A stretch of 35,331 bases of DNA. Source: a virus (taxonomy: Duplodnaviria > Heunggongvirae > Uroviricota > Caudoviricetes). The notes under the pieces were generated by a model, which was given only the letters and a program-made list of their open reading frames with translations, did no database searches and had not been told where the DNA came from. Both the position numbers and the translations under genes were made by a program. Shown one piece after another: positions 1 through 35,331 of the stretch. Each line of letters opens with the position of its first letter. Positions within the stretch are counted from its first letter, which is position 1. The DNA lies in IMG/VR virus record IMGVR_UViG_2703718813_000007; one strand, written 5' to 3'.

Positions 1-1293
<1,293 letters not shown>

Positions 1294-1410
1294 TACCCAA
1301 TTTTTCTGAATCTAAAAAGCGCCTGCGGGTGGTTTTGGTGGTGTATTAACATATTGAAAATAAAGATTTTTTATTTTCATGTGCCCAGATAACGTCCATC
1401 TTTGAAACAA

Positions 1411-1450
1411 AAAGCCCGCAGTTTTTACGCTGCGGGCTTTGTTTTTCTTT
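1411..1450. terminator. Rho-independent terminator hairpin, usable in both directions (3' end of hok unit A transcript; possibly also serS)
   Basis: AAAGCCCGCAG (1411-1421) pairs with CTGCGGGCTTT (1430-1440) around an 8-nt loop. An A-run lies upstream and GTTTTTCTTT downstream. Confidence 0.5.
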
Positions 1451-1531
1451 GTGACTTGCGTGTGAGGGTGCTACTTTCGGCCTTACCCTGGCAACCGATT
1501 GACGGGGGATTACTCCCCCGTCGCGGTTTCT

Positions 1532-1672
1532 TTACTGTTTACACTGTAAGAACGCCGCAAACTCCGCTCCCCAGATGTTCATCCGTATTTCACACAGCGA
1601 ACCATGTAACATCCAGATGATGAGGATTGCCGTCACGCAGAACGTGATGGCCATAAGCGATTTTTGCGACAT
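1532..1672 (-). CDS. hok: Hok/Gef-family small membrane toxin, copy A (46 aa)
   Basis: Minus-strand ORF ATG at 1672 to TAA at 1532-1534, translating to MSQKSLMAITFCVTAILIIWMLHGSLCEIRMNIWGAEFAAFLQCKQ. It has an N-terminal hydrophobic helix and the Hok-family SLCEIR ... E.AAF pattern. The upstream sequence AAAGGAG lies about 11 nt before the ATG. Confidence 0.7.
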   Translation of the reverse strand: MSQKSLMAITFCVTAILIIWMLHGSLCEIRMNIWGAEFAAFLQCKQ

Positions 1673-1828
1673 GGCGCTTGCTCCTTTGTTGGAGAGGCGC
1701 TAACCTATCACTTGCTAAAGGTAATGTGGGTTAGGGCCTCGGGTTAAACAATATGTTTGACTCGGGGCCTTTCCACATCCGGCCTTCAGGTATTCCTTCC
1801 AGCCGTCAGCCGAAAGGCACCCGCATGT

Positions 1829-1857
1829 AATTTACTGATTTCCCTTTGTGTGCGCAA
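1829..1857 (-). promoter_or_regulatory. Candidate sigma70 promoter for the hok unit A mRNA (minus strand: -35 TTGCGC, 17 bp spacer, -10 TAAATT)
   Basis: The plus strand carries AATTTA at 1829-1834 and GCGCAA at 1852-1857, exactly 17 bp apart. The same arrangement recurs in unit B (2303-2331) and, with -35 TTGCAC, in unit C (3026-3054). Confidence 0.35.
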
Positions 1858-1890
1858 TGCTCAGTATTGAAGCTGTTGAGGGGAGACGGC

Positions 1891-1916
1891 AAAAAAAAAG
1901 CCCGCATATTGCGGGC
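1891..1916 (-). terminator. Terminator of hok unit B transcript
   Basis: GCCCGCA (1900-1906), loop TAT, TGCGGGC (1910-1916); the plus-strand A9 run at 1891-1899 gives a T-run after the hairpin on the minus strand. Confidence 0.5.
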
Positions 1917-2006
1917 AATGAAGTCAGTACGCTAACCCAAAAGGGTGCCATATCAGCCGAACCCGGCAACCGGATAGCGGGGGGCTTTCACCCCCGCTGC
2001 GGTTTC

Positions 2007-2147
2007 TTACTGTTTACACTGCAAGAACGCCGCAAATTGTGACCACATGATGTTAAGTCTGAACTCACACGGAGAACGGTGTATCATCCAGACGGTCAAC
2101 AACATGGTTAAGCATAAAATGCTCACGATGATCGTTTTTTGCGGCAT
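2007..2147 (-). CDS. hok: Hok/Gef-family small membrane toxin, copy B (46 aa)
   Basis: Minus-strand ORF ATG at 2147 to TAA at 2007-2009, translating to MPQKTIIVSILCLTMLLTVWMIHRSPCEFRLNIMWSQFAAFLQCKQ. AAAAGGAG precedes the ATG. The conserved SLCE is replaced by SPCE here. Confidence 0.65.
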   Translation of the reverse strand: MPQKTIIVSILCLTMLLTVWMIHRSPCEFRLNIMWSQFAAFLQCKQ

Positions 2148-2302
2148 AGCGCTTGACTCCTTTTACAGGGAGGCGCTAACCTTCCACTTGTCACGGTAGG
2201 AAGTGTTAGGGCCTCGGGTTAACATTTAAGTTGACTCGGGGCCTTTCCACATCCGGCCTTCAGGTAATCCTTCCAGCCATCAGCCGAAAGGCACCCGCGT
2301 GT

Positions 2303-2331
2303 AATGTACTGATTTCCCTTTGTGTGCGCAA
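2303..2331 (-). promoter_or_regulatory. Candidate promoter of hok unit B (minus strand: -35 TTGCGC, 17 bp, -10 TACATT)
   Basis: Positional equivalent of the unit A promoter; hexamers read directly from the sequence. Confidence 0.3.
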
Positions 2332-2615
2332 TGCCTGGCGTTGAAGCAGACAACGCTATCGCACTGGTGATATTCTTTCGCACAGGCTTACTCTGTCCTG
2401 TGTCGGGGCGATGAAAATGATTCTTTCAAGAAAAAAATTGAAATTGAGGTTGTGCAAAGTGGAACGGCTGATAATCCTGAGACGGTTACAAAAATAAAGG
2501 TTTCACGCCCGGAAGATCTTGAAGCGTGTGGTGTTATCGTGGAAAAAATTTGTGCTATTCATGCAAAATCAGTTAATACCACTGCCAGTAACGACCACAA
2601 TAAATACAACTGAAC

Positions 2616-2638
2616 AAAAAAGCCCGCATATTGCGGGC
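2616..2638 (-). terminator. Terminator of hok unit C transcript
   Basis: GCCCGCA (2622-2628), loop TAT, TGCGGGC (2632-2638), with a plus-strand A-run at 2616-2621. Confidence 0.5.
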
Positions 2639-2729
2639 AAATACGTCTGTAATCCAATGGAGAAAGGGGTGCCATATCGACCGAACCCGGCAACCGGATA
2701 GCGGGGGCTTTCACCCCCGCTGCGGTTTC

Positions 2730-2870
2730 TTACTGTTTACACTGCAAGAACGCCGCAAATTGTGACCACATGATGTTAAGCCTGAACTCACAGGGTGAGT
2801 TGTGTATCATCCAGACAATCATCAAAATAGTTATGCATAAAATGCTCACTATGATCGTTTTTTGCGGCAT
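2730..2870 (-). CDS. hok: Hok/Gef-family small membrane toxin, copy C (46 aa)
   Basis: Minus-strand ORF ATG at 2870 to TAA at 2730-2732, translating to MPQKTIIVSILCITILMIVWMIHNSPCEFRLNIMWSQFAAFLQCKQ. AAAAGGAG precedes the ATG. Confidence 0.65.
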   Translation of the reverse strand: MPQKTIIVSILCITILMIVWMIHNSPCEFRLNIMWSQFAAFLQCKQ

Positions 2871-3025
2871 AGCGCTTGACTCCTTTTACAGGGAGGCGCT
2901 AACCTTCCACTTGTCTAGGGTAGGAAGGGTTAGGCCTCGGGTTAAACAAATGTTTGACTCGGGGCCTTTCCACATCCGGCCTTCAGGTAATCCTTCCAGC
3001 CGTCAGCCGAAAGGCACCCGCGCGT

Positions 3026-3054
3026 AATTTACCTTTTACGTCCGTTACGTGCAA
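3026..3054 (-). promoter_or_regulatory. Candidate promoter of hok unit C (minus strand: -35 TTGCAC, 17 bp, -10 TAAATT)
   Basis: AATTTA at 3026-3031 and GTGCAA at 3049-3054 on the plus strand; the -35 sits inside a CCGTT-ACGTGC-AACGG palindrome. Confidence 0.3.
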
Positions 3055-3696
3055 CGGATGACGTGGCTGTTTTTCCTTCCCCTTCGCCATCCTTTTTCGG
3101 AGCAGTTGTGCAAAAGTGTGCAAAAGTGATTTTTGCTGCCACTCCCCGCCAGGCCGCGCAAGTTCTGGCTTTCCTGATTTTTTCGTTTTCGTCGTCGGAT
3201 CCTTTTTCAGATCTTCGATCGTGACGTAATTTTAAAAATCTCTTGTTATTCAGTGCATTAAAATTTTTCGGGATCCTCAGAAAGCCGGAGTTTTTGCACA
3301 CTTTTGCAAAACCTTGCACAAAGTGCAAAACCATTCAGAAGGGAAATCCTCAGTAATGGCGCGCCCTGGCGGGGTGTTTTGCACCCCTTTCGATTTGCAA
3401 AATTTATCGTACACAAATACCGGAGGCGTGTGCGGGGTAGCGCCGATTACGTCACTTTACGCGTTACGTCGCCCCCGAAAATTTCCGGCCATTTGCGGCG
3501 ATTTTGGGGCGCAGAAATCGTTTTCTGATGTCAGGGGATCGAATCGGGCTGGCGGGGTTATCTCTTCGTTACGTGGCGTTACGCGACGTTTTACGTGGGG
3601 ATTAAGTGGGGCGTTTCGTCCATCTTTTTTCTGCTGCGGACGGTTTTTTCGTGGTGGGTGATGTCCGGTGATGAATATTTTTTATTGTCCGGGAAT

Positions 3697-3720
3697 AAAA
3701 AAGGCCACATTGCGCGGCCT
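3697..3720 (-). terminator. Weak terminator after the last tail gene
   Basis: On the minus strand, AGGCC, loop GCGCAATGT, GGCCT, then TTTTTT, immediately after the stop codon at 3735-3737. Confidence 0.3.
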
Positions 3721-3734
3721 GTTAAAGTGAATGA

Positions 3735-5408
3735 TTATTCGATTATTGGTGAATATTTATTTTTAAGCTGGCGGCACTCCTGAGCGACCTGGCTGAACTG
3801 TGCGGCCTGCGGAGACGTGCCCGTTTTGGGGTGGGTATGTGATGCCGTAATATCGGCCAGCTCTTCCACCACATCGGCAAGGTCCGTCAGCATGGTCAGT
3901 ACATTAATGCCCTCGTTTCCCAGCTTCACCGTATCGCCAACCAGCTTCTGCGCCAGCGCAATACTGTGACGGACGCCCTTAATCTTTTCGGTAAGGCTGC
4001 CGCCCACGGTGTCCAGTGTGTCGCCTTCCACGTCGCGCTCACAGGTACCGGCAACCACCATCATGTGCCCGCCCGTGCTGATGCTGTAGTTCTCTTCAGT
4101 GATATGGGTGACTGCGCCAGCCTGAAGCGTGGATACGCCCAGGACGGTGGTTGTGTCGGTTGCCTGTATGGTGGTCTCCCGGCTGGTCAGGCTCCGCGTC
4201 TCCTCGTCTGCGCTCACCACGCGCTCGCGTGATGTCTCCTGTATCCGCTGGTCTGTCTGGCGCTCCCAGTCTCCGGCGACCGTCACGCGCTGCGATACGC
4301 CGTCGCGCTGTTGCTGCAACTGCTCGCCCGGCTTCACGTCGGGCAGATTGTGGCCCTCTGCCATTATCTGGCGGATGAAGGGCTTATCCGCCCGGCCTTC
4401 CACAAATCCCACTTCCACCAGGGTTCCGGGTGGCGGGAACTGGAACATGCCGGACTCACTGCCCGCCATGGGTACGGGGAGGGGAACGGCGTTATAAACG
4501 GGCGTATCCGCTGCCGGGTTGCCGTTCTCGTCAAGCAGCTGGAGATTCACCGCGTAGCGGGGTCTGAACGGGTCGGCAATATTGCCCGCGCTGACGGCTT
4601 CGGTCGGCGCCTCAACACGTGCCAGTTTGGGCAGGTGAAGCCCTGATGCCAGTTCAGGGAAGGCCTTTTCAGCCTGGCGACGGAAAGGGGACTTCTGGAG
4701 GGGGGCGCCGGTGGCTTTATTGCGTGGTGTCCACGTGATGGTCATGTTGTCATCTTCCAGCATGACCATCGTCAGGCGCTGACCGTTCACCTCCACACCC
4801 GGTCGCAGCGTCTGAATCATCGGGAGGGTCATACTGTGTCCGCCCGTTGATGCCTGGCTGAACTCGTGCGGGATGGTGACGGGGCGACCGGAAAACATCC
4901 CCTGCGCGGCGGCAGCGGCCATAATGCCGCCGTCCGGTAACGGATGCCAGATGTAGTCCGGTACGGAGAAAATACGCCCCAGACTGGCCAGCAGTTCGTA
5001 GCCCGTGCCGCTGTGCGTGAAATGCGGAACGGGCCTGTCAGTGTAAGCCGCGTTGTCCGGCAGGATGATTTCCAGCCCGCTGGTCTCACTCAGCCACTGT
5101 GTGACCGTGCGCATTGTCGGGTGCTGAAATGAACAGGGGAAGGGGTGATCAAGGATCCCCGCCATTTCACGAATCAGAAGCCGCACCGAGCCGTTTTCAG
5201 CGGGCTGGCTGCGTTCAACGTATCCGGTAAACCAGCGCACCAGGTCGTTTCCGTATCCGATATCGAGACGAACAGGGCGCCCGGTGTAGTTCTGCTCTGT
5301 TCTGGCCGTGATAAATCCGCGTCCGCACGCGTTCAGCTCAAGCATGACGGAACAGCTGACCAGCTGAATGGTGTCGTTACCCAGTAACAGACGTTTAGTG
5401 GGGTTCAT
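3735..5408 (-). CDS. Baseplate hub-spike fusion protein (N-terminal hub region plus C-terminal P2 gpV-like spike with apex motif), 557 aa
   Basis: The segment GTLVEVGFVEGRADKPFI resembles the OB-fold of the P2 gpV family, and the C-terminal ASHTHPKTGTSP resembles the gpV/gp5 apex motif (HTHKHPGDSGGTTGSP in P2 V as I recall it). Last gene of the tail operon. From memory only. Confidence 0.55.
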   Translation of the reverse strand: MNPTKRLLLGNDTIQLVSCSVMLELNACGRGFITARTEQNYTGRPVRLDIGYGNDLVRWFTGYVERSQPAENGSVRLLIREMAGILDHPFPCSFQHPTMRTVTQWLSETSGLEIILPDNAAYTDRPVPHFTHSGTGYELLASLGRIFSVPDYIWHPLPDGGIMAAAAAQGMFSGRPVTIPHEFSQASTGGHSMTLPMIQTLRPGVEVNGQRLTMVMLEDDNMTITWTPRNKATGAPLQKSPFRRQAEKAFPELASGLHLPKLARVEAPTEAVSAGNIADPFRPRYAVNLQLLDENGNPAADTPVYNAVPLPVPMAGSESGMFQFPPPGTLVEVGFVEGRADKPFIRQIMAEGHNLPDVKPGEQLQQQRDGVSQRVTVAGDWERQTDQRIQETSRERVVSADEETRSLTSRETTIQATDTTTVLGVSTLQAGAVTHITEENYSISTGGHMMVVAGTCERDVEGDTLDTVGGSLTEKIKGVRHSIALAQKLVGDTVKLGNEGINVLTMLTDLADVVEELADITASHTHPKTGTSPQAAQFSQVAQECRQLKNKYSPIIE

Positions 5409-5410
5409 GG

Positions 5411-5953
5411 TTACTCCAGCGCATCATTGACGGGTTTGAGGACCTTTTCTTCGAACCAGGTCATTTTCTCCGGTGTTTCGTCGGCCACGGTCCCGCCTTT
5501 TGCGCCGGGCGTCTGCGGCGTCTGTTTACGGCTGCTGCCGGGGGTGGCGCGTGCCTGGCGTTTTTCCGGTACGCTTCGTCTTTCGCGTAATGTGAAGCTG
5601 ACCTGCCAGGCGAGGCGGTCGGTCTGCTGCTGTGCGTCTATCTGCCCGGAAAATGTCCCTTCACGAAAGTTAATGGCGGCAGCGGTGGCGTTTGCGATAC
5701 GGTAAACTTTCAGGGCACCGTCCCCGGTGGTGGCAGAGGCCAGCTGGAAAATGCGCTGAAGGGCCCGCTCATTGTCAAAGGTGATCATCCCGGTTACGCG
5801 AAGCTCTTTGGCCTTGATGCCCTGCTCGGCGTTCGCGGTGCTCGATGTCTGGCCGGACTGGTCCTTTTCCTGGAACTGCATCGAGGGCGAAATCACCATG
5901 TTCTGCATGAAAATACCCTCACCATCAAGGGCGAGCAGTGCGGTCTGGCTCAT
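5411..5953 (-). CDS. Phage tail-associated protein, function unassigned (180 aa; start may be the internal ATG at 5908)
   Basis: ORF in the tail operon between the tail-fibre assembly gene and the hub-spike gene. The track start overlaps the upstream gene by 29 nt, while the internal ATG at 5908 is preceded by GAGGG. Confidence 0.4.
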   Translation of the reverse strand: MSQTALLALDGEGIFMQNMVISPSMQFQEKDQSGQTSSTANAEQGIKAKELRVTGMITFDNERALQRIFQLASATTGDGALKVYRIANATAAAINFREGTFSGQIDAQQQTDRLAWQVSFTLRERRSVPEKRQARATPGSSRKQTPQTPGAKGGTVADETPEKMTWFEEKVLKPVNDALE

Positions 5954-6650
5954 GGATCATTTTCCCCAGTTCGGTTAATGAGTCTGCCGCCAGGAGTGCG
6001 GCCACAGTATGTACGGCGGTCGGTGCCGGGATATCCTTCACCATGGCCGCCGCTGCGGCGCGGTGATACCCCCGGTACTGAAATACCCAGGCCTGCGCCT
6101 TCTGTTCTGCCAGTGTTCTGATCCCCTCTTCCAGTCCGGCAAGTGCGCCAGCCCGTCTGCTGATAAAGCGGCTTATCTGGCGGCGAAGCCCTGCGGCATC
6201 CGGGCGTTGTGCTGCCAGCTGCCTGGCCTGTGCTGCACGGGCGGCACTGACTGCGCTGCGTATTGTGGAAACGGAAAGATGCACAGGTGCGGGCAGGGTG
6301 TCGGTGGTGATCGGGATTTGCATTTTGTCAGTGCTCAGACTGGCGGCAGCCTGTGCCATGCGCTGTGCCTGCGTGAATACCGGCACGGGCAGAACGGTGG
6401 TCAGTGCCGCCATTGACTGTATAAAAAGATCGTGGGTGTTTTCGGCAATCATGATAATGGTCACGTCGCCGGATGCACGGCTTCCGGCCATTTTCCCGGC
6501 CAGCCAGTTTATGGCGTTCGGAGGGCTTAAATATACCCCCGATTCTTCATATCGTCCCAGCCCGTAAGTCCACGGTGTGACGGGGATGACGGAACAGCTC
6601 AGCGGGGGCATGTCAGCGCTGACGCTGATTGTTTTTCTTGTCCACGTCAT
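5925..6650 (-). CDS. Phage tail-associated protein, function unassigned (241 aa, Ala-rich)
   Basis: ATG at 6650 preceded by GGAGG, 11 nt after the stop of the tail-fibre assembly gene. Same strand and operon as the tail genes. No motif recognised. Confidence 0.4.
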   Translation of the reverse strand: MTWTRKTISVSADMPPLSCSVIPVTPWTYGLGRYEESGVYLSPPNAINWLAGKMAGSRASGDVTIIMIAENTHDLFIQSMAALTTVLPVPVFTQAQRMAQAAASLSTDKMQIPITTDTLPAPVHLSVSTIRSAVSAARAAQARQLAAQRPDAAGLRRQISRFISRRAGALAGLEEGIRTLAEQKAQAWVFQYRGYHRAAAAAMVKDIPAPTAVHTVAALLAADSLTELGKMIHEPDRTARP

Positions 6651-6661
6651 GGTGCCTCCGG

Positions 6662-7258
6662 TCAGCCTGCGTGATGATCCGGCGAAGGGGATTCAGGCCA
6701 GACAATATCCGGCGCGTTGCCCGTGTCTGTCCGGTTCAGTAATACCCGGTATTTTTTCCACAGGGGAAGCAGGGCGCTTTCATCGTCGGTCGCCATATTT
6801 AAATCCACGGCATCCTGGAGGATGTTTATTGTATTTGTTGCTTCCTGTATTAATTCCCGTTTTTTGTTCTCCGCCTCGCTCACCCGGTAAGCCTGTTCTG
6901 CTGCTTCATCCTTAACCCATGATGAACCATCCCACCGGCAGAACTCCCCGTCCGGTTTTATTTCTGTCACGTTTTCCGGTAACGGGCCCGGCTCAGTAAT
7001 CAGTAAGGCGCTCCCCGACTCCAGACGCCAGACGGCTTTACCCCGGTGATCTTCCATGAGGTGCCAGGCGTTTTCATCCTCATCAAAGATAGCCACGTGT
7101 CCTTCAGGAATGTCAGGCGGGGCAATGTCCGTTGAGTGCGCAGGCAGTCCGGTATGCGGAGGGATCCAGGCATCGCCTTCGCCGATAAATTCATTTGTTC
7201 CGGCTGACAGGTTGTAGATTTTAATTGTCTGTGGGTGTTCGCTCATTTTAAAGGTCAT
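6662..7258 (-). CDS. Tail fibre assembly chaperone (lambda Tfa-like), 198 aa
   Basis: The N-terminus [48 protein letters not shown] matches the lambda Tfa family start as I recall it. Its ATG overlaps the tail-fibre stop codon. Confidence 0.85.
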
Positions 7259-9318
7259 TATGCAAGCCTCACGATGTAGTTAAATGCGATGTTTTTGACG
7301 GTGTTTTCCGCATTACCGGTGGGGTTAATGGTCAGGCCGTGGCCATGTTGACCCAGTGCGAGCGTGTGGATGTGTTCGCCAATGCTTACCGAATGTGTGT
7401 GTTCCGAAACTCTGGCGATCAGGTTCGCCCCGGAGCCCGGCCCGTATGCGGTCCAGTCACCGCTGCCTTCCGGTGACGCGGTGGCGGTTCTTAATGATAT
7501 TGTTGCGCTGAACGGCCCCGCGCTGTTTGTTGTTTTTGTGCCGTAATTGAAGGATGAGGTCGTTTTTGTGCCAAGGTCAGTATTTGAGACGCTCCCTCCG
7601 TGGGTGTGCGATTTGATGCCGTCCTGCTCCTGTGACAATACCGCACGACCGCTGGCAGGTTTTCCCTTGATTGTCCAGCCACGCATATCCGGGATACGAC
7701 CATCCGGATAGGCTTTTGCCAGCAGGGGATATCGTGCTTTATCGAATGTCTGCCCCACCATGATGGCGTAACCGGCAGGTGGGGTGTCTGACGGCCACGG
7801 CAGGGGAACGCCTGCGGGTAACAACTCACTTGCAGGCAGTGCGCCGATGTCCTGTGGTGTGGGTTTGTTTTTGTCCGTGTAAGTGCGGTACCAGATGGTG
7901 CTTTTCCCTTTATTTAAAACAACCCCGGTGAACTGTGTGCGGAGGTACATGTCGGCAGGGTTTGGGCTTTCGAGACCTGTCGTGATCCTGATGATCCCCC
8001 CGTTGATGTCGCCTGATACTTCGATAAGGCAGCCTCCAAGGCAGATATCACCATAGCCCGTATCAGTGAGCACGCTGTGCCGGGAAAGTGAAATATTGGC
8101 TTTGAATATCCAGAGTCCTGGTCTGAAGGCGCCACGTTCATTCAGCCATTCCACGAATTGTTCTGTTGTCCAGCGTTGCCCTGCTTCACCCACGTACCCG
8201 TCTTTTGCATAAACGCGTGGTGCGCCCACGTTGATCAGGAACAGCTCCTTGTTGGGGATGTCCTCACCATTGCGGTTTTTCGCAAGCCGACCATCGGCGT
8301 TGTCCATGGCGATCTTTATAGCCTTTGGCGTGGCTGCCTGTGTCTCTGATGTACTGGTGGTGGCGCTGCTTAACTGTGTGAAGCCCTTTTCTTTCAGCGT
8401 TGCGTCCGGGTGGTTGCGTGATTTCTCGTGTTTTTTCAGAGCGTCCAGCCAGCGGCGTTCTTCCGGCGTTCCTCTGGGGCGCAGGTCAGTCACGTTGCCG
8501 TCTTCATCAATGTCAGCAAGGGCAAAAAAATATTGCCGGGCGGCCTCCTTCCTGTGTGCTTCCAGCAGGATCTCTTCCGTGGCGGCGGGGTCGGCCATGA
8601 TAATATCGTGCTCCACCGTCCATTCACTGGTGAGCGTACCGGTCCACCATACTGTCAGCCAGATACGGGACGGGAAGTCTGGCGTGGTCAGCGGTATGTC
8701 TTCGGTCAGCTCTGCGCGTAATCCCTCCACGTAACCGGTCCCTTTGCAGAGTGACCATCTTTCGCCTTTTTTAACCAGCCAGCCGTCCCCAAAGAATGCA
8801 GCGTTACCGTAAATATCGATGTTTTCCCGGCGCTGGCGCTCGTCCATGGCCGCCAGACGTGCCGTGAAGTCTATCTGCCAGGTCTGCGCCGGGGTGGTGA
8901 TACCTGTGGCTTCCTTCGCACCGCTGTACTCCATGAGCATGGAACGGACCAGCACATTACCTTCGTTACCGTTGTGGGTTCTGATTTTTTTCTGTGTGGG
9001 GGCGTGAACAATCATGGCCAGCGTGCTGGTTGCTTTGCTGACCAGTCCCACCCAGTTAAATTCAAAATCACCCAGCTCTGCCCCCAGGGTGACCGAATAA
9101 ACCACGGCATTCTCATTCACCACGCCGGTTTTGCCAACGGCCTGGCGGTGAACAATCTGATCTTCAGGCGGCAGGGTTTCGTCGGGGGATACCGGTGTTT
9201 CCGGGTTGAGGTCCGGGACGTTTGCAAAAACAAACTCATCCAGCACAACGGGGGTGCCTTCCGCCGCCTGCTGTGCCTTGAGCCGGATAAAGGCGCTGGT
9301 AATTACAGATTTCGCCAT
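7258..9318 (-). CDS. Tail fibre protein, 686 aa
   Basis: Contains the tail-fibre shaft motif [33 protein letters not shown] (shared with the P2 H family) and a C-terminal receptor-binding region ending [24 protein letters not shown], as in lambda Stf-type fibres. AAGGAG precedes the ATG at 9318. Confidence 0.85.
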
Positions 9319-9340
9319 AAAGTCATACTCCTTCAGTCAT

Positions 9341-9889
9341 TCACTCTGCCCTGGCCGTCCAGCAGATATACTCCCCTTCGTATGCGCCATAATGGATGAT
9401 GAAGGGGTTAAGGGTTTCCACCTCAAAACGGTAACGGCGGCATGTCCTGCCATATTTGCGGATGATCTCCAGAAGAAGATCGCTGTTGTCGGCTATCTGG
9501 CTGTCTGTCACCTGCACCAGGATCACATCCCAGTCCACGCCGGGCTTGCGCTCCTGCAACTCCACATGTCCAATGCCCAGCCGTTCAAAAATGGCAATAA
9601 ATCCTGCCACCTCTCCGGCGTCCTGTGCATTGACAAAGGCGTGGGCGATACGGCGGCGGTACAGTGATGTGGGTTCACTTTTAAAACGGGTGATGTCCCG
9701 CTCCCATGCCAGTAAATCAAGTACGGGCTCTGCACATGTCATGGGGTCAAACTGGCGCACGGGCCAGGTGATCCATTCCCATACGCGGGACCAGAACGCC
9801 TGCGCGGCCCGCAGCAGTTTGTCGGGTTCCCCCCTGTCCATCCAGGAGGGCAGTTTCAGCGAGCGAAGTCGCTGCAAAAAGTCATTCAA
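9341..9889 (-). CDS. Baseplate/tail protein I-like (DUF2313/YmfQ-like), 182 aa; TTG start
   Basis: Lies between the baseplate J-like gene and the tail fibre gene, as P2 I / Mu gp48 do. The start codon at 9889-9887 is TTG with GGAGG 6 nt upstream. Family assignment is by position and size. Confidence 0.55.
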   Translation of the reverse strand: MNDFLQRLRSLKLPSWMDRGEPDKLLRAAQAFWSRVWEWITWPVRQFDPMTCAEPVLDLLAWERDITRFKSEPTSLYRRRIAHAFVNAQDAGEVAGFIAIFERLGIGHVELQERKPGVDWDVILVQVTDSQIADNSDLLLEIIRKYGRTCRRYRFEVETLNPFIIHYGAYEGEYICWTARAE

Positions 9890-11066
9890 TGACCACCTCC
9901 ACTGTCAGGGATTCGAGCCGTGGCACGGCCAGATCGCTGATGATGTCTTCCAGTGAAAACTGAACCGAAGCCACCACCGGGAAGGTCTGATGAATTTCCT
10001 TGCCCAGCGTGGAAAACGAAAAGCGCGAATAGGGCCAGACTTTTTTCACATTAAAGCGGGCATTCTCCCGAAAAGCGCAGCGTATCAGGTCGCTGATATC
10101 CTGTTTCAGCCCTTCCGCGCCGTCCGGTGGCAGGGTGGTTGAGCTTCTGATGTATACGGTGACGTCCAGACGGTGACGCGTCTCCGGCATGGCGAAACAC
10201 TGCAAATCATCCCCGTGTCCGTGGTGCCCCTCTTCGTTGATGTAGCGGTTGACTGCTTCAATAAAAGGGGCAGAGGCCTCGCCGCTGTCCAGTAACAGGT
10301 AGGCGTTGGCCGTTCCCGGTCCTCTCGGGGCGTCGTGCTGAAAGTAGATCCGGTCGATGCTCAGGCCCGCCACGCTGGCGATAAGTCCCCGGTAGACGGC
10401 GTCCGTGTGGTAACTGCTCACGAGGTTAAACTGGTTGCGTATTCTGTCGCGCAGTTCGTCGTCGCTTTCCTCATCGGCACCCGGTACGGTCAGCCAGTCT
10501 TCCCGGTTCACCACGGATGCAATGCCGGGAATGGCAACGGGAAGGATACGGAAGTACCCCGGCGCGAGGTTGTGCCCGCTGCCTTCGGTGGTGGCTTCCA
10601 CGGGAACGGATGCGCCGCTTTTACCGCTGCTGATAAGCGTTTCCTCCGTGACGGCCATGCTGTATATCACGCCGTTAATTCTGGCGGTCTGGACGATGGT
10701 CCCTTCGGGGATGAGAACATCATCATTTGCTCTGGTTTTGGCAAACCAGATCACGCCACGGGCCTTACTGGCCGGTTTTGGGGTGATGTTGACGTCGTGC
10801 GCATGAAGCAGAAGAAGTGACCGGTCAGCCGTGGCGACAAACATACCGGGCAGCACAACGTCAACCAGCGCATCACGCAGCCACTGAACGGGTCGTATGA
10901 CAATGGTCAGAATGAGCCGCCAGAAGGGACTCATGGGCGAGGTGTTGGTGATGAGTCCGGTTTTCTGTACATCCTCATGAAAGAGGGTGGCGATCTCTTC
11001 TTCTGTTTCCGGCATACCGCTTTCACGGAATACCTGATTAAAATCAACGTCCGGTTTCCCTTTCAT
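9882..11066 (-). CDS. Baseplate J-like protein (P2 gpJ / Mu gp47 family), 394 aa
   Basis: Size and position match baseplate wedge J. Family assignment is from gene order and general resemblance only. Confidence 0.7.
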   Translation of the reverse strand: MKGKPDVDFNQVFRESGMPETEEEIATLFHEDVQKTGLITNTSPMSPFWRLILTIVIRPVQWLRDALVDVVLPGMFVATADRSLLLLHAHDVNITPKPASKARGVIWFAKTRANDDVLIPEGTIVQTARINGVIYSMAVTEETLISSGKSGASVPVEATTEGSGHNLAPGYFRILPVAIPGIASVVNREDWLTVPGADEESDDELRDRIRNQFNLVSSYHTDAVYRGLIASVAGLSIDRIYFQHDAPRGPGTANAYLLLDSGEASAPFIEAVNRYINEEGHHGHGDDLQCFAMPETRHRLDVTVYIRSSTTLPPDGAEGLKQDISDLIRCAFRENARFNVKKVWPYSRFSFSTLGKEIHQTFPVVASVQFSLEDIISDLAVPRLESLTVEVVIE

Positions 11067-11394
11067 AGTTCACCCTGGTGTTTATGCGTCCAAAATCCTG
11101 TGTCTCTGCCGTCACATGCAGCCTGCCCGGTGCCTCTTCGTTAATGAACACCGTCCCCGGAACCAGCCGTTCATCATCCTCAACCAGGAGGATAAGCCGG
11201 GTAATGATGTCGCTGCGCAGCGTCGGGCTGCGTTCGCCGATAAGCAGGGCGGCGATCCCGCTTTCGATAATGCTGTGCACCACGTCCTGGCCGATGCTGA
11301 CCCGGTTATCACATCGCTGTGGCTCGTTTCCGCTGTTCAGCGTAAAACTGCCGTCAGTGATAAGCAGGTCGATGTAAAGCGATGGCGTGTTCAT
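11044..11394 (-). CDS. Small baseplate protein (P2 W / Mu gp46-like position), about 116 aa
   Basis: The ATG at 11394 overlaps the tape-measure stop codon (ATGA); the track start at 11415 would overlap by 25 nt. Function inferred from position between tape measure and baseplate J. Confidence 0.45.
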   Translation of the reverse strand: MNTPSLYIDLLITDGSFTLNSGNEPQRCDNRVSIGQDVVHSIIESGIAALLIGERSPTLRSDIITRLILLVEDDERLVPGTVFINEEAPGRLHVTAETQDFGRINTRVNYERETGR

Positions 11395-13577
11395 CCCGCG
11401 TAAAGCTCCGTCCATTCATCCAGTTGCCCCGGCGTCATCGGGTTCTGCGTGTTGATTGTCAGATTGCCGAACGTCCGGCTGTTGTCGATACGGGTTGAGG
11501 TGTCCGTGCGTATCTGGTTGCGTATGCCTCCGGGTGGCAGCTCTGCGCTGATGCGGTTGCCTGCCAGTGCCGGGACGGCGGTTTCTGCAATCTGCGGAGG
11601 TACGGTGCTGCCTGTTGCGCCCCGCGTCATGGTGTTCACCTGCTCCGTGGGCTTCATGTCGATACTGATACCGGGGATTTTGTTCAGCTTTTCCGCAAGC
11701 CAGTTCCACGTCCGGTTAAACGAGTTTTTAATGACGTTCCATAAGTCCCCGAAGACGTTACCGATGATCCCCGCCATTTTCCGGAAGGATTCGACCGGGG
11801 CGGTCGGGTCAAATGCAGCCACCACGTCCTGCCACCCTCTGATGACGATGGCGAAGATGTCGATCAGGGTTCTGATCACGCTGATAACCACCTCCAGCGC
11901 GGGGGATATCATGCTTACCGCTGCGGCCACCACGCGACCGCATGTTTCCCCGGCACGGGTGACGCTGTTCATCTGTCCCGTGGTCAGCTGTACCGGTGCA
12001 AACAGATCGGAGAAGGCACTGAACAGTGTTTTTATGCCCTGCCATACCGGGGCCAGCGCCCGGGCAATGTCACCGAACGCGGCAGTCACCGGGCTCATGG
12101 CGTCCAGTGCGCTGGTAAAACCATCAATAAAGCCGCGAATAAAGGCTTTGATGGGCTGCCAGAACTTAATGGCCACCACCACCAGAGCAGCGATGGCGGC
12201 GGCAACCAGGAGGACCGGGGCGCTCATGGTCAGAAACGACACGCCCGCCAGACGCGCGGCAAGACTGGTGGCAATGATGGCACTGCGTACTTTTGTGAGT
12301 GCAAGCGTGTACAGACTCCAGGCTGCCCTGGCGCCCTTTATGATGGCCTTATGGCCTTCCATGATGAAGCTGAACACACCCAGCACGATGTTCGTGACCG
12401 CACCGGCTGCGCCCAGCGCCAGCATGGTCAGCGTGATGTAACCCAGCCAGCGGGCGATGTTCGGGAACATGTTCAGCCAGCGCACGAACGTCGCGCCGAT
12501 ATCGGCAAAACGGCCAGCCAGTGGTGCGAGAATGGGGTAGAGGGCATTACCGATGGCGGCCCGGATGTTGTAGAAGGAGGCCACAAGGCGATCCCACGGG
12601 TCGGTCATGGCTTCAGCCATTTCCGTGGCACGCTTCATGCCGTCATTACGCCCCAGCGCTGATATGCTCCGGTTAAGCATTTCCTGCTGCCCCCAGAGTT
12701 TTTTAATCACGTCCGCGCCACTGCCGAAGGCGTCATCCAGCGCCTGTTGTGCCGCCACGTTACCCTCAATGTTCCTGCCGAACCTCGCCTGCAGACGGTC
12801 GAGGATGTCACCCATGGGTAAAATCCTCCCGGTGACATCGACAAAACTCATCCCCATTTTTTGTGCGGCAGCGGGGGCACTGCGCAGGAATTCCTCATAG
12901 ATGCCCGATGCCTCGGTGCCCATGGTCCGTGACAGGGTGCCCAGTATGGCAAACTGCTCTGCCATGCTGACGCCAAAATCCGCGCCCGCGTTTTTGGTGC
13001 CCTCAATAAGCTCCTGCATGGTGCTCATTTCCACACCGAACTGCTGAACCATCCACGCGGTTTTACCTGCCAGATCTTCAGCAAACCCCACGGCACCCAT
13101 GGCAGAAAACTCACTGCGGAAACGGGCACCCATGGCGGCAAGGTAGCCGCTCGCCTCTTCGCTGCTGACGCGGGCAGCCACGGCCAGGGTGCTGGTTGCT
13201 GCCGTCACACGGGGTAAATCCCCGTCGCTCAGTCCGTCCAGTGCGCCGCGAATATGCCATGCGGAACGGATGATCTCCGTGGAAGACTGACCGAATGCGG
13301 TCCCCAGTTTCATGGCCTGCGTGGTGAGGGCGGTCAGCGCCTGCGCCCCGACGCCTTTGGCCTCAAGCTCGCCCAGCGCCTTCTGCATCTCCCACGCCGG
13401 ATCCATCGCGGCGCGGATACCTTCGGCCACGCCCCACAGTCCGGCCACACCCACACCGATACGCGCGAACGCGCCCTGCGAGCGTTCGGCGAATCCCGTC
13501 ACGGATTCCTGAACCTGCCGCAGCGGGCGGGTAAGCTGGTCTGTCAGATTGATAATGAAATCCAGCTGGCTGGCCAT
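11391..13577 (-). CDS. Tail tape measure protein, 728 aa
   Basis: Long, Ala/Gly-rich, largely helical protein with hydrophobic central segments, directly downstream of the tail assembly chaperone. GGAAGG lies 5 nt before the ATG at 13577. Confidence 0.85.
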   Translation of the reverse strand: MASQLDFIINLTDQLTRPLRQVQESVTGFAERSQGAFARIGVGVAGLWGVAEGIRAAMDPAWEMQKALGELEAKGVGAQALTALTTQAMKLGTAFGQSSTEIIRSAWHIRGALDGLSDGDLPRVTAATSTLAVAARVSSEEASGYLAAMGARFRSEFSAMGAVGFAEDLAGKTAWMVQQFGVEMSTMQELIEGTKNAGADFGVSMAEQFAILGTLSRTMGTEASGIYEEFLRSAPAAAQKMGMSFVDVTGRILPMGDILDRLQARFGRNIEGNVAAQQALDDAFGSGADVIKKLWGQQEMLNRSISALGRNDGMKRATEMAEAMTDPWDRLVASFYNIRAAIGNALYPILAPLAGRFADIGATFVRWLNMFPNIARWLGYITLTMLALGAAGAVTNIVLGVFSFIMEGHKAIIKGARAAWSLYTLALTKVRSAIIATSLAARLAGVSFLTMSAPVLLVAAAIAALVVVAIKFWQPIKAFIRGFIDGFTSALDAMSPVTAAFGDIARALAPVWQGIKTLFSAFSDLFAPVQLTTGQMNSVTRAGETCGRVVAAAVSMISPALEVVISVIRTLIDIFAIVIRGWQDVVAAFDPTAPVESFRKMAGIIGNVFGDLWNVIKNSFNRTWNWLAEKLNKIPGISIDMKPTEQVNTMTRGATGSTVPPQIAETAVPALAGNRISAELPPGGIRNQIRTDTSTRIDNSRTFGNLTINTQNPMTPGQLDEWTELYAG

Positions 13578-13578
13578 G

Positions 13579-14042
13579 TCACCTTCCGTTAAATGCGATC
13601 GCTATACCTTCAGCGGTCTTGTTGGCGCGGGTACGGGCAAAATATTCATCCAGCCAGATGGCACGGGCGATGCTCTCTTCGTCGTCCGGCTCTCCGGGGA
13701 GGTAGTGACGCCGCAATGCCAGATACTGCTCAAGGGGATTGCGGCGGATGCTTTCGACCCGCGCGGTCAGTTTTTTAACTCAATCTCCAGTTTCGGGGAG
13801 TAAACCTCGTTAATCTTCTCGACGATCTGCATCTCACAGCCCGGATAACGCGCAATCAGGTCAGCCAGTGCGTCGCGGCTGGCAGGTGTCACGATGCGGT
13901 TAAGATAGGTGCTCATCGGCGCCACCTTGTTGGTCATCGTGATTTCGTTGATGAGGTTGTTAAATGCCGTTTTGTTCGGTTCAAAGCTCAGGGTTACGCC
14001 CGCAACGGACAGGATGATGGTGCCGGTGTTCTTCGTGGTCAT
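13579..14042 (-). CDS. Predicted -1 frameshift fusion product of the tail assembly chaperone (P2 E+E' analogue)
   Basis: After a -1 slip at the heptamer (plus-strand coordinates 13770-13776), 63 codons remain open (KKLTARVESIRRNPLEQYLALRRHYLPGEPDDEESIARAIWLDEYFARTRANKTAEGIAIAFNGR) and stop at 13579-13581, 1 nt before the tape-measure ATG. The track shows no ATG-initiated ORF in this 190-nt gap. Confidence 0.5.
13767..14042 (-). CDS. Tail assembly chaperone (P2 gpE-like), 91 aa
   Basis: Small ORF immediately upstream of the tape measure. It ends ...CTG GAG ATT GAG TTA AAA AAC TGA, with the heptamer A_AAA_AAC directly before the stop. Confidence 0.6.
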   Translation of the reverse strand: MTTKNTGTIILSVAGVTLSFEPNKTAFNNLINEITMTNKVAPMSTYLNRIVTPASRDALADLIARYPGCEMQIVEKINEVYSPKLEIELKN

Positions 14043-14332
14043 TGCAGTTTCTCCGTGTTTCGTATGGTTTCCACCAGGCTGTTATGCCTGGCGGCGCATT
14101 CGGTGTAGCGGCTCGTGAGGGTTCGCAGTGCCGCATCAAAATCAGCGCCCGTCGGGCCTGCCAGTCTCGGCAGTGTCTTCGGGCATTCCGTCAGCTGGTT
14201 TTCCTGCCAGGGTACGCTCAGCGGCTTCAGCACGGGCGTTGAACAGCCGGACGTAATCATCAGTAGCGCACACATTGCGGAATACCGGGCGGACGGTTTC
14301 CGTGTGAATAACGCGTTCAGTGTGAATTTCAT
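14039..14332 (-). CDS. o-spanin (Rz1-like outer-membrane lipoprotein); start at 14332 or 14275
   Basis: Small Pro-rich ORF in an alternate frame overlapping the 3' half of the i-spanin gene. It has a lipobox-like ITSGC after a hydrophobic stretch, and its stop overlaps the chaperone ATG. Confidence 0.5.
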   Translation of the reverse strand: MKFTLNALFTRKPSARYSAMCALLMITSGCSTPVLKPLSVPWQENQLTECPKTLPRLAGPTGADFDAALRTLTSRYTECAARHNSLVETIRNTEKLQ

Positions 14333-14528
14333 TGCCCTTTAACGCCTCCAGCCGTTTTTCCAGTATGCGGGCGGACTGCTGCCCGGCTTCTGTCACCGCC
14401 CGTCGCGTGGCTTCCATGGCTTCCTGTTCGGCAAGCGCCACCCTGGCGTCATGCCAGTCATGGGCCAGCCAGCCCGCCCACATGGCGGCAAAGAGGATCA
14501 CCAGGCAGCCCGCCAGCTGTTTCATCAT
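14142..14528 (-). CDS. i-spanin (Rz-like), 128 aa
   Basis: N-terminal transmembrane helix (LAGCLVILFAAMWAGWLA) followed by a charged helical periplasmic domain. Directly downstream of the endolysin with an ATGA overlap. Confidence 0.6.
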   Translation of the reverse strand: MMKQLAGCLVILFAAMWAGWLAHDWHDARVALAEQEAMEATRRAVTEAGQQSARILEKRLEALKGNEIHTERVIHTETVRPVFRNVCATDDYVRLFNARAEAAERTLAGKPADGMPEDTAETGRPDGR

Positions 14529-14863
14529 TTCACCCCGTTGTGCTCAAGGCTGAAATGATTGCCGTCTGCCCGGCTGAAGCGTCCGCCCCATGTGCCGCCG
14601 ATGGATTCCCAGTATTCCCCCAGCGGCCTGTAGGCGTCGGTGTCGGCCTGGTATTTGCCGTTAATGAACAGGTTGAAGTCCACCGCGAGGCGCAGCGTGT
14701 GAAGGCTGTTGCGAATGCCTTTTCCGCTTTTCGCATTCAGTGCGGCCTGCTCCGGCGTGCGGTATGCCTCGCCGAAGGTCAGGCGATAGCCGTGCTCCTG
14801 TGCCCAGTGGATGAGATCGGCAATCATGACGGCAAACAGTTGTTGTTTTTCGCTCAGTTTCAT
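14525..14863 (-). CDS. Endolysin, peptidase M15 family (L-alanyl-D-glutamate peptidase type), 112 aa
   Basis: Metal-binding motifs of M15-type phage endolysins as recalled: H in SLHTLRLAVDF, D in AVD, and H in DGNHFS. GAGGAG precedes the ATG, which overlaps the methyltransferase stop. Confidence 0.75.
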   Translation of the reverse strand: MKLSEKQQLFAVMIADLIHWAQEHGYRLTFGEAYRTPEQAALNAKSGKGIRNSLHTLRLAVDFNLFINGKYQADTDAYRPLGEYWESIGGTWGGRFSRADGNHFSLEHNGVK

Positions 14864-15615
14864 CAGTCACTCCTCTGTTCCGTCCCCGTAAGGCGCGCCT
14901 GTGCCACGCTGAAATAGTGGGCGTTCAGTTCAATACCCGTAAAACGGCAGCCCCGGCGAAGGGCGGCCACGCCCGTGGTGCCGGACCCCATAAACGGATC
15001 GAGGATCAGCCCTCCGGGTTCACACACGCGCACAAGCTCATCCATCAACGATTCCGGTTTACCTGTCGGGTGCTGTTTCTCCTGTGGGCGTGTGTGGTGC
15101 GTGATGCAGCCGTCGAACGGCCCGGAAGGGGATTTGCCCAGCGCGCCTTTACTGCCCCAGACCACATATTCGCACTGGTGACGAAAATAACCGGTATGCG
15201 GTGTTCTTGAGGCCCGTCCCTTGTTCCATGCCACGATCCCCCGCCAGGTAAAACCGGCGGCCTGGAATGCGTCCGTCAGCGCGGGCAACTGCCGCCAGTC
15301 GGTGAAGACCAGGGCGTAACCACCGGGTCGTACCGTGCGCCATGCCTGTGTCATCCACAGATGCGTCCAGTATTCCCATGAACGGGCGTCCATGTTCTCG
15401 CCTTCGAAGCCTTCAAAGCGGTGAAGATCTTCATCGTTGATGTATTTGGCGTGGCTGCCCTGGCATGTCCGCCCCGCCTTGTGTGTGGCACCTGAACTGT
15501 ATGGCGGGTCTGTGATGAGCGCGTCCACACTGTTTTCCGGCAGCATTCGCAGAACGTCATGCGCCTGCGCGTGATACAGGCTCAGGAAAGGCGAAATGTA
15601 AGGCTTATGGGTCAT
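14863..15615 (-). CDS. DNA methyltransferase (N6-adenine or N4-cytosine, beta-class), 250 aa
   Basis: Motif IV DPPY near the N-terminus (ALITDPPYSS) and the AdoMet motif I near the C-terminus (LILDPFMGSGTTGVAA), with HPTGKPESL between them. This circularly permuted order is typical of beta-class amino-methyltransferases. No adjacent restriction gene. Confidence 0.85.
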   Translation of the reverse strand: MTHKPYISPFLSLYHAQAHDVLRMLPENSVDALITDPPYSSGATHKAGRTCQGSHAKYINDEDLHRFEGFEGENMDARSWEYWTHLWMTQAWRTVRPGGYALVFTDWRQLPALTDAFQAAGFTWRGIVAWNKGRASRTPHTGYFRHQCEYVVWGSKGALGKSPSGPFDGCITHHTRPQEKQHPTGKPESLMDELVRVCEPGGLILDPFMGSGTTGVAALRRGCRFTGIELNAHYFSVAQARLTGTEQRSD

Positions 15616-15910
15616 TTCTGCGTTCCTTCTGCTTCAGGTAGCGGTCTGCCAGACGGCAAAAGCATTCTTCAATAAAGGCGCTGCCCATAATGCCCAGCGC
15701 GCACGCCAGACCGACCACAACCAGTTCCGGCATGTCCGGAAATTTAAACAGCGGAATGGCGGCAACCGGTGCCACGGCAGAGCCCATAATCATTCGCCCG
15801 ATAAGCAGACGGGCTGTGATGCGATCGCGGCTCACCATGAGACGCCCCAGCCCGATGGCAGCACCGATGATAATCAGTTTTGCCAGGAGTGAAGTCTGAC
15901 CGTCCGGCAT
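15605..15910 (-). CDS. Holin (class I, three transmembrane helices; P2 gpY-like), 101 aa
   Basis: Three hydrophobic segments and a charged C-terminus (RLADRYLKQKERRNDP). The segment ITARLLIGRMIMG resembles the P2 Y holin family. AAGGGG precedes the ATG at 15910. Confidence 0.65.
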   Translation of the reverse strand: MPDGQTSLLAKLIIIGAAIGLGRLMVSRDRITARLLIGRMIMGSAVAPVAAIPLFKFPDMPELVVVGLACALGIMGSAFIEECFCRLADRYLKQKERRNDP

Positions 15911-15914
15911 GGCA

Positions 15915-16376
15915 TCACCCCTTCAGATCGCGGGTGTCACGGGCTGACAGGTAGGGCACGCCGTCAATGCTGATAAAGTCCGGGCTTGTGACCATGAACT
16001 TGATTTTTTTCGTGGTCTTTCCGGCTTCAGCTGCGCTGATGTTCACCACGTCCGACAACATGGGGACGCAGCCGAACACCTCGATTTTTTCCTCCTCGCT
16101 GCCGTTGTTGGCATAAAAGAGAAAATCCTTTTCAGGAATGGCACGCCACGACCCCGCAGAGCGGGCCACAGCACCAAACTTTTTAAAGTTCTGCGCGTCG
16201 ACTTCCACCTCCACATCGGCAGAAACAGAACCACGGGTGTAGCCGTTCGGCACGCCGCGCGTCTGTGCCACGGCGCTGTTGTCGGTGATGGTGACGGTGG
16301 CGCTTTCCACGTGGATCATGATCCCGTCGTAGTTGATATCAAACGCGCCGCCGCTGATACGTTCATTTCCGGCCAT
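15915..16376 (-). CDS. Tail tube protein (putative), about 153 aa
   Basis: The ATG at 16376 lies 1 nt after the sheath stop codon (TGAcATG), preceded by GGAG. Size and position after the sheath gene are the main evidence. Confidence 0.5.
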   Translation of the reverse strand: MAGNERISGGAFDINYDGIMIHVESATVTITDNSAVAQTRGVPNGYTRGSVSADVEVEVDAQNFKKFGAVARSAGSWRAIPEKDFLFYANNGSEEEKIEVFGCVPMLSDVVNISAAEAGKTTKKIKFMVTSPDFISIDGVPYLSARDTRDLKG

Positions 16377-16377
16377 G

Positions 16378-17523
16378 TCAGATCTCCAGTGCTGTGTCGA
16401 GTTCAATACTTACGCCAATGGCTTTTGCGCTCTCGTAGGGGCGTACCACAATGTAAATCTGCACGTGTGTACTGCTGGTCCAGACGATGGTGATATCCCC
16501 GTCCTGTGGCGGTTTAACCTCGCCGGGGAACGGTACGCCGTTAATCTCCGTGGCGAGCGCCATTTCACGCAGCGTGCGGCTGAAATATGTCTGGCTGGCG
16601 GCAATGCTGCCCGGTGTGCTGTTGAGTGCGCGATCCGCAAGGCGGGCAATGGCGCGCAGACGTACACGGCGGGAGACTTTATCCACCACGCGCACGTTTT
16701 CGATGACCTGGTAATCTCCCCCCTCCACATCAAGGGTGCGTCCGTCTGACCAGTAGAGCCCGTCGAAATCGTGATACCACATGGGCACGCTGAAGCGTTT
16801 GCCTTCCAGCGAGCGCAGCGTGGCCAGCTCAAGGGGCTGTTTCTTGCCGTCCTGCGGGATCTCATCGTTACCCATCGCCACCAGGGCACCGGTTGCCACA
16901 CGTGCCGGACTGTCCGCAACGGTGACGGAAGGATTACAGAGACGGCCCGCCAGTACGCCGGGCTCATTACCCCATAAGCGGGGAACCACCATCACGCCAG
17001 GTGCTGCCACGCCGTCCTGTATGGCACTGATGCGGGTGACGTATGCCGCCCATGCCTCATCCTTGCCCGGTCCGGCCACGCACAGCATGAACCAGACAAA
17101 ACGGCCATAAGCGGACTGAAGCAGGGCGCGGGTTTCGGTGGCGCGGTTAACGGCATCTTTGGCCGTGATGTCAATGGCAATCACCACGCCCTCGGCAGAA
17201 GCAATGGTCTGCGCTTTTTTCACCGCGTCCACCCATGCGGCGTTAGCGTCGCCGCCCTCCGGTGCCGGGGGTTTGGGTTCAGACAGAACGTGAACATAGG
17301 CAAACCAGTTCTGGCCACCGTTGGCGATTGCGGCGGTAAGCGTGGATTTAAGCAGGCTTTCATCCGGTCCCAGCACGTCGTCCAGGTCGGTCTCAGGGGA
17401 GACGGAAAGGGTGTTACCTGTGTTCTTTTTGCCATAGCCCACAAAAAGCAGCGTGCGCTCCACTTCACGGGTGGCACCGTTGAAACGGTTCTGATGGCTT
17501 ACGGTTACATTCGGCCAGCTCAC
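16378..17523 (-). CDS. Tail sheath protein (putative), 381 aa; GTG start
   Basis: Largest gene between the tail-completion genes and the tube-sized gene; GTG start at 17523 with AAGGAG 7 nt upstream. Assignment is by position and size, with weak resemblance to P2 FI. Confidence 0.5.
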   Translation of the reverse strand: MSWPNVTVSHQNRFNGATREVERTLLFVGYGKKNTGNTLSVSPETDLDDVLGPDESLLKSTLTAAIANGGQNWFAYVHVLSEPKPPAPEGGDANAAWVDAVKKAQTIASAEGVVIAIDITAKDAVNRATETRALLQSAYGRFVWFMLCVAGPGKDEAWAAYVTRISAIQDGVAAPGVMVVPRLWGNEPGVLAGRLCNPSVTVADSPARVATGALVAMGNDEIPQDGKKQPLELATLRSLEGKRFSVPMWYHDFDGLYWSDGRTLDVEGGDYQVIENVRVVDKVSRRVRLRAIARLADRALNSTPGSIAASQTYFSRTLREMALATEINGVPFPGEVKPPQDGDITIVWTSSTHVQIYIVVRPYESAKAIGVSIELDTALEI

Positions 17524-17534
17524 GGTGTGACTCC

Positions 17535-18245
17535 TTATCTGATATCCTGTGCGTCAACGTCCAGGCCGTAGCCCATTGCGTTCATCTGGCGTGCCAGGAT
17601 GTGTGAAAATTCTTCGTTTGTTACCCCCAGAAAGACGCGCGACGGAAGGGTAATGGTCCATGTCCGGGCCTTCTGCTGACGTGGTCCGGCGATAATCTGA
17701 TCTTCCATAACGGTGATCAGCAACCCGGCCTGCGCCCGCGAAAGCGTTAACAGGTATTTCATGGATGCTTTCCGCCAGCGCCCCTTCTGACGTACCTTAA
17801 AGCCCAGCTCCCGCAGTCGTTTTGCCTGTCGGCGGGTGGCGGTCTGTCCGCTCTGGTCCTGACCGCTGAAGCTGTCAGCACTGACCCGGATTTCTGCGCC
17901 GTTGTGGTGAACCCAGCCCACGGCACCGGCACTGATGCGGCTCCTGCCACTGGTGTGATTGCCGTTACGGAAATAAACCTTTACGGCATCCTGTCCGGGC
18001 ATCTCACGGACCGCCAGAAGACGCGGCAGCTTTCTGAACATTTTCCCCTTACCGCGTTTCCTGGGTGCCCATGCTGTACCGTCCGGTGCGGCCTGATCGC
18101 GCTGATGGCGTCTGGCAGCGGCGATAATGCCGTGCCGGGCAATACGCCATAACAGGCGACGGCGTTTTTTTGGTGGCAGATCCAGCGACTGAAGCATCGC
18201 CTGCGCTTCTGCCAGCTGCTGCGGGTTCAGCTGGCCGCTTATCAT
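17535..18245 (-). CDS. Virion morphogenesis / tail completion protein (P2 gpS-like, Mu G-like), 236 aa
   Basis: The N-terminal region (LPPKKRRRLLWRIARHGIIAAARRHQRDQAAPDGTAWAPRKRGKGKMFRK) resembles the Phage_tail_S family. It carries a C-terminal extension relative to P2 S. Confidence 0.6.
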   Translation of the reverse strand: MISGQLNPQQLAEAQAMLQSLDLPPKKRRRLLWRIARHGIIAAARRHQRDQAAPDGTAWAPRKRGKGKMFRKLPRLLAVREMPGQDAVKVYFRNGNHTSGRSRISAGAVGWVHHNGAEIRVSADSFSGQDQSGQTATRRQAKRLRELGFKVRQKGRWRKASMKYLLTLSRAQAGLLITVMEDQIIAGPRQQKARTWTITLPSRVFLGVTNEEFSHILARQMNAMGYGLDVDAQDIR

Positions 18246-18715
18246 TCGCGGCTCCTGCTGACAAACAGATCCATGGTTTCCGCCGTCCAGATTTCAGGGT
18301 TAACCAGTGTCCAGCGTTTCCCCCTGTACGGAACGGGGCCGTCTTCCTGCACCCGGATGATCAGCGGGTCAGCCAGTCCCACCGTGATATCGAGAAGGCA
18401 CGAGTCCTCATCGTTAAACTGCGGGTCGACGTTCACATCCTCCGGGCGGAATTCCTCCCTCAGCGGATCCGCGTGCTCTTCCAGCCAGGCCATGACCAGC
18501 GCGTAAACCAGCCCCGGTGAGTATTTGCGGAACGGGAAGTTATCCCATGCAATCACGCCGGTGTACGTCATCACGCCCATGCGGATCTGGTCGTTACCCA
18601 GCGCCTTCTGACTGCGGATAAGCTGCGCGTCTTCCTGACTGCTCATGAAGAACTGCATGGCGTCAGGCGGCAGATTTTCGGTAATGAAGGCGGTCAGGCT
18701 TTCCAGCTGGTTCAT
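18242..18715 (-). CDS. Tail completion protein (P2 gpR-like), 157 aa
   Basis: Position directly after the head completion gene and before the S-like gene; the segment LVYALVMAWLEEHADPL resembles P2 R. ATGA overlaps on both sides. Confidence 0.55.
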   Translation of the reverse strand: MNQLESLTAFITENLPPDAMQFFMSSQEDAQLIRSQKALGNDQIRMGVMTYTGVIAWDNFPFRKYSPGLVYALVMAWLEEHADPLREEFRPEDVNVDPQFNDEDSCLLDITVGLADPLIIRVQEDGPVPYRGKRWTLVNPEIWTAETMDLFVSRSRE

Positions 18716-19185
18716 ATGATGTGCACTCCCGCGCGTCTGTGCCCCAGCATGTTACGCATGACCAGCGAGGCTTCAGCCAGTAAGGTGGCGCGTGTGTCCT
18801 CGCTTTCCTGCCCCGGATAGGTTTCACGGCGACCAATGGTGGCGAACTCGCCCATAAGATCGGCCTTGGCACGGGCATAAACGGCCTTTTTGTACTGTGC
18901 GACCAGCTGGGTTTCATCGCCCAGCCTGGCCCCTGGTACGTCTGCGGCGCGTTCATGCCCCTGCGCCTTCCAGTGCGCCACAACCGGCGCCAGCGTGGTG
19001 TTCACCTCGGCCACTGCGGCAAGCAGCGCCATGGCCGCCGTGTCGTCGGGTAAATCAGCCGGAAGCGTGCGTGACCCCTGAAGCTCAGCCAGATCAAGGT
19101 CCGGCCAGAACGGCTCGCCGTTTGTCACCGTCTGCGGTGTGGATTTCAGCGGTTTACCGCTGACGCTGAAGCTCGGTTCGCTCAT
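18712..19185 (-). CDS. L: Head completion/stabilisation protein (P2 gpL-like), about 157 aa
   Basis: The motifs GEPFWPDLDL and YKKAVYARAKADLMGEF align with P2 gpL (FWPDIDP, YRRAVY..A.L.E.Y). The internal ATG at 19185 (GAGG upstream) aligns with the P2 L start; the track ORF begins at 19236. Confidence 0.8.
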   Translation of the reverse strand: MSEPSFSVSGKPLKSTPQTVTNGEPFWPDLDLAELQGSRTLPADLPDDTAAMALLAAVAEVNTTLAPVVAHWKAQGHERAADVPGARLGDETQLVAQYKKAVYARAKADLMGEFATIGRRETYPGQESEDTRATLLAEASLVMRNMLGHRRAGVHII

Positions 19186-19292
19186 GACGTGCCTCATATG
19201 AATAAAAAGGCGGGCTGTCCGGGATTCCACGGCCATACAGTTTCCGTCACTGATGCCTCCTCCCGCGCCCGCCCGGCCCTGCGGGTAGTCGT

Positions 19293-19991
19293 TTACGCTG
19301 CATTAAGGGCGCTGATGCGTGCCCTGATGCGCGCCCTGATACTTTTTACGCCAGCGGTACGGCTCAGTGCTGCCGCCTGTGCCAGGTATGCGTCTGCCTT
19401 TTCCAGTACGGCAGTATCATTAATCGCGGTGGCTCTCGGTTTGCCTGCCTCGTCGCGCAGAAGATACAGCCCGGCAAATCTGAACCACTTCGCGCGGATT
19501 TCCTCATGCAGCCGCCACGTGGTGGTGACGTTCCTGAAGGTGCGCGAAAAATACGGCTCTATGCTGTGTCCGGCCTCGCTGTTGTCGGTGGCCCACTGCA
19601 ACACCGTGTCGGCCACGAAGGCGGGCAGGGTGCTGCGGAAGTTGTCCGGCGTGGCCTGGCCTTCACTGATGGCAATGTCTGCCCAGTCAAGGGCGCGACT
19701 CAGGTCGCCCGTGTCGAACAGCCAGATGATGCAGTACACCAGTACCGGGCAGGCGTGGCGCTTTCCGTCAGCGATATAGCGCTCCGCGACGGGCAGCCAG
19801 CGCGGCAGGAGAATGTCGCGCTTGAACGCCAGCCGCTCTTCGCGGACAGGAAGACTGCGCAGCCGTGCCACATCGCGATCAAGCTCCGCGCGTAACAGGT
19901 GGAAGCTGACCGGGGAGGCCGTCAGCGCTTCCCGGCGTTCGAGTGCCTCCTGTGTGCGGATTTTCGCCCGGTGTCGCTGGCAGGGTGTCAT
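19293..19991 (-). CDS. M: Terminase small (endonuclease) subunit, P2 gpM-like, 232 aa
   Basis: The N-terminus MTPCQRHRAKIRT and the segments ILLPRWLP and IIWLFDTGDLSRALDWADIA resemble P2 gpM. Confidence 0.85.
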   Translation of the reverse strand: MTPCQRHRAKIRTQEALERREALTASPVSFHLLRAELDRDVARLRSLPVREERLAFKRDILLPRWLPVAERYIADGKRHACPVLVYCIIWLFDTGDLSRALDWADIAISEGQATPDNFRSTLPAFVADTVLQWATDNSEAGHSIEPYFSRTFRNVTTTWRLHEEIRAKWFRFAGLYLLRDEAGKPRATAINDTAVLEKADAYLAQAAALSRTAGVKSIRARIRARISALNAA

Positions 19992-20008
19992 TGCGCCGCC
20001 CTCTGTGC

Positions 20009-21037
20009 TTATGCGCCGCCAGGTGCGGGCTCTTCTGCCGCTTCTGCGCCCTTGATGGTCAGCTTGTCGTAGGCCGCGTAAATTTCGTCGTGCTCCACGG
20101 CGTAACCTTCCATGCGCAGATAGTTGTTTTCAAAACGCTTGCGATCGTCGTTCCACTCCGCACGGCGCTGACGGGTGCCGCGCTGCGTGTAGATGTGAAG
20201 GTTTGCCAGCGTGGTGACAATCAAGCGTCCTTCCGGCATGAACGGCGGGGTGTATGCTGTCAGCCCGGCGATCTGGCGACCGATAAGCTGCGCGGCCACT
20301 TTTTCCGTGGGGGCGTCGATGGCGTTAAGCAGCGTCACCTTGTCCTGTGCCACAAGATCGGGCGCAACCAGTACCACCAGATCCGGATGACCGCGATACG
20401 ACTCATCAATGAGGGTGTGCACGAGGTCTGCCACGGCTGCATCCAGCCCGATAAAGTCGCCACCCTTGCCCAGCGTCGGGCCAGCCTCCACGATCTGTTT
20501 TGCGCTGCGGCCTTTGACGATGGCATGCCAGCCGGTGTTGACGTCCTCGCCGTTTTTGTTGGTTACCGGGTCGGTATCTTCGGCCACGCTGGTACCGTTA
20601 AAGGCAATGCGCAGGATATCCAGCGCGATCTGTCTGTTAACAAAATTCTGAATGCGGTTAAAGAACTCGTTTTCACCGCCTGCGTTTGCCCAGGTGACCA
20701 GTGTGGTGTACAGGAGGTGGGCACCGGAATCGGTTTCAGCCAGCTTGTATTCATTCCCGGTAACACCCAGCGGAAGGGTGAAGCGGGCATTTTTTTTACG
20801 TCCGGTATGGAGGCCCGGAACGCCGGTGGTAACCACCTGGCCTGTCACCTGTTCAACATCCAGCACGTTCGGCAGTTTTGATAAAAACTCGTCGGAGTGC
20901 ATGATGGCGTCACGCAGCGCGGTCTCCTTCGGGTCAGACAGCGCAAAATAGCGTGTGACGTCGTCAACTCCGTTTGCCGCACCCAGCCCGGCAGCGTACT
21001 TACGAAGCAGTGATTCGGTTTTCTGGTTCAGTTGCAT
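20009..21037 (-). CDS. N: Major capsid protein, P2 gpN-like, 342 aa
   Basis: The motifs GKGGDFIGLDAAVADLVHTLIDESYRGHPDLVVLVAPDLVA and NLHIYTQRGTRQRR..ENNY..EGYAVEHD align with P2 gpN. AAGGA precedes the ATG. Confidence 0.9.
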   Translation of the reverse strand: MQLNQKTESLLRKYAAGLGAANGVDDVTRYFALSDPKETALRDAIMHSDEFLSKLPNVLDVEQVTGQVVTTGVPGLHTGRKKNARFTLPLGVTGNEYKLAETDSGAHLLYTTLVTWANAGGENEFFNRIQNFVNRQIALDILRIAFNGTSVAEDTDPVTNKNGEDVNTGWHAIVKGRSAKQIVEAGPTLGKGGDFIGLDAAVADLVHTLIDESYRGHPDLVVLVAPDLVAQDKVTLLNAIDAPTEKVAAQLIGRQIAGLTAYTPPFMPEGRLIVTTLANLHIYTQRGTRQRRAEWNDDRKRFENNYLRMEGYAVEHDEIYAAYDKLTIKGAEAAEEPAPGGA

Positions 21038-21048
21038 GTTGCGTATCC

Positions 21049-22098
21049 TTAAACAAAGTCAAACGGTTTTTCGCTTTCTGCCGGTGTGCCGGCCGGGCGT
21101 GGCGTGATGCCGGTGGCTGACAGCTTCGTGGTCAGGTCGTTAAGTTTTTCGGCAATGGCTTTGATTTCTTCTTTGTCGGTGTCGTCCCGGCGACGGGCGG
21201 CAAAGCGGCGGTAACGTTCGCCTTTTTCCGGTGTGATGGCACTGAACGCTTTAATCGCGTCTTCCAGCTTCGCTTTTGCAGCGGTAAAGGCTTCGGCCTT
21301 AACCTCGTCTTCCGGGGCGGCTTTCACTTCTTCTGCCAGCTCTGCCACCTCTGCGGCGGCATCGGCGATTTCGGCGGCGATTTCCGCGACTTCGGCTTTT
21401 GCTTCTTCCGGCGTGTCTGCTGTACCCTCGCCGGTGGCAGCGGCGCTGCCGCCTTCCACCAGGGTGATCAGCTTTTCAAGCAGTGCTTTAATTTCGTCCA
21501 TTTTTGCGTCCTCGCCTGTATCAGGCTTACTGGTGTCGGTGTTGTCGGTCTGTCCTGCGCTGAACAGGCGTTTCAGGAATGATTCAGGTTTACGGGGGGC
21601 CGGGGAGGTGTCCGGTGACAGGCTGCCCAGCGTGAACGTCTGGCAGTTCGCCCGCTGTGCCGTGTATTCCTCGTTGTTCAGGGTGAAGCGTATTTTTTCC
21701 GTCCCCAGACTGGCGGGGATATCCGTCACCGCCACGCCCAGGAGATAGTCGCGTCCGCTCCGGGCGAAGTTCTCCACTATCTCGGCGGATGTGAACAGCT
21801 TCTGCCCCAGTCTGTTGGCTTCAATCAGGTACTGGTTAGGGACCAGCCGTGCGTAGAGGCGGGTTTTACCGTCCTCGCCGGTTTCCGCTTTCAGTGAGTC
21901 CACTTCACCCAGATTACTGGTGTACTGGCGGTGTCCGATTTCTTCCTCATGCCAGGGCCACAGCATCGCCGTGTAGGTGTTGCGGGAATAGGTTTCAGCG
22001 GCATCAGTCAGCCACTGCGGATCAATTTCGCGGCCGTCAACGGTCGGTCCTGATGTGGCGATACATATCCAGTCGGTCATCAACGTTGGCTGCGGCAT
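21049..22098 (-). CDS. O: Capsid scaffolding protein, P2 gpO-like, about 349 aa
   Basis: YLLGVAVTDIPASLGTE matches the P2 gpO YLVGLAVTDDPASLGTE. The internal ATG at 22098 (MPQPTLM, SD AAAGAGG) is used; the upstream part of the track ORF is an open frame running into the divergent promoter region. Confidence 0.8.
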   Translation of the reverse strand: MPQPTLMTDWICIATSGPTVDGREIDPQWLTDAAETYSRNTYTAMLWPWHEEEIGHRQYTSNLGEVDSLKAETGEDGKTRLYARLVPNQYLIEANRLGQKLFTSAEIVENFARSGRDYLLGVAVTDIPASLGTEKIRFTLNNEEYTAQRANCQTFTLGSLSPDTSPAPRKPESFLKRLFSAGQTDNTDTSKPDTGEDAKMDEIKALLEKLITLVEGGSAAATGEGTADTPEEAKAEVAEIAAEIADAAAEVAELAEEVKAAPEDEVKAEAFTAAKAKLEDAIKAFSAITPEKGERYRRFAARRRDDTDKEEIKAIAEKLNDLTTKLSATGITPRPAGTPAESEKPFDFV

Positions 22099-22264
22099 CG
22101 TGGCCTCTTTTACGTGAAAATCTGAAGAACTCCGGTGAGTGTCGGGATTTTTACAGCGGGGGGCTACCGGATTAATTCGGTTGCATTCGGATAACACGGG
22201 ATAGCCGAACACAGCCGAAATTTTCTGCCTGAATGCGGGCCGGATGCGCCGCCATAATGGGCGC
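22099..22264. promoter_or_regulatory. Divergent late-promoter region between O (minus) and P (plus)
   Basis: A 166 bp non-coding gap between divergently oriented capsid operons, as in P2. No Ogr-type dyad could be located by eye. Confidence 0.35.
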
Positions 22265-24070
22265 ATGGCTAAATATTCTGACGAAATCAAAGAGGCGGCG
22301 CGATCGCTTTACCTGAAGCGGTGGCACCCCCGCGATATTGCGGCGGAACTCGGTATTCCGCCGCGCACGGTTTACCACTGGTGTGATGTGGGGCAGTGGG
22401 CTACCCTGCTGCCCGCTGAATCCGTTGAGGACGTGATCGCCCGGCGTATTGATGTGCTGACCGGACGGGAGGGCAAGACAGAGTGTGAACTTGCCGAACT
22501 GCGTGAACTTATCGCGCAGCACGTGAAGATCATCGCCCAGAAAAACAAACACGCTGAAAGGATGGCGGAAATTGCCGCCCTGCGTCCGGCAGGGCATGAG
22601 GACGGCGTGGCTGCGGGGACCTGCGGCGGGGGAGAAGGGAAAAAGCGGCGCTACCGGAAAAACGACGTTTCCGGACTGACTGCTGAAATGCTGGATGAAT
22701 GGGCGCGTAAAAATCTTTATGCCTACCAGCTGCACTGCCGCGAGAACCGGCACCGTGAGCGCCGTTTCATCCTCAAGAGCCGCCAGATCGGCATGACCTG
22801 GTATTTTGCATGGGAGGCGTTCGAAGATGCGGTGGTGACCGGTGATAACCAGATTTTCTTTTCTGCGTCACGGGTACAGGCGGAAATCTTCCGTGAATAT
22901 ATTATTAACTTCGCCCTGCAGTTCGGGATCACGCTCACGGGTAAGCATATCCGTCTGAGCAATGGTGCAATGCTGCGTTTCCTGTCCACCAATGCCAGTA
23001 CCGCCCAGGGATTTAACGGCCACCTTTACGGCGATGAGGTGTTCTGGATCCCAAAATTCACGCGACTGCATGAAGTGGCCTCGGCAATGGCGACCCACGA
23101 CAAATACCGCACGACGTATTTTTCCACACCCAGCGCCAAAACCCACCAGGCTTATCTGGTCTGGAATGGTGACGACTGGCGCGGGGATGACCCGGCGCGT
23201 CGTGCTGTTGAGTTTCCGAAAGAAAGCGCGATGCGTGTGGGCTGTGAATGCCCTGACGGGATCTGGCGCTACATTATCCGGCTGGAAGAGGCGGTGGCGG
23301 GTGGCCTGTCTGCTCGGGTTGATATTGAACGTATCAGGAACCGCTACAATCCGACCACTTACGCGATGCTGTACGGCTGCGAGTTTGTTGACAGCAAGGA
23401 TGCGGTATTTAAGTTCTCCGAACTGGTCAGGTGCGAGGTGGAGATGGAGACGTGGGGTGACTACGATCCCACGGCGGCACGTCCGTTCGGCAATCGTGAG
23501 GTGTGGGCGGGCTTTGACCCGTCAAGGTCCGGGGATAATTCCACGTTTGTAATTGTGGCTCCGCCTGTCCATGAGGGCGAGCGGTTCCGTGTGCTCGCCG
23601 TCTGGCAGTGGCAGGGATTTAACTTCACCTGGCAGGCCGATCAGATCCGCGAACTGATGCAGCGTTTTAACATTACCTATATCGGCATAGATATCACCGG
23701 TATCGGGAAAGGGGTGTTTGATATCGTCAGTCGCTTTGCGCCACGTGAGGCTAACGCCATTCTTTACAGCGTGGAGAGCAAAAACCGCCTGGTGATGAAA
23801 ATGATAGACGTGGTGGCCCATAAGCGTATCGAGTGGGCGAAAGACGCCATTGATGAGGCCAGCCGTGAACGCACGGAGATCCCCGCGTCGTTCATGTCCA
23901 TACGCCGCACCACCACAAAAAGCGGTAACGCGCTGACGTTCGTGGCGGAACGGTCGGATGTTACGGGGCATGCGGATGTGTTTTTTGCCATTTCGCACGC
24001 CGTGATTAATGAGCCTGTAGATTATGACTATGAACGCCCGTCCACATGGGCCTTCGGGAAAGCCGCATGA
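22265..24070 (+). CDS. P: Terminase large (ATPase) subunit, P2 gpP-like, about 601 aa
   Basis: Size, position and general similarity to P2 P. The ATG at 22265 aligns with the P2 P start; the track ORF begins at 22244. Confidence 0.88.
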   Translation: MAKYSDEIKEAARSLYLKRWHPRDIAAELGIPPRTVYHWCDVGQWATLLPAESVEDVIARRIDVLTGREGKTECELAELRELIAQHVKIIAQKNKHAERMAEIAALRPAGHEDGVAAGTCGGGEGKKRRYRKNDVSGLTAEMLDEWARKNLYAYQLHCRENRHRERRFILKSRQIGMTWYFAWEAFEDAVVTGDNQIFFSASRVQAEIFREYIINFALQFGITLTGKHIRLSNGAMLRFLSTNASTAQGFNGHLYGDEVFWIPKFTRLHEVASAMATHDKYRTTYFSTPSAKTHQAYLVWNGDDWRGDDPARRAVEFPKESAMRVGCECPDGIWRYIIRLEEAVAGGLSARVDIERIRNRYNPTTYAMLYGCEFVDSKDAVFKFSELVRCEVEMETWGDYDPTAARPFGNREVWAGFDPSRSGDNSTFVIVAPPVHEGERFRVLAVWQWQGFNFTWQADQIRELMQRFNITYIGIDITGIGKGVFDIVSRFAPREANAILYSVESKNRLVMKMIDVVAHKRIEWAKDAIDEASRERTEIPASFMSIRRTTTKSGNALTFVAERSDVTGHADVFFAISHAVINEPVDYDYERPSTWAFGKAA

Positions 24071-25119
24071 GCAAGAAACGCAGAAACAAAACGTCACGCG
24101 TGACGAAAAAAGCATTCACGCCCGCACGTGGCAGCACAATCACGTTTGGTCAGCCGGAACCGGTGCTGACCACCGGCACGGACTACCATAACATCTGGTA
24201 TGACAACGAACACAACCACTGGCAGCTGCCGATTAACCGCCTGGCACTGGCGCAGCTCCCGAACCTTAACGCCCAGCACGGTGGGGTGCTGTATGCCCGC
24301 CGTAACATGGTGGCGGGGGGCTATACCGGTGGTGGCCTCACAACGGACCAGATGGAACAGGCGGTATTTGACTACCTGTTGTTCGGCGATCTCGCCCTGC
24401 TCAAGGTGCGTAACGTATTCGGCGACGTCGTGGCACTTGAGCCGCTTCCGTCGCTGTATCTCCGGCGCCGCAAAACCGGTGAGTTCGTGGTGCTTCAGGA
24501 AGGCCCCGCGCTGGTCTATACGCCGGAAGATATTATCTTTCTGCGGATGTATGATCCGCGTCAGCAAATTTACGGGCTGCCGGATTATATCGGTGGCATT
24601 CACTCGGCGCTGCTGAACAGCGAGGCCAGCCTTTTTCGTCGCCGTTACTACAACAACGGGGCGCATATGGGGTTTTTGCTGTATACGAACGACCCGGGGA
24701 TCACCACGGAGATGGAGGATGAGATCCGCGAGAAGGTGGCGGAGTCTAAGGGGCTGGGAAATTTCCGCAATCTGTACATCAACATCCCCAAAGGTTCGCC
24801 GGATGGGGTGAAAATTATTCCGATTGGTGAGGTGAGCGCCAAGGATGAATTTTCAAACATCAAGGGGATCAGCGCCCAGGATGTGTTTACGGCACACCGC
24901 TTTCCTGCCGGTCTTGCGGGGATCATCCCCACGAACGGGGCCACCATCCCTAACCCGGAAACGACGCGTGAAACGTACCGCAAGGATGAGGTGATACCGC
25001 TTCAGCGTAAAATCATGAACGCCGTGAACAGCGATCCCGATATACCGGAACACCTTTATCTTCGTTTTGATGTGGATGCCGGGCATGTGGCGGAAGAAAA
25101 AGCGGTGCCGGTCGGGTAA
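24067..25119 (+). CDS. Q: Portal protein, P2 gpQ-like, about 350 aa
   Basis: The ATG at 24067 overlaps the P stop (ATGA). Portal-sized protein downstream of terminase in the P-Q operon. Confidence 0.85.
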   Translation: MSKKRRNKTSRVTKKAFTPARGSTITFGQPEPVLTTGTDYHNIWYDNEHNHWQLPINRLALAQLPNLNAQHGGVLYARRNMVAGGYTGGGLTTDQMEQAVFDYLLFGDLALLKVRNVFGDVVALEPLPSLYLRRRKTGEFVVLQEGPALVYTPEDIIFLRMYDPRQQIYGLPDYIGGIHSALLNSEASLFRRRYYNNGAHMGFLLYTNDPGITTEMEDEIREKVAESKGLGNFRNLYINIPKGSPDGVKIIPIGEVSAKDEFSNIKGISAQDVFTAHRFPAGLAGIIPTNGATIPNPETTRETYRKDEVIPLQRKIMNAVNSDPDIPEHLYLRFDVDAGHVAEEKAVPVG

Positions 25120-25156
25120 AATGTCCTCCCCGGGATACGTGTTATCGGGAGGTAAG

Positions 25157-25420
25157 ATGCGGATTTTTAAAGCCCGGTGTCCGGACTGTGGCGCACCTGC
25201 TGTCATCCGGAAGACAGACTGGAAAACCCCTGAACTTGCGGATCTGTACTGTGCATGCAGTGATGTCGAATGCGGGCATACCTTCGTCTGTACGATGACC
25301 TTTTCCCATACCCTCAGCCCCGGCGCCCGCTCCGGTCGCAATATGGTGAAGTTCCTGGTGGATGCCATGCGCCCGGAAGATCGCCGGTATGCGCTTGAAC
25401 TACTGTCGCGGCGTTCCTGA
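25157..25420 (+). CDS. ogr: Ogr/Delta-family zinc-finger late-gene activator, about 87 aa
   Basis: Cys pattern CPDCG ... YCACSDVECGHTF matches the Ogr/Delta C-x2-C ... C-x4-C-x2-TF signature. The ATG at 25157 is preceded by GGGAGG. Confidence 0.75.
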   Translation: MRIFKARCPDCGAPAVIRKTDWKTPELADLYCACSDVECGHTFVCTMTFSHTLSPGARSGRNMVKFLVDAMRPEDRRYALELLSRRS

Positions 25421-25447
25421 CGCGCTTCGCTTGTCTGCTGCTTCGCC

Positions 25448-25470
25448 GGGGCAAAAAGAATTTTTGCCCC
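25448..25470. terminator. Bidirectional Rho-independent terminator between convergent ogr (+) and the cargo operon (-)
   Basis: GGGGCAAAAA (25448-25457), loop GAA, TTTTTGCCCC (25461-25470): a 10-bp stem with A/T runs serving either strand. Confidence 0.6.
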
Positions 25471-25482
25471 GACTCACCAGCT

Positions 25483-26046
25483 TCATGAAAAATCTGGTAC
25501 TGAATACAGAGGCATAACCTGAAATCCGTTACACTTCCAGGACTGCGCTATATCTGGTGACTGCGTGATGGCGGGTAACGGGATTCTGTCATTCCAGGTC
25601 ACCCATGCCTTTGGCTCAGAGGTCAGGATCATTAACGCAATGCGGTAACTTTGTAGCCTGGCTTCATCATCCTCTGAAAGCCCGAACGGGATATCTGATT
25701 TTACCTCATCCATCTGTTCGATTTCCTTCCCTAAAAATACCTCGAGGAAGTTTCTGCTCTCCTGGCATAAGGCCATTTCCGGTATTGTGTACAGTGATTC
25801 AACATGTCGGCCTGCACGGTTCCAGGCTTTCACAGCGACATCGTGTCGTGTAATGTCGAAAGAAAGGCTTTCTTTGCCCGGAGTGGGGGATCTCCATGCT
25901 ACCGCCTTTGCGGTAAGTGCCTCCAGTGTAATACGGTGTACGCATAAGCGCATGAGGGTGTCATCGTCAGAAATCTCCTGTGTGTTCATTTTTTCAAGCT
26001 GCTCAATTTCATGGAGGTTATATTTTTTTAGTTGTCTTCTTTTCAT
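25483..26046 (-). CDS. Hypothetical protein, 187 aa, in the cargo slot between A and ogr/Q
   Basis: The ATG at 26046 (preceded by AAGGAAAAA) avoids overlap with the upstream small ORF; the track start is 26100. No recognisable motif. Local GC is lower than the phage backbone, by eye. Confidence 0.5.
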   Translation of the reverse strand: MKRRQLKKYNLHEIEQLEKMNTQEISDDDTLMRLCVHRITLEALTAKAVAWRSPTPGKESLSFDITRHDVAVKAWNRAGRHVESLYTIPEMALCQESRNFLEVFLGKEIEQMDEVKSDIPFGLSEDDEARLQSYRIALMILTSEPKAWVTWNDRIPLPAITQSPDIAQSWKCNGFQVMPLYSVPDFS

Positions 26047-26062
26047 ATGTTTTTCCTTTCGG

Positions 26063-26227
26063 TCACGAGAGTAACCAGATAACTGCAACGGTTGCCGCAT
26101 AAATTCTGGCGATAAAGCCTGCTGTGAAGTGGCGAAACGGGTTTTCCCACGTCAGGAATGCCATTAAAGCAATCCATGCAATGGTAAAAATCAGTGCGCC
26201 CTTAACGGCGATAAACAGTTCGTTCAT
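26063..26227 (-). CDS. Small two-helix membrane protein, 54 aa (below the ORF-track size cut-off)
   Basis: ATG at 26227 preceded by GGAGAACACCACA; translates to MNELFIAVKGALIFTIAWIALMAFLTWENPFRHFTAGFIARIYAATVAVIWLLS with two hydrophobic segments. Stop at 26063, 16 nt before the 187 aa gene start. Confidence 0.4.
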   Translation of the reverse strand: MNELFIAVKGALIFTIAWIALMAFLTWENPFRHFTAGFIARIYAATVAVIWLLS

Positions 26228-26300
26228 TGTGGTGTTCTCCTTTGTGTGTAGGGCGAATGAATTGCGTTGCGGTGAAAAAATCGGGCGCGTCAGTGCGGCC

Positions 26301-26456
26301 TTACTGCTGACGGCGTTCCCGGAGTTCGGTCAGTGCTGCAAGTAAATTCTCCCACCACGTTTCTTCCACGACCGGGTTTTGTCGTGAAAGCAGCTGCTGT
26401 GCCGACTCAATCATTTTCGTAAGCTCCCTGTCGCTGATCCTCCTGGTGTCGTTCAT
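26301..26456 (-). CDS. Small hypothetical protein, about 51 aa (helical, charged)
   Basis: The internal ATG at 26456 is preceded by AAGGAG at 8 nt (MNDTRRISDRELTKMIESAQQLLSRQNPVVEETWWENLLAALTELRERRQQ); the track start is 26495. Confidence 0.4.
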   Translation of the reverse strand: MNDTRRISDRELTKMIESAQQLLSRQNPVVEETWWENLLAALTELRERRQQ

Positions 26457-26504
26457 TGTGCGCTCCTTTAGTTGGCTGTTTCTGGTCATGTTCATGGTCT
26501 TTGT

Positions 26505-26909
26505 TTACCTGCGTGATTGTCTGCCAGCGGCTGAATGCACATAGCGGGCAATTGCCGCTTTGCGGTTAATCGATGCCAGTGTTCTGGTCAGTTCTGCGTT
26601 GTGTTTGTGTGCCTGCTCTTCGTGGTACTGCCGCATGATTTTTCCGGCAGGCGTGAGCGGCTCCGGCTCTCCGGGCGGACGGCGCGGACGAACGGCGACA
26701 AGCCAGCTGCGGTTGGTGCTGTCCGGTCGTCCGTTGAGTATGTCGGTGATGATGGCCGTGGTGGTGCGATCGGGACTGACGACCGTGATTTCCAGCTCAT
26801 CGCCCGGTTGTGGCCCCGTGGCAATGTTGTTCAGGGTCAGTAAGGGCGTGCGCTGGCGCATCATTTCGTCAAAACGCTGGCGCTGCATGGCGCAATAAAA
26901 GCGGGTCAT
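26505..26909 (-). CDS. Hypothetical protein, 134 aa, translationally coupled to replication gene A
   Basis: The ATG at 26909 overlaps the A stop codon (ATGA). Occupies the position of P2 orf91. High-GC backbone composition. Confidence 0.55.
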   Translation of the reverse strand: MTRFYCAMQRQRFDEMMRQRTPLLTLNNIATGPQPGDELEITVVSPDRTTTAIITDILNGRPDSTNRSWLVAVRPRRPPGEPEPLTPAGKIMRQYHEEQAHKHNAELTRTLASINRKAAIARYVHSAAGRQSRR

Positions 26910-29425
26910 TGTGGCGCCTCCGTATTCGGTGCGGGGGTGATATCAATGCGGCGGGTGCTGTCATTCCAGTACGCGGTGCGTCCGTCAGCCAGGCGCACGC
27001 GGGCACCGTGACGGACGGAAACGACGGCGCTTTCATGCAGCTGCACGCCCAGCGCATCAAGCTCGCGGGTGATTTGTGCGGTGATGTGTGGCTCAGCGGT
27101 CAGTGCGACACTCACGCGAACGCCGCCAGCGGACGCACTGATGCCGCCGTTTTTCACGGTTTCCGTGTCAGGTTGCGGGTTTTTCAGCTGCCTGGTGAGT
27201 TGTTTTCGCTCTGTGGGGGTCAGTGACCTTAACCATTCACCCAAATCACCTTCCGGCAGGGTAAGTCGCTGCTCCCTGCGTCCGTCCGGCTGCCTTTCTG
27301 GCGGGTCGTTTATGGTCAGATTCTGGTCAGGGGGACAGTTATTGCCACGAGTCCAAGGTGCGGCAAAGCCGCACTCAACGTCAAAACCCTCGTCCGTGCG
27401 GTCTTCGTTTTCCGGCTTACGTCTGACCAGTTTCCAGGTGTCCGGGTGGGTGCATATGGTGTAGCGCTCCCCGAGTGACGGGGCGCGGACGCCGTAAATG
27501 CGTTGCGGGAATTCGCCGTAGTCGTTGGCCTCTTCGGCAGTTTCGTATGCGGTGCGGACTAGGTACGTGTTGCGGGGAATGAGCACACCACCCTGGCGGG
27601 TGATATAGGTGGCAAAACATCCCACGTCGGCGGCGGCCAGTATGGCGTCAATGTCGTCATGGTCCAGACGCTGCGGGGCAGCCGGGTTACGGGCCATCTG
27701 CCCGGCAAGGCGGCGGAGTTCTCGCCATACCTGGCGGGGAGGGATACCGAAGAACTGGAACTGGCGGATGCGGTGAAGGGCCGCCCAGCCGATGGCGTTC
27801 TCCACGGTTTCGGCCATGGTTTTGCCTGATTCCTTATCGACGTAAGGTTTGCCGGTTTTCGGGTCATTCCCCATGAAGGCGCTGGCGTCCAGGTTCTTAC
27901 CGATATAGGTCGCGATATAGCTCGCCGGTGTGCCTTTTGCCGGGTCGATTTTTTCGCATTTAAAACGCGGGGAGATATCATCACCCAGCTCTGCGCGGTC
28001 CTCCCTGATGGCGGCGTTGCGCATGATTTCAGTGATACGGGCTTCGTTTTCCGGGCTGGTGAATACCAGCATGTGCCAGTGCGGTGTACCGTCGTGGTGG
28101 GGCTCCACGGTGCGCACGCCGTACCAGCCCAGCCCGGCCTTGTTGATGGCCCTGCGGACGGCGGCGAAAAAGCGGTAAACCAGATAATCACTGGCATCAC
28201 GTACCGTTGCTCCGCAGTATTTCGGGTTCAGGCTGCCGTCATCGTTCACGCTGTGAAAACGGGAAGGGGCTGTGACGGTGACGAAAAACGCCACGTCGCC
28301 GCGTGCTTCGGCGACCTGCTCCATTCCCCGGACGCAGGCCATCATCTCGTTACGGCGGTTACGCGGATTAGAGAGACCTGCCCAGTAGATATCCTCAAGG
28401 CTGAACCGTTCTCCCTCTTCGTTCTCGATGTCCCAGGCCTTCAGAAAATCGCGGGTGCGCTGGCGTTTTTCGCGCCAGTCCAGTAACGCTTCATGGCTGA
28501 TATATACCGATGTCTTACGTGACACCAGACCTGCGGCGCGTAACAGTTCTTCACGCCAGATGTCCCGGAGGTGTCTTAACTGACTGTTCCACCATGTCGC
28601 ACAGGAAAGGCGCATGACCGCACCCGGCACCTGTTCCGGGTCGGGGGCGGTGCGGCGGTCGGGCCTGATTTCCAGCGACGGCCAGCAGGGTGGCGTGATA
28701 CCCAGTTTTAACGCCATGTGTGCCAGTGGCTGGTAGGTCAGTAACCAGGTGAACAGGTCATCGTCACCCCTGCCGGTCTTTTCGATGACCTCATCACATG
28801 CGCGCTCCAGTGCGGTGGAAAACGCGGTGGCGGTCAGGGTGGCAAGGCGCTGGATTTCGTCACGGCTCAGCTGCGGCAGCATAAGCAGTTCATCCAGCCG
28901 TTCGCGCGCGGCGGTGGCCTTAAAGGCCGGGGTGGCAAAGCGATCATTCACACGGGCGATACGTTTCAGGCGGGCACGCAGCCCGTGACGAACGAAGTTA
29001 TCCGCCGCGTATGCGCTGTTGTTCTTAAGCCCTTCCCGGCGTGCGCTCTCCTGTTTGCGGCTCAGGCGTGCCAGGTCACGGATGAGCGGACCGGCAAGAA
29101 ACGGCGGCAGGGCGCGCAGCTCTGCCATGGCTTCAGATACCAGCGTTGGCGGATTCTCGTGTTTGTGCCGCGCCAGTTTTTCCAGTCTGATCCGACGCTC
29201 TTCGTCGTGGTGAAGATGCGAATTAATTCGCTTGCCTTCGTCTGTGTTTGTCAGGAAGTCGACGGTCTCTTCATCCAGTCTTGCATCAATGCGAATGTCT
29301 TCGTTGATGTAGCTCTGAATGGCCTGGCGCAATGCGGTTGGTTGCGCTCTGCCGAATGTTTCAGGATCGATAACCGGTAGCGGGGCGTTCCACGGGTACG
29401 CCAGTTGTGCGTTATGGTCGCTCAT
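26906..29425 (-). CDS. A: Replication initiation endonuclease (rolling-circle), P2 gpA-like, about 839 aa
   Basis: Size and position match P2 A; the central region contains a His-hydrophobic-His cluster (PHWHMLVF) and downstream Tyr residues (ASYIATYIGK) typical of rolling-circle initiators. ATG at 29425; the track begins at a GTG at 29434. Confidence 0.88.
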   Translation of the reverse strand: MSDHNAQLAYPWNAPLPVIDPETFGRAQPTALRQAIQSYINEDIRIDARLDEETVDFLTNTDEGKRINSHLHHDEERRIRLEKLARHKHENPPTLVSEAMAELRALPPFLAGPLIRDLARLSRKQESARREGLKNNSAYAADNFVRHGLRARLKRIARVNDRFATPAFKATAARERLDELLMLPQLSRDEIQRLATLTATAFSTALERACDEVIEKTGRGDDDLFTWLLTYQPLAHMALKLGITPPCWPSLEIRPDRRTAPDPEQVPGAVMRLSCATWWNSQLRHLRDIWREELLRAAGLVSRKTSVYISHEALLDWREKRQRTRDFLKAWDIENEEGERFSLEDIYWAGLSNPRNRRNEMMACVRGMEQVAEARGDVAFFVTVTAPSRFHSVNDDGSLNPKYCGATVRDASDYLVYRFFAAVRRAINKAGLGWYGVRTVEPHHDGTPHWHMLVFTSPENEARITEIMRNAAIREDRAELGDDISPRFKCEKIDPAKGTPASYIATYIGKNLDASAFMGNDPKTGKPYVDKESGKTMAETVENAIGWAALHRIRQFQFFGIPPRQVWRELRRLAGQMARNPAAPQRLDHDDIDAILAAADVGCFATYITRQGGVLIPRNTYLVRTAYETAEEANDYGEFPQRIYGVRAPSLGERYTICTHPDTWKLVRRKPENEDRTDEGFDVECGFAAPWTRGNNCPPDQNLTINDPPERQPDGRREQRLTLPEGDLGEWLRSLTPTERKQLTRQLKNPQPDTETVKNGGISASAGGVRVSVALTAEPHITAQITRELDALGVQLHESAVVSVRHGARVRLADGRTAYWNDSTRRIDITPAPNTEAPQ

Positions 29426-29832
29426 GCGTCGCACTCCCCGGCAGTCGCCGCCTGAAACGCCGCGCGGTACAGCACGAGAAGGCGCTGGTATTCACCGATA
29501 AAGTCTTCTGCGGTGTATATGCCTTTCACGGCCACGCTGTGGTTTGTCATTTCCAGAACAAGCGTCATCTCTGACGACGACCAGCTGATGGCGGTGCTGT
29601 CGGTTCCGTTGATGTGAAATAAACCAAAACCATCACCTTTCACGTCCACGCGGTAACGGTCGTCAACGGTGAAGGAGAAATCCCCGTATGTGGTGACGCG
29701 TCTGGCGGCCTGTTTACAGGCGCGGCGGTAATAGTCGTGCCAGTCGTTGAGGCGGGAAGCCAGCCGGGGCTCCACTGCCCACATCCAGTTAAAAAAATCC
29801 TGAATATCTGAAAGTCCCTTAACGTTCTTCAT
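29422..29832 (-). CDS. Hypothetical early protein, 136 aa
   Basis: ATG at 29832 preceded by GGAGG; its stop overlaps the A start. Function unknown. Confidence 0.55.
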   Translation of the reverse strand: MKNVKGLSDIQDFFNWMWAVEPRLASRLNDWHDYYRRACKQAARRVTTYGDFSFTVDDRYRVDVKGDGFGLFHINGTDSTAISWSSSEMTLVLEMTNHSVAVKGIYTAEDFIGEYQRLLVLYRAAFQAATAGECDA

Positions 29833-29900
29833 GAGAACCTCCGGTCACAGACGTGCGGAAGCCTCCCGCGCACGGGTGCGGGATGGCTTCAGGATGTTGT

Positions 29901-30128
29901 TTAGTGGTGGTGTTGCTGGTTGATAAGGTCCTGCAGCTCTGCCAGGTCATCCGCCAGGTAGCTGAAGACAGCAGCGCAGTAACGGTTTGATAGCGCGTGC
30001 GTGCGCTCATGCAGCATGTTGATGTGCATGATTTGCGCGACGCGTGTTGCGCGCCAGAGTCTGCGGTTGATTTCAGTCCGGGTGTGAAGACGCTCAGCGC
30101 GGGCGCGCTGTTGCTTGCGGTTTGCCAT
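29901..30128 (-). CDS. Hypothetical small early protein, 75 aa (basic N-terminus)
   Basis: ATG at 30128 preceded by AAGAGG. The longer overlapping 206 aa track ORF is judged spurious. Confidence 0.45.
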   Translation of the reverse strand: MANRKQQRARAERLHTRTEINRRLWRATRVAQIMHINMLHERTHALSNRYCAAVFSYLADDLAELQDLINQQHHH

Positions 30129-30450
30129 GGTGTGGCCTCTTTGCTAGTAAGTTCTGAAAACTCACCAACCTGAGGCGGTAATCTCAGGGTGGCGAGACGT
30201 ACGGGGTTACCACAACCGGCTAGCAAAGAATCCGGCCCGACCGAAGTCGGCCCCGTACGCCCCGCCATAATTCGTGTGCGAAAAAGACGTGGCGATACAG
30301 TACGCACAAAAAAACCGCTGGCGCGGCTGTGCGCTTTGCTAGTCGGCGGGGTGGTAATCCCGGCACCCGTTTTATGAGGTGCAGCGGGAATGTAACCTGA
30401 CTGATTGCGGCATGGCAAGCGGTTTTTTTGTGTGTGCATGTTCTGGTTTC

Positions 30451-30750
30451 TTACTGGTTCAGAAAAAAATCAAAAACCTTGTCAATGCGTTGCAGCAGCT
30501 CTTGCTGTATTGCTTCCGGCGTTTCCGGTTCGCCCGGCGACTCCAACGTCGCGCAGAAATCAGCGATTTCATGATGGAGCGTCAGGCGAATGGCAGGAGC
30601 CGTGGTTCTGGCGTGCTCCAGCTCATCCAGCAGTGCCAGCACAGCAGACGGCGAGAGCATTGCGCGAAATGCCAGTAATTTTTGAGGCGTTGCCATTCGT
30701 TGCAGGGCAAATGCCAGTTCGCGTAGCTTCTGGTGGTTGATGGTGCTCAT
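30451..30750 (-). CDS. Hypothetical small protein, 99 aa (paralogue of the 31039-31251 product)
   Basis: Its ATG overlaps the stop of the upstream winged-helix gene (ATGA). The C-terminal half (HHEIADFCATLESPGEPETPEAIQQELLQRIDKVFDFFLN) is paralogous to the 31039-31251 product. Confidence 0.5.
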   Translation of the reverse strand: MSTINHQKLRELAFALQRMATPQKLLAFRAMLSPSAVLALLDELEHARTTAPAIRLTLHHEIADFCATLESPGEPETPEAIQQELLQRIDKVFDFFLNQ

Positions 30751-31013
30751 GCTCTGGCTTCCTTCAGTAGCTGGTTAAACATGTGAGCAAGTGGATTGCT
30801 ACACCCGAACGGCATCGGGTTTACGTGGTAAGAAGCCTGGCCTCCTGTTTTGCGAGCGCGACCACCTGTGCTGCGGTTTGTTCTGATGACTAAGCCGCCG
30901 CGCCAGAGTCGGCGTAACTCAGCATTAATGGCTGTGGTTGGGGTATTCAGTGCTGCGGCGATTTCACTTCCGCTGCACCCCGGATTGGCTGCGATGTAGT
31001 CCAGAATGGTCAT
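30747..31013 (-). CDS. Winged-helix DNA-binding protein (putative transcriptional regulator), 88 aa
   Basis: The segment SGSEIAAALNTPTTAINAELRRLWRGGLVIR looks like a helix-turn-helix with recognition helix and wing. Assignment by pattern only. Confidence 0.5.
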   Translation of the reverse strand: MTILDYIAANPGCSGSEIAAALNTPTTAINAELRRLWRGGLVIRTNRSTGGRARKTGGQASYHVNPMPFGCSNPLAHMFNQLLKEARA

Positions 31014-31038
31014 CGTGAGATCTCCTTTGCAGTTCCGG

Positions 31039-31251
31039 TTATTCAGTCGGGTTCAGGGTGTAATCAATGGCGTTTTCAATACGGCGTTTAAGGTCCCGGT
31101 GGATCTCACCTGGTGTTACTGGTGCGCCCGGACCGCTCAGCGTTGCCGTGAAGTCGTCGATTTCCTCCAGTAACAGATTGCGGAGTACGGCGATGTGGTG
31201 GCGTGCGTCTTTACCGGGTTTACGTGCGTTGGTGGTGTACTTGCTGATCAT
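31039..31251 (-). CDS. Hypothetical small protein, about 70 aa (paralogue of the 30451-30750 product)
   Basis: The internal ATG at 31251 overlaps the stop of the upstream gene (ATGA). The C-terminal region LLLEEIDDFTATLSGPGAPVTPGEIHRDLKRRIENAIDYTLN is paralogous to the 30451-30750 product. Confidence 0.45.
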   Translation of the reverse strand: MISKYTTNARKPGKDARHHIAVLRNLLLEEIDDFTATLSGPGAPVTPGEIHRDLKRRIENAIDYTLNPTE

Positions 31252-31490
31252 GGCCGCAGTTCTCCGTGGGCTTGTGTTTCTGATTTCCATGCCCCTCTGA
31301 TGGCCGTTACTTCGCGAACGGTACTGGCAATCGCGGTGATTTGTGTTCCGTCAGCCAGATGGATGTAGAGATAATCAGCGTCTGACGGGCACGGCGTGGT
31401 CGTTGTGATCAAATGACTTTCCACCATGAACTCGTGGCCCACGGCATCGGTGAAACGCGTCAGCATGGTGGCGGTAAATATGCTGTTCAT
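31248..31490 (-). CDS. Hypothetical small early protein, about 80 aa
   Basis: ATG at 31490 preceded by GAGGGG; the track start at 31505 is a GTG overlapping the upstream stop. Confidence 0.4.
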   Translation of the reverse strand: MNSIFTATMLTRFTDAVGHEFMVESHLITTTTPCPSDADYLYIHLADGTQITAIASTVREVTAIRGAWKSETQAHGELRP

Positions 31491-31501
31491 CGACCTGCCC
31501 C

Positions 31502-31780
31502 TCACGCTGAAAACTGGCCGGACTGTGTCCGGAGTTCTGCCAGTTCGCGCTCGAGGCGCAGGTTTTTCATATAGAGTTCACTGATGGTCTGTTTTGCTGT
31601 CACCATTGCCATGCTTTGCATTTGCAGGGCCATGTAGGTGGCAAAATGCTTGTCTTTATCTATTTCTGATATTCTTTCATCCAGTACATTGGTTATTTCA
31701 GTCAGCGTTTTTTGCGTAAATTCAATATGCGCCGGGTCGGTAAATAGTTTGTTTATTTCTGTAGGTGTATTGATGCTCAT
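31502..31780 (-). CDS. Hypothetical early protein, 92 aa (helical, coiled-coil-like C-terminus)
   Basis: ORF in the early operon; no motif recognised. Confidence 0.45.
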   Translation of the reverse strand: MSINTPTEINKLFTDPAHIEFTQKTLTEITNVLDERISEIDKDKHFATYMALQMQSMAMVTAKQTISELYMKNLRLERELAELRTQSGQFSA

Positions 31781-31859
31781 AGCTGTTTCTCCGTTTCTGG
31801 ATTGAGTGAAGCCCTCCGCAGATGCGGATGGTTTTAATGTTTTCTGTCCGGTTGGTTAT

Positions 31860-31985
31860 TTATTTACGGCGTTCTTCGCCAGTAAATAAAGATTCGATAT
31901 TTTTCAGCGCTTCGATAATTCGCATAATGCCAATCGCCATAAGCACGGAAATAATCAGAATCACCCATGAAAGAAATACGCTCAT
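31860..31985 (-). CDS. Small hydrophobic protein, 41 aa (below the ORF-track cut-off)
   Basis: Its ATG at 31985-31983 overlaps the TGA of the upstream 80 aa gene (ATGA); translates to MSVFLSWVILIISVLMAIGIMRIIEALKNIESLFTGEERRK, one transmembrane helix plus a charged tail. Confidence 0.35.
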   Translation of the reverse strand: MSVFLSWVILIISVLMAIGIMRIIEALKNIESLFTGEERRK

Positions 31986-32224
31986 GCTGCCACCTCTGTG
32001 AAATAAGGCTCAACGATTTCACCTTCAAACAGTTCGGCCACAATAACTTTTAATTCTTCCAGTGCTTCGCGGTCATCGCTGCCCAGTGCGCAGTTATACA
32101 GTCCCATAATTGCGCCCCGCAGTGAGTTACGAAGTCCTTCGTCCCGGGTTACACCCCGGTTTGCGAGTTCGAAGTGATAACGCTGCAACGCATTATTAAT
32201 AAGTATTTTGTAGGCTTCGATCAT
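31982..32224 (-). CDS. Hypothetical early protein, 80 aa
   Basis: ORF in the early operon; no motif recognised. Confidence 0.5.
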   Translation of the reverse strand: MIEAYKILINNALQRYHFELANRGVTRDEGLRNSLRGAIMGLYNCALGSDDREALEELKVIVAELFEGEIVEPYFTEVAA

Positions 32225-32243
32225 GGCTGAATCCTTTTATTTA

Positions 32244-32582
32244 TCAGCGGCGATGTTCCGGGTGCTGAAAACTGCGACCGCTGATTAACCGGTCTGCCGT
32301 TCTTAATGCTTCGTGTAGGGTGAAATCCTGCCCGAACTGCTCATCTCCGCGAGTCAGGGAGTAACAGGTATTTCCGGTAATCGGGTTGCGTGCGCCTCTG
32401 TGTATGACAATTCCGGCATCATTAATCAGCCAGGTGTGTTTACCGGTTTGTTTAACCAGATGCCCGTCAGGTGTGGCGTGCGTTTCCTGCAGGCTGTAGT
32501 GCGAGTTGCTGCGTGATGCGCTGGTTGAGAAACGGGCTGCGTGGCGTTCTGTGCCAGTGCGGAAGCTGCGTCTCTGTGTCAT
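32244..32582 (-). CDS. Hypothetical early protein, 112 aa
   Basis: ORF in the early operon, preceded by a CCACGC-CCGGC-GCGTGG hairpin at 32633-32649. Confidence 0.5.
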   Translation of the reverse strand: MTQRRSFRTGTERHAARFSTSASRSNSHYSLQETHATPDGHLVKQTGKHTWLINDAGIVIHRGARNPITGNTCYSLTRGDEQFGQDFTLHEALRTADRLISGRSFQHPEHRR

Positions 32583-32689
32583 ATCGAAAAACCCCGTTTA
32601 AGTTAAATGAAAATCAGTGCCGGGATGTTTAACCACGCCCGGCGCGTGGTATTCTGGTGTTTCCACACAACCAGAAAAAGGAGATAACA

Positions 32690-32884
32690 ATGTCTTACGA
32701 CGATGAATTAATAAAAATGCTTAAATCAGTAATTGAAATCGTGGATAAAATCCCCGAAGTTCCTCCGTCTTCTGATGATAAGCACGATCAAATCAGAGAT
32801 CTGGCTAACGATGTCCGCGAAAAAGTACTTCATAAATACCCTCGCAAGAGTTCCTGGAACTTTTCTAAGGGACCAACATACTAA
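32690..32884 (+). CDS. Hypothetical small acidic protein, about 64 aa, AT-rich cargo gene
   Basis: ATG at 32690 preceded by AAAAAGGAG at 8 nt; the track start is 32657. Convergent with the 131 aa gene, stops 13 bp apart. Markedly AT-rich by eye. Confidence 0.5.
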   Translation: MSYDDELIKMLKSVIEIVDKIPEVPPSSDDKHDQIRDLANDVREKVLHKYPRKSSWNFSKGPTY

Positions 32885-32897
32885 TAACCATGCCTGG

Positions 32898-33293
32898 TTA
32901 CTCCGGCATTTTTCTTTTGTAAATAGTGGTTTTATTAAGTGCCATTTCTCCGAATATATCCACAGCCTGCTCAACGGGCAGATTAATCATTATTCCACGG
33001 CTTGCGTATAGCATTATTCCGATGCATCCATTTTCTCTACTTTCGCAAAAGTGTCCGAACTCTGCTTCTGGTTTAAGTATCAGGTCATCAATGTTTTCAT
33101 TCGCTTTTAGCTTTGAACAAAAGTTAATTAATCCTTCAAGCTCTTTGTGTAACTCGCTATAGGTTGTTGTGATTGTTATTTTCGGTGAGCCTTCCAGATG
33201 CATCAGTATCGTGGCGTCCTTGTGTTCCTCTTTCAGGAGGCTTAACTGCTTAAGGACGGTTGCGGTTTTTTCTGATTTATTTTTGCCGCTCAT
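32898..33293 (-). CDS. Hypothetical protein, 131 aa, AT-rich cargo gene immediately downstream of the Cox-like gene
   Basis: ATG at 33293, 7 nt after the stop of the Cox-like gene. AT-rich codon usage unlike neighbouring phage genes. No motif recognised. Confidence 0.55.
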   Translation of the reverse strand: MSGKNKSEKTATVLKQLSLLKEEHKDATILMHLEGSPKITITTTYSELHKELEGLINFCSKLKANENIDDLILKPEAEFGHFCESRENGCIGIMLYASRGIMINLPVEQAVDIFGEMALNKTTIYKRKMPE

Positions 33294-33299
33294 CGATCA

Positions 33300-33824
33300 T
33301 CACCGTTCGTTTACATCCTGGCTCTGTTCCAGCTTTGACTTTCTGCCTTTGTAAACCCGTTTTCCATTGACGGTCTGGCAATCTTCCTTATCAGCCGGGG
33401 TAAACTTTCTTTTCTGGCGGTCGTATGTCCAGTAGCTTTTCCAGTTGTGCCATTCTGGTGGCTCGCATTCCGGGAGTTCGTCGGCCAGCTTGTCCCACTC
33501 TCTGACGTTAAACCACCAAACACCATCCGAATTCTCATCTTCAGGGTTTGAGCGGGTTTTATGTCCTGGCATCTGGTTACGCTGAAGAGCTGCGCGTAAT
33601 GCTGTTTTTGTTAATCCGATGTAGGCGGCCCCTTTTTCAAGTGAGCAAAGCCCGGCTATTGGGCCATCCAGCCGCAGGGTTGCCCCTTTTTTATATGTGC
33701 GCTGTGGCTTTTGTTCGTCGTTGTTATCTGTTGCTTCTTGTTGACTGGTATTGGCGTTGATGTACGCCGCTCCAGTTGTGTGATCGGTGTCAGATAACTC
33801 TTTATCGGCAATGAAGTCCCGCAT
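33300..33824 (-). CDS. Cox/Apl-like DNA-binding regulator (putative excisionase/transcriptional regulator), 174 aa
   Basis: First gene of the operon divergent from the repressor gene. The segment AAYIGLTKTALRAALQRNQMP ... GVWWFNVREW looks like a helix-turn-helix plus wing. It is longer than P2 Cox. SD GAGAGGA precedes the ATG. Confidence 0.5.
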   Translation of the reverse strand: MRDFIADKELSDTDHTTGAAYINANTSQQEATDNNDEQKPQRTYKKGATLRLDGPIAGLCSLEKGAAYIGLTKTALRAALQRNQMPGHKTRSNPEDENSDGVWWFNVREWDKLADELPECEPPEWHNWKSYWTYDRQKRKFTPADKEDCQTVNGKRVYKGRKSKLEQSQDVNER

Positions 33825-33885
33825 TTGTTATCCTCTCGCACAGGTGCGCCTATTGCACCTTATGAAGGTTTGTTTTGGGTTGTGA

Positions 33886-33937
33886 AGATAATCGAAAGGT
33901 TATCTTTTTCGAGAGGTTAATACTCAAATGGTTATCT
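33886..33937. promoter_or_regulatory. Operator-like repeats in the divergent repressor/Cox promoter region
   Basis: Inverted repeat AGATAA (33886-33891) and TTATCT (33900-33905); direct repeat GGTTATCT at 33898-33905 and 33930-33937, the latter overlapping the repressor start codon. Confidence 0.4.
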
Positions 33938-34269
33938 TGTCAATAGACTACGCGGAAAAATTACGCCAGATACGTAAGGCGGAGGGCTTAACGCAAAAAC
34001 AATTTGCTGAAATTACAGGGTTATCTCTGGCCACCGTAAGGAATTATGAATCAGGGCAAAAGAGCGCCAGAGCTAAAATCGTGGAGTCGGTTCTTCAGGC
34101 AGATCGATTTGAAAAGTATATGTTTTGGCTGTTAAAGGATAAGACGCTACCTGCCGCCGGGCAAATTGCCCCGGCTCTCTCTCTTGATGGATCTTCTCAG
34201 TCGGAGGGCGATCTGGCTTCAATCGACGTTACCCAAAAATCATCCCGATCAGGCCGCAATGCTGGCTGA
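33928..34269 (+). CDS. C: Immunity repressor, P2 C-like (helix-turn-helix), 113 aa
   Basis: The N-terminal KLRQIRKAEGLTQKQFAEITGLSLATVRNYESGQ and the later GQIAPAL match P2 C as I recall it (SRQQLADLTG, QIAPAL). Directly upstream of the integrase. Confidence 0.8.
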   Translation: MVILSIDYAEKLRQIRKAEGLTQKQFAEITGLSLATVRNYESGQKSARAKIVESVLQADRFEKYMFWLLKDKTLPAAGQIAPALSLDGSSQSEGDLASIDVTQKSSRSGRNAG

Positions 34270-34338
34270 CGTTACACATCGAGCGGGTTTCATCCCGCAG
34301 GGAGTGTTTGGTTAATTTATCCGTTGGAGGGGCTAATC

Positions 34339-35331
34339 ATGTCGATTAAGCAACTCAAAGACGGACGTTATAAGGTTGATGTAAGGCCACAAGGGACGGA
34401 AGGAAAGCGGATTCGTAAGATTTTTACCCTGAAGTCAAAGGCGCAGGAGTTTGAAAGGTATGTTTTGCAGAATTTTCATGATAAGCCATGGCAGGCTAAG
34501 CCAGCAGATCAGCGTCGGTTATCCGAACTGATAGAGGCCTGGTGGCTGCTTGATGGTCGTAACCAGGATTACGGGGATACCTACAGGGTCAGACTGGAAA
34601 AGATAAACCGTGAGATGGGTGATCCTCGTGCCAGTCAGATGACGCGAAAATTTATGCTCGGGTACCGGTCCGACAAATTACAGGCCGGGTTAATGCCTTC
34701 CAGCATTAACCGCGATTTGTGTGCCTTGTCTGCAATGTTCAGCTCGCTGATTGAGGGTGAGGTGTTCCATAACGAAAACCCGGTTCGGGGAATACGTAAG
34801 CTGAAAGTCAGGAACACAGAGATGGCCTTTCTTTCAGATGAGGAGATTGAACGACTGCTTGAACGACTCGATGGAGATGCGCGGCGTGTTGCCATTCTGT
34901 GTCTTTCCACGGGGGCAAGGTGGGGTGAAGCAGCTGGTTTACGTGGGGAACATATTGTAGGTAACCGCGTGATGTTCTTTAACACCAAGAACGGAAAATC
35001 TCGCGCCGTTCCCGTTTCTGATGCGGTACTTGCGTTAATTAAAACCCGCAGAACCGGATTGTTGTACCAGGCTGATTACCTCAGATTTCGGGAGATCCTT
35101 CAGGAGGTGAAGCCGGACTTGCCGAAAGGGCAGGCCACCCATGTCATGCGTCATACATTCGCTACACATTTCATGATGAATGGCGGAAATATCGTTACGC
35201 TACAACGAATCCTGGGCCATGCCACGATTCAACAAACGATGACGTATGCGCATTTTTCGCCGGACTTTTTACAGGATGCAATCAGCTTTAATCCGCTGGC
35301 TGAAAGTGTCCATAAACTGTCCATCGATTAG
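34339..35331 (+). CDS. int: Tyrosine integrase, P2 Int-like, about 330 aa
   Basis: MSIKQLKDGRYKVDVRP aligns with the P2 Int start MAIKKLDDGRYEVDIRP. Conserved LSTGARWGEAA, GQATHVMRHTFATHFMMNGG and TLQRILGH..I.QTMTYAHF motifs are present. The ATG at 34339 is preceded by GGAGGGG; the track begins at 34324. Confidence 0.92.
   Translation: MSIKQLKDGRYKVDVRPQGTEGKRIRKIFTLKSKAQEFERYVLQNFHDKPWQAKPADQRRLSELIEAWWLLDGRNQDYGDTYRVRLEKINREMGDPRASQMTRKFMLGYRSDKLQAGLMPSSINRDLCALSAMFSSLIEGEVFHNENPVRGIRKLKVRNTEMAFLSDEEIERLLERLDGDARRVAILCLSTGARWGEAAGLRGEHIVGNRVMFFNTKNGKSRAVPVSDAVLALIKTRRTGLLYQADYLRFREILQEVKPDLPKGQATHVMRHTFATHFMMNGGNIVTLQRILGHATIQQTMTYAHFSPDFLQDAISFNPLAESVHKLSID

Follow-up and report, generated by a model that had tools for sequence, protein, structure and literature searches.

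Hok homologs grouped into islets, i.e. 2–6 hok within 2 kb, have been catalogued and show enrichment in prophages (Escalera-Maurer et al., bioRxiv 10.1101/2025.08.07.668861). Such islets hold 10% of the catalogued homologs and 13.5% of Escherichia chromosomal hok genes, and according to the same preprint 0.2% of hok-carrying phages encode three hok. The hok loci of E. coli K-12 are single and mostly disrupted, with IS150 at hokA and IS186 adjoining hokC, and the lambdoid Stx2 prophage Sp5 has hokW-sokW only once. The hokW-sokW locus is a precedent for benefit to the phage, as lysis came earlier after induction and progeny increased twofold (Takada et al. 2021, PMC8621323).

The DNA analyzed here, referred to as the window, is the whole 35,331-nucleotide stretch of IMG/VR record IMGVR_UViG_2703718813_000007. 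A preliminary description of this stretch had implied that hok loci in tandem lack precedent, which is wrong given the catalogued islets of 2–6. The reading that we prefer, with a probability of roughly four in five, is that three independent hok/sok-type type I modules make up accessory cargo (morons) at the att end of a ~34 kb P2-like prophage in the E. coli serS terminator.

Results

The layout given in the preliminary description was recovered, with three tandem units on the minus strand, each having a terminator, a 46-codon ORF, a leader of ~150 nt and a promoter-like site at fixed spacing (Table 1). The extent it assigned, 1402–3030, holds most of the array, but the array spans approximately 1404–3054 and thus runs slightly past 3030. 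A 243-nt block is present three times, at 1505, 1980 and 2703, as is a 132-nt block, at 1742, 2216 and 2939. Start-to-start spacing of the units is ~475 and 723 nt, a period that is not uniform because an extra ~270 bp (2345–2612) sits between units B and C. In one 99%-identical strain, RefSeq has a 67-aa hypothetical protein in this spacer. A 53-aa ORF of the spacer weakly matches the C-terminal region of phrog_14142 (E 8.4e-4), suggesting that the spacer is a gene remnant.

Table 1. Positions of features at the array in the window; RNAs and promoter-like sites are predicted.
Feature	Coordinates	Strand	Details
att core CCTGCGGG, in serS terminator	1322..1329	.	window vs K-12 comparison
hok mRNA A, ~419 nt	1404..1822	-	tac 1822-1807, fbi arm 1482-1466, bidirectional terminator 1440-1411
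hok A, 46 aa MSQKSLMAITFCVTAILIIWMLHGSLCEIRMNIWGAEFAAFLQCKQ	1532..1672	-	SD AAGGAG 1686-1681; Pfam HOK_GEF 30.3 bits; PHROG 251 E 8.6e-23; RefSeq WP_000078909.1
Promoter-like site Sok A, TTGCTC-17-TAACCT	1678..1706	+	-35 overlaps hok SD region; K-12 sokC promoter position
Sok A, ~60 nt	1713..1772	+	20-nt single-stranded 5' tail, 18-bp hairpin and UUU; fold -27.0 kcal/mol; ends to about +/-3 nt
Promoter-like site hok A, TTGCGC-17-TAAATT	1829..1857	-	ends 6 nt upstream of predicted 5' end
hok mRNA B, ~405 nt	1892..2296	-	tac 2296-2281, fbi arm 1959-1943, terminator 1916-1900
hok B, 46 aa MPQKTIIVSILCLTMLLTVWMIHRSPCEFRLNIMWSQFAAFLQCKQ	2007..2147	-	SD AAGGAG 2162-2157; Pfam HOK_GEF 22.9 bits; PHROG 251 E 2.6e-18; RefSeq WP_062857801.1
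Promoter-like site Sok B, TTGACT-18-TAACCT	2153..2182	+	predicted
Sok B, ~58 nt	2189..2246	+	fold -27.8 kcal/mol
Promoter-like site hok B, TTGCGC-17-TACATT	2303..2331	-	fixed spacing
B-C spacer, absent between A and B	2345..2612	+	broken ORFs 2411..2497 and 2452..2613
hok mRNA C, ~406 nt	2614..3019	-	tac 3019-3004, fbi arm 2683-2667, terminator 2638-2622
hok C, 46 aa MPQKTIIVSILCITILMIVWMIHNSPCEFRLNIMWSQFAAFLQCKQ	2730..2870	-	SD AAGGAG 2885-2880; Pfam HOK_GEF 24.6 bits; RefSeq WP_033805534.1
Promoter-like site Sok C, TTGACT-18-TAACCT	2876..2905	+	predicted
Sok C, ~58 nt	2912..2969	+	fold -26.1 kcal/mol
Promoter-like site hok C, TTGCAC-17-TAAATT	3026..3054	-	fixed spacing

The three peptides are members of the Hok family, as had been proposed from the ORFs. 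All exceed the gathering cut-off of 22 bits in a profile search with PF01848 (HOK_GEF), B barely so, and all match PHROG 251 ("MokW-like host killing", category moron) and are annotated in RefSeq as Hok/Gef family protein. Each was scored as a ~50-aa peptide with a basic N-terminus and one hydrophobic helix and at the Hok logo positions M1, C16, T18, L30, C31, E32 and E41, of which copy A has 7/7 and B and C have 5/7, with proline for leucine before Cys-Glu and glutamine for glutamate. The SPCEF motif of B and C is also found in a representative toxin, 82_1289, that was among the constructs of the islet preprint. Copy A is diverged from B and C, at 52% protein identity and 67–68% identity of CDS DNA, as the preliminary description had noticed; the CDS of B and C are 91% identical to each other. 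The nearest preprint sequences to copy A are from cluster 72, namely 72_1589 and 72_1621 (93% identical, as found in locus L096 by tblastn), and the nearest to B and C is 82_1289 from cluster 82 (78% and 69% identical, respectively, over residues 1–45, as found in locus L094). All three were among the sequences tested there, representatives of both clusters were toxic, and only three other sequences were non-toxic (bioRxiv 10.1101/2025.08.07.668861). By analogy, the exact copies in the array would be toxic as well.

The ORFs are also conserved. The preliminary description had staked its reading on their being maintained in related genomes, and an intact 46-codon ORF is kept in 98 of 103 homologous loci, with pN/pS of 0.21 and 0.34 within the two Hok clusters and, between B and C, pS of 0.278 and pN of 0.053. 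Judged from these sequence comparisons, the peptides are under purifying selection. In locus L097, a neighboring relative, the unit at 3207 has lost its start codon (ATA).

Patterns of similarity among the units bear on how the array came about. The term "triplicated" in the preliminary description overstates their common origin, as A is of another 60%-identity Hok cluster than B/C and a gene remnant intervenes between B and C. A simple triplication in situ, in which a single ancestral hok unit underwent two local duplications before the copies diverged, could be expected from the catalogue, where 98% of islets consist of a single 60%-identity cluster and local duplication is favored (bioRxiv 10.1101/2025.08.07.668861). 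It would also suit the similarity of the B and C CDS and the arrangement in strain N51, which combines A with two identical copies of B type at an exact 473-bp period, i.e. a clean duplication. This explanation is nevertheless unlikely for the array as a whole, in view of the low protein identity of A with B and C, their differently numbered nearest tested relatives (72 vs 82), and the gene remnant between B and C. Moreover, the 3' end and terminator of A match att-proximal sequence of other serS-integrating prophages while the terminator common to B and C is another one, and B, remnant and C are found without A at another site in the same phage type. A mosaic origin, with A belonging to the att module and B/C representing an older duplicated pair, fits these sequence patterns better than simple triplication.

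The hok mRNAs are predicted to begin with GGGUGCC at 1822, 2296 and 3019, 149–150 nt ahead of the ATG, and in all pairs of units the leaders are 96–98% identical over their first 53 nt. The Rfam model RF01794 ("sok", CssrC) aligns co-linearly with hok from exactly these three positions (E 3e-10 to 1e-6), although with scores of 52.4, 40 and 39.2, below the gathering score of 59 bits. As a position for Sok these matches were rejected, being sub-gathering and on the hok-mRNA (minus) strand; as model matches they confirm leader homology and the predicted 5' ends only. As had been described, unit C has a different -35 element; the change is a single base, and the sequence context upstream is entirely different. 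A strict sigma-70 consensus scan of 1290–3740 listed none of the proposed hok or Sok promoters, the hok -35 and the Sok -10 TAACCT each matching consensus at 3/6 positions. Promoters were instead positioned from their fixed geometry and their homology with K-12 sokC; they remain predictions.

A plus-strand Sok-like RNA opposite the leader, which the preliminary description had expected, is now predicted at three sites by homology to annotated K-12 sokC. The hairpin GGCCUCGGG...CUCGGGGCC followed by UUU, and a TTGAC -35 over the hok Shine-Dalgarno sequence (SD), occupy the same positions as in sokC, and the Sok -10 is nearly invariant across 17 loci. Each unit thus has a candidate cis-antisense RNA of ~60 nt with promoter-like site, 5' tail and terminator hairpin. 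The predicted start of these RNAs lies ~40 nt ahead of the hok ATG and ~25 nt past the SD; those of units A and C cover no start codon.

In the minimum free energy folds of A and C, the 15 nt at the 5' end are paired with a segment upstream of the terminator (in A, nt 1–15 with 1466–1482), consistent with a tac/fbi fold-back just upstream of the terminator; in unit B the fold-back is an available alternative that was worked out by hand. Across 17 diverse loci the fold-back cells are paired in 86.8%, the four tested helices in 86.5% vs 34–47% with slid partners, and the hairpin of SD and anti-SD in 98–100%. Covariation analysis of the leader, as had been suggested earlier, thus found pairing to be conserved over the 17 loci but covariation to be weak, with 2/16 fold-back pairs changed on both sides; support of this kind is thin because the pairs are mostly invariant. 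Power was limited as well, because a scan of GTDB species representatives gave 6 loci only, three of them apparent contaminant contigs in non-enteric assemblies. On the 17 loci RNAalifold picks a local 5' hairpin over the fold-back, which we read as the alternative (activated) conformation. Truncated mRNA is predicted to refold as in R1, with the SD still largely paired, and the target hairpin is retained in 16/17 loci (z -3.4 to -5.4) with differing upper-stem sequences.

No conserved mok frame was found when all three frames were searched in 17 loci, and units A and C lack any ATG, GTG or TTG frame that runs from the leader to the hok SD or start. Unit B has a 23-codon GTG frame that is not common to its relatives, and long frame-2 ORFs are present in some relatives only. 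In the canonical locus, hok is translated only if an overlapping mok frame is, and mok is what Sok targets directly. For lack of a conserved mok frame the units are filed as hok/sok-type and not as canonical three-gene hok/mok/sok.

The weak promoter matches, the missing mok frame, the sub-gathering Rfam scores, the start codon lost in L097, and the two deviations of B and C among the seven best-conserved positions of Hok could all be expected if the units were decayed relics, inactive like most K-12 chromosomal hok loci, with little or no transcription or with non-toxic peptides. We regard this as quite improbable, however, as the three ORFs are intact and of equal length, the leader start is nearly identical among units, no damage is seen in the SD, the fold-back or the Sok hairpin, and the peptide is under purifying selection. 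Additionally, toxicity was seen with the tested representative that shares the SPCEF motif, and single alanine substitutions at conserved positions of Hok left it toxic (bioRxiv 10.1101/2025.08.07.668861).

The preliminary description had put the array between serS and the prophage. Rather, the inserted element contains the array, directly after the att core. Homology to the empty K-12 serS-dmsA spacer stops at 1329/1330 and sequence to the right is inserted prophage; the empty K-12 site is contiguous across the 8-bp core, and the window diverges at 1330, 70 bp ahead of the unit A terminator. Because the window stops at the integrase stop codon, the right junction was read in NZ_AP045170.1, from a strain 99.9% identical to the window, where the same 8-bp core lies by integrase and dmsA and K-12 sequence then resumes. 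Between the two core copies are genes for P2-family capsid, terminase, GPO scaffold, gpM, portal, Ogr, Cox and integrase, so that the locus lies within a P2-like (Peduoviridae-type) prophage, and since homology to K-12 is lost within the serS terminator, the array belongs to the cargo of the prophage, at its att-proximal end. Related prophages at serS have one hok adjoining att and ogr. Many of the 80 IMG/VR prophage loci listed end exactly at the hok gene, at the contig end, which weakened the scan of that collection for arrays. That the hok copies are instead E. coli core or island DNA, a host chromosomal array between serS and an adjacent prophage, is very improbable: a non-coding stretch of 704 bp (3031–3734) without a match in the phage isolate collection does part the array from the first phage structural gene (3735..5408), but the departure from K-12 precedes unit A, K-12 sequence resumes only past the integrase, a search of 1330–7810 for a further att core copy, as a sign of two successive insertions, found none between the array and the phage genes, and the B-remnant-C pair lies at the same end of the same phage type at the ytfP region.

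Discussion

With the array taken as prophage cargo, a mode of action may be proposed by analogy with R1 hok/sok and Sp5 hokW/sokW. We infer that the hok loci are expressed, each unit giving a stable minus-strand mRNA of ~405–420 nt for a 46-aa single-pass membrane toxin and a plus-strand Sok of ~58–60 nt from a promoter overlapping the hok ribosome-binding region. The full-length mRNA would be held in a locked state in which its 5' end GGGUGCCUUUCGGCUG is paired with the 3' segment just upstream of the terminator, with the hok SD additionally sequestered in a local hairpin. Slow 3' trimming would remove the 3' partner, after which the 5' end would pair anew with a nearby element, and the resulting "target hairpin" would display the patch complementary to Sok. 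As long as Sok is synthesized it would bind the target hairpin and the duplex would be destroyed (RNase III); were its synthesis halted, through prophage loss or induction or shut-off by an infecting phage, toxin would be translated and the inner membrane damaged. The canonical coupling mechanism cannot be assumed because a conserved mok frame is absent, and since hok also has a strong AAGGAG of its own, control is probably through mRNA structure and Sok-triggered decay rather than translational coupling. Action of Sok at the array is likewise drawn from the analogy, as is its biological role: the likely pay-off to the phage would be prophage retention, competitor exclusion and/or help with lysis, with benefit to a phage documented for other systems (Takada et al. 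2021, PMC8621323).

There was only one strongly divergent non-coding patch in the leaders, comprising the ~25-nt Sok recognition tail and its target, with 50–61% identity. Between B and C this patch is divergent while its flanks are 98–100% identical. Predicted tail-target duplexes have -35 to -40 kcal/mol for cognate pairs vs -11 to -24 for non-cognate pairs. It is conceivable, if somewhat doubtful, that the three modules are "orthogonal", i.e. stacked addiction modules without cross-neutralization, independent of mok and evading the Sok of resident hok loci. Alternatively, the Sok-tail patch may be one unconstrained stretch, since the antisense is cis-encoded, and may drift at a roughly synonymous rate; between B and C it is ~41% different vs a pS of 0.28. 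If orthogonality were true, the array would be a worked example of cis-antisense toxin-antitoxin paralogs avoiding cross-talk, and a whole Hok subfamily would operate without Mok, which would be of interest to the type I field and leave the general picture unchanged. Apart from this, the analysis has value as clean-up, in that the ORFs are correctly Hok/Gef and already annotated as such, the array is the prophage's and not the host's, and coordinates can be assigned to the predicted Sok RNAs; for this stretch the RefSeq feature tables of two carrier strains show the three Hok/Gef CDS only.

The array shares with hok/mok/sok of R1 a small Hok/Gef membrane toxin, a long structured leader, and a tac/fbi fold-back of 5' to 3' end just upstream of the terminator hairpin. 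Also in common are a ~60-nt cis-antisense from within the leader, with a single-stranded 5' tail and a hairpin, and a target hairpin predicted upon refolding after 3' trimming. In contrast, the R1 toxin has 52 aa vs 46 aa in the array, R1 is a plasmid while the array is on a prophage, and R1 has an overlapping mok whereas the array lacks a conserved mok frame. Unlike in R1, hok of the array has its own AAGGAG 8–9 nt from the ATG, and the predicted Sok starts beyond the SD and, in A and C, off any start codon. The nearest named protein is K-12 HokA, with 41% identity to copy A and the common pattern MPQK...WMI...CE...AAFL.CK, and the K-12 sokC hairpin, as well as the -35 that overlaps the hok SD, is homologous to the array in position and sequence. 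In K-12, however, mokC extends hokC in frame at its N-terminus, whereas the array has an in-frame stop 6–10 codons upstream of the ATG. Stx-phage matches labelled "MokW-like" had raised the possibility that the array is of hokW type, which was dropped because the primer sequences place hokW as HokC/D-type (Takada et al. 2021, PMC8621323); HokW is a 51-aa protein (MKQQKAM...) and differs from the 46-aa type of the array. Head-to-tail units of toxin and antisense in one intergenic region are also seen in ldr/rdl, ibs/sib and zorO-orzO/zorP-orzP, but these are other toxin families and chromosomal core loci rather than phage cargo. Each of the Sib and OrzO sRNAs discriminates its own mRNA by means of a few variable positions. 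With respect to hok islets, the array appears to mix two clusters, as do 2% of islets, and the Sok, mok and mRNA elements left unanalyzed in the preprint (bioRxiv 10.1101/2025.08.07.668861) were worked out here for these units. The array is an uncommon instance of a known phenomenon in a known family.

The hok units and their family

Downstream of serS, a repeat search found a 243-nt block and a 132-nt block, each present three times, with start-to-start distances of about 475 and 723 nt, and the three repeat units A, B and C can be aligned over about 420 nt (see table). The preliminary description had read them as carrying three Hok-family type I toxin ORFs, and the observation is real and the reading right because three lines of annotation agree: all three peptides (3/3) exceed the Pfam HOK_GEF gathering score of 22 bits in the profile check which that description had proposed, PHROG 251 ("MokW-like host killing", category moron) is matched by A (E 8.6e-23) and B (E 2.6e-18), and RefSeq labels three "Hok/Gef family protein" genes (WP_000078909.1, WP_062857801.1, WP_033805534.1) in a 99.9% identical stretch of JNEC-KY174, the host of the window being E. 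coli. Maintenance of the ORFs in relatives, on which the reading had also been made to depend, is borne out by an intact 46-codon frame in 98 of the 103 related loci collected and by pN/pS values of 0.21 among 36 distinct A-type CDS and 0.34 among 8 of B-type; the comparison of B with C gave a pS of 0.278 and a pN of 0.053. Among 32,532 Hok loci catalogued by Escalera-Maurer et al. (2026 preprint, 10.1101/2025.08.07.668861), 45 representatives were tested and 42 were toxic. The construct list in the supplementary file includes 72_1621 and 72_1589, which are A-type, and 82_1289, which is B/C-type and has the SPCEF motif in common with B and C; the three non-toxic sequences include none of these (10.1101/2025.08.07.668861).

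Features of the hok array and of the prophage early region, with window coordinates
Feature	Coordinates	Strand	Detail
serS	1..1293	+	start of window
hok A ORF	1532..1672	-	46 codons; HOK_GEF 30.3 bits
hok B ORF	2007..2147	-	46 codons; HOK_GEF 22.9 bits
hok C ORF	2730..2870	-	46 codons; HOK_GEF 24.6 bits
hok A promoter-like site		-	TTGCGC-17-TAAATT; fixed spacing
hok B promoter-like site		-	TTGCGC-17-TACATT; fixed spacing
hok C promoter-like site		-	TTGCAC-17-TAAATT; fixed spacing
Predicted mRNA 5' ends (GGGUGCC)	A 1822, B 2296, C 3019	-	Rfam RF01794 alignment start and promoter geometry
Terminators	A 1440-1411, B 1916-1900, C 2638-2622	-	
Sok A promoter-like site	1678-1706	+	TTGCTC-17-TAACCT
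Predicted Sok A RNA	~1713-1772	+	60 nt; homology to sokC
Sok B promoter-like site	2153-2182	+	TTGACT-18-TAACCT
Predicted Sok B RNA	~2189-2246	+	58 nt; homology to sokC
Sok C promoter-like site	2876-2905	+	TTGACT-18-TAACCT
Predicted Sok C RNA	~2912-2969	+	58 nt; homology to sokC
C4 antisense RNA (RF01695)	30185-30272	-	82.6 bits, above gathering; prophage early region
isrK (RF01394)	30308-30382	-	62 bits, above gathering; adjoins C4 match

Position relative to the attachment site

The array had been placed between serS and the prophage, which is wrong. The empty K-12 serS-dmsA spacer matches the window only as far as ...AAAAAGCGCCTGCGGG (1329), the end of the 8-bp attachment-site core, and departs from 1330; the K-12 continuation (CGCTTTTTTTGTCTCCC...) does not reappear in JNEC-KY174 until past the phage integrase beside dmsA, right after the same CCTGCGGG. 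The stretch bounded by the two cores contains P2-family capsid, scaffold, terminase, portal, Ogr, Cox, repressor and integrase genes, and a search of the interval from the array to the tail genes turned up no extra core copy. The K-12 break, the second core beyond the integrase and the lack of an intervening core place the array within the att-proximal end of the integrated element, and it should be expected to travel with the phage. Consistent with this location, a single hok lies between att and ogr in other serS-integrated P2-like prophages, the same phage type near ytfP has the B-remnant-C pair at the same end, and, of the 80 IMG/VR prophage loci retrieved, many end right at the hok gene.

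In the region 1313-1345 integration has split the serS terminator hairpin, which the phage-side GGGTGGTTTTGG restores only weakly. Unit A carries a strong bidirectional terminator (1411-1440), and because it is called in the plus-strand direction too, serS transcripts probably now end there.

Predicted hok mRNA and Sok RNA

In every unit GGGUGCC begins 6 nt past the end of the hok promoter-like site, exactly where the RF01794 alignments start (1684-1822, 2136-2296 and 2859-3019, minus strand; A 52.4, B 40 and C 39.2 bits, all below the family gathering score of 59). These matches are co-linear with the hok mRNA leader and end at the hok start codon; since they lie on the minus strand, the RF01794 "sok antitoxin (CssrC)" model describes the sense leader and not the antisense RNA, at least for these three units. 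The leader is 149-150 nt long. AAGGAG sits 8-9 nt 5' of each hok ATG, and a predicted hairpin in which it pairs with a CUCC further upstream is maintained at 98-100% in 17 loci. Past the hok stop come a G+C hairpin, a segment able to base-pair with the 5' end (CGGUCGAUAUGGCACCC with GGGUGCCUUUCGGCUG, for example) and the terminator. The first 15 nt pair with this 3' segment in minimum free energy folds of full-length A and C RNAs, and a hand check found the same pairing possible in B. In a set of 17 diverse loci the fold-back cells were paired in 86.8% of cases, and those of the whole tested structure in 86.5%, versus 34-47% in slid controls; fold-back covariation was weak because most of these pairs are invariant. 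Removal of the 3' arm is predicted to let the 5' end re-pair with GGAAAGGCCCC and the downstream leader fold into a long hairpin. This hairpin is kept in 16 of the 17 loci, at z -3.4 to -5.4, although its upper-stem sequences differ. The 5' and 3' fold-back arms (tac and fbi), refolding and target hairpin are established for R1 hok mRNA, and the modelled folds suggest that units A, B and C have this logic in common with it.

Canonical R1 architecture differs in having mok. An in-frame stop lies 6-10 codons upstream of every hok ATG, none of the frames of A or C holds a leader ORF that extends to the hok start, the B leader has only a non-conserved 23-codon GTG frame, and long overlapping leader frames occur in only some relatives; for lack of a conserved frame reaching hok, the units are better called hok/sok-type. 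Control is probably through mRNA structure and Sok-triggered decay; RNase III dependence has been shown only for hokW/sokW of the Stx2 prophage Sp5 (Takada et al. 2021, PMC8621323).

Annotated K-12 sokC (59 nt, opposite the hokC leader) has a hairpin, GGCCUCGGGUUGAU...AUCACUCGGGGCU followed by UUU, and a TTGACC -35 overlapping the hokC SD, and both have direct counterparts in A, B and C. Each predicted Sok starts with an open 5' tail of 20 nt, followed by a hairpin of 16-18 bp and UUU, and its -10 is almost invariant across 17 loci. A generic promoter scan did not list the Sok promoter-like sites, so Sok transcription stays a prediction.

Any two of the leaders are 96-98% identical over their first 53 nt, and B and C are 100% identical from the Sok -10 to the ATG, yet the Sok-tail target of about 25 nt shows only 50-61% identity, B versus C included. 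Predicted tail-target duplexes reach -35 to -40 kcal/mol for cognate pairs, compared with -11 to -18 for A versus B/C and -24 for B versus C, which fits insulated antitoxin specificities. Alternatively, the patch may simply be unconstrained because the antisense is cis-encoded and the patch may drift freely, and its divergence between B and C (about 41%) is not clearly above a pS of 0.28.

Origin and variability of the array

That the array is a triplication holds for the number of units and not for a clean origin. At the protein level A shares 52% identity with B and C, and the closest tested relatives in the preprint carry cluster number 72 for A and 82 for B and C. Sequence matching the 3' end and terminator of A lies next to att in other serS prophages; the terminator common to B and C is a different one, and their 270-bp spacer holds broken ORFs weakly matching the C-terminus of phrog_14142. 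In strain N51, A is accompanied by two identical B-type copies with a 473-bp period, and E. coli F1022 (L097, NZ_OY754357.1) has, at the same serS prophage end, two hok units about 2 kb apart, one start-codon-dead and one live, showing unit gain, loss and decay at this slot. Together the divergence, terminators, spacer remnant and these arrangements argue against a clean triplication. Of 5,426 complete E. coli genomes, no more than about 8 have 80% or more of the array and about 20 have an A-B-like junction; unit-B-like DNA, by contrast, is present in 725 genomes, with a median of two sites.

Within the spacer, 2411-2613 (plus strand) holds two short overlapping ORFs (28 and 53 aa), their weak match covering the C-terminal third of phrog_14142, and at this position a 99%-identical strain has a single annotated 67-aa hypothetical protein; the pair of ORFs looks like a frameshifted remnant. 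In F1022 the unit at 3073-3207 has an ATA start codon, is unannotated and presumably dead, and the hok at 5075-5212, before ogr, is intact and A-type. Near-identical enterobacterial hok in assemblies labelled Xanthomonas pisi, Planococcaceae MAG and Vagococcus sp. (L088, L090, L091), on short contigs or inside otherwise unrelated assemblies, most likely reflects contamination rather than true hosts.

Other prophage features

Between unit C and the first tail/baseplate gene, about 700 bp (3031-3734) contain no convincing gene; RefSeq calls a minus-strand hypothetical protein of about 100 aa in relatives. Short repeats are dense there: direct and inverted TGCAAAAG/CTTTTGCA (3105-3130, 3289-3322, 3377-3407) and TTACG(T/C) motifs (3028-3060, 3446-3470, 3569-3596), all of which may be protein-binding sites. 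A search of the phage isolate collection, distant blastn included, gave zero matches. The C4 and isrK matches, with a "derepression protein" gene annotated in the JNEC-KY174 early region, suggest a P1/P4-style antisense immunity or anti-repressor switch.

Comparison with known systems

The family is textbook and the genes, already labelled by RefSeq and PHROGs, are already known; what is gained is a corrected location and explicit coordinates for Sok and hok mRNA. In the preprint, 10% of Hok homologs, and 13.5% of chromosomal hok genes in Escherichia, lie in islets of 2-6, hok is fourfold enriched in prophages, three hok occur in 0.2% of hok-carrying phages, and mixed-cluster islets are 2% of islets (10.1101/2025.08.07.668861). 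Against this background the array is slightly unusual, as an islet that appears to mix two clusters, in the att-adjacent cargo slot of a P2-like phage and with no mok.

Follow-up and report, generated by a model that had tools for sequence, protein, structure and literature searches.

A repeat-dense, non-coding stretch (positions 3031-3735) separates three hok/sok toxin-antitoxin units from the last tail gene in the window, by which we mean the whole 35,331-bp stretch of DNA analysed here. What purpose do its repeats serve? The original prediction placed the prophage attachment site at this location and considered a small inverted-repeat element, a protein-binding array or a small RNA. Comparison with related phages leads us to conclude that the stretch is very probably the terminase recognition and cutting site for the packaging of an HP1/P2-type prophage, and positions 3100-3600 can be assigned with high confidence to the cos region of a 34-kb HP1-type (Peduoviridae) E. 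coli prophage in the serS terminator. The observations bearing directly on this reading are the homology between the putative cosN and the annotated termini of other phages, the HP1-type location, the fixed positions of the repeat sites and the clade-wise switch in their sequence. We compared 65 non-redundant cos regions (25 of class A and 40 of class B), together with those of HP1 and P2. Offsets below are counted from cosN, with negative values on the att/int side, and the features are collected in Table 1.

Table 1. Features of the probable cos region and associated prophage genes, with positions in the window
Feature	Position	Strand	Remarks
attL core CCTGCGGG	1322-1329		True left prophage junction inside the serS terminator; outside 3031-3735
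Three tandem hok/sok toxin-antitoxin units	1403-3035	-	Between attL and cos; direct-repeat families D1/D2
Hok ORFs	1532-1672, 2007-2147, 2730-2870	-	RefSeq 'Hok/Gef family protein', three times
Far-left M2 copies	3036-3066	+	TTACG at 3036 and 3045; about -389, -380; this clade only
Distal M1 pair, TGTGCAAAA twice	3107-3125 (3107-3115, 3117-3125)	-	10 bp apart; about -318, -308
Inverted M2 copy GTGACGTAA	3222-3229	-	About -200
Four-site M1 array: TTTTGCACA, TTTTGCAAAA, CTTGCAC, GTGCAAAA	3292-3331		10-bp spacing; -133, -123, -112, -102
cosN-proximal M1 sites: TTTTGCAC (3377-3384), TTTGCAAAA (3394-3403)	3377-3403	+	About -48, -31
Putative cosN, cleavage/cohesive-end sequence GGCGTGTGCGGGGTAG	3425-3440		16 nt; aligned with the termini of relatives
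cosN-proximal M2 sites: TTACGTC, TTTACGC, TTACGTC	3447-3468	+	+22, +32, +39
Distal M2 cluster: CGTTACGTGG, CGTTACGCG, TTTACGTGG	3567-3595	+	+144, +154, +166; starts 10 and 12 bp apart; repeat family D14
Rho-independent terminator, late tail operon	3702-3720	-	8-pair stem, then TTTTTTATT; 15 bp past the stop of the 557-aa gene
Last tail/baseplate gene, HP1 orf35 homologue, 557 aa	3735-5408	-	PHROG 2258 'baseplate protein', E 6e-242; anchor gene adjoining cos
orf34 homologue	5411-5953		Pfam HP1_ORF34, E 5e-54
orf33 homologue	5925-6650		Homology to HP1 orf33
Terminase small subunit (TerS), gpM-type	19293-19991	-	PF05944, E 2e-36
Terminase large subunit (TerL), gpP-type	22244-24070	+	N-terminal helix-turn-helix; Terminase_6N, Terminase_6C, Terminase_5

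Gene layout and packaging genes

The region lies directly downstream of the HP1 orf35 homologue, the last tail gene, the product of which is 38% identical to that of HP1 orf35 over its full length. HP1 itself shows the order orf33-orf34-orf35, 192 bp, cos, attP and int, and in HP1-type Peduoviridae cos is located past the last tail gene (Lavigne et al.). The candidate cos of the window likewise follows orf33-34-35 on the attP/int side of the map, away from the portal gene, as it does in HP1 and HP2 (Hpunavirus, Peduoviridae). Many sequenced relatives have their orf35 homologue ending 160-310 bp from one end of the record, and K139 carries an annotated terminator at the place equivalent to that of the late tail operon terminator in Table 1. 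Gene order and the M1/M2 offsets described below also agree with those of phiO18P, ESSI-2 and the Salmonella phages SW5 and SI7, which are HP1-type Peduoviridae of other Gammaproteobacteria.

The P2 cos, by contrast, is located beside the portal gene Q and generates 19-nt ends, whereas here ogr occupies that place and cos comes after the last tail gene. The portal gene stops at 25119 and the Ogr/Delta gene starts at 25157, so that there is no room for a portal-side cos in this phage. With ogr filling the gap and no P2-type cos 19-mer in the whole window, even when three mismatches were allowed, a P2-style cos beside the portal gene was ruled out.

The phage encodes both subunits of a P2-type terminase, gpM and gpP, the family also used by P2, 186 and P4. 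The N-terminal 110 residues of TerS are the packaging-protein segment that diverges most between the motif classes: compared with ESSI-2, they show 46% identity, whereas the C-terminal part of TerS shows 65% and TerL and the portal protein 55-61%. This divergence fits a terminase that reads the repeats, yet phylogeny alone would give the same pattern.

A conserved 16-bp block homologous to phage genome termini

The putative cosN was identified by its similarity to the ends of characterised relatives. The annotated 16-nt cosL/cosR of the Aeromonas phage phiO18P (GGCGGGAGCGGATGAG) aligns with it at 11 of 16 matching positions, and the 15-nt terminal repeat of the Cronobacter phage ESSI-2 (GCGGGTGCGGTGTAG) at 14 of 16. 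The ESSI-2 record finishes with GCAGGCGGGTGCGGTGTAG and opens with the terminal repeat, and the SW5 record breaks within the block between GGCGGGTGC and GCGGTGTAG (14/16 matches); in both, the end of the record may stem from experiment or from assembly. Among the 65 non-redundant relatives, the block GGCGGGTGCGGTGTAG is conserved to at least 90% at each position. The 16-mer of the window clade carries two substitutions, G5T and T12G, in this otherwise invariant block, which could signify either a diverged specificity or a decayed site.

The K139-like phage PV94 was demonstrated experimentally to have 16-nt 5' overhangs (PMC3986222), and by analogy the overhang at the putative cosN would also be 16 nt and 5'. 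For K139 itself, terminally redundant ends have been reported, and its record has no break at the cosN block. None of the IMG/VR contigs ends at the block either, and the metagenome contigs therefore give no evidence on termini. Like the putative cosN, the P2 cohesive end (GGCGAGGCGGGGAAAGCAC) is G-rich, and the two share GCGGGG. The cohesive end of HP1, with an annotated length of 9 nt (GGGGAAGGA in the orientation of the window), can be aligned only loosely. For the cos of P2, 186 and P4, a 55-bp core is quoted (Ziermann and Calendar, 1990, as cited in PMC5694545 and PMC9122126).

Two repeat families at fixed distances from the putative cosN

Two families of short repeats, M1 and M2, accompany the block, and both occur at fixed distances from cosN in the 65 relatives, HP1 and P2. 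The M1 sites of the window lie on the att/int side of cosN. All five exact copies of TTTTGCAC in the window fall within 3108-3384, and of the 16 copies of TTTTGCA in the window eight are in the region, where 0.32 would be expected (binomial P 3e-10). The direct repeats originally predicted at 3108-3128, with inverted copies at about 3296-3330, are real; they correspond to the tandem TGTGCAAAA at 3107-3125 and to inverted copies at 3292-3330.

Five M1 positions are common to both classes; 25 regions have TTGCA at them and the other 40 have TTTCA/TGAAA. The positions -131/-130, -120, -111 and -101/-102 carry the class-specific motif in 18-23 of the 25 class-A and 35-39 of the 40 class-B regions. 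The position closest to cosN is occupied in every class-A region (25/25 at -30/-29) and in 38/40 class-B regions (at -29). Class-A relatives additionally carry M1 at -46 (23/25) and at about -310 (16/25), where ESSI-2 has its own version of the motif at -309 and -286. The HP1 layout is similar, with TTTCA-type sites at -141, -131, -121, -41 and -30, and P2 has TGCAT at -123, -111, -101 and -29 from its annotated cosL.

The M2 sites of the window are found on the tail-gene side of cosN, apart from the inverted copy at about -200 and the two far-left copies. The CGTTACG heptamers of M2 are present as predicted at 3043, 3462, 3567 and 3577, which are four of the eight copies in the window (P 1e-5). 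TTACG, the core of the heptamer, occurs nine times in the region (3036, 3045, 3225 in inverted orientation, 3447, 3457, 3464, 3569, 3579 and 3591) among 86 copies in the window, against 1.7 expected (P 6e-5). A site at +22 together with sites between +39 and +51 is found in the window, SW5, ESSI-2, phiO18P and K139; HP1 has TTCCG/TTACG at +20, +37 and +50. The sequence at +22 is TTACG, TTCCG or TTTTGT depending on the clade, with TTCCG in 19/25 class-A and TTTTGT in 25/40 class-B regions. The inverted M2 copy is located at -200 in the window, -202 in SW5, -203 in phiO18P and -213 in HP1, and in each of these phages it matches the phage's own M2 version (CGTAA or CGGAA). HP1 contains further copies of TTCCGTGG on the same side as the distal M2 cluster. 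Unlike phiO18P, ESSI-2, SW5 and SI7, the window clade combines the two substitutions in the 16-mer with TTACG as M2 and has extra M2 clusters from +144 to +166 and at about -389/-380; the cos-side cargo differs as well.

A blastn search of the phage collection with 3031-3735 as the query yielded no DNA match. This search was too insensitive, because SW5 holds a homologous core about 69% identical to the region and yet went unmatched.

The presumable reader of the repeats

The fixed positions of the repeats and their co-variation by clade favour the protein-binding array among the functions first proposed. The same two features, position and co-variation, suggest that the protein reading M1 and M2 is the terminase rather than another one. 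Terminase binding to M1 and M2 is, however, a prediction from sequence, and the cosN assignment could be right while the sites are bound by a host nucleoid protein, DnaA, a phage transcription factor or an excisionase for regulation or DNA bending. Three exact copies of the relaxed DnaA box TTWTNCACA in the region (3107-3115, 3117-3125 and 3292-3300; seven in the window against 2.1 expected) and four GATC sites within 3198-3275 would fit such a reader. The GATC enrichment is not significant (P 0.12), however, and the M1 motif becomes CTGAAA/TTTCA in 40 of the 65 relatives and in HP1 with its positions kept. A motif that switches sequence while keeping position argues for a co-evolving phage-encoded reader and against DnaA or another host protein, and we consider a reader other than terminase unlikely.

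An iteron-type replication origin with DnaA boxes and GATC sites was ruled out as well. The DnaA boxes are not kept in relatives, being replaced by CTGAAA/TTTCA in the same 40 of 65, GATC is not enriched, and the replication protein of the phage is of the P2 gpA type, a nicking protein. The P2 replication origin is located inside the A gene.

Coding and RNA content

The description of the region as devoid of convincing ORFs holds. For the longest ORFs (101, 115 and 74 aa), Pfam lists only YqjK with 14 bits (E 0.066), which is not significant and well below the cut-off of 28.1; the translations are of low complexity, and indels among relatives are numerous. Nor did Pfam return anything significant for the RefSeq 'hypothetical proteins' of strain 48 that overlap the region.

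That the region encodes a small regulatory RNA or an RNA structure acting in cis is very improbable. The plus-strand hairpins with T-runs that had suggested one do exist (3371-3387 and 3609-3621), and a third lies on the minus strand (3720-3702), but three such terminator-like sites do not exceed the chance level (2.1 ± 1.6 in shuffled sequences). Relatives (GGGGTGCTTTGCACAAAA) have lost the stem at 3371-3387 but retain the M1 motif embedded in it. Between 3031 and 3735, the Rfam 15 covariance models matched nothing, whether the gathering threshold or E ≤ 1 was applied, and promoter-like sites numbered none against 0.8 expected.

The attachment site and the cargo beside the probable cos

The attachment site expected in the region was found elsewhere. 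Aligned with the empty serS-dmsA locus of K-12, the window is identical up to gcgcctgcggg at 1329 and then diverges; a second copy of the 8-bp core CCTGCGGG follows about 90 bp past the int stop in NZ_CP027323, which carries the same prophage, and is succeeded by K-12 sequence and dmsA. Since K-12 identity ends at 1329 and the core is repeated after int, the region sits 1.7-2.4 kb within the prophage; it contains neither the switch from chromosome to prophage nor a core repeated at the other end. A phage integrated at ytfP-tamB carries the same region (96.6% identical), and the homologous core is present in a phage at yegQ. Judged from these sequences, the region is a property of the phage and not of the integration site.

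It is therefore hardly credible that the region represents an attL/attP arm whose repeats are arm-type sites for Int, Xis or Cox. In HP1-type phages attP is indeed close to cos, and Cox/Apl arrays consist of repeated sites at 10-bp spacing, which the M1 array resembles. The crossover core is nevertheless 1.7 kb distant, three hok/sok units intervene, and the motif positions track cosN, not att. Cox or CI operators were ruled out, as the cI-cox intergenic region (33825-33927) has different repeats (GGTTATCTT).

The distance from cos to the att core is 2.1 kb in this prophage including the hok/sok units, unlike HP1, in which attP lies 250 bp from cos. Three sub-threshold Rfam matches to sok were obtained, the last at 2859-3019.

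The inverted repeat

An invertible or small mobile element bounded by the two 21-nt arms (3105-3125 and 3292-3312, 95% complementary, 166 nt apart) is scarcely tenable: all 12 E. coli copies (12/12) align in one piece and in one orientation, no recombinase gene is adjacent, and in relatives the arms shrink to single M1 copies at the same positions, which makes the inverted repeat a side effect of M1 binding sites gathered in two clusters.

Packaging by the putative cos and its specificity

The cos region of the window is ordinary and to be expected in a phage, and the arrangement of its binding-site repeats is well conserved; its type is already known from HP1-type Peduoviridae, and this copy adds another member. 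After induction and excision, the phage DNA would circularise, and terminase, composed of the gpM-type small and the gpP-type large subunit, would assemble on the M1 and M2 site families around the 16-bp cosN. It would then nick cosN in a staggered fashion, creating cohesive ends, and feed the cut DNA into proheads. The prophage is presumably still able to package its DNA.

The lambda cos comprises cosQ, cosN and cosB, and its R sites are bound by gpNu1. By analogy, the region described here would resemble lambda cos in having a nicking site between arrays of short sites with the small terminase subunit as the reader (general statement in PMC7617512). The proteins and sequences are unrelated to those of lambda, however; here arrays flank cosN on either side, and a search for the IHF consensus (WATCAANNNNTTR) that allowed one mismatch found none.

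The two site families on either side of the near-invariant cosN may constitute a modular code for packaging specificity, co-evolving with the DNA-binding modules of the terminase, namely the N-terminus of gpM and the N-terminal helix-turn-helix of gpP. More tentatively than the cos assignment itself, the window clade, with its TTACG-type M2, extra M2 clusters and doubly substituted cosN, might represent a third, previously undescribed specificity, a proposal that we regard as possible but doubtful. Such a specificity could insulate the phage against cross-packaging by co-resident P2-like prophages and could block hijacking by P4-like satellites, which copy the cos of their helper.

The value of the assignment lies chiefly in annotation, as a cos at this location defines where the virion genome of this prophage type begins and ends. 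In addition, the 65 cos regions, in which the motifs keep their offsets but occur in two or three versions, provide a data set for DNA recognition by P2-family terminases, which has been far less dissected than that of lambda. The cos region is present in 12 of 5,426 complete E. coli genomes; it is unannotated in RefSeq, and spurious 'hypothetical protein' calls cover part of the copies. The hok/sok units, replaced by AbiH in one relative, fill a cos-adjacent cargo slot, in agreement with the variable cargo hotspots adjoining cos in P2 and P4 (PMC9122126), and the number of hok/sok copies in relatives is three, two or one.

A probable packaging site downstream of the late tail genes

The window begins with E. 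coli serS and ends at a phage integrase stop codon, and the DNA in between appears, judged from its sequence, to be a complete Peduoviridae prophage. The repeat-dense, non-coding region at 3031-3735 (705 bp) is very probably the cos (packaging) site of this HP1-type prophage and not its attachment site. The gene on its right encodes a 557-aa baseplate protein with 38% identity, over the full length, to HP1 orf35, and its neighbours match HP1 orf34 (Pfam HP1_ORF34) and orf33. The gene order of HP1 is orf33-orf34-orf35, followed by 192 bp, cos, attP and int. The window offers no space for a portal-adjacent cos, and no P2-like cos sequence was found anywhere in it.

We fetched 80 loci encoding relatives of the 557-aa protein and aligned the DNA downstream of the gene. 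The alignment contains a near-invariant block, GCAGGCGGGTGCGGTGTAGCGCCG, which reads GGAGGCGTGTGCGGGGTAGCGCCG in the window. Virion-derived records end within this block: GCGGGTGCGGTGTAG stands at either end of the ESSI-2 record, the SW5 record breaks between GGCGGGTGC and GCGGTGTAG, and the aligned 16-mer of phiO18P, GGCGGGAGCGGATGAG, is annotated as cosL and also as cosR. Because the record ends and annotated cos of these relatives lie inside the block, we assigned GGCGTGTGCGGGGTAG as the putative terminase cleavage site, cosN. For a K139-like vibriophage, 16-nt 5' overhangs have been shown experimentally (PMC3986222). The P2/186/P4 cos core (Ziermann and Calendar, 1990, as cited in PMC5694545 and PMC9122126) is related to the probable HP1-type cos described here.

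Features of the prophage and its flanks (positions in the window)
Feature	Position	Strand	Remark
serS	1-1293		E. coli gene
att core	1322-1329		CCTGCGGG; about 1095-1102 in locus L103
Three tandem hok/sok toxin-antitoxin units	1403-3035	-	Hok ORFs 1532-1672, 2007-2147, 2730-2870
Insert between hok units 2 and 3	2340-2610		250 bp
Small ORF in insert	2452-2613	+	53 aa
Putative cosN	3425-3440
Terminator of late tail operon	3720-3702	-	hairpin
Baseplate protein gene	3735-5408	-
Tail-fibre gene	7258-9318	-	686 aa
Small terminase gpM	19293-19991	-
Large terminase gpP	22244-24070	+	helix-turn-helix at N-terminus
Portal	24046-25119	+
Ogr/Delta zinc-finger gene (late activator)	25157-25420	+	immediately after portal
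P2 gpA-type replication protein	26906-29434	-
Transcription-regulator-like protein	29819-30439	-	206 aa
C4 antisense RNA and isrK matches	30185-30382	-	Rfam, 82.6 and 62 bits
int stop codon	35331
P2-family capsid gene			in prophage
cox-like and cI-like regulators, int			in prophage

Repeat families at fixed distances from cosN

The repeats described in the original prediction are all present where it placed them. All five copies of TTTTGCAC in the 35-kb window lie within 3108-3384, and the region holds 8 of the 16 window copies of TTTTGCA (0.32 expected), half of the eight CGTTACG copies and 9 of 86 TTACG copies (1.7 expected). They form two families flanking cosN, M1 (TTTGCA-type) and M2 (TTACG/CGTTACG-type), which keep fixed offsets from cosN in the window, SW5, ESSI-2, phiO18P and HP1, and for M1 only also in P2. 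M1 sites lie at about -132, -122, -111, -101, -47 and -31, and a distal pair is found near -310. For M2 the positions are +22 and +39 to +51; the window, SW5, phiO18P and HP1 also have an inverted copy near -200. The P2 cos shares the spacing plan of the HP1-type phages: TGCAT occurs at -123, -111, -101 and -29 from cosL, TGACGG at +26 and +70.

Among 65 non-redundant cos regions, every position of the cosN 16-mer is at least 90% conserved. M1 falls into two classes, TTGCA (n = 25) and TTTCA/TGAAA (n = 40), each keeping identical offsets in 72-100% of its members. M2 at +22 reads TTACG in the window clade, TTCCG in SW5, phiO18P, K139 and HP1, and TTTTGT in the ESSI-2 clade; the inverted copy at about -200, where seen, matches the M2 version of its own phage (CGTAA or CGGAA). 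The window clade stands out by three features: two substitutions in a 16-mer that is otherwise invariant, the TTACG version of M2 and extra distal M2 clusters.

Since positions are kept while all copies change sequence together, a reader protein presumably co-evolves with the sites. The obvious candidates would be the small terminase subunit (TerS) and the N-terminal helix-turn-helix of gpP, and we infer from these sequence patterns that the repeats may bind terminase. Between the motif classes, no packaging-protein segment has diverged more than the N-terminal part of TerS, a pattern consistent with reading by terminase but not decisive. It is unlikely that cosN is correctly placed and some protein other than terminase reads the arrays.

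As for other functions of the region, three exact TTWTNCACA matches would suit a DnaA-box replication origin, but most relatives lack a DnaA box at the motif, and the phage has a gpA-type nickase as its replication protein. The small RNA proposed originally is not borne out, as the region has neither an Rfam match at E ≤ 1 nor a promoter-like site, and relatives do not conserve the stem. Hairpins followed by T-runs do exist, yet three such sites are the chance level (2.1 ± 1.6 in shuffles), and the one at 3371-3387 is formed by an M1 site that is self-complementary in the window clade only. The proposed inverted-repeat element, with 21-nt arms at 3105-3125 and 3292-3312 (95% complementary in a repeat search), consists of the distal M1 pair and, opposite to it, the central array of M1 sites; an inverton is contradicted, since all 12 copies have the same orientation and no recombinase gene is adjacent.

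The expectation of no convincing ORF held, the ORFs crossing the region being low-complexity translations without significant Pfam match. RefSeq "hypothetical proteins", e.g., WP_001367437.1 and WP_447309350.1, span the cos region in related loci (L004, 5953-6288 and 6426-6680; L112, 4999-5289; L113, 4953-5288). In the window their frames are not kept, the encoded sequences are of low complexity, and the two compared with Pfam had no match; these calls are probably spurious.

Attachment site and distribution

Identity with the empty K-12 serS-dmsA site stops at 1329, within the serS terminator. Another genome that carries this prophage has a second copy of the 8-mer CCTGCGGG about 90 bp past the int stop, and K-12 sequence and dmsA follow this copy. 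This 8-mer is therefore the att core, and the repeat region lies 1.7-2.4 kb inside the prophage, which contradicts the attachment site originally placed there. With this core, the serS terminator is a hotspot for prophage integration; in other strains, e.g., NZ_CP145707, a different, P2-like prophage (hok-ogr-D order) occupies it.

The full 705-bp region occurs in 12 of 5,426 complete E. coli genomes (96.6-98.7% identity); distant blastn against the phage collection gave no match. It is also present in a prophage adjoining ytfP-tamB, with one hok unit, and a prophage integrated at yegQ has a diverged homologue and carries AbiH instead of hok. Thus, the region belongs to the phage and not to the integration site.

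Variable cargo and other genes

Relatives of the same phage carry two hok/sok units (strain 48, Z1323MEC0001) or one (JNEC-KY202). The DNA between cos and att thus holds variable cargo (three, two or one hok/sok units, or AbiH in a relative) and looks like a cos-adjacent hotspot of the type described for P2 and P4 (Rousset et al., 2022, PMC9122126). The insert separating the second and third hok units occurs in that spacer only, and the equivalent of its small ORF is annotated in strain 48 as a 67-aa hypothetical protein.

The Ogr/Delta gene fills the post-portal slot, which holds cos in P2. The adjacent C4 and isrK matches overlap the 5' part of the regulator-like ORF, and the pair suggests a possible P1/P7-style antisense-controlled antirepressor module in an HP1-type phage. 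The tail-fibre gene, intact in the window, is annotated as two pseudogene pieces about 500 bp apart in several E. coli strains that carry the prophage (L001, 10250-11492; L004, 10228-12288; L112; L113); an insertion or inversion could account for this, or a difference in assembly.

Follow-up and report, generated by a model that had tools for sequence, protein, structure and literature searches.

Besides serS and three hok/gef loci, the analyzed window, a stretch of 35,331 nucleotides, contains a complete prophage of the P2 family whose tail module is HP1-type. In this prophage the capsid, terminase, portal, GpA, Cox and integrase genes are P2-type, and the tube, sheath and DUF2590 proteins are HP1-type. 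Within positions 3735-6650, the list of open reading frames (ORFs) holds exactly three, all on the minus strand, encoding proteins of 241 residues (5925-6650), 180 residues (5411-5953) and 557 residues (3735-5408) that are homologous to HP1 orf33 (phrog_1677), orf34 and orf35, respectively. A tail-fibre assembly gene (6662-7258, minus strand; Caudo_TAP, E 1.7e-38) lies directly upstream, and spacing is tight: 11 nt separate it from the 241-residue gene, which overlaps the 180-residue gene by 29 nt, and 2 nt lie between the 180- and 557-residue genes. In RefSeq, an E. coli locus of 99.3% identity has the same three coding sequences at equal lengths; two of the three are labelled 'hypothetical' there. 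Just past the stop codon of the 557-residue gene, the last of the operon, is a stem-loop followed by a T-run that resembles an intrinsic terminator (3720-3702, minus strand) and would end the late tail operon; in K139 a terminator, T39, is annotated at the corresponding point. No sigma-70-like sites were found in 3000-7400. Judged from the sequence, all three ORFs are real genes, and the original prediction, which had placed them after the tail-fibre assembly gene with the 557-residue gene last, holds for both the ORF list and the RefSeq annotation.

The three genes belong to one tail/baseplate operon with the upstream minus-strand genes at 6662-13577, whose order is that of HP1 orf27-orf32. 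Upstream of the fibre assembly gene, Pfam identifies a fibre gene (7258-9318), gpI (9341-9889), gpJ (9882-11066), a homologue of the DUF2590 sheath initiator (11044-11415) and the tape measure (11391-13577), all on the minus strand. The genuine tube protein is encoded separately at 15915-16406. The GC content of the 241- and 180-residue genes resembles that of the remaining tail operon (~0.58-0.63).

A near-identity DNA search with 3600-7300 gave no match among phage records, the relatives being found at the protein level. The gene order of HP1 orf27-35 recurs in K139 (orf31-39), vB_YenM_324 and phiO18P, all with a fused hub-spike gene, and is also kept in phi3, ACA2 and UFJF_PfPro with hub and spike as separate genes; it is thus shared across phages of Haemophilus, Vibrio, Aeromonas, Yersinia, Pseudomonas and Pseudoalteromonas. 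HP1 (orf33-orf34-orf35), K139 (orf37-39), phiO18P (gp44-46), vB_YenM_324 (gp33-35), Salmonella SI7/SW5 and Cronobacter ESSI-2 have the same three families after the fibre and fibre-assembly genes and last in the late operon. The present locus differs from those of these HP1-subgroup phages by sequence divergence only, with 38, 43 and 27% identity to HP1 for the 557-, 180- and 241-residue proteins and 57-67% identity of the 557-residue protein to the nearest named phages; the present prophage resides in E. coli, where it adjoins serS. In ACA1/ACA2 and C5a (Pseudoalteromonas) and in phi3 and UFJF_PfPro (Pseudomonas), homologous orf34, hub and spike genes follow in the same order, but the hub (229-234 residues) and spike (256-323 residues) are two overlapping genes rather than the one fused gene found here. 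For these split-gene relatives, published assignments are 'gpU?', gpD and gpV, accompanied by virion mass spectrometry (PMC10612066). The three-gene arrangement is the standard, already known HP1-type layout, and the fusion itself is in the literature: a 2023 paper describes the homologues of gpD and gpV as fused in HP1 (PMC10612066, Table S1 footnote d). Literature searches on HP1 orf35 together with the baseplate, on vB_YenM_324 and on the Pfam/UniProt accessions returned nothing, and a proteomics paper on PV94 names just a single baseplate protein besides the tape measure.

This setting bears on the suggestion that the 241- and 180-residue genes sit at the P2 Z/fun position and could be either tail components or cargo, that is, moron or defence genes. 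The position itself speaks for cargo, as the non-essential P2 fun(Z) follows gene G, and several GenBank records name homologues of the 180-residue protein 'adenine glycosylase' or 'nucleoid DNA-binding protein'. However, neither name is backed by Pfam or NCBIfam, and P2 fun(Z) lies on the opposite strand behind a terminator, whereas the genes here share one strand, abut or overlap, and have neither a promoter-like site nor a terminator between them, the sole terminator following the last gene. Their order is also conserved in phages of six host genera, their GC content is that of the tail operon, PADLOC gave no defence-family match for any of the three proteins, and the 180-residue protein has a tube fold. 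The correspondence to a Z/fun-type moron slot is thus ruled out by strand, packing, terminator position and subgroup-wide conservation, and the cargo reading is effectively refuted; of the two options first offered, tail components are the better supported.

At E<=1e-5, 1145 relatives of the 557-residue protein are found in the database. The protein matches phrog_2258 ('baseplate protein') over its entire length (E 5.7e-242), its residues 1-557 spanning positions 1-544 of the 544-position profile, and aligns with HP1 orf35 from end to end at 38% identity. A Foldseek search of the PDB with its AlphaFold2 (AF2) model returned the AlgoCIS and Anabaena CIS spikes, Pvc8, Afp8 and VgrG spikes (E 1e-15 to 1e-12, ~490-670 aligned columns). 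The N-terminal domain, residues 1-232 (4713-5408, minus strand), has the gp27 / gpD / Mu gp44 hub fold. It is modelled with a pLDDT of ~80-88, and its Foldseek matches, all with a probability of 1.00, include Mu gp44 (1wru, 1.3e-9), MuSo2 (3cdd), the pyocin R2 hub (6u5h_A, 2.3e-6), T4 gp27 (1k28_D, 6e-6) and the Pam3 hub (7yfz_t). A fold search of BFVD added further matches of the hub type only, and the hub part also matches phrog_196 ('baseplate hub', 2e-5). Where hub and spike are encoded by separate genes, as in PfPro, phi3, C5a and ACA2, alignment places the hub on residues 1-232 and the spike on residues 239-557.

The spike part would include a putative gpV / gp5-type OB-fold domain at about residues 260-350 (4359-4631, minus strand). 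Here Phage_base_V (PF04717) matches residues 310-345 (E 0.0025) at 18.6 bits, below the gathering cut-off of 23.8, TIGR01646 (VgrG) matches residues 313-362 (E 0.0013), and a sequence alignment with Pvc8 covers residues 310-423. The block FRPRYAV...VPLP...G.VEVGF is kept in fused and split homologues alike. AF2 confidence is only moderate for this region, which Foldseek places within VgrG-like spikes. Residues 351-496 (3921-4358, minus strand) presumably form a trimeric β-helix shaft; in the AF2 monomer, residues 350-496 have a pLDDT below 50, and Foldseek aligns the region to the shafts of VgrG and Afp8. Shaft length varies among relatives and is shorter in C5a. Near the C terminus, an H-T-H motif (His 524 and His 526; 3831-3839, minus strand) is the presumed metal-binding tip of the spike. 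Both histidines are invariant in 32 homologues and in eight further phage homologues, including those of HP1, K139, phiO18P, phi3, PfPro, C5a and ACA2, and the same H-x-H motif is a predicted iron site in Smhb1 gp49 (PMC8537503).

Taken with the model, the split homologues and the conserved apex indicate that the 557-residue protein really is a hub-spike fusion, as the original prediction had it: a hub-like N terminus, a gpV-like spike and an apex motif in one chain. Searching hub and spike families, as had been proposed, recovered the hub fold and VgrG-like spikes by Foldseek but not P2 gpD or gpV by hhalign. The probability of the family profile against the single P2 gpD sequence was 0.3%, no gpD-family Pfam match was found at E<=0.1, and PDB sequence searches with each of the three single proteins gave no significant match. 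Published HHpred linked the ACA1 hub to P2 gpD at only 10% identity (PMC10612066). Membership of the type VI secretion (T6SS) VgrG family is likewise not seen, the protein reaching 17.8 of the 121.8 bits required for TIGR01646 and 14.2 of the 186.35 for TIGR03361; the likeness to VgrG is one of architecture and fold only.

The 180-residue protein belongs to PF25759 (HP1_ORF34 baseplate complex protein), scoring 183 bits where the cut-off is 27; its residues 7-179 align to positions 3-175 of the 180-position profile. Its AF2 model consists of a confident tail-tube fold, a disordered linker and a C-terminal helix. The tube-like domain, residues 1-126 (5576-5953, minus strand), carries a conserved EKDQSGQTSST motif on a long β-hairpin loop. 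The linker spans residues 127-162 (5468-5575, minus strand) and leads to a conserved C-terminal segment (KMTWFEEKVLKPVNDALE; 5414-5467, minus strand), modelled as a helix over residues 166-179, in which W166, F167, E168, V171, L172 and P174 are conserved across the family alignment. An analogous C-terminal helix of P2 gpU contacts the wedge (preprint 10.64898/2026.09.14.750843). In structure the model comes closest to tube initiators and 'ripcords', among them the pyocin protein PA0626, which is homologous to P2 gpU. At the sequence level, no Pfam match besides PF25759, and hence none to Phage_P2_GpU, was found at E<=0.1; hhalign of the family profile against the single P2 gpU sequence gave a probability of 0.2%, and the family profile found no significant match among PDB sequences. 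The structure search thus brought out the tube fold and its initiator and ripcord relatives, and membership of the gpU sequence family did not follow.

On this modelled fold, the 180-residue protein is assigned as a candidate tube initiator or 'ripcord', the functional counterpart of P2 gpU. It might instead be another tube-like ring, such as a Dit-like distal-tail adaptor or a baseplate-proximal tube protein, but this is quite improbable, because initiators and ripcords are its highest-scoring structural matches and because its linker and C-terminal helix follow the architecture described for gpU. Its gene also directly precedes that of the hub, matching the order U-D in P2 and gp43-gp44 in Mu, and Pfam and profile annotation of the tail module reveal no other candidate initiator. 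All such rings would in any case be functionally equivalent, as they join the hub to the tube. As for the ACA1 homologue of this initiator candidate, the authors called its link to gpU 'uncertain', and mass spectrometry of virions did not recover it (PMC10612066).

The 241-residue protein matches phrog_1677 (E 3.5e-59) and is related by blastp to HP1 orf33 (26.8% identity, E 2e-18) and K139 orf37 (26.3%, 2e-16). A word-indexed homologue search found only 11 relatives, and at E<=1e-3 the family comprises 239 representative clusters among 1.84 billion representatives. No Pfam, PDB or PADLOC match was obtained for the protein, nor a PDB match for the family profile, and hhalign found no relation between the orf33 and orf34 family profiles. 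With the orf33 profile, a homologue is found immediately upstream of orf34 in eight of nine genomes examined, among them ACA2, phi3 and PfPro, the sole exception being C5a, where none occurs in the 11 kb examined. Five unusual matches to the family (P0353, P0289, P0384, P0282 and P0310) were scanned with Pfam; one has a piece of a fibre-assembly domain and is probably a mis-called fusion, and another is a spurious low-complexity match. Mass spectrometry of ACA1 virions did find a distant homologue, gp46 (PMC10612066, Table S2).

The 241-residue protein is probably a low-copy baseplate or tail component. It could instead be a morphogenetic factor that is largely missing from mature particles, acting either as an additional chaperone for fibre or spike assembly or as a scaffold for assembling the baseplate. 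Its gene directly follows the tail-fibre assembly gene, C5a lacks both genes, and the signal of ACA1 gp46 is minimal, with 2 spectra and 6% coverage (PMC10612066); the C-terminal half of the protein is also long and rich in Ala, and the family diverges rapidly, tblastn detecting it in only 35 of ~76 HP1-type phage records. However, ACA2 lacks a Caudo_TAP-type fibre assembly gene and yet keeps orf33 directly upstream of orf34, and the 29-nt overlap with the start of orf34 suggests expression coupled to the inner-baseplate genes. Moreover, the ACA1 homologue was found in CsCl-type purified virions at the level of accepted baseplate proteins (gpW 1 spectrum, gpJ 2, spike 2), and the authors reported no unexpected proteins (PMC10612066). 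We therefore regard the morphogenetic role as unlikely.

The same functional parts make up the baseplate center of P2, where gpU is the tube initiator, gpD the hub, gpV the spike and tip, and gpX the LysM 'glue'. The likeness extends to the U-then-D order, the wedge-contacting C-terminal helix of gpU and the H-x-H apex of gpV, but the arrangement differs. In this prophage the V part is fused behind the D part and the U-D block follows G, whereas in P2 that block follows T and V leads the V-W-J-I-H-G operon. It had been claimed that P2 D, U and V all lie in other operons than the fibre genes, which is correct for U and D but not for V. The hub here is also ~150 residues shorter than P2 gpD, and the initiator is preceded not by a LysM protein but by the 241-residue protein, which is unrelated to gpX. 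Sequence-level links of the family profiles to single sequences of P2 gpD, gpV, gpU and gpX or Mu gp43 all stayed below 1% probability by hhalign, a weak test because the profiles are shallow (Neff 1.8-2.3 for orf34 and orf35); published HHpred links to P2 proteins are at 10-15% identity (PMC10612066).

Beyond P2, the hub, spike and tip parts are distributed over gp27, gp5 and gp5.4 in T4, whereas the T6SS VgrG and the Afp8 / Pvc8 / Alg8-type spikes, the best structural matches, share the single-chain hub-OB-β-helix architecture. In VgrG and Afp8 the tip is a separate PAAR protein, whereas the 557-residue chain itself carries the H-x-H apex, with a C-terminal helix after it, and, unlike VgrG and the central spikes of eCIS, is virion-borne in a phage. 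The initiators most similar to the 180-residue protein (pyocin R2 ripcord PA0626, Pam3 gp17 and Pa193 gp38/gp39) are only ~10% identical to it, and it lacks a LysM or other extra domain, having only the disordered linker and one helix.

We propose, with a probability of about 0.85, that the three cistrons of this region close the late tail operon in a Peduoviridae prophage of the HP1 subgroup and jointly encode the central (inner) baseplate. The 557-residue protein would be expected to trimerize, with residues 1-232 forming a hub ring that mediates between the three-fold symmetry of the spike and the six-fold symmetry of the tube, and residues ~260-557 (OB-fold, β-helix shaft and H-x-H apex) forming the membrane-piercing spike. 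The 180-residue protein would sit on top of the hub as a tube-initiator ring from which the tube polymerizes, and its tethered C-terminal helix probably reaches the gpJ/gpI wedges, as with the gpU helix of P2 and the R2 pyocin ripcord. The 241-residue protein would be a low-copy virion protein specific to the HP1-type tail, most likely an inner-baseplate part in the 'glue' position between the center and the wedges, which in P2 is occupied by the LysM protein gpX.

Beyond annotation, the importance of these assignments is small: three E. coli prophage genes gain specific roles, the misleading names 'adenine glycosylase' and 'nucleoid DNA-binding protein' in phage records can be corrected, and hub genes left unannotated can be named. 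HP1-type phages also offer natural fused and split versions of the hub and spike in one family.

The orf33 sequence YLSPxNAxxxLAxKL resembles the first helix of LysM, but the reading of orf33 as a LysM protein was rejected, as no LysM domain was found in the 241-residue protein and 58 further family members (59 in all) and hhalign of the family profile against P2 gpX gave a probability of 0.3%. The remaining tail-module proteins likewise have no LysM domain. HP1-type phages thus seem to have no LysM glue protein, and in their otherwise minimal baseplate the virion-associated orf33 family would then be the single uncharacterized component. We tentatively raise the possibility, to which we give less than even odds, that this family is a structurally new inner-baseplate protein replacing, in HP1-type contractile tails, the near-universal LysM 'glue' (gpX, gp53 or the LysM domain of Afp7-type initiators). 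If so, the HP1-type baseplate center would consist of three gene products only: orf33, a minimal initiator and the hub-spike-tip fusion.

The three genes under study lie on the minus strand, as do all tail genes of the prophage. The ORF list recovers the three reading frames exactly as originally predicted within 3735-6650: a 241-aa ORF (5925-6650), a 180-aa ORF (5411-5953) and a 557-aa ORF (3735-5408). Upstream on the same strand are a fibre gene (7258-9318) and, directly before the 241-aa gene, a fibre-assembly gene (6662-7258; Caudo_TAP, E = 1.7e-38). Packing is tight from the fibre-assembly gene onwards: 11 nt separate it from the 241-aa gene, which overlaps the 180-aa gene by 29 nt, and 2 nt separate the latter from the 557-aa gene. 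No sigma-70-like sites were found in 3000-7400, and a minus-strand stem-loop with a T-run (3720-3702) comes after the 557-aa stop codon. A locus in E. coli JNEC-KY174 is 99.3% identical, and RefSeq annotates the same three CDS there, with the product names 'hypothetical protein', 'baseplate complex protein' and 'hypothetical protein'. In that prophage (99% identical), the annotation splits the fibre gene into two pseudogene fragments (L001, the JNEC-KY174 locus, 13951-16011); the window's copy is intact (686 aa).

The match between the 557-aa protein and phrog_2258 ('baseplate protein') is full-length (E = 5.7e-242). Pfam PF25759 ('Bacteriophage HP1 ORF34 baseplate complex protein') hits the 180-aa protein with E = 5.2e-54, and phrog_1677 hits the 241-aa protein with E = 3.5e-59. 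With tblastn, the 557-aa and 180-aa proteins were found in 75 and 76 phage records, respectively, from phages of Vibrio, Escherichia, Pseudomonas, Pseudoalteromonas, Salmonella, Aeromonas, Pasteurella, Haemophilus, Cronobacter and Yersinia, and the faster-evolving 241-aa protein in 35. Named Salmonella, Cronobacter and Yersinia phages show 57-67% identity to the 557-aa protein. The gene order corresponds, gene for gene, to HP1 orf27 (tape measure), orf28 (DUF2590), orf29 (gpJ), orf30 (gpI), orf31 (fibre), orf32 (fibre assembly), orf33, orf34 and orf35. It recurs in K139 (orf31-39), vB_YenM_324 and phiO18P, and, with separate hub and spike genes, in phi3, ACA2 and UFJF_PfPro. The prophage is an unremarkable representative of the HP1 subgroup.

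A profile search of six-frame ORFs from the fetched loci placed an orf33 homologue directly upstream of orf34 in eight of nine genomes, the sole exception being Pseudoalteromonas phage C5a, where orf34 directly follows the fibre gene. Within the last 11 kb of the C5a genome, the portion inspected, this interval (L008 6910-9492) lacks both a fibre-assembly gene and any orf33 homologue, unlike the other eight HP1-type genomes. Several public records carry annotation errors, within L005 (phi3) 7439-10232, L008 (C5a) 9492-10181 and L006 (vB_YenM_324) 9001-9546: some orf34 homologues are misnamed 'adenine glycosylase' or 'nucleoid DNA-binding protein', and annotation is missing for the hub gene in both phi3 and C5a and for the orf33 homologue in phi3.

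The original prediction likened these genes to the P2 Z/fun cargo position. This comparison fails because their order is the HP1-type layout, kept across HP1-type phages; P2 fun(Z) is found beyond the operon terminator and on the other strand, whereas the three genes here are conserved cistrons within an operon. None of the three proteins matched a defence family. The accompanying premise that P2 V lies in a different operon from the fibre genes is incorrect, as the V-W-J-I-H-G operon begins with V.

An AlphaFold2 model of the 557-aa protein, based on 32 homologues, has high confidence over residues 1-240 (pLDDT about 80-88) and moderate confidence over ~260-350; confidence is poor over 350-496 and good again in the C-terminal helices. 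Its best Foldseek matches in the PDB are full-length VgrG-like central spikes (AlgoCIS 7aef_q, 1.5e-15; Anabaena CIS, Pvc8, Afp8, VgrG1 and VgrS), followed by the hub-only proteins Mu gp44, the MuSo2 43-kDa protein, P1, the pyocin R2 hub, T4 gp27 and the Pam3 hub. Weak sequence signals comprise phrog_196 ('baseplate hub') at residues 25-128, a below-threshold Phage_base_V OB domain at 310-345 (E = 0.0025), VgrG models over 313-362 and Pvc8 over 310-423. The clearest evidence for a hub-spike fusion comes from comparison with relatives that encode hub and spike in a pair of overlapping genes (phi3, UFJF_PfPro, C5a and ACA2): the split hubs (229-234 aa) align to residues 1-232 and the split spikes (256-323 aa) to 239/242-557. 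An H-x-H apex motif (H524 and H526; nt 3831-3839) is invariant in the 32 close homologues and in every phage homologue aligned, whether fused or split; the Smhb1 study (PMC8537503) notes the same motif as the predicted iron site in that phage's 'tail spike'. The predicted combination of a hub-like N terminus, a gpV-like spike and an apex motif is borne out. The protein is not a VgrG member by sequence (17.8 bits versus a cut-off of 121.8) and has no detectable sequence similarity to P2 gpD or gpV; the resemblance is one of fold and architecture. The β-helix and the trimer are inferred.

In the 180-aa family, a conserved domain of 125 residues is joined by a low-complexity Gly/Ala/Lys linker to a C-terminal helix, WFExKVLKPVNDAL, that is also conserved. 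The AlphaFold2 model shows a confident tube-type β-sandwich containing a single helix and a long hairpin (pLDDT above 90 except at the hairpin tip); residues 127-162 follow as a disordered linker and residues 166-179 as a helix. In the P2 virion, six gpU copies on the gpD trimer start the tube, and the gpU C-terminal helix touches the wedge (preprint 10.64898/2026.09.14.750843). The hub gene comes immediately after the 180-aa gene, just as D follows U in P2 and gp44 follows gp43 in Mu, and a separate genuine tube protein is encoded in the prophage. Because of this sequence pattern, the tube-type model, the likeness to gpU, the separate tube protein and the adjacency to the hub gene, we assign the 180-aa protein as the tube initiator, or ripcord. 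It falls outside the gpU family by sequence, and the literature regards the link of the orf34 family to gpU as uncertain (PMC10612066).

The 241-aa protein had no match in Pfam, NCBIfam, the PDB or PADLOC, and profile comparisons linked its family to none of gpX, Mu gp43 and orf34. An exhaustive profile search gathered 239 representative clusters; many measure 280-300 aa and are extended at the N terminus. The family includes HP1 orf33, K139 orf37, PfPro_00037 (hhalign probability 99.8%) and ACA2 gp46 (97.5%). No LysM domain was found in any tail-module protein of the prophage, though P2, pyocins, Mu, T4 and eCIS have one at the junction between baseplate centre and wedge. The most likely role of the 241-aa protein is therefore that of a low-copy inner-baseplate protein in this 'glue' position, a reading with a probability of about 55-60%, with an assembly factor as the main rival. 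The only functional data on the family come from virion mass spectrometry of ACA1, in which gp46 ('HP1 orf33') gave 2 spectra at 6% coverage, a level comparable to the 1 for gpW, 2 for gpJ and 2 for the spike, and the authors detected no unexpected proteins (PMC10612066).

Homologies, synteny and operon structure are established here, as are the folds of two of the three proteins and the relationship between fused and split forms. Beyond this, a mechanism may be proposed. The 557-aa trimer would supply the hub ring and a piercing spike with a metal-stabilised tip, and a 180-aa hexamer would nucleate the tube on the hub; its tethered helix would tie the baseplate centre to the gpJ/gpI wedges, and the 241-aa protein may help join the two. 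The HP1 genome record has contained this layout since the 1990s, the family assignments are in Pfam, PHROGs and RefSeq, and the hub-spike fusion and gpU/gpD/gpV correspondences were published in 2023 (PMC10612066). Added here are fold-level support for the initiator assignment, a mapped fusion junction and the recognition of orf33 as the one unplaced part.

The window opens with serS (1-1293), and three tandem hok/gef-type toxin loci (about 1400-3070) lie between it and the prophage end. They contain repeat families of 243 and 132 nt, with copies at ~1505-1873, 1980-2347 and 2703-3070, and RefSeq gives three Hok/Gef CDS in the near-identical locus. The remainder is a complete P2-family prophage. 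Integrase and Cox genes occupy its far end, and it also encodes a GpA replication protein, a portal, terminase and major capsid of P2 type, gpL, gpR and gpS homologues, a lysis cassette, and an HP1-type sheath (DUF2586) and tube (Phage_HP1_Orf24). The roughly 700 bp that separate the last hok copy from the 557-aa gene (3030-3735) are free of genes and contain TGCAAAA-rich inverted repeats of 21-27 nt (3105-3167 versus 3292-3377) and several CGTTACG/TTACGT repeats; these might represent att or Int-arm sites of the prophage, or sites related to cos. In other E. coli strains, the serS-adjacent hok-containing region is flanked by an ogr/Delta-like zinc-finger gene, which suggests a P2-type prophage at the same serS-proximal site. 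Within the lysis cassette, a DNA N6/N4 methyltransferase gene (14863-15615) sits between the holin and an M15 peptidase, and phiO18P has a methyltransferase at a similar position.

What the first reader, a model, noticed from the sequence alone, without database searches (positions are those of the whole stretch)
13579..14042. Probable programmed -1 ribosomal frameshift in the tail assembly chaperone
The chaperone ORF ends with the slippery heptamer A_AAA_AAC immediately before its stop codon. The -1 frame then stays open for 63 codons and terminates 1 nt before the tape-measure ATG, and the ORF track shows no ATG-initiated gene filling this 190-nt gap. This is the conserved G/GT (P2 E/E+E') arrangement.
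Basis: partly seen in the sequence, partly recalled or inferred. Interest (0 to 1): 0.5.

Follow-up and report, generated by a model that had tools for sequence, protein, structure and literature searches.

The report
Tail chaperone −1 frameshift, HP1-like prophage
This E. coli prophage almost certainly makes a second, longer tail-assembly chaperone by slipping back one base at AAAAAAC just before the stop codon. This is an ordinary, well-known phage trick, but databases currently mis-annotate it in this phage group as a separate "DUF6890" gene or leave it blank.

Summary
The 91-aa chaperone ORF (14042..13767, Pfam Phage_TAC_10) ends TTA-AAA-AAC-TGA, with A_AAA_AAC in the right phase. The −1 frame then runs 63 codons to a TGA one base before the tape-measure ATG (13577).

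An open −1 frame of that length has about a 10% chance here, so the comparative evidence decides the case:
- 132 related loci (87 unique sequences, about 11 Peduoviridae genera, down to 31% protein identity) all keep xTA-AAA-AA[C/A] followed immediately by a stop (TGA, TAG or TAA).
- The −1 peptide (Pfam DUF6890) is conserved from the first codon after the slip site.
- Codons 1–18, upstream of any start codon, show the same third-position bias as the rest.
- No start codon is conserved in the gap.

No database record annotates the slippage.

- The canonical tandem slip predicts ...ELKN-LTARVE..., not ELK-KLTARVE, which would indicate a P-site-only slip or transcriptional slippage.
- P2 E/E+E′ is an analogous arrangement, not a detectable homologue.
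- No convincing stimulatory RNA structure exists in this window.

Verdict: a real but ordinary new member of a known kind.

The parts
13767..14042 (-). Tail assembly chaperone ORF ('G'), 91 aa plus TGA stop
   Evidence: ORF list and translation. Pfam Phage_TAC_10 E=9e-31 and phrog_1214 E=3e-31. AlphaFold model with pLDDT 82, a beta-hairpin plus 4 helices. Its viral fold matches are enriched for annotated tail assembly chaperones.
13770..13776 (-). Slippery heptamer A_AAA_AAC, in phase (zero-frame codons TT[A AAA AAC])
   Evidence: Phase checked. Invariant as AAAAAA[C/A] in 132 loci and 87 unique sequences. Synonymous sites are constrained.
13767..13769 (-). Zero-frame stop codon TGA directly abutting the heptamer (candidate 'shifty stop')
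   Evidence: The stop is always immediately 3' of the heptamer, but its identity varies (TGA 56, TAA 13, TAG 10).
13579..13770 (-). -1 frame extension ('T'), 63 codons plus TGA; DUF6890 domain
   Evidence: Translation. Pfam DUF6890 E=4e-21 and phrog_7050 E=4e-25. Third-position-biased variation from codon 1. Model with pLDDT 85, three helices.
13579..14042 (-). Predicted fused product G-T, 154 aa (join 14042..13770, 13770..13582, then stop)
   Evidence: Constructed. tblastn shows the same two-frame, two-piece match in 67/67 phage records.
13579..13716 (-). TTG-initiated 45-aa ORF annotated by PGAP as 'DUF6890 family protein'; judged an annotation artefact (the C-terminal part of T)
   Evidence: Called starts of DUF6890 proteins vary (45-63 aa, including a CTG start inside the heptamer/stop).
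13744..13762 (-). Candidate weak hairpin (6 bp, GCGGGU/AUCCGC, starting 7 nt after the heptamer); status inconclusive
   Evidence: Folds (z = -0.5 and +0.3, no better than shuffles). Helix columns 35-40/48-53 of alignment A1 are 81% paired but with almost no compensatory change. There is no family-wide consensus structure.
13785..13788 (-). GGAG 8 nt upstream of the heptamer (possible internal Shine-Dalgarno-like stimulator; not conserved)
   Evidence: Seen in the sequence. Absent in HP1, K139 and others, so probably incidental to coding ..LEIE..
11391..13577 (-). Tape measure protein gene, 728 aa; its ATG lies 1 nt after the T stop, with GGAAGG (13587..13582) as its ribosome-binding site inside the end of T
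   Evidence: Pfam PhageMin_Tail and phrog_28. Called as 728 aa in other assemblies.

Best explanation
This is the tail-assembly-chaperone pair of an HP1-like (Peduoviridae) E. coli prophage.

Most ribosomes translate the 91-aa chaperone and terminate at TGA 13769..13767. A small fraction slip back one nucleotide on A_AAA_AAC (13776..13770). They then continue in the -1 frame through 63 more codons and stop one base before the tape-measure ATG, giving a 154-aa fusion (Phage_TAC_10 + DUF6890).

By analogy with lambda gpG/gpGT, the shared N-terminal domain would coat the tape-measure protein. The rare C-terminal domain would recruit the tail tube protein, so the slip frequency would fix the ratio of the two proteins.

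Shown here:
- the sequence anatomy;
- protein-coding selection on the -1 frame right from the slip site;
- the absence of a conserved start codon;
- nucleotide-level selection on the A-run and on the abutting stop.

Inferred:
- that the recoding is ribosomal rather than transcriptional;
- its efficiency, which is probably low. AAAAAAC gave 0.16-0.74% in E. coli reporters (PMC4066793 supplement);
- that the adjacent stop codon, rather than an RNA structure, is the local stimulator;
- the division of labour between the two domains.
For: Anatomy.

Domain identity: Phage_TAC_10 E=9e-31; DUF6890 E=4e-21; phrog_7050 E=4e-25; downstream PhageMin_Tail tape measure; upstream sheath and tube.

Conservation:
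- 43 close loci and 12 divergent annotated phages, including HP1, K139, F108, phiO18P and ESSI-2, all share the junction.
- 67/67 phage records show a two-frame match.
- 79/79 loci found through the extension alone have AAAAAAC plus a stop.
- In total, 132 loci and 87 unique sequences.

Coding selection from the slip site:
- Diversity by codon position is 0.117/0.104/0.36 for codons 1-18, against 0.109/0.081/0.328 for codons 19-63.
- 64% of codon differences are synonymous in the T frame, against 18% and 3% in the other frames.

No conserved start: the first possible ATG/GTG/TTG falls anywhere from codon 5 to codon 48.

Synonymous-site constraint: xTA AAA occurs in 87/87 unique sequences, against 5% A-ending V/L/I codons and 50% AAA Lys codons elsewhere.

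No promoter-like site in the gap, and no Rfam family match.

Literature:
- A_AAA_AAC is a proven low-efficiency -1 site in E. coli IS1, without a stimulator (PMC4066793).
- Lambda G:GT ratio of 30:1 and the domain roles (PMC5009743).
Against: - There is no experimental evidence for the fusion protein in this phage group.
- No fused protein is on record in the 5.8-billion-sequence collection, and no database record annotates slippage.
- A_AAA_AAC is a poor shifter in E. coli reporters and barely responds to stimulators.
- No significant downstream structure exists in the window.
- An open -1 frame of this length is not rare by chance (10%).
- The T domain has no detectable homology to P2 E-prime and no fold match, so its tube-binding role is pure analogy.
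Confidence: 0.82

Rival explanations
1. Transcriptional slippage: RNA polymerase occasionally adds one extra A in the A6 run (A7 in some Vibrio phages). This produces an mRNA in which chaperone and extension are in frame. The fusion protein is the same apart from the junction (..ELKK-LTARVE..).
For: - The conserved element is a homopolymeric A run (A6C or A7) in all 132 loci.
- AAAAAAA is under-represented in all frames of E. coli genes, possibly because of transcriptional slippage (PMC4066793).
- No convincing ribosomal stimulator exists in the window.
Against: - From my own knowledge, efficient bacterial transcriptional slippage usually needs runs of about 8-9 or more A/T, and A6 is short.
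- The run is always in the X_XXY_YYZ phase and always abuts a stop codon. Those constraints matter to ribosomes, not to RNA polymerase.
- The Vibrio subgroup carries strong hairpins 2-7 nt downstream, at the typical position of ribosomal stimulators.
- IS1 uses the same heptamer ribosomally.
Confidence: 0.08
2. The extension is a separate small gene (the PGAP 'DUF6890 family protein'). It would be translated from its own TTG/GTG/CTG start, or by termination-reinitiation after the chaperone stop.
For: - PGAP and several phage records annotate such ORFs.
- In the window a TTG at codon 19 has a weak GAG upstream.
- Many enteric relatives have a GTG at codon 5, 9 nt after the stop.
Against: - The position of the first possible start varies from codon 5 to codon 48. 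In L039/L040, YenM_324, SMHB1 and ESSI-2 it would remove most of the conserved domain.
- Codons 1-18, upstream of the window's TTG, are under the same purifying selection as the rest.
- Amino-acid conservation begins at the codon overlapping the heptamer.
- The CTG 'start' used for the 63-aa call is CTA or ATA in many relatives.
- Separate initiation does not explain why the A-run is invariant at synonymous sites.
Confidence: 0.06
3. Nothing programmed: the open -1 frame and the A-run are incidental, or a pseudogenised or mis-sequenced single gene.
For: An open -1 frame of at least 63 codons occurs about 10% of the time in this GC-rich window. A6N runs are not rare (56 on both strands).
Against: - The same two-frame layout appears in 132 independent loci from isolates, prophages and metagenomes spanning about 11 genera.
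- The -1 frame hits a curated protein family.
- It shows coding-type substitution patterns.
Confidence: 0.02

Closest known systems
Phage lambda gpG / gpGT (-1 frameshift at G_GGA_AAG; the general class described by Xu, Hendrix & Duda 2004)
   Same: - Two products share an N-terminus.
- The genes sit immediately upstream of the tape-measure gene.
- The second frame is -1 and lacks its own start.
[quoted passage not shown]
- A low-ratio fusion is expected (30:1 in lambda; PMC5009743).
   Different: - No sequence homology: the Pfam families differ.
- The heptamer is A_AAA_AAC rather than G_GGA_AAG.
- The slip site abuts the stop codon instead of lying several codons upstream.
- The tail is contractile, and a lysis cassette plus a DNA methylase lie between the tube gene and the chaperone.
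Phage P2 gpE / gpE+E' (T_TTT_TTG, about 10% frameshift; Christie et al. 2002, details as cited in PMC3091744)
   Same: - Same virus family (Peduoviridae).
- The short product has an identical length (91 aa).
- The extension is about 50-60 aa and ends at or overlaps the tape-measure start.
- No stimulatory hairpin is reported in P2.
- PGAP likewise mis-annotates E' as a free-standing 'GpE family phage tail protein'.
   Different: - E is Phage_TAC_7 and E' is Phage_P2_GpE, whereas here the halves are Phage_TAC_10 and DUF6890.
- hhalign of the two extension families gives probability 0.5%.
- The P2 heptamer is T_TTT_TTG, six codons before the stop.
- P2 is annotated with the slippage; this group is not.
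IS1 insA-insB' -1 frameshift at A_AAA_AAC
   Same: The same heptamer in the same host. It is a proven case with no established stimulator and low efficiency suited to a low product ratio (PMC4066793).
   Different: IS1 encodes a transposase, not a virion assembly factor. As far as I know, the zero-frame stop does not abut the heptamer there.
Acinetobacter siphovirus Loki gp12/gp13 and haloarchaeal virus HCTV-2 g-t
   Same: Both are tail chaperone pairs predicted to shift on A_AAA_AAC. [quoted passage not shown]
   Different: They are unrelated phages with non-contractile (Loki) or archaeal (HCTV-2) tails. Both are predictions only.

Membership tests
G/GT-type tail assembly chaperone frameshift (Xu et al. 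2004 class) | Pair of ORFs located between the major tail/tube gene and the tape-measure gene, directly upstream of the latter | tested here: met
   Gene order is sheath 17523..16378, tube 16406..15915, chaperone 14042..13767, extension to 13579, tape measure from 13577. A holin-methylase-endolysin-spanin block is inserted between tube and chaperone, as in HP1-like relatives.
G/GT-type tail assembly chaperone frameshift (Xu et al. 2004 class) | [quoted passage not shown] | tested here: met
   A_AAA_AAC at 13776..13770 with the correct phase. Conserved in 132 loci.
G/GT-type tail assembly chaperone frameshift (Xu et al. 2004 class) | Downstream ORF in the -1 frame without its own conserved initiation signal | tested here: met
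   There is no ATG in the frame in the window. The first possible start varies from codon 5 to 48 across relatives. No promoter-like site.
G/GT-type tail assembly chaperone frameshift (Xu et al. 2004 class) | Protein-coding conservation of the -1 frame extending back to the slip site | tested here: met
   Codon-position diversity and synonymous fraction are the same for codons 1-18 as for codons 19-63. tblastn matches start at residue 1 of the extension.
G/GT-type tail assembly chaperone frameshift (Xu et al. 2004 class) | Fusion protein actually made at a low fixed ratio and required for tail assembly | not testable with these tools
   This needs proteomics or genetics. No report was found in the held literature. 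Xu et al. 2004 and Christie et al. 2002 could not be read.
G/GT-type tail assembly chaperone frameshift (Xu et al. 2004 class) | Upstream product has a tail-assembly-chaperone fold or family | tested here: met
   [not shown]
P2 gpE / gpE+E' family (Phage_TAC_7 + Phage_P2_GpE) | Short product homologous to P2 gpE (PF10109) | tested here: not met
   The window protein hits PF10963 only. P2 E hits PF10109.
P2 gpE / gpE+E' family (Phage_TAC_7 + Phage_P2_GpE) | Extension homologous to E' (PF06528) | tested here: not met
   The extension hits PF21830 only. hhalign of DUF6890 against GpE' gives probability 0.5%, E=0.12, over 12 columns.
P2 gpE / gpE+E' family (Phage_TAC_7 + Phage_P2_GpE) | T_TTT_TTG shift site internal to E | tested here: not met
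   P2 has GGT TTT TTG six codons before the stop. Here the site is A_AAA_AAC abutting the stop.
Pfam DUF6890 (PF21830) / phrog_7050 | Significant match to the family model | tested here: met
   E=3.8e-21, 75 bits against a cutoff of 23.6, residues 19-62 of the extension. phrog_7050 E=3.9e-25.
Stimulated bacterial -1 PRF (dnaX / IS3 type) | Downstream stem-loop or pseudoknot about 5-9 nt after the heptamer | tested here: inconclusive
   In the window, z is -0.5 (90 nt) and +0.3 (45 nt). There is no family consensus structure. The candidate 6-bp helix is 81% paired but shows almost no covariation and is confounded by coding. Strong hairpins occur only in the A_AAA_AAA Vibrio/Salinivibrio subgroup.
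Stimulated bacterial -1 PRF (dnaX / IS3 type) | Internal Shine-Dalgarno-like sequence 6-17 nt upstream of the heptamer | tested here: inconclusive
   GGAG at 13788..13785 lies 8 nt upstream in the window. It is replaced by non-SD sequence in HP1, K139, SMHB1 and others.

The most novel reading that the evidence does not exclude
In this chaperone family the stimulator would not be an RNA structure. It would be the stop codon that invariably abuts the heptamer, a 'shifty stop'. Slow termination at the next codon would give the otherwise very poor A_AAA_AAC heptamer time to slip.

Lineages that switched to A_AAA_AAA, a heptamer that responds strongly to downstream structures, would have co-evolved a strong hairpin. 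On this reading the family is a natural experiment in alternative ways of tuning one frameshift ratio, and the same heptamer-plus-stop design arose convergently in unrelated phages such as Loki.
Probability: 0.3. Interest if true: 0.45.

Novelty: new member of a known kind. Interest (0 to 1): 0.3.

Why it matters
Mainly for annotation.

- The analysis assigns a function to Pfam DUF6890 / phrog_7050: it is the frameshift-encoded C-terminal domain of the Phage_TAC_10 tail assembly chaperone.
- NCBI's PGAP and every one of the 67 HP1-like phage records examined either miss the domain or call it as an arbitrary stand-alone mini-ORF (45-63 aa, with TTG, GTG or even CTG starts).
- Correct annotation (a join with ribosomal_slippage) would apply across HP1, HP2, K139, Kappa, F108, phiO18P, ESSI-2 and hundreds of prophages.

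Mechanistically, the strictly conserved heptamer-plus-stop design is a modestly interesting test case for how frameshift ratios are set without RNA structure. So is the apparent pairing of A_AAA_AAA with hairpins and of A_AAA_AAC with none. Neither would surprise a recoding specialist.

Tried and rejected
1. P2 homology. I tested whether DUF6890 is a diverged P2 E' domain, because of a shared H[YW]xPxE...W motif seen by eye. hhalign gave probability 0.5%, so I rejected it as unsupported.
2. Family-wide stimulatory RNA structure. RNAalifold on 42 unique junctions gave essentially nothing (-0.57 kcal/mol). The enteric 6-bp helix has almost no covariation. No Rfam family matches.
3. Structure of the fused 154-aa protein. 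The T model matched nothing.
4. Sequence search of the PDB with the fused alignment gave only non-significant hits.
5. Genome-wide scan with the diverse fused alignment failed because no conserved 7-10-column stretch was found. I replaced it with a tighter T-domain alignment on viral contigs. The genome-contig scan was not run.
6. Reading Xu et al. 2004 and Christie et al. 2002 to see whether HP1 was already listed. Neither paper is held, and full-text searches found no explicit report for HP1-like phages or for DUF6890.
7. CTG-initiated coupling (CTGA overlap). I rejected it because the codon is CTA or ATA in many relatives.

Full report
**1. The observation**

The genes lie on the minus strand. 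ORF 14042..13767 encodes a 91-aa protein ending ...PKLEIELKN*. Its last codons read TTA AAA AAC TGA, so A_AAA_AAC (13776..13770) is in the X_XXY_YYZ phase and directly abuts the stop.

The -1 frame opens only three codons upstream of the -1-frame codon that overlaps the stop. Read from the C at 13770, it gives 63 sense codons (LTARVESIRRNPLEQYLALRRHYLPGEPDDEESIARAIWLDEYFARTRANKTAEGIAIAFNGR). It then reaches TGA at 13581..13579, one base (C), and the ATG of a 728-aa tape-measure gene at 13577.

The -1 frame of the gap has no ATG. The only mechanical ORF there is TTG-initiated and 45 aa long (13716..13579). Every coordinate and statement in the finding is therefore correct.

Taken alone this is weak evidence. 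Within long ORFs of this window the -1 frame stays open for at least 63 codons about 10% of the time, and A6N runs occur 56 times on the two strands.

**2. What the pieces are**

- The short ORF is a Pfam Phage_TAC_10 protein (E=9e-31) and phrog_1214.
- The -1 extension matches Pfam DUF6890 (E=4e-21, residues 19-62) and phrog_7050 (E=4e-25). The extension is therefore a conserved protein domain, not an accidental open frame.
- Downstream is a PhageMin_Tail / phrog_28 tape measure. Upstream are a sheath (phrog_907) and an HP1 Orf24-type tube protein.
- The window is an E. coli prophage present in 12 of 5,426 complete genomes. Its nearest phages are Salmonella SI7/SW3/SW5 (74% DNA identity) and Aeromonas phiO18P, all Peduoviridae of the HP1-like branch.
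- A holin-methylase-endolysin-spanin block separates tube and chaperone, as in its relatives.

**3. Comparative evidence**

*Conservation of the junction.*
- In SI7 and phiO18P the junction is GTA AAA AAC TGA, and the -1 peptide KKLTAR..I.RN.LEQ.LALRRYYLP is conserved from the slip site.
- All 43 close loci from IMG/VR and annotated phages have AAAAAAC followed immediately by a stop, then a 62-63-codon extension that ends just before the tape-measure start.
- tblastn with the fused product finds 67 phage records, and every one shows a two-piece, two-frame match covering at least 80% of the query. They include HP1, HP2, K139, Kappa, F108, ESSI-2, PV94 and SMHB1.
- Twelve of these, from about 11 genera and down to 31% protein identity, all end xTA AAA AA[C/A] + stop.
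- A scan seeded only with the extension found 518 relatives. 79 of the 79 analysable top loci have AAAAAAC + stop (TGA 56, TAA 13, TAG 10), and homology starts at residue 1 of the extension.
- Altogether there are 132 loci and 87 unique sequences, with no exception.

*Frameshift versus a separate gene.* Three tests favour the frameshift.
- (i) No start codon is conserved. The first ATG/GTG/TTG in the extension falls at codon 5, 12, 13, 16, 17, 19, 38, 40 or 48, depending on the phage. In several phages initiation there would delete most of the conserved domain.
- (ii) Among 31 unique gapless sequences, nucleotide diversity by codon position in the T frame is 0.117/0.104/0.36 for codons 1-18, upstream of the window's TTG. 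For codons 19-63 it is 0.109/0.081/0.328. In codons 1-18, 64% of codon differences are synonymous in that frame, against 18% and 3% in the other two frames.
- (iii) The A-run is maintained at synonymous sites. All 87 unique sequences use xTA AAA at the site. Elsewhere in the same genes V/L/I codons end in A 5% of the time, GTA is 10% of Val codons, and AAA is 50% of Lys codons.

The gap has no promoter-like site and no Rfam match.

**4. How databases treat it**

- No record annotates slippage.
- The gap is left empty in HP1, K139, YenM_324, 1.202.O, ESSI-2, PV94 and SMHB1. Elsewhere it is filled by an ad hoc mini-ORF.
- DUF6890 proteins on record are stand-alone calls of 45, 48, 51, 57, 59 or 63 aa, and never fusions.
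- The 63-aa call uses CTG inside AAAAAA-CTG-A, on DNA identical to the window. That codon is CTA or ATA in many relatives.
- PGAP treats P2-type E' the same way, as a free 'GpE family phage tail protein'.

**5. Mechanism**

The best-supported reading is a programmed -1 ribosomal frameshift on A_AAA_AAC.

- In E. coli reporters AAAAAAC gives 0.16% without a stimulator, 0.19% with the IS911 stimulators and 0.74% with the IS3 pseudoknot. AAAAAAA gives 0.41, 0.82 and 24.8% (PMC4066793 supplement).
- It is nevertheless the proven shift site of IS1, which has no stimulator. A low ratio is also what chaperone pairs need: lambda G:GT is 30:1 (PMC5009743).

*Downstream structure.* I found no convincing one in the window.
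- z is -0.5 over 90 nt and +0.3 over 45 nt.
- There is no consensus structure across 42 junctions.
- A 6-bp helix starting 7 nt after the heptamer (13762..13744) is 81% paired across the family. It has almost no compensatory change and lies in conserved Ala-Arg-Val...Ile-Arg codons.

*The abutting stop.* The only universally conserved features are the A-run and the stop codon that immediately follows it. The identity of that stop varies. This suggests, but does not prove, a 'shifty stop' contribution. [quoted passage not shown]

*Junction peptide.* A canonical tandem slip predicts ...ELKN-LTARVE....

**6. Comparison with known systems**

The arrangement is that of lambda G/GT and P2 E/E+E'. 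P2 E is also 91 aa, with T_TTT_TTG six codons before its stop, and E' ends overlapping gene T (PMC3091744).

Membership of the P2 protein families fails, however. P2 E is Phage_TAC_7 and E' is Phage_P2_GpE, and a profile-profile comparison of DUF6890 with GpE' is non-significant.

*Structure.*
- The G model (pLDDT 82, a beta-hairpin plus four helices) has viral fold matches enriched for annotated tail assembly chaperones. None has E at or below 0.001.
- The T model (pLDDT 85, three helices) has no meaningful match.
- The assignment of tape-measure binding to G and tube binding to T is therefore by analogy only.

**7. Verdict**

This is a new, unannotated member of a very well known kind. I could not read Xu et al. 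2004 to check whether HP1 was already listed, and full-text searches found no explicit report.

The practical value is a function for DUF6890 and a systematic annotation fix. The mechanistic interest is modest.

Noticed in passing
L045, L050, L052, L053, L054 (Vibrio/Salinivibrio phages), 2-7 nt after the heptamer; compare window 13769..13725: Heptamer type tracks the presence of a hairpin. Five of six A_AAA_AAA phages have a strong hairpin just downstream (z -3.0 to -5.7). All 16 A_AAA_AAC phages have none (z -2.5 to +1.8). This fits reporter data in which AAAAAAA responds about 60-fold to a pseudoknot and AAAAAAC only about 4-fold. The sample covers few independent lineages, so it is phylogenetically confounded.
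   Followed up: partly
window 14039..14332 (-), overlapping 14142..14528 (-): A 97-aa ORF with a lipobox (..LLMITSGC..) overlaps the i-spanin-like gene in another frame. It looks like an overlapped o-spanin (Rz1 type). PGAP does not annotate it in the identical E. coli record. Its TGA overlaps the chaperone ATG (ATGA), which implies translational coupling of the lysis and tail genes.
   Followed up: no
window 13455..13577 (-); L001 3624 vs 3747: PGAP starts the tape-measure gene 41 codons downstream of the ATG at 13577 in NZ_CP027323. Other assemblies call the full 728 aa. The upstream ATG has a GGAAGG ribosome-binding site and sits 1 nt after the T-frame stop, so the longer call is probably right.
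   Followed up: partly
[not shown]
   Followed up: partly
window 14863..15615 (-): A DNA methyltransferase gene sits inside the lysis cassette (between holin and M15 endolysin), within the late tail operon. phiO18P has the same placement, but SI7 lacks the gene.
   Followed up: no
P0051-P0113 (P2-like prophages, not in the window): PGAP systematically annotates P2-type E' as stand-alone 35-52-aa 'GpE family phage tail protein' ORFs rather than as a frameshift extension. This is the same artefact as 'DUF6890 family protein'.
   Followed up: partly

Follow-up and report, generated by a model that had tools for sequence, protein, structure and literature searches.

How might a temperate phage confine an orphan DNA methyltransferase to the lytic cycle when the gene has no dedicated regulator beside it? 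Orphan phage methyltransferases are a main route by which temperate phages get past restriction, and they must stay off in lysogens. The window analyzed here (the whole stretch of DNA, 35,331 nucleotides) allows a clean comparison in nature: the gene is missing from sister phages, its closest homologs are accompanied by the regulator Com, and here it lies at the junction of the holin and endolysin genes. The locus makes it possible to test whether operon position together with translational coupling can do the work of a dedicated regulator, and it flags a compact, uncharacterized enzyme.

The methyltransferase and its family

The gene (14863–15615, minus strand) is an ORF with an ATG start that encodes 250 amino acids, and its assignment as an orphan beta-class DNA amino-methyltransferase draws on the ORF itself, PF01555, phrog_67, an AF2 model and Foldseek. 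An earlier note, made from the sequence alone, had read it as a beta-class N6/N4 amino-methyltransferase, and the PF01555, PDB and Foldseek matches agree with that reading. The Pfam profile search that the note had asked for gives a match to PF01555 of 97.8 bits (E = 1.2e-27) against a gathering cutoff of 26.7, and the protein also matches phrog_67 (E = 7e-70) and PADLOC MTase_II (E = 7e-62). The permuted motif order described in the note is present: motif IV, DPPY (D36-P37-P38-Y39, within TDPPYSS), lies N-terminal to motif I, FMGSG (residues 208–212 of the DPFMGSGTT stretch, D206–T214), which gives the beta-class order. A family alignment of 60 homologs at ~50% identity has 43 invariant columns, among them those of DPPY and D-P-F-x-G-S, and neither motif varies in it. 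The AF2 model is confident (pLDDT 89.6, pTM 0.89), and its Rossmann-like fold can be superimposed on solved beta-class enzymes, with Foldseek giving E = 1e-16 and TM 0.73–0.75 against 6pbd, 8urk and 8s9m (CcrM, M.BceJIV and N4CMT). The best Foldseek match is the N4-cytosine methyltransferase 8s9m; the fold does not decide the base.

Judged from its sequence and model, the gene most likely encodes a functional SAM-dependent beta-class DNA methyltransferase without a partner nuclease. The family is well known and the enzyme itself is ordinary-looking; it is already annotated in RefSeq, where a 99.9%-identical E. coli record carries it at the same coordinates as ‘DNA-methyltransferase’ (WP_062857805.1). 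Every E. coli copy compared carries an unbroken ORF, with a pN/pS of 0.2–0.3 that is based on 2–6 substitutions per class, and the exact protein sequence is the representative of a cluster of 280 member sequences. No compositional sign of recent foreign origin was found in the gene, its GC content (~0.60) being equal to that of its flanks.

Among characterized enzymes, CcrM, M.BceJIV and M1.HpyAVI share the fold (TM 0.65–0.75), the DPPY and FxGxG motifs and a catalytic module of comparable size with the window methyltransferase, but they are only 23–26% identical to it and are N6-adenine chromosomal regulators or restriction-modification components with known sites. Membership in the CcrM equivalog (NCBIfam NF050803) was rejected at 85.9 bits against a cutoff of 830: the CcrM C-terminal domain is absent, the window protein having 250 residues against 366 in CcrM, and the alignment ends at CcrM residue ~260. 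The best NCBIfam matches are adenine-specific models; the top one is the small plasmid methyltransferase subfamily PRK13699 (NF010253), yet its 105 bits lie below the cutoff of 244 and assignment to this plasmid leading-region subfamily fails.

M.EcoGII, a non-specific beta-class adenine methyltransferase of an E. coli O104:H4 prophage that is silent in the lysogen (PMC5778455), is like the window enzyme a prophage-borne orphan with the beta-class order and the DPPY and FxGxG motifs. However, the 349-residue M.EcoGII has a ~100-residue linker and a four-helix-bundle TRD, at residues ~160–237 (PMC11551740), that are absent from the window protein. BLASTP against the published sequence returned two short HSPs only (27–39% identity, E = 2e-8) and left M.EcoGII residues ~81–280 unaligned, and membership was rejected as similarity at the level of motifs. 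Hia5, Hin1523 and Nma1821 are promiscuous adenine methyltransferases that replace mom in Mu-like prophages under Com (PMC3299994), and as Com-controlled orphans they are functional analogues of the closest relatives of the window enzyme. A ‘gpCom’ annotation beside the best phage homolog hinted at membership in this family, but Hia5 and Hin1523 are alpha-class and Dam-related, with the catalytic Asp at 191–194 (PMC3299994); their order of motif I, TRD and motif IV is a different circular permutation from the window protein, in which motif IV comes first, and they form a different family.

The lysis cassette and the replaced segment

The element, an E. coli prophage of the P2 family (HP1/Irrigatiovirus type), is intact and lies integrated beside serS. 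It is rare, occurring in 12–13 of 5426 complete E. coli genomes, and megablast against the phage collection gave no match to a near-identical deposited phage. Upstream of the methyltransferase on the same strand is a 101-residue holin (15605–15910, minus; PF04550, E = 1.2e-19; phrog_175, E = 6e-31), itself directly preceded, across a gap of 4 nt, by the tail tube gene (15915–16406, minus; PF10772 HP1 Orf24, E = 1.7e-51), which places the lysis and methyltransferase genes inside the tail/late transcription unit. Downstream are an M15-family endolysin of 112 residues (14525–14863, minus; PF13539, E = 3.4e-10, and endolysin PHROGs), an Rz-like i-spanin of 128 residues (14142–14528, minus; phrog_1152, E = 5.5e-31) and an Rz1/LysC-like o-spanin of 97 residues (14039–14332, minus; phrog_2425, E = 8e-22). 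The o-spanin gene overlaps Rz in a different frame, and its product has a lipobox-like SGCS and weak PF23793 and NF038368 LysC matches.

The methyltransferase is a member of this cassette, with the holin and endolysin genes on the same strand on either side and no transcription signals between them, and the stop and start codons overlap on both sides. The holin stop (15605–15607) and the methyltransferase ATG (15615–15613) lie within an 11-nt overlap, with AAGGAA 7–8 nt upstream of that ATG; the methyltransferase TGA and the endolysin ATG share one base (TGATG at 14865–14861), with AGGAG upstream of the endolysin ATG; and the endolysin and Rz genes overlap as ATGA. The note had also stated that no restriction endonuclease adjoins the gene, which is borne out by these neighbors. 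Across nine accessory ORFs of the prophage, no PADLOC defence or nuclease model gave a match, and the sole annotated nuclease in the prophage is the replication endonuclease GPA; a Type II restriction-modification system was rejected, there being no cognate endonuclease adjacent to the gene or in the prophage.

When the window is compared with methyltransferase-less relatives, the boundaries of the insertion become clear. Salmonella phage SI7 (Peduoviridae, Irrigatiovirus) and E. coli 2011C-4251-type prophages (L122) are ~71–72% identical to the window in nucleotide sequence and share its gene order (sheath, tube, holin, M15 endolysin, Rz, chaperone, DUF6890, tape measure), with amino acid identities of 83–84% for the tube and 85–86% for the endolysin. 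They have no methyltransferase, and their holin gene overlaps the endolysin gene directly by 14 nt. Blastn homology to both covers 17579–15669 and 14863–13616, and nothing in between. The intervening segment (14864–15668, minus) is 805 bp long, has no counterpart in L122 or SI7, where the corresponding stretch is 56 bp, and contains the methyltransferase ORF and its RBS, a new 21-codon C-terminal tail of the holin and the endolysin RBS. The replacement, with breakpoints at 15669 and 14863, ends exactly at the endolysin ATG and takes in the last ~21 holin codons (15605–15668); the holin is 68% identical to that of SI7 and L122, and the divergence is confined to this C-terminal tail. Since the left breakpoint falls inside the holin gene, the segment may have come by recombination from a donor already carrying a holin-methyltransferase pair, which would make the event a cassette exchange rather than a de novo insertion. 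SI7 and L122 served as the empty-site references after L107 (E. coli E7-1N7) was dropped as too divergent (holin 31%, tube 47%); it also lacks Rz/Rz1.

Com-linked and lysis-slot relatives

The closest homologs of the enzyme, at 61–73% identity, are Com-controlled methyltransferases at the ends of P2/HP1-type prophages. The Com-linked PF01555 methyltransferases of P2-family phages include those of Escherichia phage Chuche CDS0013/0014, Burkholderia phage KS5 gp21/gp20 (a Com-linked pair; PMC3091744), Stenotrophomonas phage Smp131 gp05/gp04 and prophage copies from Yersinia (P0006) and Salmonella (P0009); identity to the window enzyme is 73% for Chuche, 61–70% for the E. coli, Yersinia and Salmonella copies and 50% for Smp131. 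Like the window enzyme, they are orphans of P2-family phages, ~245–266 residues long and presumably confined to the lytic cycle, and in a neighbor-joining tree built without support values the window enzyme falls inside their clade. They differ in setting: the Com-linked genes each immediately follow a zinc-ribbon gene for Com (PF10122) and occupy moron slots at the prophage end, on the portal side or between the genes for tail fibre and sheath, whereas the window gene is fused into the holin-endolysin junction, has a different N-terminus and is without Com. A tblastn search of the window with four Com proteins found nothing credible, and its single match at E = 0.001, antisense inside serS, was taken as spurious; no Com remnant or second methyltransferase copy was found elsewhere in the window, including the Hok/Gef end beside serS. 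A Com-methyltransferase (mom-type) module was likewise rejected, as the upstream gene is a holin rather than a PF10122 zinc ribbon and the RNA at the start has no notable structure.

The slot itself recurs. Homologs occupy the holin-endolysin position in two unrelated cassettes, that of a Salmonella Mu-like prophage and that of a phage with a PF05105 holin and GH25 (L083, in the order holin, methyltransferase, ..., GH25). In the Salmonella enterica element (P0011 / L108–L112) the order is holin, methyltransferase, endolysin, Rz/LysC, as in the window; its methyltransferase has 250 residues, is 60% identical to the window enzyme and shows 4-nt overlaps on both sides, and at least 106 contig-index blocks contain the holin-methyltransferase-lysozyme arrangement. 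The backbone is different, however (GemA, Mor/C, DUF1804), the lysis genes are non-homologous (a P21 S-type holin, PF04971, and a lysozyme, PF00959, against PF04550 and an M15 peptidase in the window), and the methyltransferase branches apart from that of the window in the same tree. A methyltransferase between holin and endolysin is an uncommon but recurrent variation. Other members of the family are encoded in early operons, as is BPP-1 Bpm behind cro, and at many further sites. Our search of the accessible literature found no report of a methyltransferase between holin and endolysin, and no experimentally determined specificity for Bpm of BPP-1 or for the homologs in KS5 and KL3. The precise insertion relative to methyltransferase-less sister phages, the Com-controlled relatives and the same slot in unrelated cassettes go beyond what the earlier note contained.

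Expression and role of the enzyme

Between 13400 and 20200 the coding strand has no terminator-like sites, and its one promoter-like match is at chance level; an internal promoter or terminator isolating the methyltransferase was rejected on these grounds. A late promoter sought as TGT-N12-ACA dyads was not located, such dyads occurring at chance frequency, and the dyad within the holin gene is wrongly spaced relative to a -10-like element. RNA at the methyltransferase start folds no better than shuffled sequences when examined for a Com-target-like hairpin (z = 0.47), and there are no Rfam matches in 13000–17000. The prophage encodes an Ogr/Delta-type zinc-finger late-gene activator (25148–25411, plus strand; PF04606, E = 1.3e-15, and RefSeq annotation), which is presumed to control the late operon containing the methyltransferase. 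The co-translation and late expression proposed in the earlier note are consistent with the codon overlaps, with the lack of terminator- or promoter-like sites noted above and with the presence of Ogr/Delta, and the placement of the gene probably restricts phage DNA methylation to the last stage of infection.

We infer the target base, the timing, the translational coupling and the anti-restriction role of the enzyme, and consider it probable that it is an N6-adenine methyltransferase which is expressed late, with its place in the operon standing in for Com, and which marks progeny DNA as protection against restriction. The gene would have come into the lysis cassette when ~805 bp replaced the stretch from holin codon ~81 to the endolysin ATG, and this replacement would have produced the overlaps on both sides of it. 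Through those overlaps its transcription would depend entirely on that of the Ogr-dependent tail-lysis late operon, and ribosomes that have just finished the holin gene would probably translate it; with transcription and translation tied to the late operon, the enzyme would be present only late in the lytic cycle. It could then methylate phage DNA that has been replicated, either ahead of packaging or in the course of it; the progeny DNA would as a result resist restriction in the next host, and the lysogen chromosome would stay unmethylated. The closest relatives appear to limit expression by a translational activator of the Mu Com type, which operon position appears to replace here. Phage methylation in the lytic phase only and the toxicity of unregulated phage methyltransferases both have precedents (PMC5778455, PMC3299994).

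Some orphan methyltransferases, Dam and CcrM among them, act as regulators of host genes. In the PDB sequence search the best match of the window enzyme is CcrM, and holin-adjacent accessory genes can be expressed from prophages, as is abiF in C. difficile (bioRxiv 10.1101/2025.04.15.648962). Epigenetic control of host or prophage genes in the lysogen is nevertheless a very unlikely role here: the gene starts inside the holin gene with no room for a promoter of its own, upstream promoter-like sites are not beyond chance, and it is embedded among structural and lysis genes that are necessarily silent in the lysogen because holin expression would kill the cell. Prophage methyltransferases of the M.EcoGI/II type are also silent in lysogens (PMC5778455). 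We give even less credence to a non-functional passenger, a decaying moron without current activity. The rarity of the element, and the fact that sister phages manage without the gene, would suit such a passenger, but the catalytic and SAM-binding motifs are all intact, the model is well folded, the ORF is unbroken in every copy examined with pN/pS below 1, the exact protein represents a sizeable cluster, and the stop/start overlaps and RBSs have been kept.

As to the base, sequence comparison makes N6-adenine rather than N4-cytosine the most likely target. PF01555 spans both activities, the top Foldseek match is a bdelloid N4-cytosine enzyme (8s9m; E = 3e-17, TM 0.74), and the authors of PMC3091744 leave N6-adenine and N4-cytosine both possible for the KS5 and KL3 homologs; an N4-cytosine enzyme, with context and role otherwise unchanged, is nonetheless improbable. 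D36 is invariant in the family, and in the same column the N6-adenine enzymes HpyAVI and CcrM align DPPY whereas the N4-cytosine enzyme has SPPY. Matches to N6-adenine enzymes in the PDB sequence search (CcrM 4.5e-22, M.BceJIV 3.5e-21, HpyAVI 1e-20) are stronger than those to N4-cytosine enzymes (4.6e-14 and 4.7e-06), and the leading NCBIfam models, as above, are adenine-specific. An adenine methyltransferase of little or no sequence specificity is unlikely too, if somewhat more credible; its toxicity would account for the clade always being under strict late control, by Com or by the lysis cassette. The nearest relatives stand behind Com, the regulator of toxic Mom and Hia5/Hin1523 (PMC3299994), the prophage-borne beta-class M.EcoGII is non-specific, silent in lysogens and harmful if constitutive (PMC5778455), only ~45 residues separate the catalytic and SAM-binding halves of the window enzyme, and its best NCBIfam match is the small PRK13699 subfamily. 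However, the enzyme is unrelated to M.EcoGII beyond core motifs and differs from Hia5 in permutation class, the equally small M1.HpyAVI, M.BceJIV and CcrM N-domain recognize sites of 4–6 bp according to their entry descriptions, and relatives in early operons and many other positions argue against general toxicity.

We think it doubtful, and propose only tentatively, that the enzymes of this 250-residue clade are minimal adenine methyltransferases with hardly any sequence dependence, so toxic that phages have repeatedly had to lock them behind strict late control, by Com in most P2-type phages and by fusion into the holin-endolysin junction of at least three unrelated lysis cassettes. If so, promiscuous m6A writers would come in a third, smaller architecture besides those of alpha-class Hia5 and the TRD-bearing beta-class M.EcoGII, and the holin-endolysin junction would be a selected slot for last-minute expression rather than a neutral insertion site.

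Layout of the lysis cassette and its insertion footprint

The window comprises nearly the whole of an E. coli P2-family prophage integrated beside serS, in which genes for an integrase, Cox, the GPA replication protein, Ogr/Delta, portal, terminase, a P2-type capsid and GPL are accompanied by HP1-type sheath (DUF2586), tube (HP1 Orf24) and HP1_ORF34 genes. An intact orphan β-class DNA methyltransferase gene is spliced into the holin–endolysin junction of its P2/HP1-type late operon. The genes run on the minus strand in the order tube (15915-16406, with a 4-nt gap to the holin), PF04550 holin (15605-15910), methyltransferase (14863-15615), M15 endolysin (14525-14863; PF13539) and, 3' of this, an Rz-like gene (14142-14528) overlapped by an Rz1/LysC-like ORF (14039-14332), after which come the tail chaperone and tape measure genes. 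The earlier note had placed the methyltransferase ORF exactly (ATG start, 250 aa), and overlaps that fit its proposal of co-translation with the lysis genes are present: the holin stop and methyltransferase ATG share 11 nt, with AAGGAA 7-8 nt 5' of the ATG, and the methyltransferase stop and endolysin start form TGATG, preceded by AGGAG. The endolysin and Rz genes overlap by ATGA.

On the coding strand of 13400-20200 there is no terminator-like site, and a promoter scan of the same stretch returned one promoter-like match, which is within chance expectation. RNA folding near the methyltransferase start is not unusual (z=0.47), no Rfam family matched in the lysis/methyltransferase region, and the GC content of the methyltransferase region (~0.60) equals that of its flanks. 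The gene is a member of the late operon, joined to it by stop/start overlaps, with no promoter or terminator of its own and without Com, the Mu-type translational activator. A perfect TGT-N12-ACA dyad, the Ogr-box pattern found in P2 late promoters, falls within the holin gene (15733-15750), ~120 nt 5' of the methyltransferase ATG. It is probably a coincidence, since the window has 6 such dyads where chance predicts 7.5, and a -10-like CATTAT lies ~6 nt farther away than it should. Among 5426 complete E. coli genomes, 12 carry the 2-kb lysis region at 98.6-99.9% identity, and in these RefSeq labels the gene 'DNA-methyltransferase'; no deposited phage matches the window at the DNA level.

Searches with the holin and tube–holin DNA located sister elements, namely Salmonella phages SI7, SW3 and SW5 (Peduoviridae, Irrigatiovirus) and at least 18 E. 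coli prophages, such as that of strain 2011C-4251. These share an identical order (sheath, tube, holin, M15 endolysin, Rz, chaperone, DUF6890, tape measure), and their holin and endolysin genes overlap by 14 nt, with no methyltransferase. In blastn they are collinear with the window at ~71-72% identity over 17579->15669 and 14863->about 13600, and window positions 14864-15668 (805 bp) replace 56 bp of the relatives. The right edge of this segment is the endolysin ATG and the left edge lies within the holin, at about codon 81; the segment therefore brings a 21-residue holin C-terminal tail (…EECFCRLADRYLKQKERRNDP), the methyltransferase with its ribosome-binding site, and the ribosome-binding site of the endolysin. 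Because the left junction sits in holin coding sequence, the segment may have been acquired by recombination with an unseen holin–methyltransferase phage instead of by de novo insertion. The new tail (15605-15668) is charged, EECFCRLADRYLKQKERRNDP as against EAGLKRCLDMYIKRWGSKRNETE in the relatives. Lysis timing is usually tuned by holin C-terminal tails, and the insertion may therefore have altered the lysis clock.

An HP1-type prophage of E. coli E7-1N7 also lacks the methyltransferase, but has diverged too far to be used as an empty site. Its holin–endolysin gap (within 4900-5750 of that locus) is 112 bp and holds a 35-aa ORF, and hairpin-like sequence stands in place of Rz/Rz1 between the endolysin and tail chaperone. 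The endolysin is the best-conserved gene in comparison with this prophage (74%) and with SI7 and the 2011C-4251-type prophage (85-86% amino acid identity, versus 59-70% for holin, Rz and chaperone). Compared with E. coli OkiPb01677, O22:H8 154 and JNEC-KY172, the endolysin gene has 18-19 nt differences (pS ~0.19), and the holin, methyltransferase and Rz genes have at most 5. The endolysin has the look of a mosaic module, or a patch of local recombination, adjoining the methyltransferase.

Enzyme family and target base

That the ORF encodes a methyltransferase is near-certain. Both motifs reported from the sequence are present (…ALITDPPYSSG…, D36-Y39; …LILDPFMGSGTTGV…, D206-T214), and the β-class assignment stands because catalytic motif IV comes ahead of SAM-binding motif I. 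The profile search that the earlier note had suggested gave PF01555 (N6_N4_Mtase) at E=1.2e-27 (97.8 bits; gathering score 26.7), alongside PHROG 67 'DNA methyltransferase' (E=7e-70) and the PADLOC Type II methyltransferase model (E=7e-62). An AlphaFold2 model built with 60 homologs as input (pLDDT 89.6, pTM 0.89) is of low confidence only in the loop following DPPY (residues ~41-80), and its top Foldseek matches in the PDB are exclusively β-class amino-methyltransferases at TM 0.65-0.75 (bdelloid N4CMT, CcrM, M.BceJIV, TTHA0409, M1.HpyAVI, M.MboIIA, M.PvuII and M.RsrI), in agreement with the sequence searches.

Several better-known enzymes were considered and set aside. The protein scores below every NCBIfam equivalog (CcrM, 86 bits versus a cutoff of 830; YhdJ-type, 60 versus 292) and below the plasmid PRK13699 model (105 versus 244), and it lacks the C-terminal domain of CcrM. 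Hia5, Hin1523 and Nma1821, Com-linked promiscuous adenine methyltransferases that replace mom in Mu-like prophages, belong to a different family: they are α-class, related to Dam, and have their catalytic Asp at about residue 194 (PMC3299994). M.EcoGII, a non-specific β-class prophage enzyme of 349 aa, has a long linker and a four-helix-bundle TRD (PMC5778455, PMC11551740); BLASTP against it gave two short motif-level HSPs (27-39% identity, E=2e-8) that left the TRD unaligned.

D36 of DPPY is invariant across the family. In HMMER alignments, the N6-adenine enzymes M1.HpyAVI and CcrM have DPPY at the same position, where an N4-cytosine enzyme has SPPY, and the sequence scores better against N6-adenine than N4-cytosine enzymes by 6-15 orders of magnitude. 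These comparisons make m6A the probable product, although the best structural match is an N4-cytosine enzyme. No characterised enzyme is more than 26% identical to the protein, too distant a match for a recognition sequence to be read across. The ORF is intact in all compared E. coli copies, which carry 2-6 synonymous and 0-6 non-synonymous substitutions relative to the window; pN/pS is 0.2-0.3 in four divergent copies, weak support for constraint on its own, and 43 family-wide invariant columns weigh more.

The absence of an adjacent restriction gene was borne out, as neither flank contains a nuclease. None of nine accessory prophage ORFs matches a PADLOC defence model, and no restriction enzyme is annotated in a near-identical RefSeq record; orphan status holds within reach of the libraries searched.

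Com-linked relatives and recurrence of the slot

The closest homologs are all Com–methyltransferase modules. In Escherichia phage Chuche (73% identity) the methyltransferase start is overlapped by a Mu Com homolog (PF10122; …RCKNCNKLL…IEIKCPRCK…) near the integrase; the abundant E. coli cluster P0002 (70-72%) occupies the right end of P2-type prophages, where gpD, Ogr and Hok/Gef precede it; Yersinia cluster P0006 (63-67%) follows HP1_ORF34 … Hok/Gef-Com in an HP1-type prophage; and Salmonella cluster P0009 (61-65%) and the Smp131 enzyme (50%) are preceded by Com. Burkholderia P2-like phage KS5 likewise has a 'Com translational regulator' (gp21), then an N-4/N-6 methylase (gp20) (PMC3091744). 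The window prophage has Hok/Gef genes at the corresponding end, where the Yersinia and E. coli relatives continue into Com–methyltransferase and it does not; a search of the window found no Com and no second methyltransferase copy. The Hok/Gef-family toxin ORFs are three in tandem, each of 46 aa (1532-1672, 2007-2147 and 2730-2870, all minus strand; …SLCEIR… / …SPCEFR…), between serS and the prophage tail end.

Homologs 35-73% identical were examined in their genomic settings at about 100 loci, drawn from species-representative genomes and IMG/VR, and the immediately adjacent ORFs were typed by bulk Pfam scan. The picture is of an accessory gene that roves between contexts: upstream neighbours include invertase/resolvase (15 of 84 distinct ORFs), Mu portal (4), Cro-like and other HTH proteins, RusA and Ogr/Delta, and downstream neighbours include tail sheath (10 of 74), Mu F (4), terminase (3) and primase (3), among others on both sides. 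Bpm of BPP-1 is an early gene that follows cro. On plasmids, at least 5000 records, mostly conjugative and enterobacterial, encode a protein aligning over at least 80% of the enzyme at <60% identity, presumably leading-region PRK13699-type methyltransferases. A 34-kb E. coli 'plasmid' record (NZ_CP148288.1) carries a Chuche-type Com–methyltransferase pair (73% identity).

A holin is the upstream neighbour in 4 of 84 cases, from three different holin families. Cluster P0011 (250 aa, 60% identical; at least 106 blocks of the contig index, the contigs read being Salmonella) belongs to a Mu-like prophage (GemA, Mor/C family, DUF1804), where a P21-S-type holin (PF04971) precedes the methyltransferase, phage lysozyme (PF00959) and then Rz/LysC follow it, and the methyltransferase gene overlaps each neighbour by 4 nt. 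In loci L083 and L085 (47% identical) a PF05105 holin is followed by the methyltransferase, a lipoprotein-like ORF, an ATP-grasp enzyme and a GH25 muramidase. In L083 (IMG/VR contig 3300029527_000140, 5413-9446) three accessory genes thus separate holin and muramidase, the lipoprotein-like ORF being of 157 aa and the glutathionylspermidine-synthase-like ATP-grasp enzyme of 424 aa, and an integrase lies just upstream of the holin in opposite orientation. The lysis genes of the three settings are mutually non-homologous, and in a neighbour-joining tree (no support values) the window enzyme nests among Com-linked enzymes while those of P0011 and L083 branch elsewhere, which suggests two or three independent entries into the slot. 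Literature searches turned up no description of a DNA methyltransferase gene in a holin–endolysin junction; the nearest precedent for a holin-adjacent accessory gene is abiF of C. difficile prophages (bioRxiv 10.1101/2025.04.15.648962).

Expression and possible role

We propose that the methyltransferase would be made only once Ogr switches on the late genes, partly from ribosomes terminating on the holin, and that it would methylate adenines of replicated phage DNA ahead of packaging; methylated progeny could then evade restriction in the next host. Operon position would substitute for the Com switch of the nearest relatives, and the lysogen chromosome would stay unmethylated. Late-only expression seems to us highly probable and an anti-restriction role is favoured on balance; the explanation as a whole is probable. 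As precedents, M.EcoGI/II are silent in lysogens and harmful if constitutive (PMC5778455), and the Com-linked hin1523 is thought to be repressed until the lytic cycle (PMC3299994).

The earlier note was right in both its observation and its interpretation. Earlier work had established the enzyme family, the orphan state of its members in P2-like phages and their frequent control by Com, and the gene itself is already annotated; the present analysis adds exactly where the insertion begins and ends, that Com has been lost and that the slot recurs in unrelated cassettes, an evolutionary and regulatory observation of modest interest. Only if the enzyme were a compact promiscuous m6A writer would this observation be notable.

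Elsewhere in the prophage, the tail-fibre gene (7258-9318) is an intact ORF of 686 aa; E. coli strain Bongo, whose prophage is otherwise 99.9% identical, has it as two pseudogene fragments. Gathering-level Rfam matches place a C4 antisense RNA (RF01695, 82.6 bits, 30185-30272, minus strand) next to an isrK Hfq-binding sRNA (RF01394, 62 bits, 30308-30382, minus strand) in the early region, where RefSeq annotates 'derepression protein' ORFs, which suggests that this P2-family prophage has a P1/P4/Gifsy-type module for immunity or anti-repression that works through RNA.

Follow-up and report, generated by a model that had tools for sequence, protein, structure and literature searches.

The gpA–gpQ hotspot of P2-like phages was defined by Rousset et al. 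(2022; PMC9122126), and 19% of these phages carry only unknown genes in their hotspots (PMC13586616). The window analysed here, a stretch of 35,331 nucleotides (IMGVR_UViG_2703718813_000007), is a P2-like (Peduoviridae) prophage of E. coli in which four genes, p134, p51, p54 and p187, each labelled hypothetical protein in RefSeq, occupy this interval. The initial annotation took p51, p54 and p187 for a coupled, undescribed cargo or defence module with a layout of the abortive-infection or toxin type. The locus thus raises the question of which of these genes are cargo and whether the cargo serves defence. Pfam, NCBIfam and PADLOC scans of the four proteins returned sub-threshold noise only, and the RefSeq accessions of the locus are not mentioned in the papers or the supplements of Rousset et al. 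that were searched.

Layout of the slot and its backbone genes

The gpA of the window is ~53% identical to that of the nearest sequenced phages, the P88-like Xuanwuviruses; E. coli JNEC-KY174 is identical (100%) to the window across the 1.9 kb tested. On the minus strand gpA is followed by p134, p51, p54, p187 and a 62-bp element with a hairpin. The terminase gene, the portal gene and ogr run convergently on the plus strand, and ogr separates the portal gene from the conserved element (Table 1). Pfam Phage_GPA is found in the homologous loci.

Table 1. Features of the slot and its flanks, with positions counted from the first nucleotide of the window.
Feature	Position	Strand	Description	Basis
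gpA	26906..29434	-	replication endonuclease, 842 aa; upstream anchor of the slot	ORF list; RefSeq 'replication endonuclease'
p134	26505..26909	-	134 aa, basic (pI 10.7)	phrog_14984, E = 1.8e-66
p51	26301..26456	-	51 aa, charged, helical	phrog_14672, E = 2e-29; strong Shine-Dalgarno site AAAGGAG
p54	26063..26227	-	small membrane protein, 54 aa; first gene of the low-GC cassette	Shine-Dalgarno site AAAGGAG
p187	25483..26046	-	187 aa	ORF list
p187 unit 1	25771..26046	-	~residues 1–92; helical hairpin and degenerate small domain	self-alignment
p187 unit 2	25483..25770	-	~residues 93–187 and stop; helical hairpin and small α/β domain	family matches
62-bp element	25421..25482	.	non-coding, conserved in P88-like phages	sequence identity
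Palindrome	25447..25471	.	perfect, 11 bp with 3-nt loop (13 bp on minus-strand RNA)	fold; inverted repeat
ogr	25157..25420	+	Ogr/Delta zinc-finger late activator, 87 aa	Pfam Ogr_Delta, E = 1.3e-15; RefSeq
Portal gene	24046..25119	+	portal protein gpQ; downstream anchor of the slot	ORF list; RefSeq 'phage portal protein'

The four genes are co-directional with A, have good Shine-Dalgarno sites and are separated by gaps of 48 nt (p134/p51), 73 nt (p51/p54) and 16 nt (p54/p187). The GC content is 60.0% in gpA, 59.8% in p134, 53.2% in p51 and 46.7–46.8% in p54 and p187, against 55.8% for the window, which bears out the lower GC noted earlier by eye for the 3′ part. The gaps of 73 and 16 nt, together with the differing compositions and distributions of p51, p54 and p187, speak against a coupled set of three. 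The ratio dN/dS is below 1 in p51 (0.14–0.35), p54 (0.07–0.32) and p187 (0.35–0.44), a range of 0.07–0.44 over copies with dS of 0.4–1.7, and all three are therefore real genes, on which purifying selection acts.

The start codon of p134 overlaps the stop codon of A (ATGA), and the gene is translationally coupled to A and universal in the lineage. It is present in all 29 related loci that were compared, a set that includes 22 IMG/VR loci sharing p134 and the distant locus L009. p134 is a conserved backbone gene and the positional analogue of P2 Orf91. In p51, one third of the residues are charged (pI 5.3), in agreement with the charged 51-codon protein described at this place; an alternative upstream ATG at 26495 would extend it to 64 aa. 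The gene occurs in 16 of the 29 loci, each time immediately after p134, and is followed variously by MarR, p54 or a 90-aa protein. p51 is a semi-conserved backbone gene, and with p134 it forms the part of the slot that is not cargo. A tblastn search with p134 and p51 against 50,697 GenBank phage records gave no match, so that neither is a general gene of the P2 family; a contig search with the p134 profile produced 393 pattern matches, none of which was confirmed. The hairpin that follows p51 is weak (−9 kcal/mol, z = 0) and was rejected as an intrinsic terminator.

Cargo turnover against a fixed boundary

Prophages of this type are present in 12 of 5426 complete E. coli genomes. The slot contains p51-p54-p187 in three of them, p51-p54 and an unrelated 72-aa gene (p72) in another three and p51-MarR in the remaining six. 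At least five contents are found between flanks that are more than 95% identical: p51-p54-p187, p51-p54-p72, p51-p54, p51-MarR and p51 with a 90-aa protein. On the cos side homology always breaks at 25482/25483; on the other side it breaks at 25983, in the 5′ end of p187, or at 26311, in the 3′ end of p51. In the IMG/VR loci the slot may also hold p51 with the 90-aa gene, p51-p54 running right up to the hairpin, or almost nothing, and further contents are p51-MarR-SSB with a membrane protein and p51-MarR with a ClpX-zinc-finger protein. Loci L021–23 hold an HTH-M78 peptidase (PADLOC RmrA, E = 3e-35) and a PIN protein, in some cases alongside an IS3 insertion, and this RmrA-like/PIN combination is by its sequence assigned to the known defence pairs of the RosmerTA-like kind. 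The slot from A to cos/Q is a true variable hotspot, as had been proposed from its position alone, and the presence/absence polymorphism anticipated among P2-like prophages is found even between near-identical ones.

p54 is present in 5 of the 29 related loci and p187 in 3 of the 5426 complete E. coli genomes, and both are missing from most close relatives whose A and p134 are more than 98% identical. Full-length p187 occurs in the window type (L001), in L008 and on the short contig L037, and at 31% identity in L009. The pair is retained in three diverged versions (window, L008 and L037); because p54 and p187 also share a foreign GC content, they probably arrived as one cassette. Cargo status, as assigned to the distal genes by the initial annotation, is thereby upheld for p54 and p187, which are a foreign low-GC cassette of which p134 and p51 are not part.

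These distributions bear on the idea that the phage backbone includes p51, p54 and p187 as conserved accessory proteins of replication. Its appeal lies in their sharing the strand of A and probably being co-transcribed with it, in the universal p134 and the frequent p51, and in the link to replication-initiation control of YfdT, the sole experimentally studied relative of the p187 unit (PMC4776307). The idea applies to p134 and in part to p51. It does not extend to p54 and p187, whose foreign GC and absence beside nearly identical A and p134 genes largely rule out conserved replication-family proteins; even p134 and p51 have no counterpart by tblastn in the GenBank phage records searched. As an account of all three genes it is highly improbable.

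The same comparison reveals erosion. In L002 only a decayed 5′ stub of p187 is left, with a GTG start and a 1-nt deletion, in L015 p187 is wholly absent, and in L008 it carries a compensated frameshift over residues 8–22, at two poly-A runs. Such copies, and the great rarity of both p54 and p187, would fit neutral or decaying passenger DNA left behind by hotspot recombination. This explanation is nevertheless quite improbable, given that the ORFs are intact with dN/dS below 1 over well-diverged copies, that all the genes have strong Shine-Dalgarno sites and that a distant phage has retained, in the same slot, a full-length homologue of 191 aa that is only 31% identical.

The 62-bp element is the fixed right-hand boundary of the variable slot. 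It is 92–94% identical in 16 phage records and about 1100 E. coli genomes, the portal proteins of which are only ~30% identical to that of the window, and in P88-like phages it directly follows the portal stop codon. Its palindrome folds with −31.8 kcal/mol (z = −4.8), its stem differs from that of P88 by one compensatory change from A-T to T-A, and Rfam gives only a sub-threshold 'gyrA RNA' match to it. Of the strong terminator that had been placed here, the strong hairpin is confirmed and the terminator is not: neither strand has a T/U tract beside the hairpin, and the terminator scan did not call it. The element is possibly a terminator and cos region, the cos assignment being speculative because alignment with P2 cos gave no convincing similarity. 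With its breakpoint fixed at this hairpin element, the locus illustrates cleanly how cargo turns over in nature at the P2 A–cos hotspot.

The duplicated unit of p187 and its relatives

The two halves of p187 align with each other with a score of 86, compared with 23.8 ± 4.2 in shuffles, and p187 is therefore a tandem duplication of a unit of ~90 residues. In unit 2 the hairpin carries the motif SDIPFG...YRIALxxLTSEP and the α/β domain the motif AW...PLY. The protein is mildly acidic, with a mass of 21.6 kDa, and has no catalytic signature.

A word-indexed protein search returned only three clusters for p187, and an exhaustive profile search one further full-length relative, P0004 (191 aa). About 50 representative clusters match unit 2 alone (residues ~100–185), and the representatives number 53 in all. 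The unit-2 relatives are either free-standing proteins of 90–100 aa or N-terminal modules of proteins of 120–320 aa. Between 47 and 49 of the 53 match phrog_660, phrog_5117 and phrog_60, all of 'unknown function', and phrog_28084 is matched as well. Additional domains are DUF551 in 12 of the relatives and a dATP/dGTP pyrophosphohydrolase (MazZ-like) in three; DUF551 (PF04448), a C-terminal extra in those 12 of 53 only, was not found by Pfam in p187.

Alignment of the 53 sequences defines a hairpin consensus ...EIPFGLDEDD...RIALASLEAEP, the core of which, RIALxxLxxEP, is present twice in p187, and a domain of ~40 aa with the consensus AWLH...IPAIT...ADSW.SKGW.V.PLY (residues ~130–185 by hmmsearch). 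Comparison by hhalign matches the hairpin module to residues 1–44 of YfdT with 95.8% probability (E = 7e-9), and these first ~44 residues are all that K-12 YfdT shares with the p187 unit. AlphaFold2 gives a poor model with 4 sequences (pLDDT 56); with the 53 sequences unit 2 is predicted with pLDDT above 90, its small domain having the order β-β-α-β, and unit 1 with low confidence. The PDB contains no fold match for p187, and the matches in BFVD are uncharacterised phage proteins of the same family only. Homology and structure searches have thus been productive in part: Pfam, PADLOC and the PDB gave nothing, and the phrog_660/5117/60 and YfdT matches place p187, earlier described as having no recognisable motif, in a recognisable phage family. 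Judged by these alignments, p187 belongs, in duplicated form, to an uncharacterised family of mosaic early proteins.

The genomic settings of the relatives are alike. In a lambdoid prophage (L038), O/P-type replication genes lie upstream of P0005, the closest single-unit relative, and P0007 follows A-ParM-StbB in a P88-like phage, with further distal cargo beyond it. P0004 is translationally coupled to a p134 homologue in a distant P2-like phage, and in L027–30 unit-like ORFs stand immediately after p134; in three other P2-like lineages (L009, L027–30 and L041) genes of the p187 family come directly after the A-proximal genes. In cdtI and 2H10 the match falls on the N-terminal module of a DUF551 protein encoded close to xis, in the early-left region, and the PhiR57_1 relative is a free-standing 84-aa ORF of the exo-xis region. 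Every context examined is co-directional with early replication or recombination genes.

Several tblastn matches bear the labels 'Ea22', 'Eae', 'EaA' or 'valyl-tRNA synthetase', which are annotation noise. Homology to lambda Ea22 was considered and rejected: neither p187 nor any of the 53 relatives has a Pfam match to Ead_Ea22, a sequence-profile search of the PDB finds no Ea22 chain, and the 'Ea22' label belongs to neighbouring or mosaic ORFs.

Expression, role and comparison with known systems

A consensus scan of positions 25000–27200 found no sigma-70-like site, and the best site upstream of p51, p54 and p187 in a PWM scan scores 5.7, compared with 8.8 at the 99.99th percentile; the absence of a promoter refers to these two scans, which a weak or non-sigma-70 promoter could escape. 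The strongest minus-strand PWM site of the window is at 33943–33914, near the immunity region. Since no promoter is seen in or before the cassette, p54 and p187 are probably made by read-through from the early promoter, and the cassette is probably silent in the quiescent lysogen and expressed once infection or induction has taken place. Because p54-p187 is co-directional with A and promoterless in these scans, unlike P2 old/tin on the opposite strand, we infer the layout of an early-operon tail, unlike that of a lysogenic-conversion unit.

p54 has two hydrophobic segments (~residues 4–27 and 34–54; Kyte-Doolittle peaks 2.5 and 1.95), which supports its earlier description as a two-helix membrane protein; it had also been called unannotated, which its RefSeq entry contradicts. 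Only three clusters among 5.8 billion proteins contain it in the word-indexed protein search. It occurs apart from p187 in L002/L014 and L015, and p187-family proteins occur apart from p54 in L009, L027–30 and L041. Obligatory co-occurrence, the mark of a toxin-antitoxin or abortive-infection pair, is not what p54 and p187 display.

The reading that we favour, at a probability of roughly 0.5, is that p54-p187 is an early-expressed accessory cassette in which p187 is a non-enzymatic bivalent binding or adaptor protein and p54 an independent inner-membrane protein. The slot would then represent a gradient away from A, from the universal p134 through the semi-conserved p51 to the foreign p54-p187 that reaches the 62-bp element. 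Read-through from the early promoter would yield p54 and p187 after infection or induction, and the transcript would end at the hairpin common to both convergent units. p187 would be soluble, and its two units would bind, early in development, either a factor of the host or a further phage protein. Such binding might serve counter-defence or host take-over, or it might regulate the cell cycle or host replication, a role suggested for YfdT. p54 would act on its own as a small protein of the inner membrane. The binding or adaptor mechanism of p187 and the timing of expression are what we infer. In the YfdT system, multicopy yfdQR with either yfdS or yfdT inhibits initiation at oriC; YfdR binds DnaA, YfdT did not, and YfdT is redundant with YfdS (PMC4776307).

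A real, if lesser, possibility is that p54-p187 is an undescribed anti-phage or superinfection-exclusion module, or that each gene is an exclusion gene in its own right. p54 may in that case act as an effector at the membrane or block injection in the manner of T4 Imm or HK97 gp15, and p187 may be a sensor or adaptor. The position within the gpA–gpQ hotspot of Rousset et al. (PMC9122126), a documented site of defence genes, points this way, as do the fast turnover of cargo between near-identical prophages and the RmrA-like/PIN pair in the same slot of L021–23. The cassette is moreover foreign, low in GC and rare (the three p187-bearing genomes above), its genes stay paired in three diverged versions, and of the unknown P4 hotspot loci 6 of 8 proved defensive (PMC13586616). 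On the other hand, PADLOC gives no match and no nuclease, NTPase, TIR, SIR2 or toxin domain is found; the cassette is a co-directional early-operon tail in which the scans find no promoter of its own, unlike old/tin; p54 is found by itself or next to p72 (L015, L002), and members of the p187 family are found without p54; and the relatives of the p187 unit are common lambdoid early genes, not defence-island genes. The abortive-infection or toxin-type module proposed at the outset accordingly finds no backing in a defence-family match, an enzymatic or toxin domain or an own promoter.

As things stand, nothing in the data points to a new mechanism; the cassette is rare cargo in a known hotspot. 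It is doubtful that p187, alone or with p54, is a new exclusion or defence factor, or the first tractable example of a widespread portable adaptor that temperate phages direct against a host replication or cell-cycle factor; if true, a large family of early proteins from lambdoid and P2-like phages would thereby gain a function. A phenotype of p187 or p54 would annotate hundreds of phage and prophage genes.

The nearest positional counterpart of the cassette is the P2 tin/old locus. Both lie between gene A and the cos/portal end, and in both cases cargo is exchanged in near-identical prophages and known defence genes are found in the slot of relatives; P2 Orf91 is coupled to A, as is p134 in the window. 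P2 old and tin, however, are encoded on the opposite strand, convergent to A, and their transcripts begin at mapped sites of their own beside cosR, whereas the cargo of the window runs with A and has no promoter detected in the two scans. A further difference from the P2 locus is the place of ogr in the window, with the portal gene on one side and the conserved end element on the other. The best BLASTP match to P2 Old, Tin or Orf91 has E = 0.09 over 34 residues, which agrees with the absence of likeness to Old or Tin noted initially.

T4 Imm and HK97 gp15 are small phage membrane exclusion proteins. p54 resembles them in being very small, with two helices, and in coming from an accessory region of a temperate phage, and has no sequence or family match. 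Lambda Ea22 is a pro-lysogenic protein of the exo-xis region, and the structure of its C-terminal domain has been determined by NMR (PMC10834534). Like Ea22, p187 is predicted to be early and non-essential, with a helical or coiled-coil region and a small C-terminal domain, but the 'Ea22' database labels do not derive from homology.

The closest likeness of p187 is to YfdT, from the K-12 cryptic prophage CPS-53, and to the phrog_660/5117/60/28084 proteins, with which it shares the hairpin module. With the lambdoid early proteins of the phrog_660 type it has in common the AW...PLY domain, a place in early operons and a mosaic make-up of 'portable' domains. It differs from the YfdT-like family in that the whole unit is duplicated, in the absence of other domains and in a host phage that is P2-like, not lambdoid. 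Through p187, the one distinctive gene of the locus, the P2 hotspot is connected with the YfdT-like, phrog_660/60 early proteins of lambdoid phages, which form a large mosaic family.

The conserved end of the cargo slot

The cargo slot that follows replication gene A differs in content among related P2-like prophages, and the breakpoint of all slot variants is fixed at a non-coding element of 62 bp. This element shows 92–94% conservation between the window prophage and P88-like phages; the portal (~30%) and gpA (~53%) proteins of the same two lineages are highly diverged. Within the element lies a hairpin whose stem differs from that of P88 by one compensatory change, A-T to T-A. Possible roles of the element are termination of transcription from both sides, a contribution to the packaging signal, or anchoring of the recombination that exchanges cargo.

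Coordinates of features in the window and in related loci
Feature	Position	Remark
ogr/delta-type late activator	25157-25420
62-bp non-coding element	25421-25482	conserved in P88-like phages
Possible cohesive end	25429-25447	minus strand
Hairpin	25447-25471	inside the 62-bp element
Acidic loop motif	25690-25707	p187 residues ~114-119
Start context of p54	26220-26231	12 nt, identical to p51
p51	26301-26456
Start context of p51	26449-26460	12 nt, identical to p54
p134	26505-26909
p187 poly-A changes	L008 5001-5100	homologue of window 25950-26046
p187 5′ stub	L002 2265-2344	72-aa-gene variant
RosmerTA-like pair	L021 8313-9966; L022 7046-8699	PADLOC RmrA + PIN

Replacement and variation of the cargo

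In the slot variant carrying a 72-aa gene (L002), a decayed 5′ stub of p187, the larger cassette gene, is kept, with its ATG changed to GTG and 1 nt deleted. The 72-aa-gene cargo therefore took the place of p187 in an ancestor that carried p54, the small cassette gene, together with p187. The same slot in other related P2-like phages, including L021 and L022, contains an HTH-M78 peptidase gene and an overlapping PIN-domain gene. The peptidase matches RmrA in PADLOC (E = 3e-35), and the pair is RosmerTA-like; an IS3-family element is inserted upstream of it in L021.

The p187 copy of another E. coli prophage (L008, GCA_023054335) has lost one nucleotide in one poly-A run and gained one in a second, which recodes ~14 codons (residues 8–22) and restores the frame. 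Thus, either the N-terminal helix of p187 tolerates complete replacement or the A-runs are prone to slippage. Alignment of the p187 family revealed an acidic motif, (D/E)IPFG(L)DEDD, conserved in the loop of the helical hairpin. In E. coli SSB the C-terminal tip reads DDDIPF; the family motif appears similar to it in sequence, which may be a coincidence. Sister variants of the slot carry a gene for a short SSB-like protein, which has no such DDDIPF-like tip.

Genes adjoining gene A and their start contexts

Strong PHROG matches were obtained for p134, which is coupled to A (phrog_14984), and for the following gene p51 (phrog_14672). Neither was matched by tblastn among 50,697 GenBank phage records, and prophages are the only known source of a replication module with both genes. 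The 12-nt start context CACAATGAACGA is identical in p51 and p54, AAAGGAG precedes both, and the p134 context, CACAATGAC, is similar. A shared design for translation initiation may explain the common context, as may a small duplication.

Comparison with the P2 cohesive end and ogr position

On the minus strand, the hairpin is followed immediately by GGCGAAGCAGCAGACAAGC. This layout resembles that of P2, in which a hairpin is likewise directly followed by the 19-nt cohesive end GGCGAGGCGGGGAAAGCAC. The segment is a possible cos end for this phage lineage, a proposal that is speculative because the alignment of P2 cos with the 62-bp element gave no convincing similarity. The two phages also differ in the position of ogr. 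In P2 the gene lies near att/int, whereas in the window prophage it is placed between the portal gene and the 62-bp element; P88-like relatives that share this element lack ogr at that site.

Follow-up and report, generated by a model that had tools for sequence, protein, structure and literature searches.

The 320-bp gap inside the early operon of a P2-like prophage encodes, with a probability that we put at about 0.85, a complete antisense-RNA immunity cassette of the P4/P1 type on its minus strand, which is predicted to gate an anti-repressor gene. The prophage, analysed here as a stretch of 35,331 nucleotides (the window), is of the P88/Xuanwuvirus type and carries a Cox-like gene, a gene for a 113-aa repressor of the P2 C type (35% identical to P2 C, E 4e-23), an integrase gene, gpA, and tail and head genes. 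The RNAs and the mechanism are already known, antisense-RNA immunity since 1990, and the cassette in the window, though clear-cut, is an unexceptional example of an established system. It would account for the striking "empty" gap of a prophage type that is common in E. coli, a gap that RefSeq leaves blank or mislabels as a broken 'ash family' gene, and it would place a P4/P1-style RNA switch with an epsilon-type anti-repressor inside a helper-type P2-like phage.

Two RNA families in the gap

The gap separates a 99-aa ORF (30750..30451) from a 75-aa ORF (30128..29901), both on the minus strand. A preliminary description of this DNA had drawn attention to the length of the gap and to repeats and stems within it; the gap, from the end of the 99-aa ORF at 30451 to the start of the 75-aa ORF at 30128, and all of these elements were recovered at the same positions. 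The motif CTTTGCTAG occurs three times in the 35,331-base window, every time within the gap; in dinucleotide-preserving shuffles a mean of 0.16 copies is expected, and three copies were reached in none of 100. Two copies are direct and extend to CTTTGCTAGT (30139-30148 and 30334-30343), while the 9-mer of CTTTGCTAGT is found inverted at 30220-30228. An 8-bp inverted repeat (GTACGGGG at 30199-30206, CCCCGTAC at 30251-30258) is the inner part of a 17-nt inverted repeat (30190-30206 and 30251-30267), in which 88% of the positions form Watson-Crick pairs and 17 of 17 pair when G.U is counted. The nested hairpin, described before as lying at about 30234-30253, is present and was placed at about 30237-30250. 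The preliminary description overlooked the minus-strand RNA nature of the region and a second set of complementary segments (b).

When the whole window was scanned against Rfam at the curated gathering scores (45 bits for C4, 50 bits for IsrK), exactly two matches were obtained, both within the gap and read from the minus strand; scanning 26000-35331 under looser settings gave nothing beyond C4 and IsrK. A search of RNA family databases had been proposed in the preliminary description, and a non-coding RNA, one of the options it listed, turned out to be the right one, as two curated families are matched full-length and well above threshold. All RNA features given below lie on the minus strand and are written with descending coordinates.

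The first match is a C4 antisense RNA of the CI type (RF01695, named after the c4 RNA of P1/P7) at 30272..30185, with a score of 82.6 bits against the gathering score of 45 (E 5.7e-15), and it covers positions 1-87 of the 87 in the model. Within its closing stem of 17 bp (30267..30251 paired to 30206..30190) lie hairpin 1 (30250..30237), hairpin 2 (30236..30215) and a single-stranded junction of 8 nt. The 12-nt loop of hairpin 2 bears a first specificity segment, a' (UCUUUGCUAG, 30229..30220), and the junction holds a second one, b' (GUGGUAA, or GTGGTAA in DNA; 30213..30207). The minimum-free-energy fold is identical to the Rfam consensus (-48.1 kcal/mol, z -4.7), the stems are 100% paired across 19 related loci with three compensatory pairs, and the 3' end carries the ..GCCACCC tail that is conserved in the family consensus. 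The elements noticed earlier find their places in this RNA: the 8-bp long-range repeat falls within the closing stem, the nested hairpin corresponds to hairpin 1, and the inverted CTTTGCTAG is the a' loop of hairpin 2, while the direct copies are its targets a1, in IsrK, and a2, further downstream.

The second match is an IsrK-type leader RNA (RF01394) at 30382..30308, scoring 62 bits against 50 and covering model positions 1-77 of 77, the 3' terminator included. This RNA is the counterpart of the P4 'seqA' region and of the 'c4-a1b1' motif. Two hairpins at its 5' end are followed by the a1 site, which is single-stranded, and by an intrinsic terminator, and it folds only modestly better than shuffled sequences (z -1.4). 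The b1 target (UUACCAC, 30357..30351) lies in the loop of hairpin 2 and complements b', and the a1 target (CUAGCAAAG, 30342..30334) lies in the linear part and complements the C4 loop. The terminator (AGCCGC-GCCA-GCGGUU followed by a U7 run, 30328..30308) belongs to the Rfam consensus structure and was also found by an independent terminator scan.

A predicted sigma-70-like promoter (TTGCCA-18-TACATT, 30418..30389) ends 6 nt before the 5' end of IsrK and is the sole promoter-like site in 29800-30800. Its hexamers are near-invariant in the 19 loci, with the single exception of locus L029 (TTGCCG), and the spacer sequence is divergent in L052 and L029; unrelated C4 loci have a promoter-like hexamer pair at the same place. 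No LexA box (CTGT-N8-ACAG) was seen when promoter and spacer were read by eye. Overlapping this region, an upstream arm (ACACACAAAAAAACCGCUUGC, 30435..30415) complements the 3' half of the IsrK terminator and its U7 run (30322..30302), the two forming an inverted repeat (30415-30435 and 30302-30322) of 21 nt with 90% pairing. The arm would be present only in transcripts begun upstream, at the early promoter, and in the predicted fold of such an RNA the upstream-arm helix replaces the IsrK terminator (z -4.4). It is kept in all P2-like loci, with a single apparently compensatory variant, in L029. The modelled folds suggest that the arm may be a promoter-origin-dependent antiterminator, by which only transcripts from the early promoter bypass the IsrK terminator; its A-run could equally be an UP element, and the two functions are not separable here.

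A protein-coding reading of the gap was dropped, with no Pfam match for either the 206-aa ORF on the minus strand (29819..30439) or a 62-aa ORF on the plus strand. The 206-aa ORF, which had been judged spurious before, indeed extends over both RNA genes and, in a different frame, into the 75-aa gene, and the Pfam search gave neither Ash nor any other family for it.

Covariation of loops and targets

The preliminary description had proposed a covariation analysis in homologous regions, and the paired positions do covary in relatives. Our alignment holds 19 distinct sequences including the window, drawn from about twenty viral-contig loci that share the order C4, epsilon-like gene and gpA, together with P88 and a second P88-type record. 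Between C4 and its upstream targets, the a'-a1 helix is 100% paired with both sides changed in 6 of 9 pairs, and the b'-b1 helix is 99% paired with both sides changed in 4 of 7. For the two helices together the paired fraction is 99.7%, and both sides have changed in 10 of the 16 pairs; no shuffle out of 500 was as good, and slid controls were 27-52% paired. The downstream targets behave likewise: a'-a2 and b'-b2 together are 98.1% paired with both sides changed in 9 of 17 pairs, b'-b2 by itself being 100% paired with 4 of 7 changed on both sides. Each of the four intermolecular helices is 98-100% paired across the 19 P2-like loci. That six specificity segments have stayed mutually complementary through so many changes requires selection.

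The segments are far more variable than their surroundings, with a pairwise identity of 0.65 in the specificity columns and 0.91 in the rest of the module. Among the 19 loci there are 8 a-types and 7 b-types in 12 a/b combinations, and a and b assort independently. The cells that depart from Watson-Crick pairing comprise 11 G.U and one A.C, an excess that favours RNA pairing on the minus strand over DNA sites.

A genome scan at the species level with a profile of the epsilon-like gene yielded four further loci of the same layout, in Salmonella, E. albertii, Trabulsiella and a contig labelled Vagococcus, a number too small for a taxonomic survey. All four have IsrK and C4 directly upstream of the epsilon-like gene, and they add three a-types and one b-type, all fully matched. 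The last of these loci (L134, NZ_JBQPOM010000071.1, labelled Vagococcus sp. WN89Y) places a P88-like cassette of enterobacterial kind on a contig assigned to a Gram-positive genus; its epsilon-like gene shares 78% identity with that of the window, and the contig is probably contamination or a mislabelled assembly.

The pairing extends beyond these relatives. A scan of viral contigs with a variable-gap pattern found 120 loci with C4-like hairpins, which reduce to 115 unique instances with 61 loop sequences. A perfect loop complement of at least 8 nt was present upstream in 49% and downstream in 70% of the 115 unique instances, as compared with 0.5% and 1.9%, respectively, when loops were swapped.

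Genes presumed to be gated, and related immunity systems

Downstream of the C4 core lie b2 and a2. The b2 target (30181..30175) complements b' and occupies the loop of a hairpin formed by an inverted repeat (CUCGCCACCCUGAG-AUUACCGC-CUCAGGUUGGUGAG, then UUUUC; 30196..30161), with a fold of -21.3 kcal/mol (z -6.4) that is 86% paired in the 19 loci. As the 5' arm of this hairpin is the 3' strand of the C4 closing stem, the two structures are mutually exclusive. The hairpin may be a weak terminator; it is followed by only four U residues, and the terminator scan does not call it.

The a2 target (CUAGCAAAGA, 30147..30138) overlaps the Shine-Dalgarno sequence of the 75-aa gene (AAGAGG, 30141..30136), which stands 7 nt before the ATG at 30128, so that pairing at a2 would block translation of this gene. 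The arrangement is general: in 81 of 83 unique C4 loci a2 ends 2-11 nt (mode 10) before a start codon, counting ORFs of at least 40 codons, and the downstream site takes in the first bases of the Shine-Dalgarno sequence. Among the first gated genes of these loci, 30 of 74 match the Pfam family Rha and 13 of 74 match Derepression, with AntA, Bro-N, ORF6N and P22_AR_C as further families. Judged by sequence, many gated genes match anti-repressor-type Pfam families.

The 75-aa gene of the window (30128..29901) encodes a homologue of the P4 epsilon helper-derepression (anti-repressor) protein. The match to Pfam PF25738 (Derepression) is barely above the cut-off (27.7 bits against 27) and an NCBIfam search gave nothing useful; BLASTP against P4 epsilon gives an E of 3e-7 with reciprocal PHROG cross-hits, and hhalign aligns the two over 63 columns with a probability of 94.9% (E 4e-8). 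Next on the same strand are two ORFs that overlap each other, one of 136 aa (29832..29422), which matches no Pfam or NCBIfam family, and gene A for the replication endonuclease gpA (29434..26906; Pfam Phage_GPA, 7e-107). Both are assigned to the transcription unit of the epsilon-like gene and may come under polarity control by the RNA. Between the epsilon-like gene and the 136-aa ORF there is a GC-rich hairpin on the minus strand (GAAGCC.UCCCGC...GCGGGAGGCUUC, 29853-29885), which lacks a U-run and does not stand out significantly from shuffled sequences (z -1.8).

In P4, the immunity region runs from the PLE promoter through seqA, the CI RNA (with seqB) and seqC to epsilon and alpha. The same two Rfam models match P4, C4 at 8507..8420 and IsrK at 8692..8615, which are the CI RNA and the seqA region; a correspondence of IsrK to seqA and of C4 to the CI RNA has been described (PMC3632133). 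The two elements thus agree in having the same two families in the same order and orientation, an antisense loop that complements one upstream and one downstream site, and an epsilon-family derepression gene followed by a replication gene in the same operon, with the window's a' equivalent to seqB and its predicted promoter in the position of PLE. They differ in that the host of the window cassette is a full P2-like phage and not a satellite, and in that its replication gene encodes gpA whereas that of P4 encodes the alpha primase. P4 also has some 245 nt (the eta/'cI ORF' Ash region) between C4 and epsilon, while in the window the epsilon-like gene follows C4 directly; IsrK and C4 are separated by 35 nt in the window but by 107 nt in P4; and orf151 of P4 is not a relative of the 136-aa ORF, the two showing no similarity.

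The immI region of P1/P7 is ordered promoter, a1 b1, c4 RNA (a' b'), a2 b2, icd and ant. With it the window shares two separate segments, a and b, each of them present upstream of, within and downstream of the RNA, and a downstream site that covers the ribosome-binding site of the first gene in the anti-repressor operon. In P1, as described, that operon encodes Icd/Ant, whereas the anti-repressor of the window is of the epsilon type (75 aa), and the cassette of the window sits within an early replication operon, that of a P2-like phage. The upstream target motif has been described as 'c4-a1b1' (PMC2864571), c4 acts on the ant operon by blocking its ribosome-binding site (PMC12197685), and differences in specificity give heteroimmunity (PMC2864571, PMC12197685). 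The hypervariability of a and b in the P2-like loci fits such heteroimmunity as between P1 and P7.

Proposed mechanism, alternatives and spread

We propose that the internal promoter (30418..30389), which we infer to be active, would start the IsrK leader with its b1 and a1 targets and then the terminator. Transcripts that read through, or that come from the early promoter, would extend into the C4/CI-type RNA (30272..30185), a tRNA-like three-way junction for which excision by RNase P, as in P1 and P4, is most likely. Through a' and b', C4 would pair with a1/b1 in IsrK and also with b2, in its hairpin loop, and a2 downstream. The pairing at a2 would block translation of the epsilon-like gene, and polarity or premature termination would probably also lower expression of the 136-aa ORF and gene A; for RNase P processing, the translational block and the effect on gene A, P1 c4 and P4 CI serve as models (PMC12197685, PMC3632133, PMC4825925). 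The hypervariable a and b segments would set the specificity of immunity, such that an incoming phage of another a/b type would escape the resident C4 and could express its epsilon protein against the P2 C-type repressor, the presumed target of the epsilon-like protein.

The IsrK leader allows a different emphasis. We consider it possible, though on balance unlikely, that the cassette is mainly a positive switch, a derepression trigger and not an immunity device, as at the isrK locus of Gifsy-1, which comprises IsrK, STnc1160, orf45 and anrP (PMC4825925). There the short IsrK was shown experimentally to activate, and not repress, translation of the downstream anti-repressor operon (PMC4825925), so that in the window, too, the net output in vivo may be either positive or negative. 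In the window, short IsrK (ending at 30308) would act in trans on read-through transcripts or soak up C4 via a1/b1, and translation of the epsilon-like gene would be turned on. Several features agree with this: the IsrK family match has an intact terminator, its perfect a1 and b1 sites make titration of C4 possible, so that IsrK could be a decoy, and in the predicted fold of the full leader a1/b1 are paired in cis to a'/b'. The Gifsy-1 locus further resembles the window in having an IsrK-family RNA with its own promoter and a leaky terminator, and an anti-repressor gene that comes after the RNAs; its STnc1160 is a stable downstream RNA formed by read-through, for which the authors suggest a P4 CI-like action (PMC4825925). 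Against a mainly positive switch, the homologous RNAs of P4 and P1 repress (PMC3632133, PMC12197685), and a2 lies directly on the Shine-Dalgarno sequence. Activation in Gifsy-1, a lambdoid phage, proceeds via the leader ORF orf45, whereas the window has no such ORF between C4 and the gene. The two readings, activation and immunity, are compatible with each other.

The exact sequence occurs in E. coli JNEC-KY174, where RefSeq annotates nothing in the gap, and at an identity of at least 80% the cassette is present in 1,203 of 5,426 complete E. coli genomes (22%). P2 itself, scanned for weak hits with E values as high as 1, matched neither C4 nor IsrK, and the cassette can therefore not be counted among the general features of P2. 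In GenBank and RefSeq the IsrK/C4 stretch of relatives is annotated as 'similar to ash family protein' or as a partial ash pseudogene (L001 3077-3337; L131 1568-1837; L130 4530-4851), and an ncRNA feature is absent from all these annotations and from that of the window's own genome. In P4, the ORF of the 'cI gene product' overlaps the CI RNA and matches Pfam Phage_ASH. In the literature searched, P88 and phiSM appear solely as P2-like phages that can be induced or are released spontaneously (PMC5285337, PMC6456863), and the cassette was not found described for any P2-like or P88-like phage.

The lack of the cassette in P2 and the partial 'ash family protein' pseudogenes annotated over the same stretch would suit a decaying remnant without present function, for instance a piece left over from a P4-like satellite or an 'ash family' gene that has been disrupted. 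We hold this to be very unlikely, given that both RNA models are matched end to end, that the six specificity segments have remained complementary, that the 206-aa ORF matches neither Ash nor any other Pfam family, and that more than a fifth of the complete E. coli genomes carry the cassette.

Hardly credible is a role of the repeats as DNA, be it as iterons or an origin or as an operator array for the neighbouring MarR-type winged-helix protein, both suggested in the preliminary description. In favour of such a role, a 9-10-mer is present within 200 bp in three copies, two of them direct and the third inverted, next to the gene of a DNA-binding protein and upstream of a replication gene, and a protein-binding site would also give identical covariation of all three copies. 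Against it, the departures from Watson-Crick pairing are strand-specific (G.U over A.C, 11 to 1), each site lies in a loop or junction of the RNA or else on a ribosome-binding site whose distance to the start codon is fixed, the cassette is also found in P4-like and Rha-gene (non-P2-like) contexts whose first downstream genes have no MarR-type match, and the origin nick site of P2 is annotated inside gene A.

Returning to the antisense-RNA immunity cassette, its presence bears on the induction of P2-like prophages and on their interplay with related prophages and P4-like satellites. A more far-reaching proposal, which we regard as speculative and rather improbable, is that P88-like phages of the P2 family have a two-tier immunity, combining the C repressor with the RNA-immunity/epsilon cassette that their satellite P4 also has, with the upstream arm as a possible antiterminator. 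If this were true, the range of related prophages open to derepression by an incoming phage would depend on the combinatorial a x b specificity, for which there are at least 11 a-types and 8 b-types, and the cassette common to helper lineage and satellite could bring about cross-regulation between them. Three points stand out, namely the occurrence of one cassette in both a helper-type phage and its satellite, the combinatorial specificity and the gap in public annotation; the matched natural a/b variants are also a ready panel of orthogonal antisense RNA-target pairs.

Some further observations were made in the window and in related loci. The 99-aa ORF (30451-30750) and an 83-aa ORF (31039-31290), both on the minus strand, flank the MarR-type gene and have a common C-terminal domain (47% identity over 45 aa, E 1e-12); they show only a weak Ead/Ea22 match. 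In the Stx2a phage LC645413 (L003), an ALIL pseudoknot, a frameshift element of the IS3 family, was detected at 1047-1163 with 120.9 bits, about 2 kb from the IsrK/C4 cassette of that phage, which indicates an insertion sequence nearby. Finally, IMGVR_UViG_2671181028_000005 (L032) contains three tandem 656-bp cassettes at 9196-11246, each with a C4-like RNA of different loop, and hence specificity, followed by a 120-aa Rha-like gene; a further example is found in L020 (4710-5401). The coding parts of the tandem cassettes are 96-97% identical and the RNA parts 76-78%, and the set is an array of differently addressed anti-repressor cassettes.

Follow-up and report, generated by a model that had tools for sequence, protein, structure and literature searches.

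A hypervariable accessory slot downstream of cox in P2-like prophages: two uncharacterised protein families and a portable leader

What are two small, AT-rich genes that point at each other doing inside the early operon of a P2-like prophage? The window, by which we mean the whole stretch of 35,331 nucleotides analysed here, comes from such a prophage and carries the integrase and the HTH C-type repressor gene (C) at its right end (Table 1). The genes follow in the order C (+), cox (-), orf131 (-), orf64 (+), and then DUF4761, DUF4754, several small ORFs and the gene for replication endonuclease A, all on the minus strand. This order is compatible with a minus-strand early operon, of which cox is the opening gene. 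From gene order alone, transcription of the early operon must cross orf64 in the antisense direction, as a sequence-only reading of this DNA had also concluded. The same reading described a 131-aa minus-strand gene and a 64-aa plus-strand gene with a strong Shine-Dalgarno sequence (SD), AAGGAG, and stops 13 bp apart, and the sequence agrees in each respect: orf64 ends with TAA at 32882-32884 (+) and orf131 with TAA at 32898-32900 (-), leaving a gap at 32885-32897. The plus-strand ORF as listed opens at a GTG at 32657, and the internal ATG at 32690 yields the 64-aa orf64. The start of orf131 lies 6 nt past the cox stop, and orf131 is probably translationally coupled to cox. E. coli JNEC-KY174 has an identical prophage next to dmsA, and RefSeq lists both of its genes there as hypothetical. 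The claimed AT-richness is borne out by calculation. GC content of 32583-33293 is 0.405 versus 0.558 for the whole window, which is the minimum among all 711-bp segments (mean 0.559, sd 0.049; 0.2% rank), so that the locus differs from the phage backbone in the way by which morons are recognised (0.405 versus 0.559). Gene by gene, GC is 0.385 in orf64, 0.399 in orf131, 0.499 in cox and 0.555 in DUF4761, and GC3 is 0.37 and 0.42 in the two module genes against 0.52-0.68 in neighbouring genes. The pair is also absent from P2-type records; thus, neither an ordinary base composition nor conservation across all P2-like phages is found.

Table 1. Coordinates of the features discussed, in positions of the window
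Feature	Position	Strand	Basis or remark
orf131 (131 aa)	32898-33293	-	ORF list; RefSeq WP_062857813.1 in the identical prophage
orf64 (64 aa)	32690-32884	+	ORF list; RefSeq WP_044188229.1
Shine-Dalgarno AAGGAG of orf64	32678-32683	+	6 nt 5' of the ATG; read from the sequence
Portable leader	32617-32677	+	GTGCCGGG up to just 5' of the SD; conserved over ~60 nt; folding z = -3.45
Leader hairpin A	32617-32624 paired with 32638-32645	+	GUGCCGGG with CCCGGCGC; mutually exclusive with hairpin B
Leader hairpin B	32633-32649	+	CCACGC-CCGGC-GCGTGG; 97% of cells paired in 17 distinct leaders
Leader hairpin 2	32654-32674	+	CUGGUGU...ACAACCAG; ends 3 nt 5' of the SD; 96% paired
Extended -10-like motif	32647-32655	+	TGgTATTCT; from alignments; TGnTATTyy in most leaders
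Terminator-like hairpin	32890-32918	+	ATGCCTGG-TTACT-CCGGCAT, then TTTTCTTTT; directly 3' of the orf64 stop
cox, Cox-family gene (174 aa)	33300-33824	-	Pfam Phage_Cox 3e-6; phrog_23196 3e-95
HTH C-type repressor (C)	33928-34269	+	Right end of the window
Integrase	34324-35331	+	Right end of the window
Replication endonuclease A	26906-29434	-	Far end of the early operon
19-nt direct repeats	33888-33906 and 33920-33938		ATAATCGAAAGGTTATCTT / ATACTCAAATGGTTATCTT; 32 bp apart; between C and cox
92-aa ORF	31502-31780	-	Early operon
41-aa hydrophobic ORF	31860-31985	-	MSVFLSWVILIISVLMAIGIMRIIEALK...; RefSeq-annotated, kept in related prophages

To judge from their substitution patterns, both orf131 and orf64 are real genes. 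Proteins of the orf131 family consist of a conserved core of ~115 aa and a variable C-terminal tail. Over the 115-codon core dN/dS is 0.14-0.23, indicating purifying selection (omega about 0.2), and the frame stays open in homologues across 11-70% nucleotide divergence. The orf64 family is likewise under purifying selection, with dN/dS of 0.36-0.57 (omega about 0.45). In its members, a conserved helix at the N-terminus is followed by a Pro-rich loop and another helix, and the K-Y-P motif is invariant; orf64 itself is a small soluble protein without a predicted membrane segment, encoded antisense to the early operon. The C-terminus of orf64 is under weaker constraint. In some genomes, which account for the variant protein clusters P0003, P0004 and P0005, the last ~15-20 residues are altered by frameshift, read-through or truncation, and residues 1-45 are invariant.

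Both families are isolated in sequence space. A profile search with orf131 recovers 34 clusters, all from Enterobacteriaceae (E. coli, Salmonella or Citrobacter). Exhaustive HMMER searches point to a single true distant relative, P0006 (30% identity, E 2e-11), and a word-indexed search of 5.8 billion proteins returns near-identical sequences only. Neither orf131 nor orf64 has a match in Pfam, PHROG, PADLOC, NCBIfam or the PDB sequences; their homologues have none in PADLOC either, and no resemblance to a known defence, exclusion or regulatory protein was found for the two. The AlphaFold2 model of orf131 (pLDDT 77) matched no known fold, and neither an HTH or other DNA-binding signature nor similarity to CII was detected in this protein. 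The searches of homology and structure gave no support for a toxin-antitoxin system. Topology of the model had suggested a HicA-like dsRBD with a catalytic His in the GHF motif. We rejected this assignment since it has no search support and since the motif is missing from one of the alleles described below. The locus is not discussed in the P88 genome paper or in two papers on P2 hotspots, and cox is not mentioned in PMC9122126. The accessory slot and its portable leader are undescribed, and both protein families are dark.

Genes of the orf131 family are nearly always found 3' of cox, and directly so in most loci. The exceptions are L042-L046, where the gene lies 100-200 bp downstream of cox, and L050, where a 117-aa gene stands between cox and the big gene. 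In L042-L046, which are of the P0006 type, a conserved block of 100-200 bp (~5900-6000) parts cox from the big gene and holds a palindrome, CAGT-N16-ACTG, and a promoter-like TTCAAA-N18-TATATC, so that the big gene of this type may have its own promoter.

The pair exists as three deeply diverged alleles, namely, that of the window, that of P0006 and that of ST131/P88-phage, and each of them occupies the same site between cox and DUF4761. All three are convergent, with 0-13 bp between the stops, and AT-richness persists in the other alleles (GC 0.37-0.42). The window allele is present in 8 of 5426 complete E. coli genomes, plus three in which the small gene is replaced. The partner of P0006 is a convergent gene of 60 aa with 38% identity to orf64, and prophages of this type vary in Cox (three types) and in the site of integration (three sites). 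The third allele, a 140-aa gene with a convergent 63-aa gene, resides in an ST131/P88-like prophage at dmsA and is found in 270 of the 5426 genomes as well as in three deposited phage records. Its small protein aligns with the orf64 family with an hhalign probability of 95% (E 2e-8) and its big protein with the orf131 family with a probability of 78% (E 1.9e-5), colinearly over 117 columns. Residues E78-x-G80-H81-F82 are invariant in two of the three alleles, and the ST131-type big protein is the one without E-x-GHF. Some allele is thus carried in a P88-like prophage by ~5% of complete E. coli genomes, pandemic ST131 included. Between the ST131 and P0006 types, the flanking proteins are closely similar (Int 98.8%, C 97.3%, Cox 80.9%, DUF4761 88.8% and DUF4754 98.8% identity), whereas neither module protein gives a BLASTP match. 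From the window type to the P0006 type, the big and the small gene have diverged equally (dN 0.640 and 0.637, respectively). The module is therefore the most diverged spot between otherwise near-identical prophages, a signature expected of genes involved in phage-phage or phage-host conflict. The sequence-only reading proposed a horizontally acquired module. The locus is indeed accessory, variable and compositionally deviant, but three diverged alleles within conserved flanks speak against a recent one-off insertion. Judging from these comparisons, the module is an old, co-diverging, very fast-evolving or balanced polymorphism of the P88-like lineage.

The third element of the locus is the leader in front of orf64. 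The same leader stands in front of at least eight unrelated small genes. It occurs in P2-like prophages and phages of E. coli, Salmonella, Citrobacter, Yersinia and Pectobacterium as well as in lambdoid prophages. Without exception, the small genes behind it run antisense to early lytic genes or diverge from them. A cmscan of 31000-35331 against Rfam 15 (E<=1) gave no match at the leader, and its core sequence was not found in the literature searched. Hairpin B covaries, with one pair occurring as CG, UA and AU and a covariation score of 0.27 versus 0.126 in shuffled alignments (0/500), which is above all slid controls too. Hairpin 2 contains two pairs with compensatory double changes (0.208 versus 0.082; 0/500), and its G.U pairs are possible on the plus strand only. 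In its place, other leaders have longer stems, unrelated in sequence, which still end just 5' of the SD. Hairpin A is conserved, yet no covariation was found in it. A consensus scan and inspection by eye for sigma-54 or canonical sigma-70 promoters revealed nothing convincing in the leader beyond TGnTATTyT. This extended -10 reading overlaps the U-rich tract after hairpin B, and the L007-type lambdoid leader retains TATTCC without the TG. The element could be an RNA leader that works as an attenuator-like switch between A and B or as a stabilising hairpin at the 5' end, and this is the interpretation favoured by the G.U pairs, since these form on the plus strand only. Alternatively, it may be a promoter with a palindromic operator, in which hairpin B would be a palindrome within the spacer of the promoter. 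Should the leader act as an RNA switch, with mutually exclusive hairpins A and B followed by the U-rich tract, it would represent an undescribed cis-regulatory element of prophage morons. A 26-codon uORF (MKISAGMFNHARRVVFWCFHTTRKRR followed by a stop; 32608-32688, +) spans the leader and ends 1 nt 5' of the orf64 ATG. It was considered as a leader peptide and rejected, since other leaders do not conserve its ATG.

At the other end of orf64, the terminator-like hairpin is embedded in the last codons of orf131. Its stem is perfect in L037, an allele of 86%, and GC-rich hairpins are also found 3' of the small gene in L042 (P0006 type) and in Salmonella phage SEN5. The hairpin suggests a compact monocistronic unit, with no read-through predicted to C and int.

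We tentatively favour the view that the locus is one allele of a hypervariable two-gene accessory module, in which an antisense moron of the lysogen is joined to an early-lytic partner and which serves competition between phages. Here orf64 would be a self-contained transcription unit with a leader (promoter and/or 5' UTR), a strong SD and its own terminator. Its direction, opposite to that of the early operon under C repression, would permit expression in the lysogen, as with a classical moron. In the lysogen, C would repress the early promoter Pe, leaving the antisense unit free to make the small protein, which may act there in inter-phage competition or lysogenic conversion. Upon induction or infection, Pe would fire, and cox and immediately thereafter orf131 would be transcribed, orf131 being made only under this condition. 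Transcription from Pe would collide with the orf64 unit and pair with its transcript, sense with antisense, and orf64 would be silenced. The big protein would then be the phage's own early-phase counterpart, e.g. an antidote or a modulator; a physical interaction between the big and the small protein is presumed, as are the timing of expression and the phenotype. Several observations weigh against this model: no canonical sigma-70 promoter was found, neither protein resembles known defence, exclusion or regulatory proteins, and the big protein of the ST131 type, besides lacking E-x-GHF, is joined to its family by an hhalign probability of 78% only.

The closest comparison group is that of morons, as conceived by Hendrix and Juhala, with lambda bor and lom, P2 tin, old and fun(Z) and CFT073 neaT among them. 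Like these, orf64 is an extra, compositionally deviant gene with putative expression signals of its own (PMC3573123). It is also variable among relatives, antisense to lytic genes and expected to be expressed in the prophage (PMC7067206); an orientation antisense to lytic operons is recognised as typical of genes in prophage accessory loci, and sieB is mentioned there too (PMC7067206). Unlike the known P2 morons, the module lies outside the two recognised moron and defence positions of P2, which are A-Q next to cos and G-FI (PMC3573123, PMC9122126, PMC13586616). It further differs from morons in that orf64 is coupled to a conserved early-operon partner and that its leader is common to many cargos and phage families. 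A second parallel concerns genes of temperate phages that exclude other phages. The exclusion genes sieB/esc of P22 and lambda and rexAB of lambda sit in the early-left operon and have their own promoter in lysogens. Our module is similar in being a small accessory gene in an early operon, putatively expressed in the lysogen, with a presumed means to spare the phage's own lytic growth. There is, however, no similarity of sequence or fold, and orf64 has no predicted membrane segment. Immunity or superinfection exclusion, both named in the sequence-only reading, is a reasonable guess as the role.

How firmly the two genes belong together is another matter, and the contents of the slot bear directly on it. 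Comparison of related prophages, which the sequence-only reading had recommended, shows that these contents vary between close relatives, as is typical of morons. In several prophages the core of the orf131 family (~residues 1-115) is retained while the convergent gene is unrelated, and at least four such cargos were found. The replacements include the ECs1072 family (155 aa), a 78-aa family and a pair of 41 and 162 aa, and in strain 154, which has the window-type allele, there is a 107-aa cargo with an extra 172-aa minus-strand gene. The length of the big protein follows the cargo: 131-137 aa with orf64-type genes, 202-203 aa with ECs1072, 162-163 aa with the 78-aa gene and 121 aa with the 41+162 pair. 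Since the C-terminal tail changes with the cargo, the swapped cassette has one edge near codon 115 of the big gene and the other at the leader. The ECs1072 cassette was sought in lambdoid contexts and found solely in the same P2-like slot. Conversely, in SEN5 an orf64-like gene is convergent with an unrelated 158-aa gene, between cox and C, and L003, L005, L006, Pectobacterium, Yersinia phages and lambdoid prophages have the leader with cargos in the absence of any orf131 homologue. These arrangements argue against an obligate pair, and the swapped cargos together with the SEN5 partner are the main reason why our confidence in a functional pair is limited. It is possible, although somewhat unlikely, that the two are unrelated neighbours, orf131 being a fast-evolving early gene (e.g. 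for host takeover or regulation) and orf64 an independent moron in a recombination-prone slot. The retention of the orf131 core with at least four other cargos, the foreign partner in SEN5 and the leader-borne cargos without orf131 are all in line with independence, and genes only 0-13 bp apart would show matched alleles from tight physical linkage alone. On the other hand, the same two families are paired across three alleles that are BLASTP-negative with respect to each other within near-identical flanks, and the orf131 tail or an extra minus-strand gene shifts with the cargo, hinting at a functional match between the strands.

A stronger version of the pairing seems unlikely to us. According to it, the big and small proteins would form a cognate, allele-specific pair for self/non-self recognition among P2-like phages, in which the small protein of the lysogen neutralises, or is neutralised by, the matching early protein only. 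The leader would be a portable expression-and-recombination cassette with which Peduoviridae and lambdoid phages swap small antisense anti-phage genes. If true, the slot would constitute a third, previously unrecognised accessory hotspot of P2-like phages. Like the P2/P4 defence hotspots (Rousset et al. 2022, PMC9122126), it is a small locus of high turnover between conserved P2-like genes. Unlike them, it is situated between cox and DUF4761, at the immunity end and not next to cos (the old/tin position), and its cargos are tiny single genes (40-190 aa) with no known defence domains and a common leader cassette. Whatever the pairing, the leader (~45-60 nt) offers a sequence handle for harvesting small accessory genes from P2-like and lambdoid prophages, which fall under the size and domain filters of current defence-system finders.

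The conserved part across cargos is the leader and not the protein, and the leader is always placed within the early operon, at its head, or in the interval from cox to C. This is consistent with a device for the lysis-lysogeny decision, in which the antisense unit acts chiefly in cis or orf131 is an early regulator antagonised by the small protein. The convergent promoter and antisense RNA would then dampen leaky early read-through into the replication genes, and what the cargo encodes would be secondary. P2 (Pe/Pc) and 186 (pR/pL, with pE activated by CII) have well-established switches built from face-to-face promoters, and in the present locus, too, transcription would converge on an early lytic operon with transcriptional interference expected. 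Unlike in those switches, the antisense unit ends at a predicted terminator ~1 kb before C and int, which limits the antisense overlap to about 200-300 nt. Conserved cargo ORFs (dN/dS below 1) with strong SDs, the lack of an HTH or DNA-binding signature in orf131 and the different regulatory setting of the lambdoid copies also count against such a device, which we regard as quite improbable. An establishment module of the 186 CII/pE type was rejected: with the predicted terminator after orf64, the antisense unit should not serve as an establishment promoter, and orf131 has no HTH or CII similarity.

Highly improbable is the toxin-antitoxin or abortive-infection pair, of which the sequence-only reading had suggested the toxin-antitoxin form, with one protein toxic and the other its antidote, since the shared features (two small, linked, AT-rich genes with co-diverging alleles on a mobile element, as in type II systems) are outweighed by convergent, separate transcription units in place of a bicistronic operon, by partners that each occur without the other, by a big gene that should be repressed with Pe in the lysogen, and by the lack of any detected toxin family or fold (RelE, MazF, HicA, VapC, Doc and others) or antitoxin DNA-binding domain (HTH, RHH or AbrB) in either protein. 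The more general idea behind that proposal fares better: a conflict-related role of this accessory locus is probable, and the earlier interpretation, directionally right on its accessory and variable nature, is partly supported.

Several observations concern the surroundings of the module and other carriers of the leader. The direct repeats between C and cox (Table 1) are probably the C-repressor operators of the Pe/Pc switch. A search for operator-like repeats common to this switch and the leader yielded one 10-nt match only, probably by chance. In the early operon, the 92-aa ORF has weak PADLOC matches to the candidate defence proteins PDC-M64B (E 4.6e-4) and PDC-M64C (E 2.5e-3), and the 41-aa ORF is possibly a small membrane protein. 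In L004, L007 and other lambdoid loci (e.g. L004 2502-2831), the leader precedes a zinc-ribbon gene of the ECs_2282 family, antisense to the bet/gam early-left operon. The protein matches PADLOC candidate PDC-M14A (E 6e-6); the RefSeq start codons of this family vary by record, and one takes the leader as coding sequence. In L003 (3001-3315), L006 (2501-2807) and L064 (SEN5; 2501-3288), leader and cargo are found between cox and C. With this layout, unusual for a P2-type switch, either Pe transcripts cross the cargo to reach cox or the cargo heads the C-int operon. Finally, in L065 (Yersinia phage vB_YenM_42.18; 2501-2730) a 39-aa ORF that has an SD but no annotation comes after the leader, and the 221-aa CDS annotated there on the opposite strand is probably spurious.
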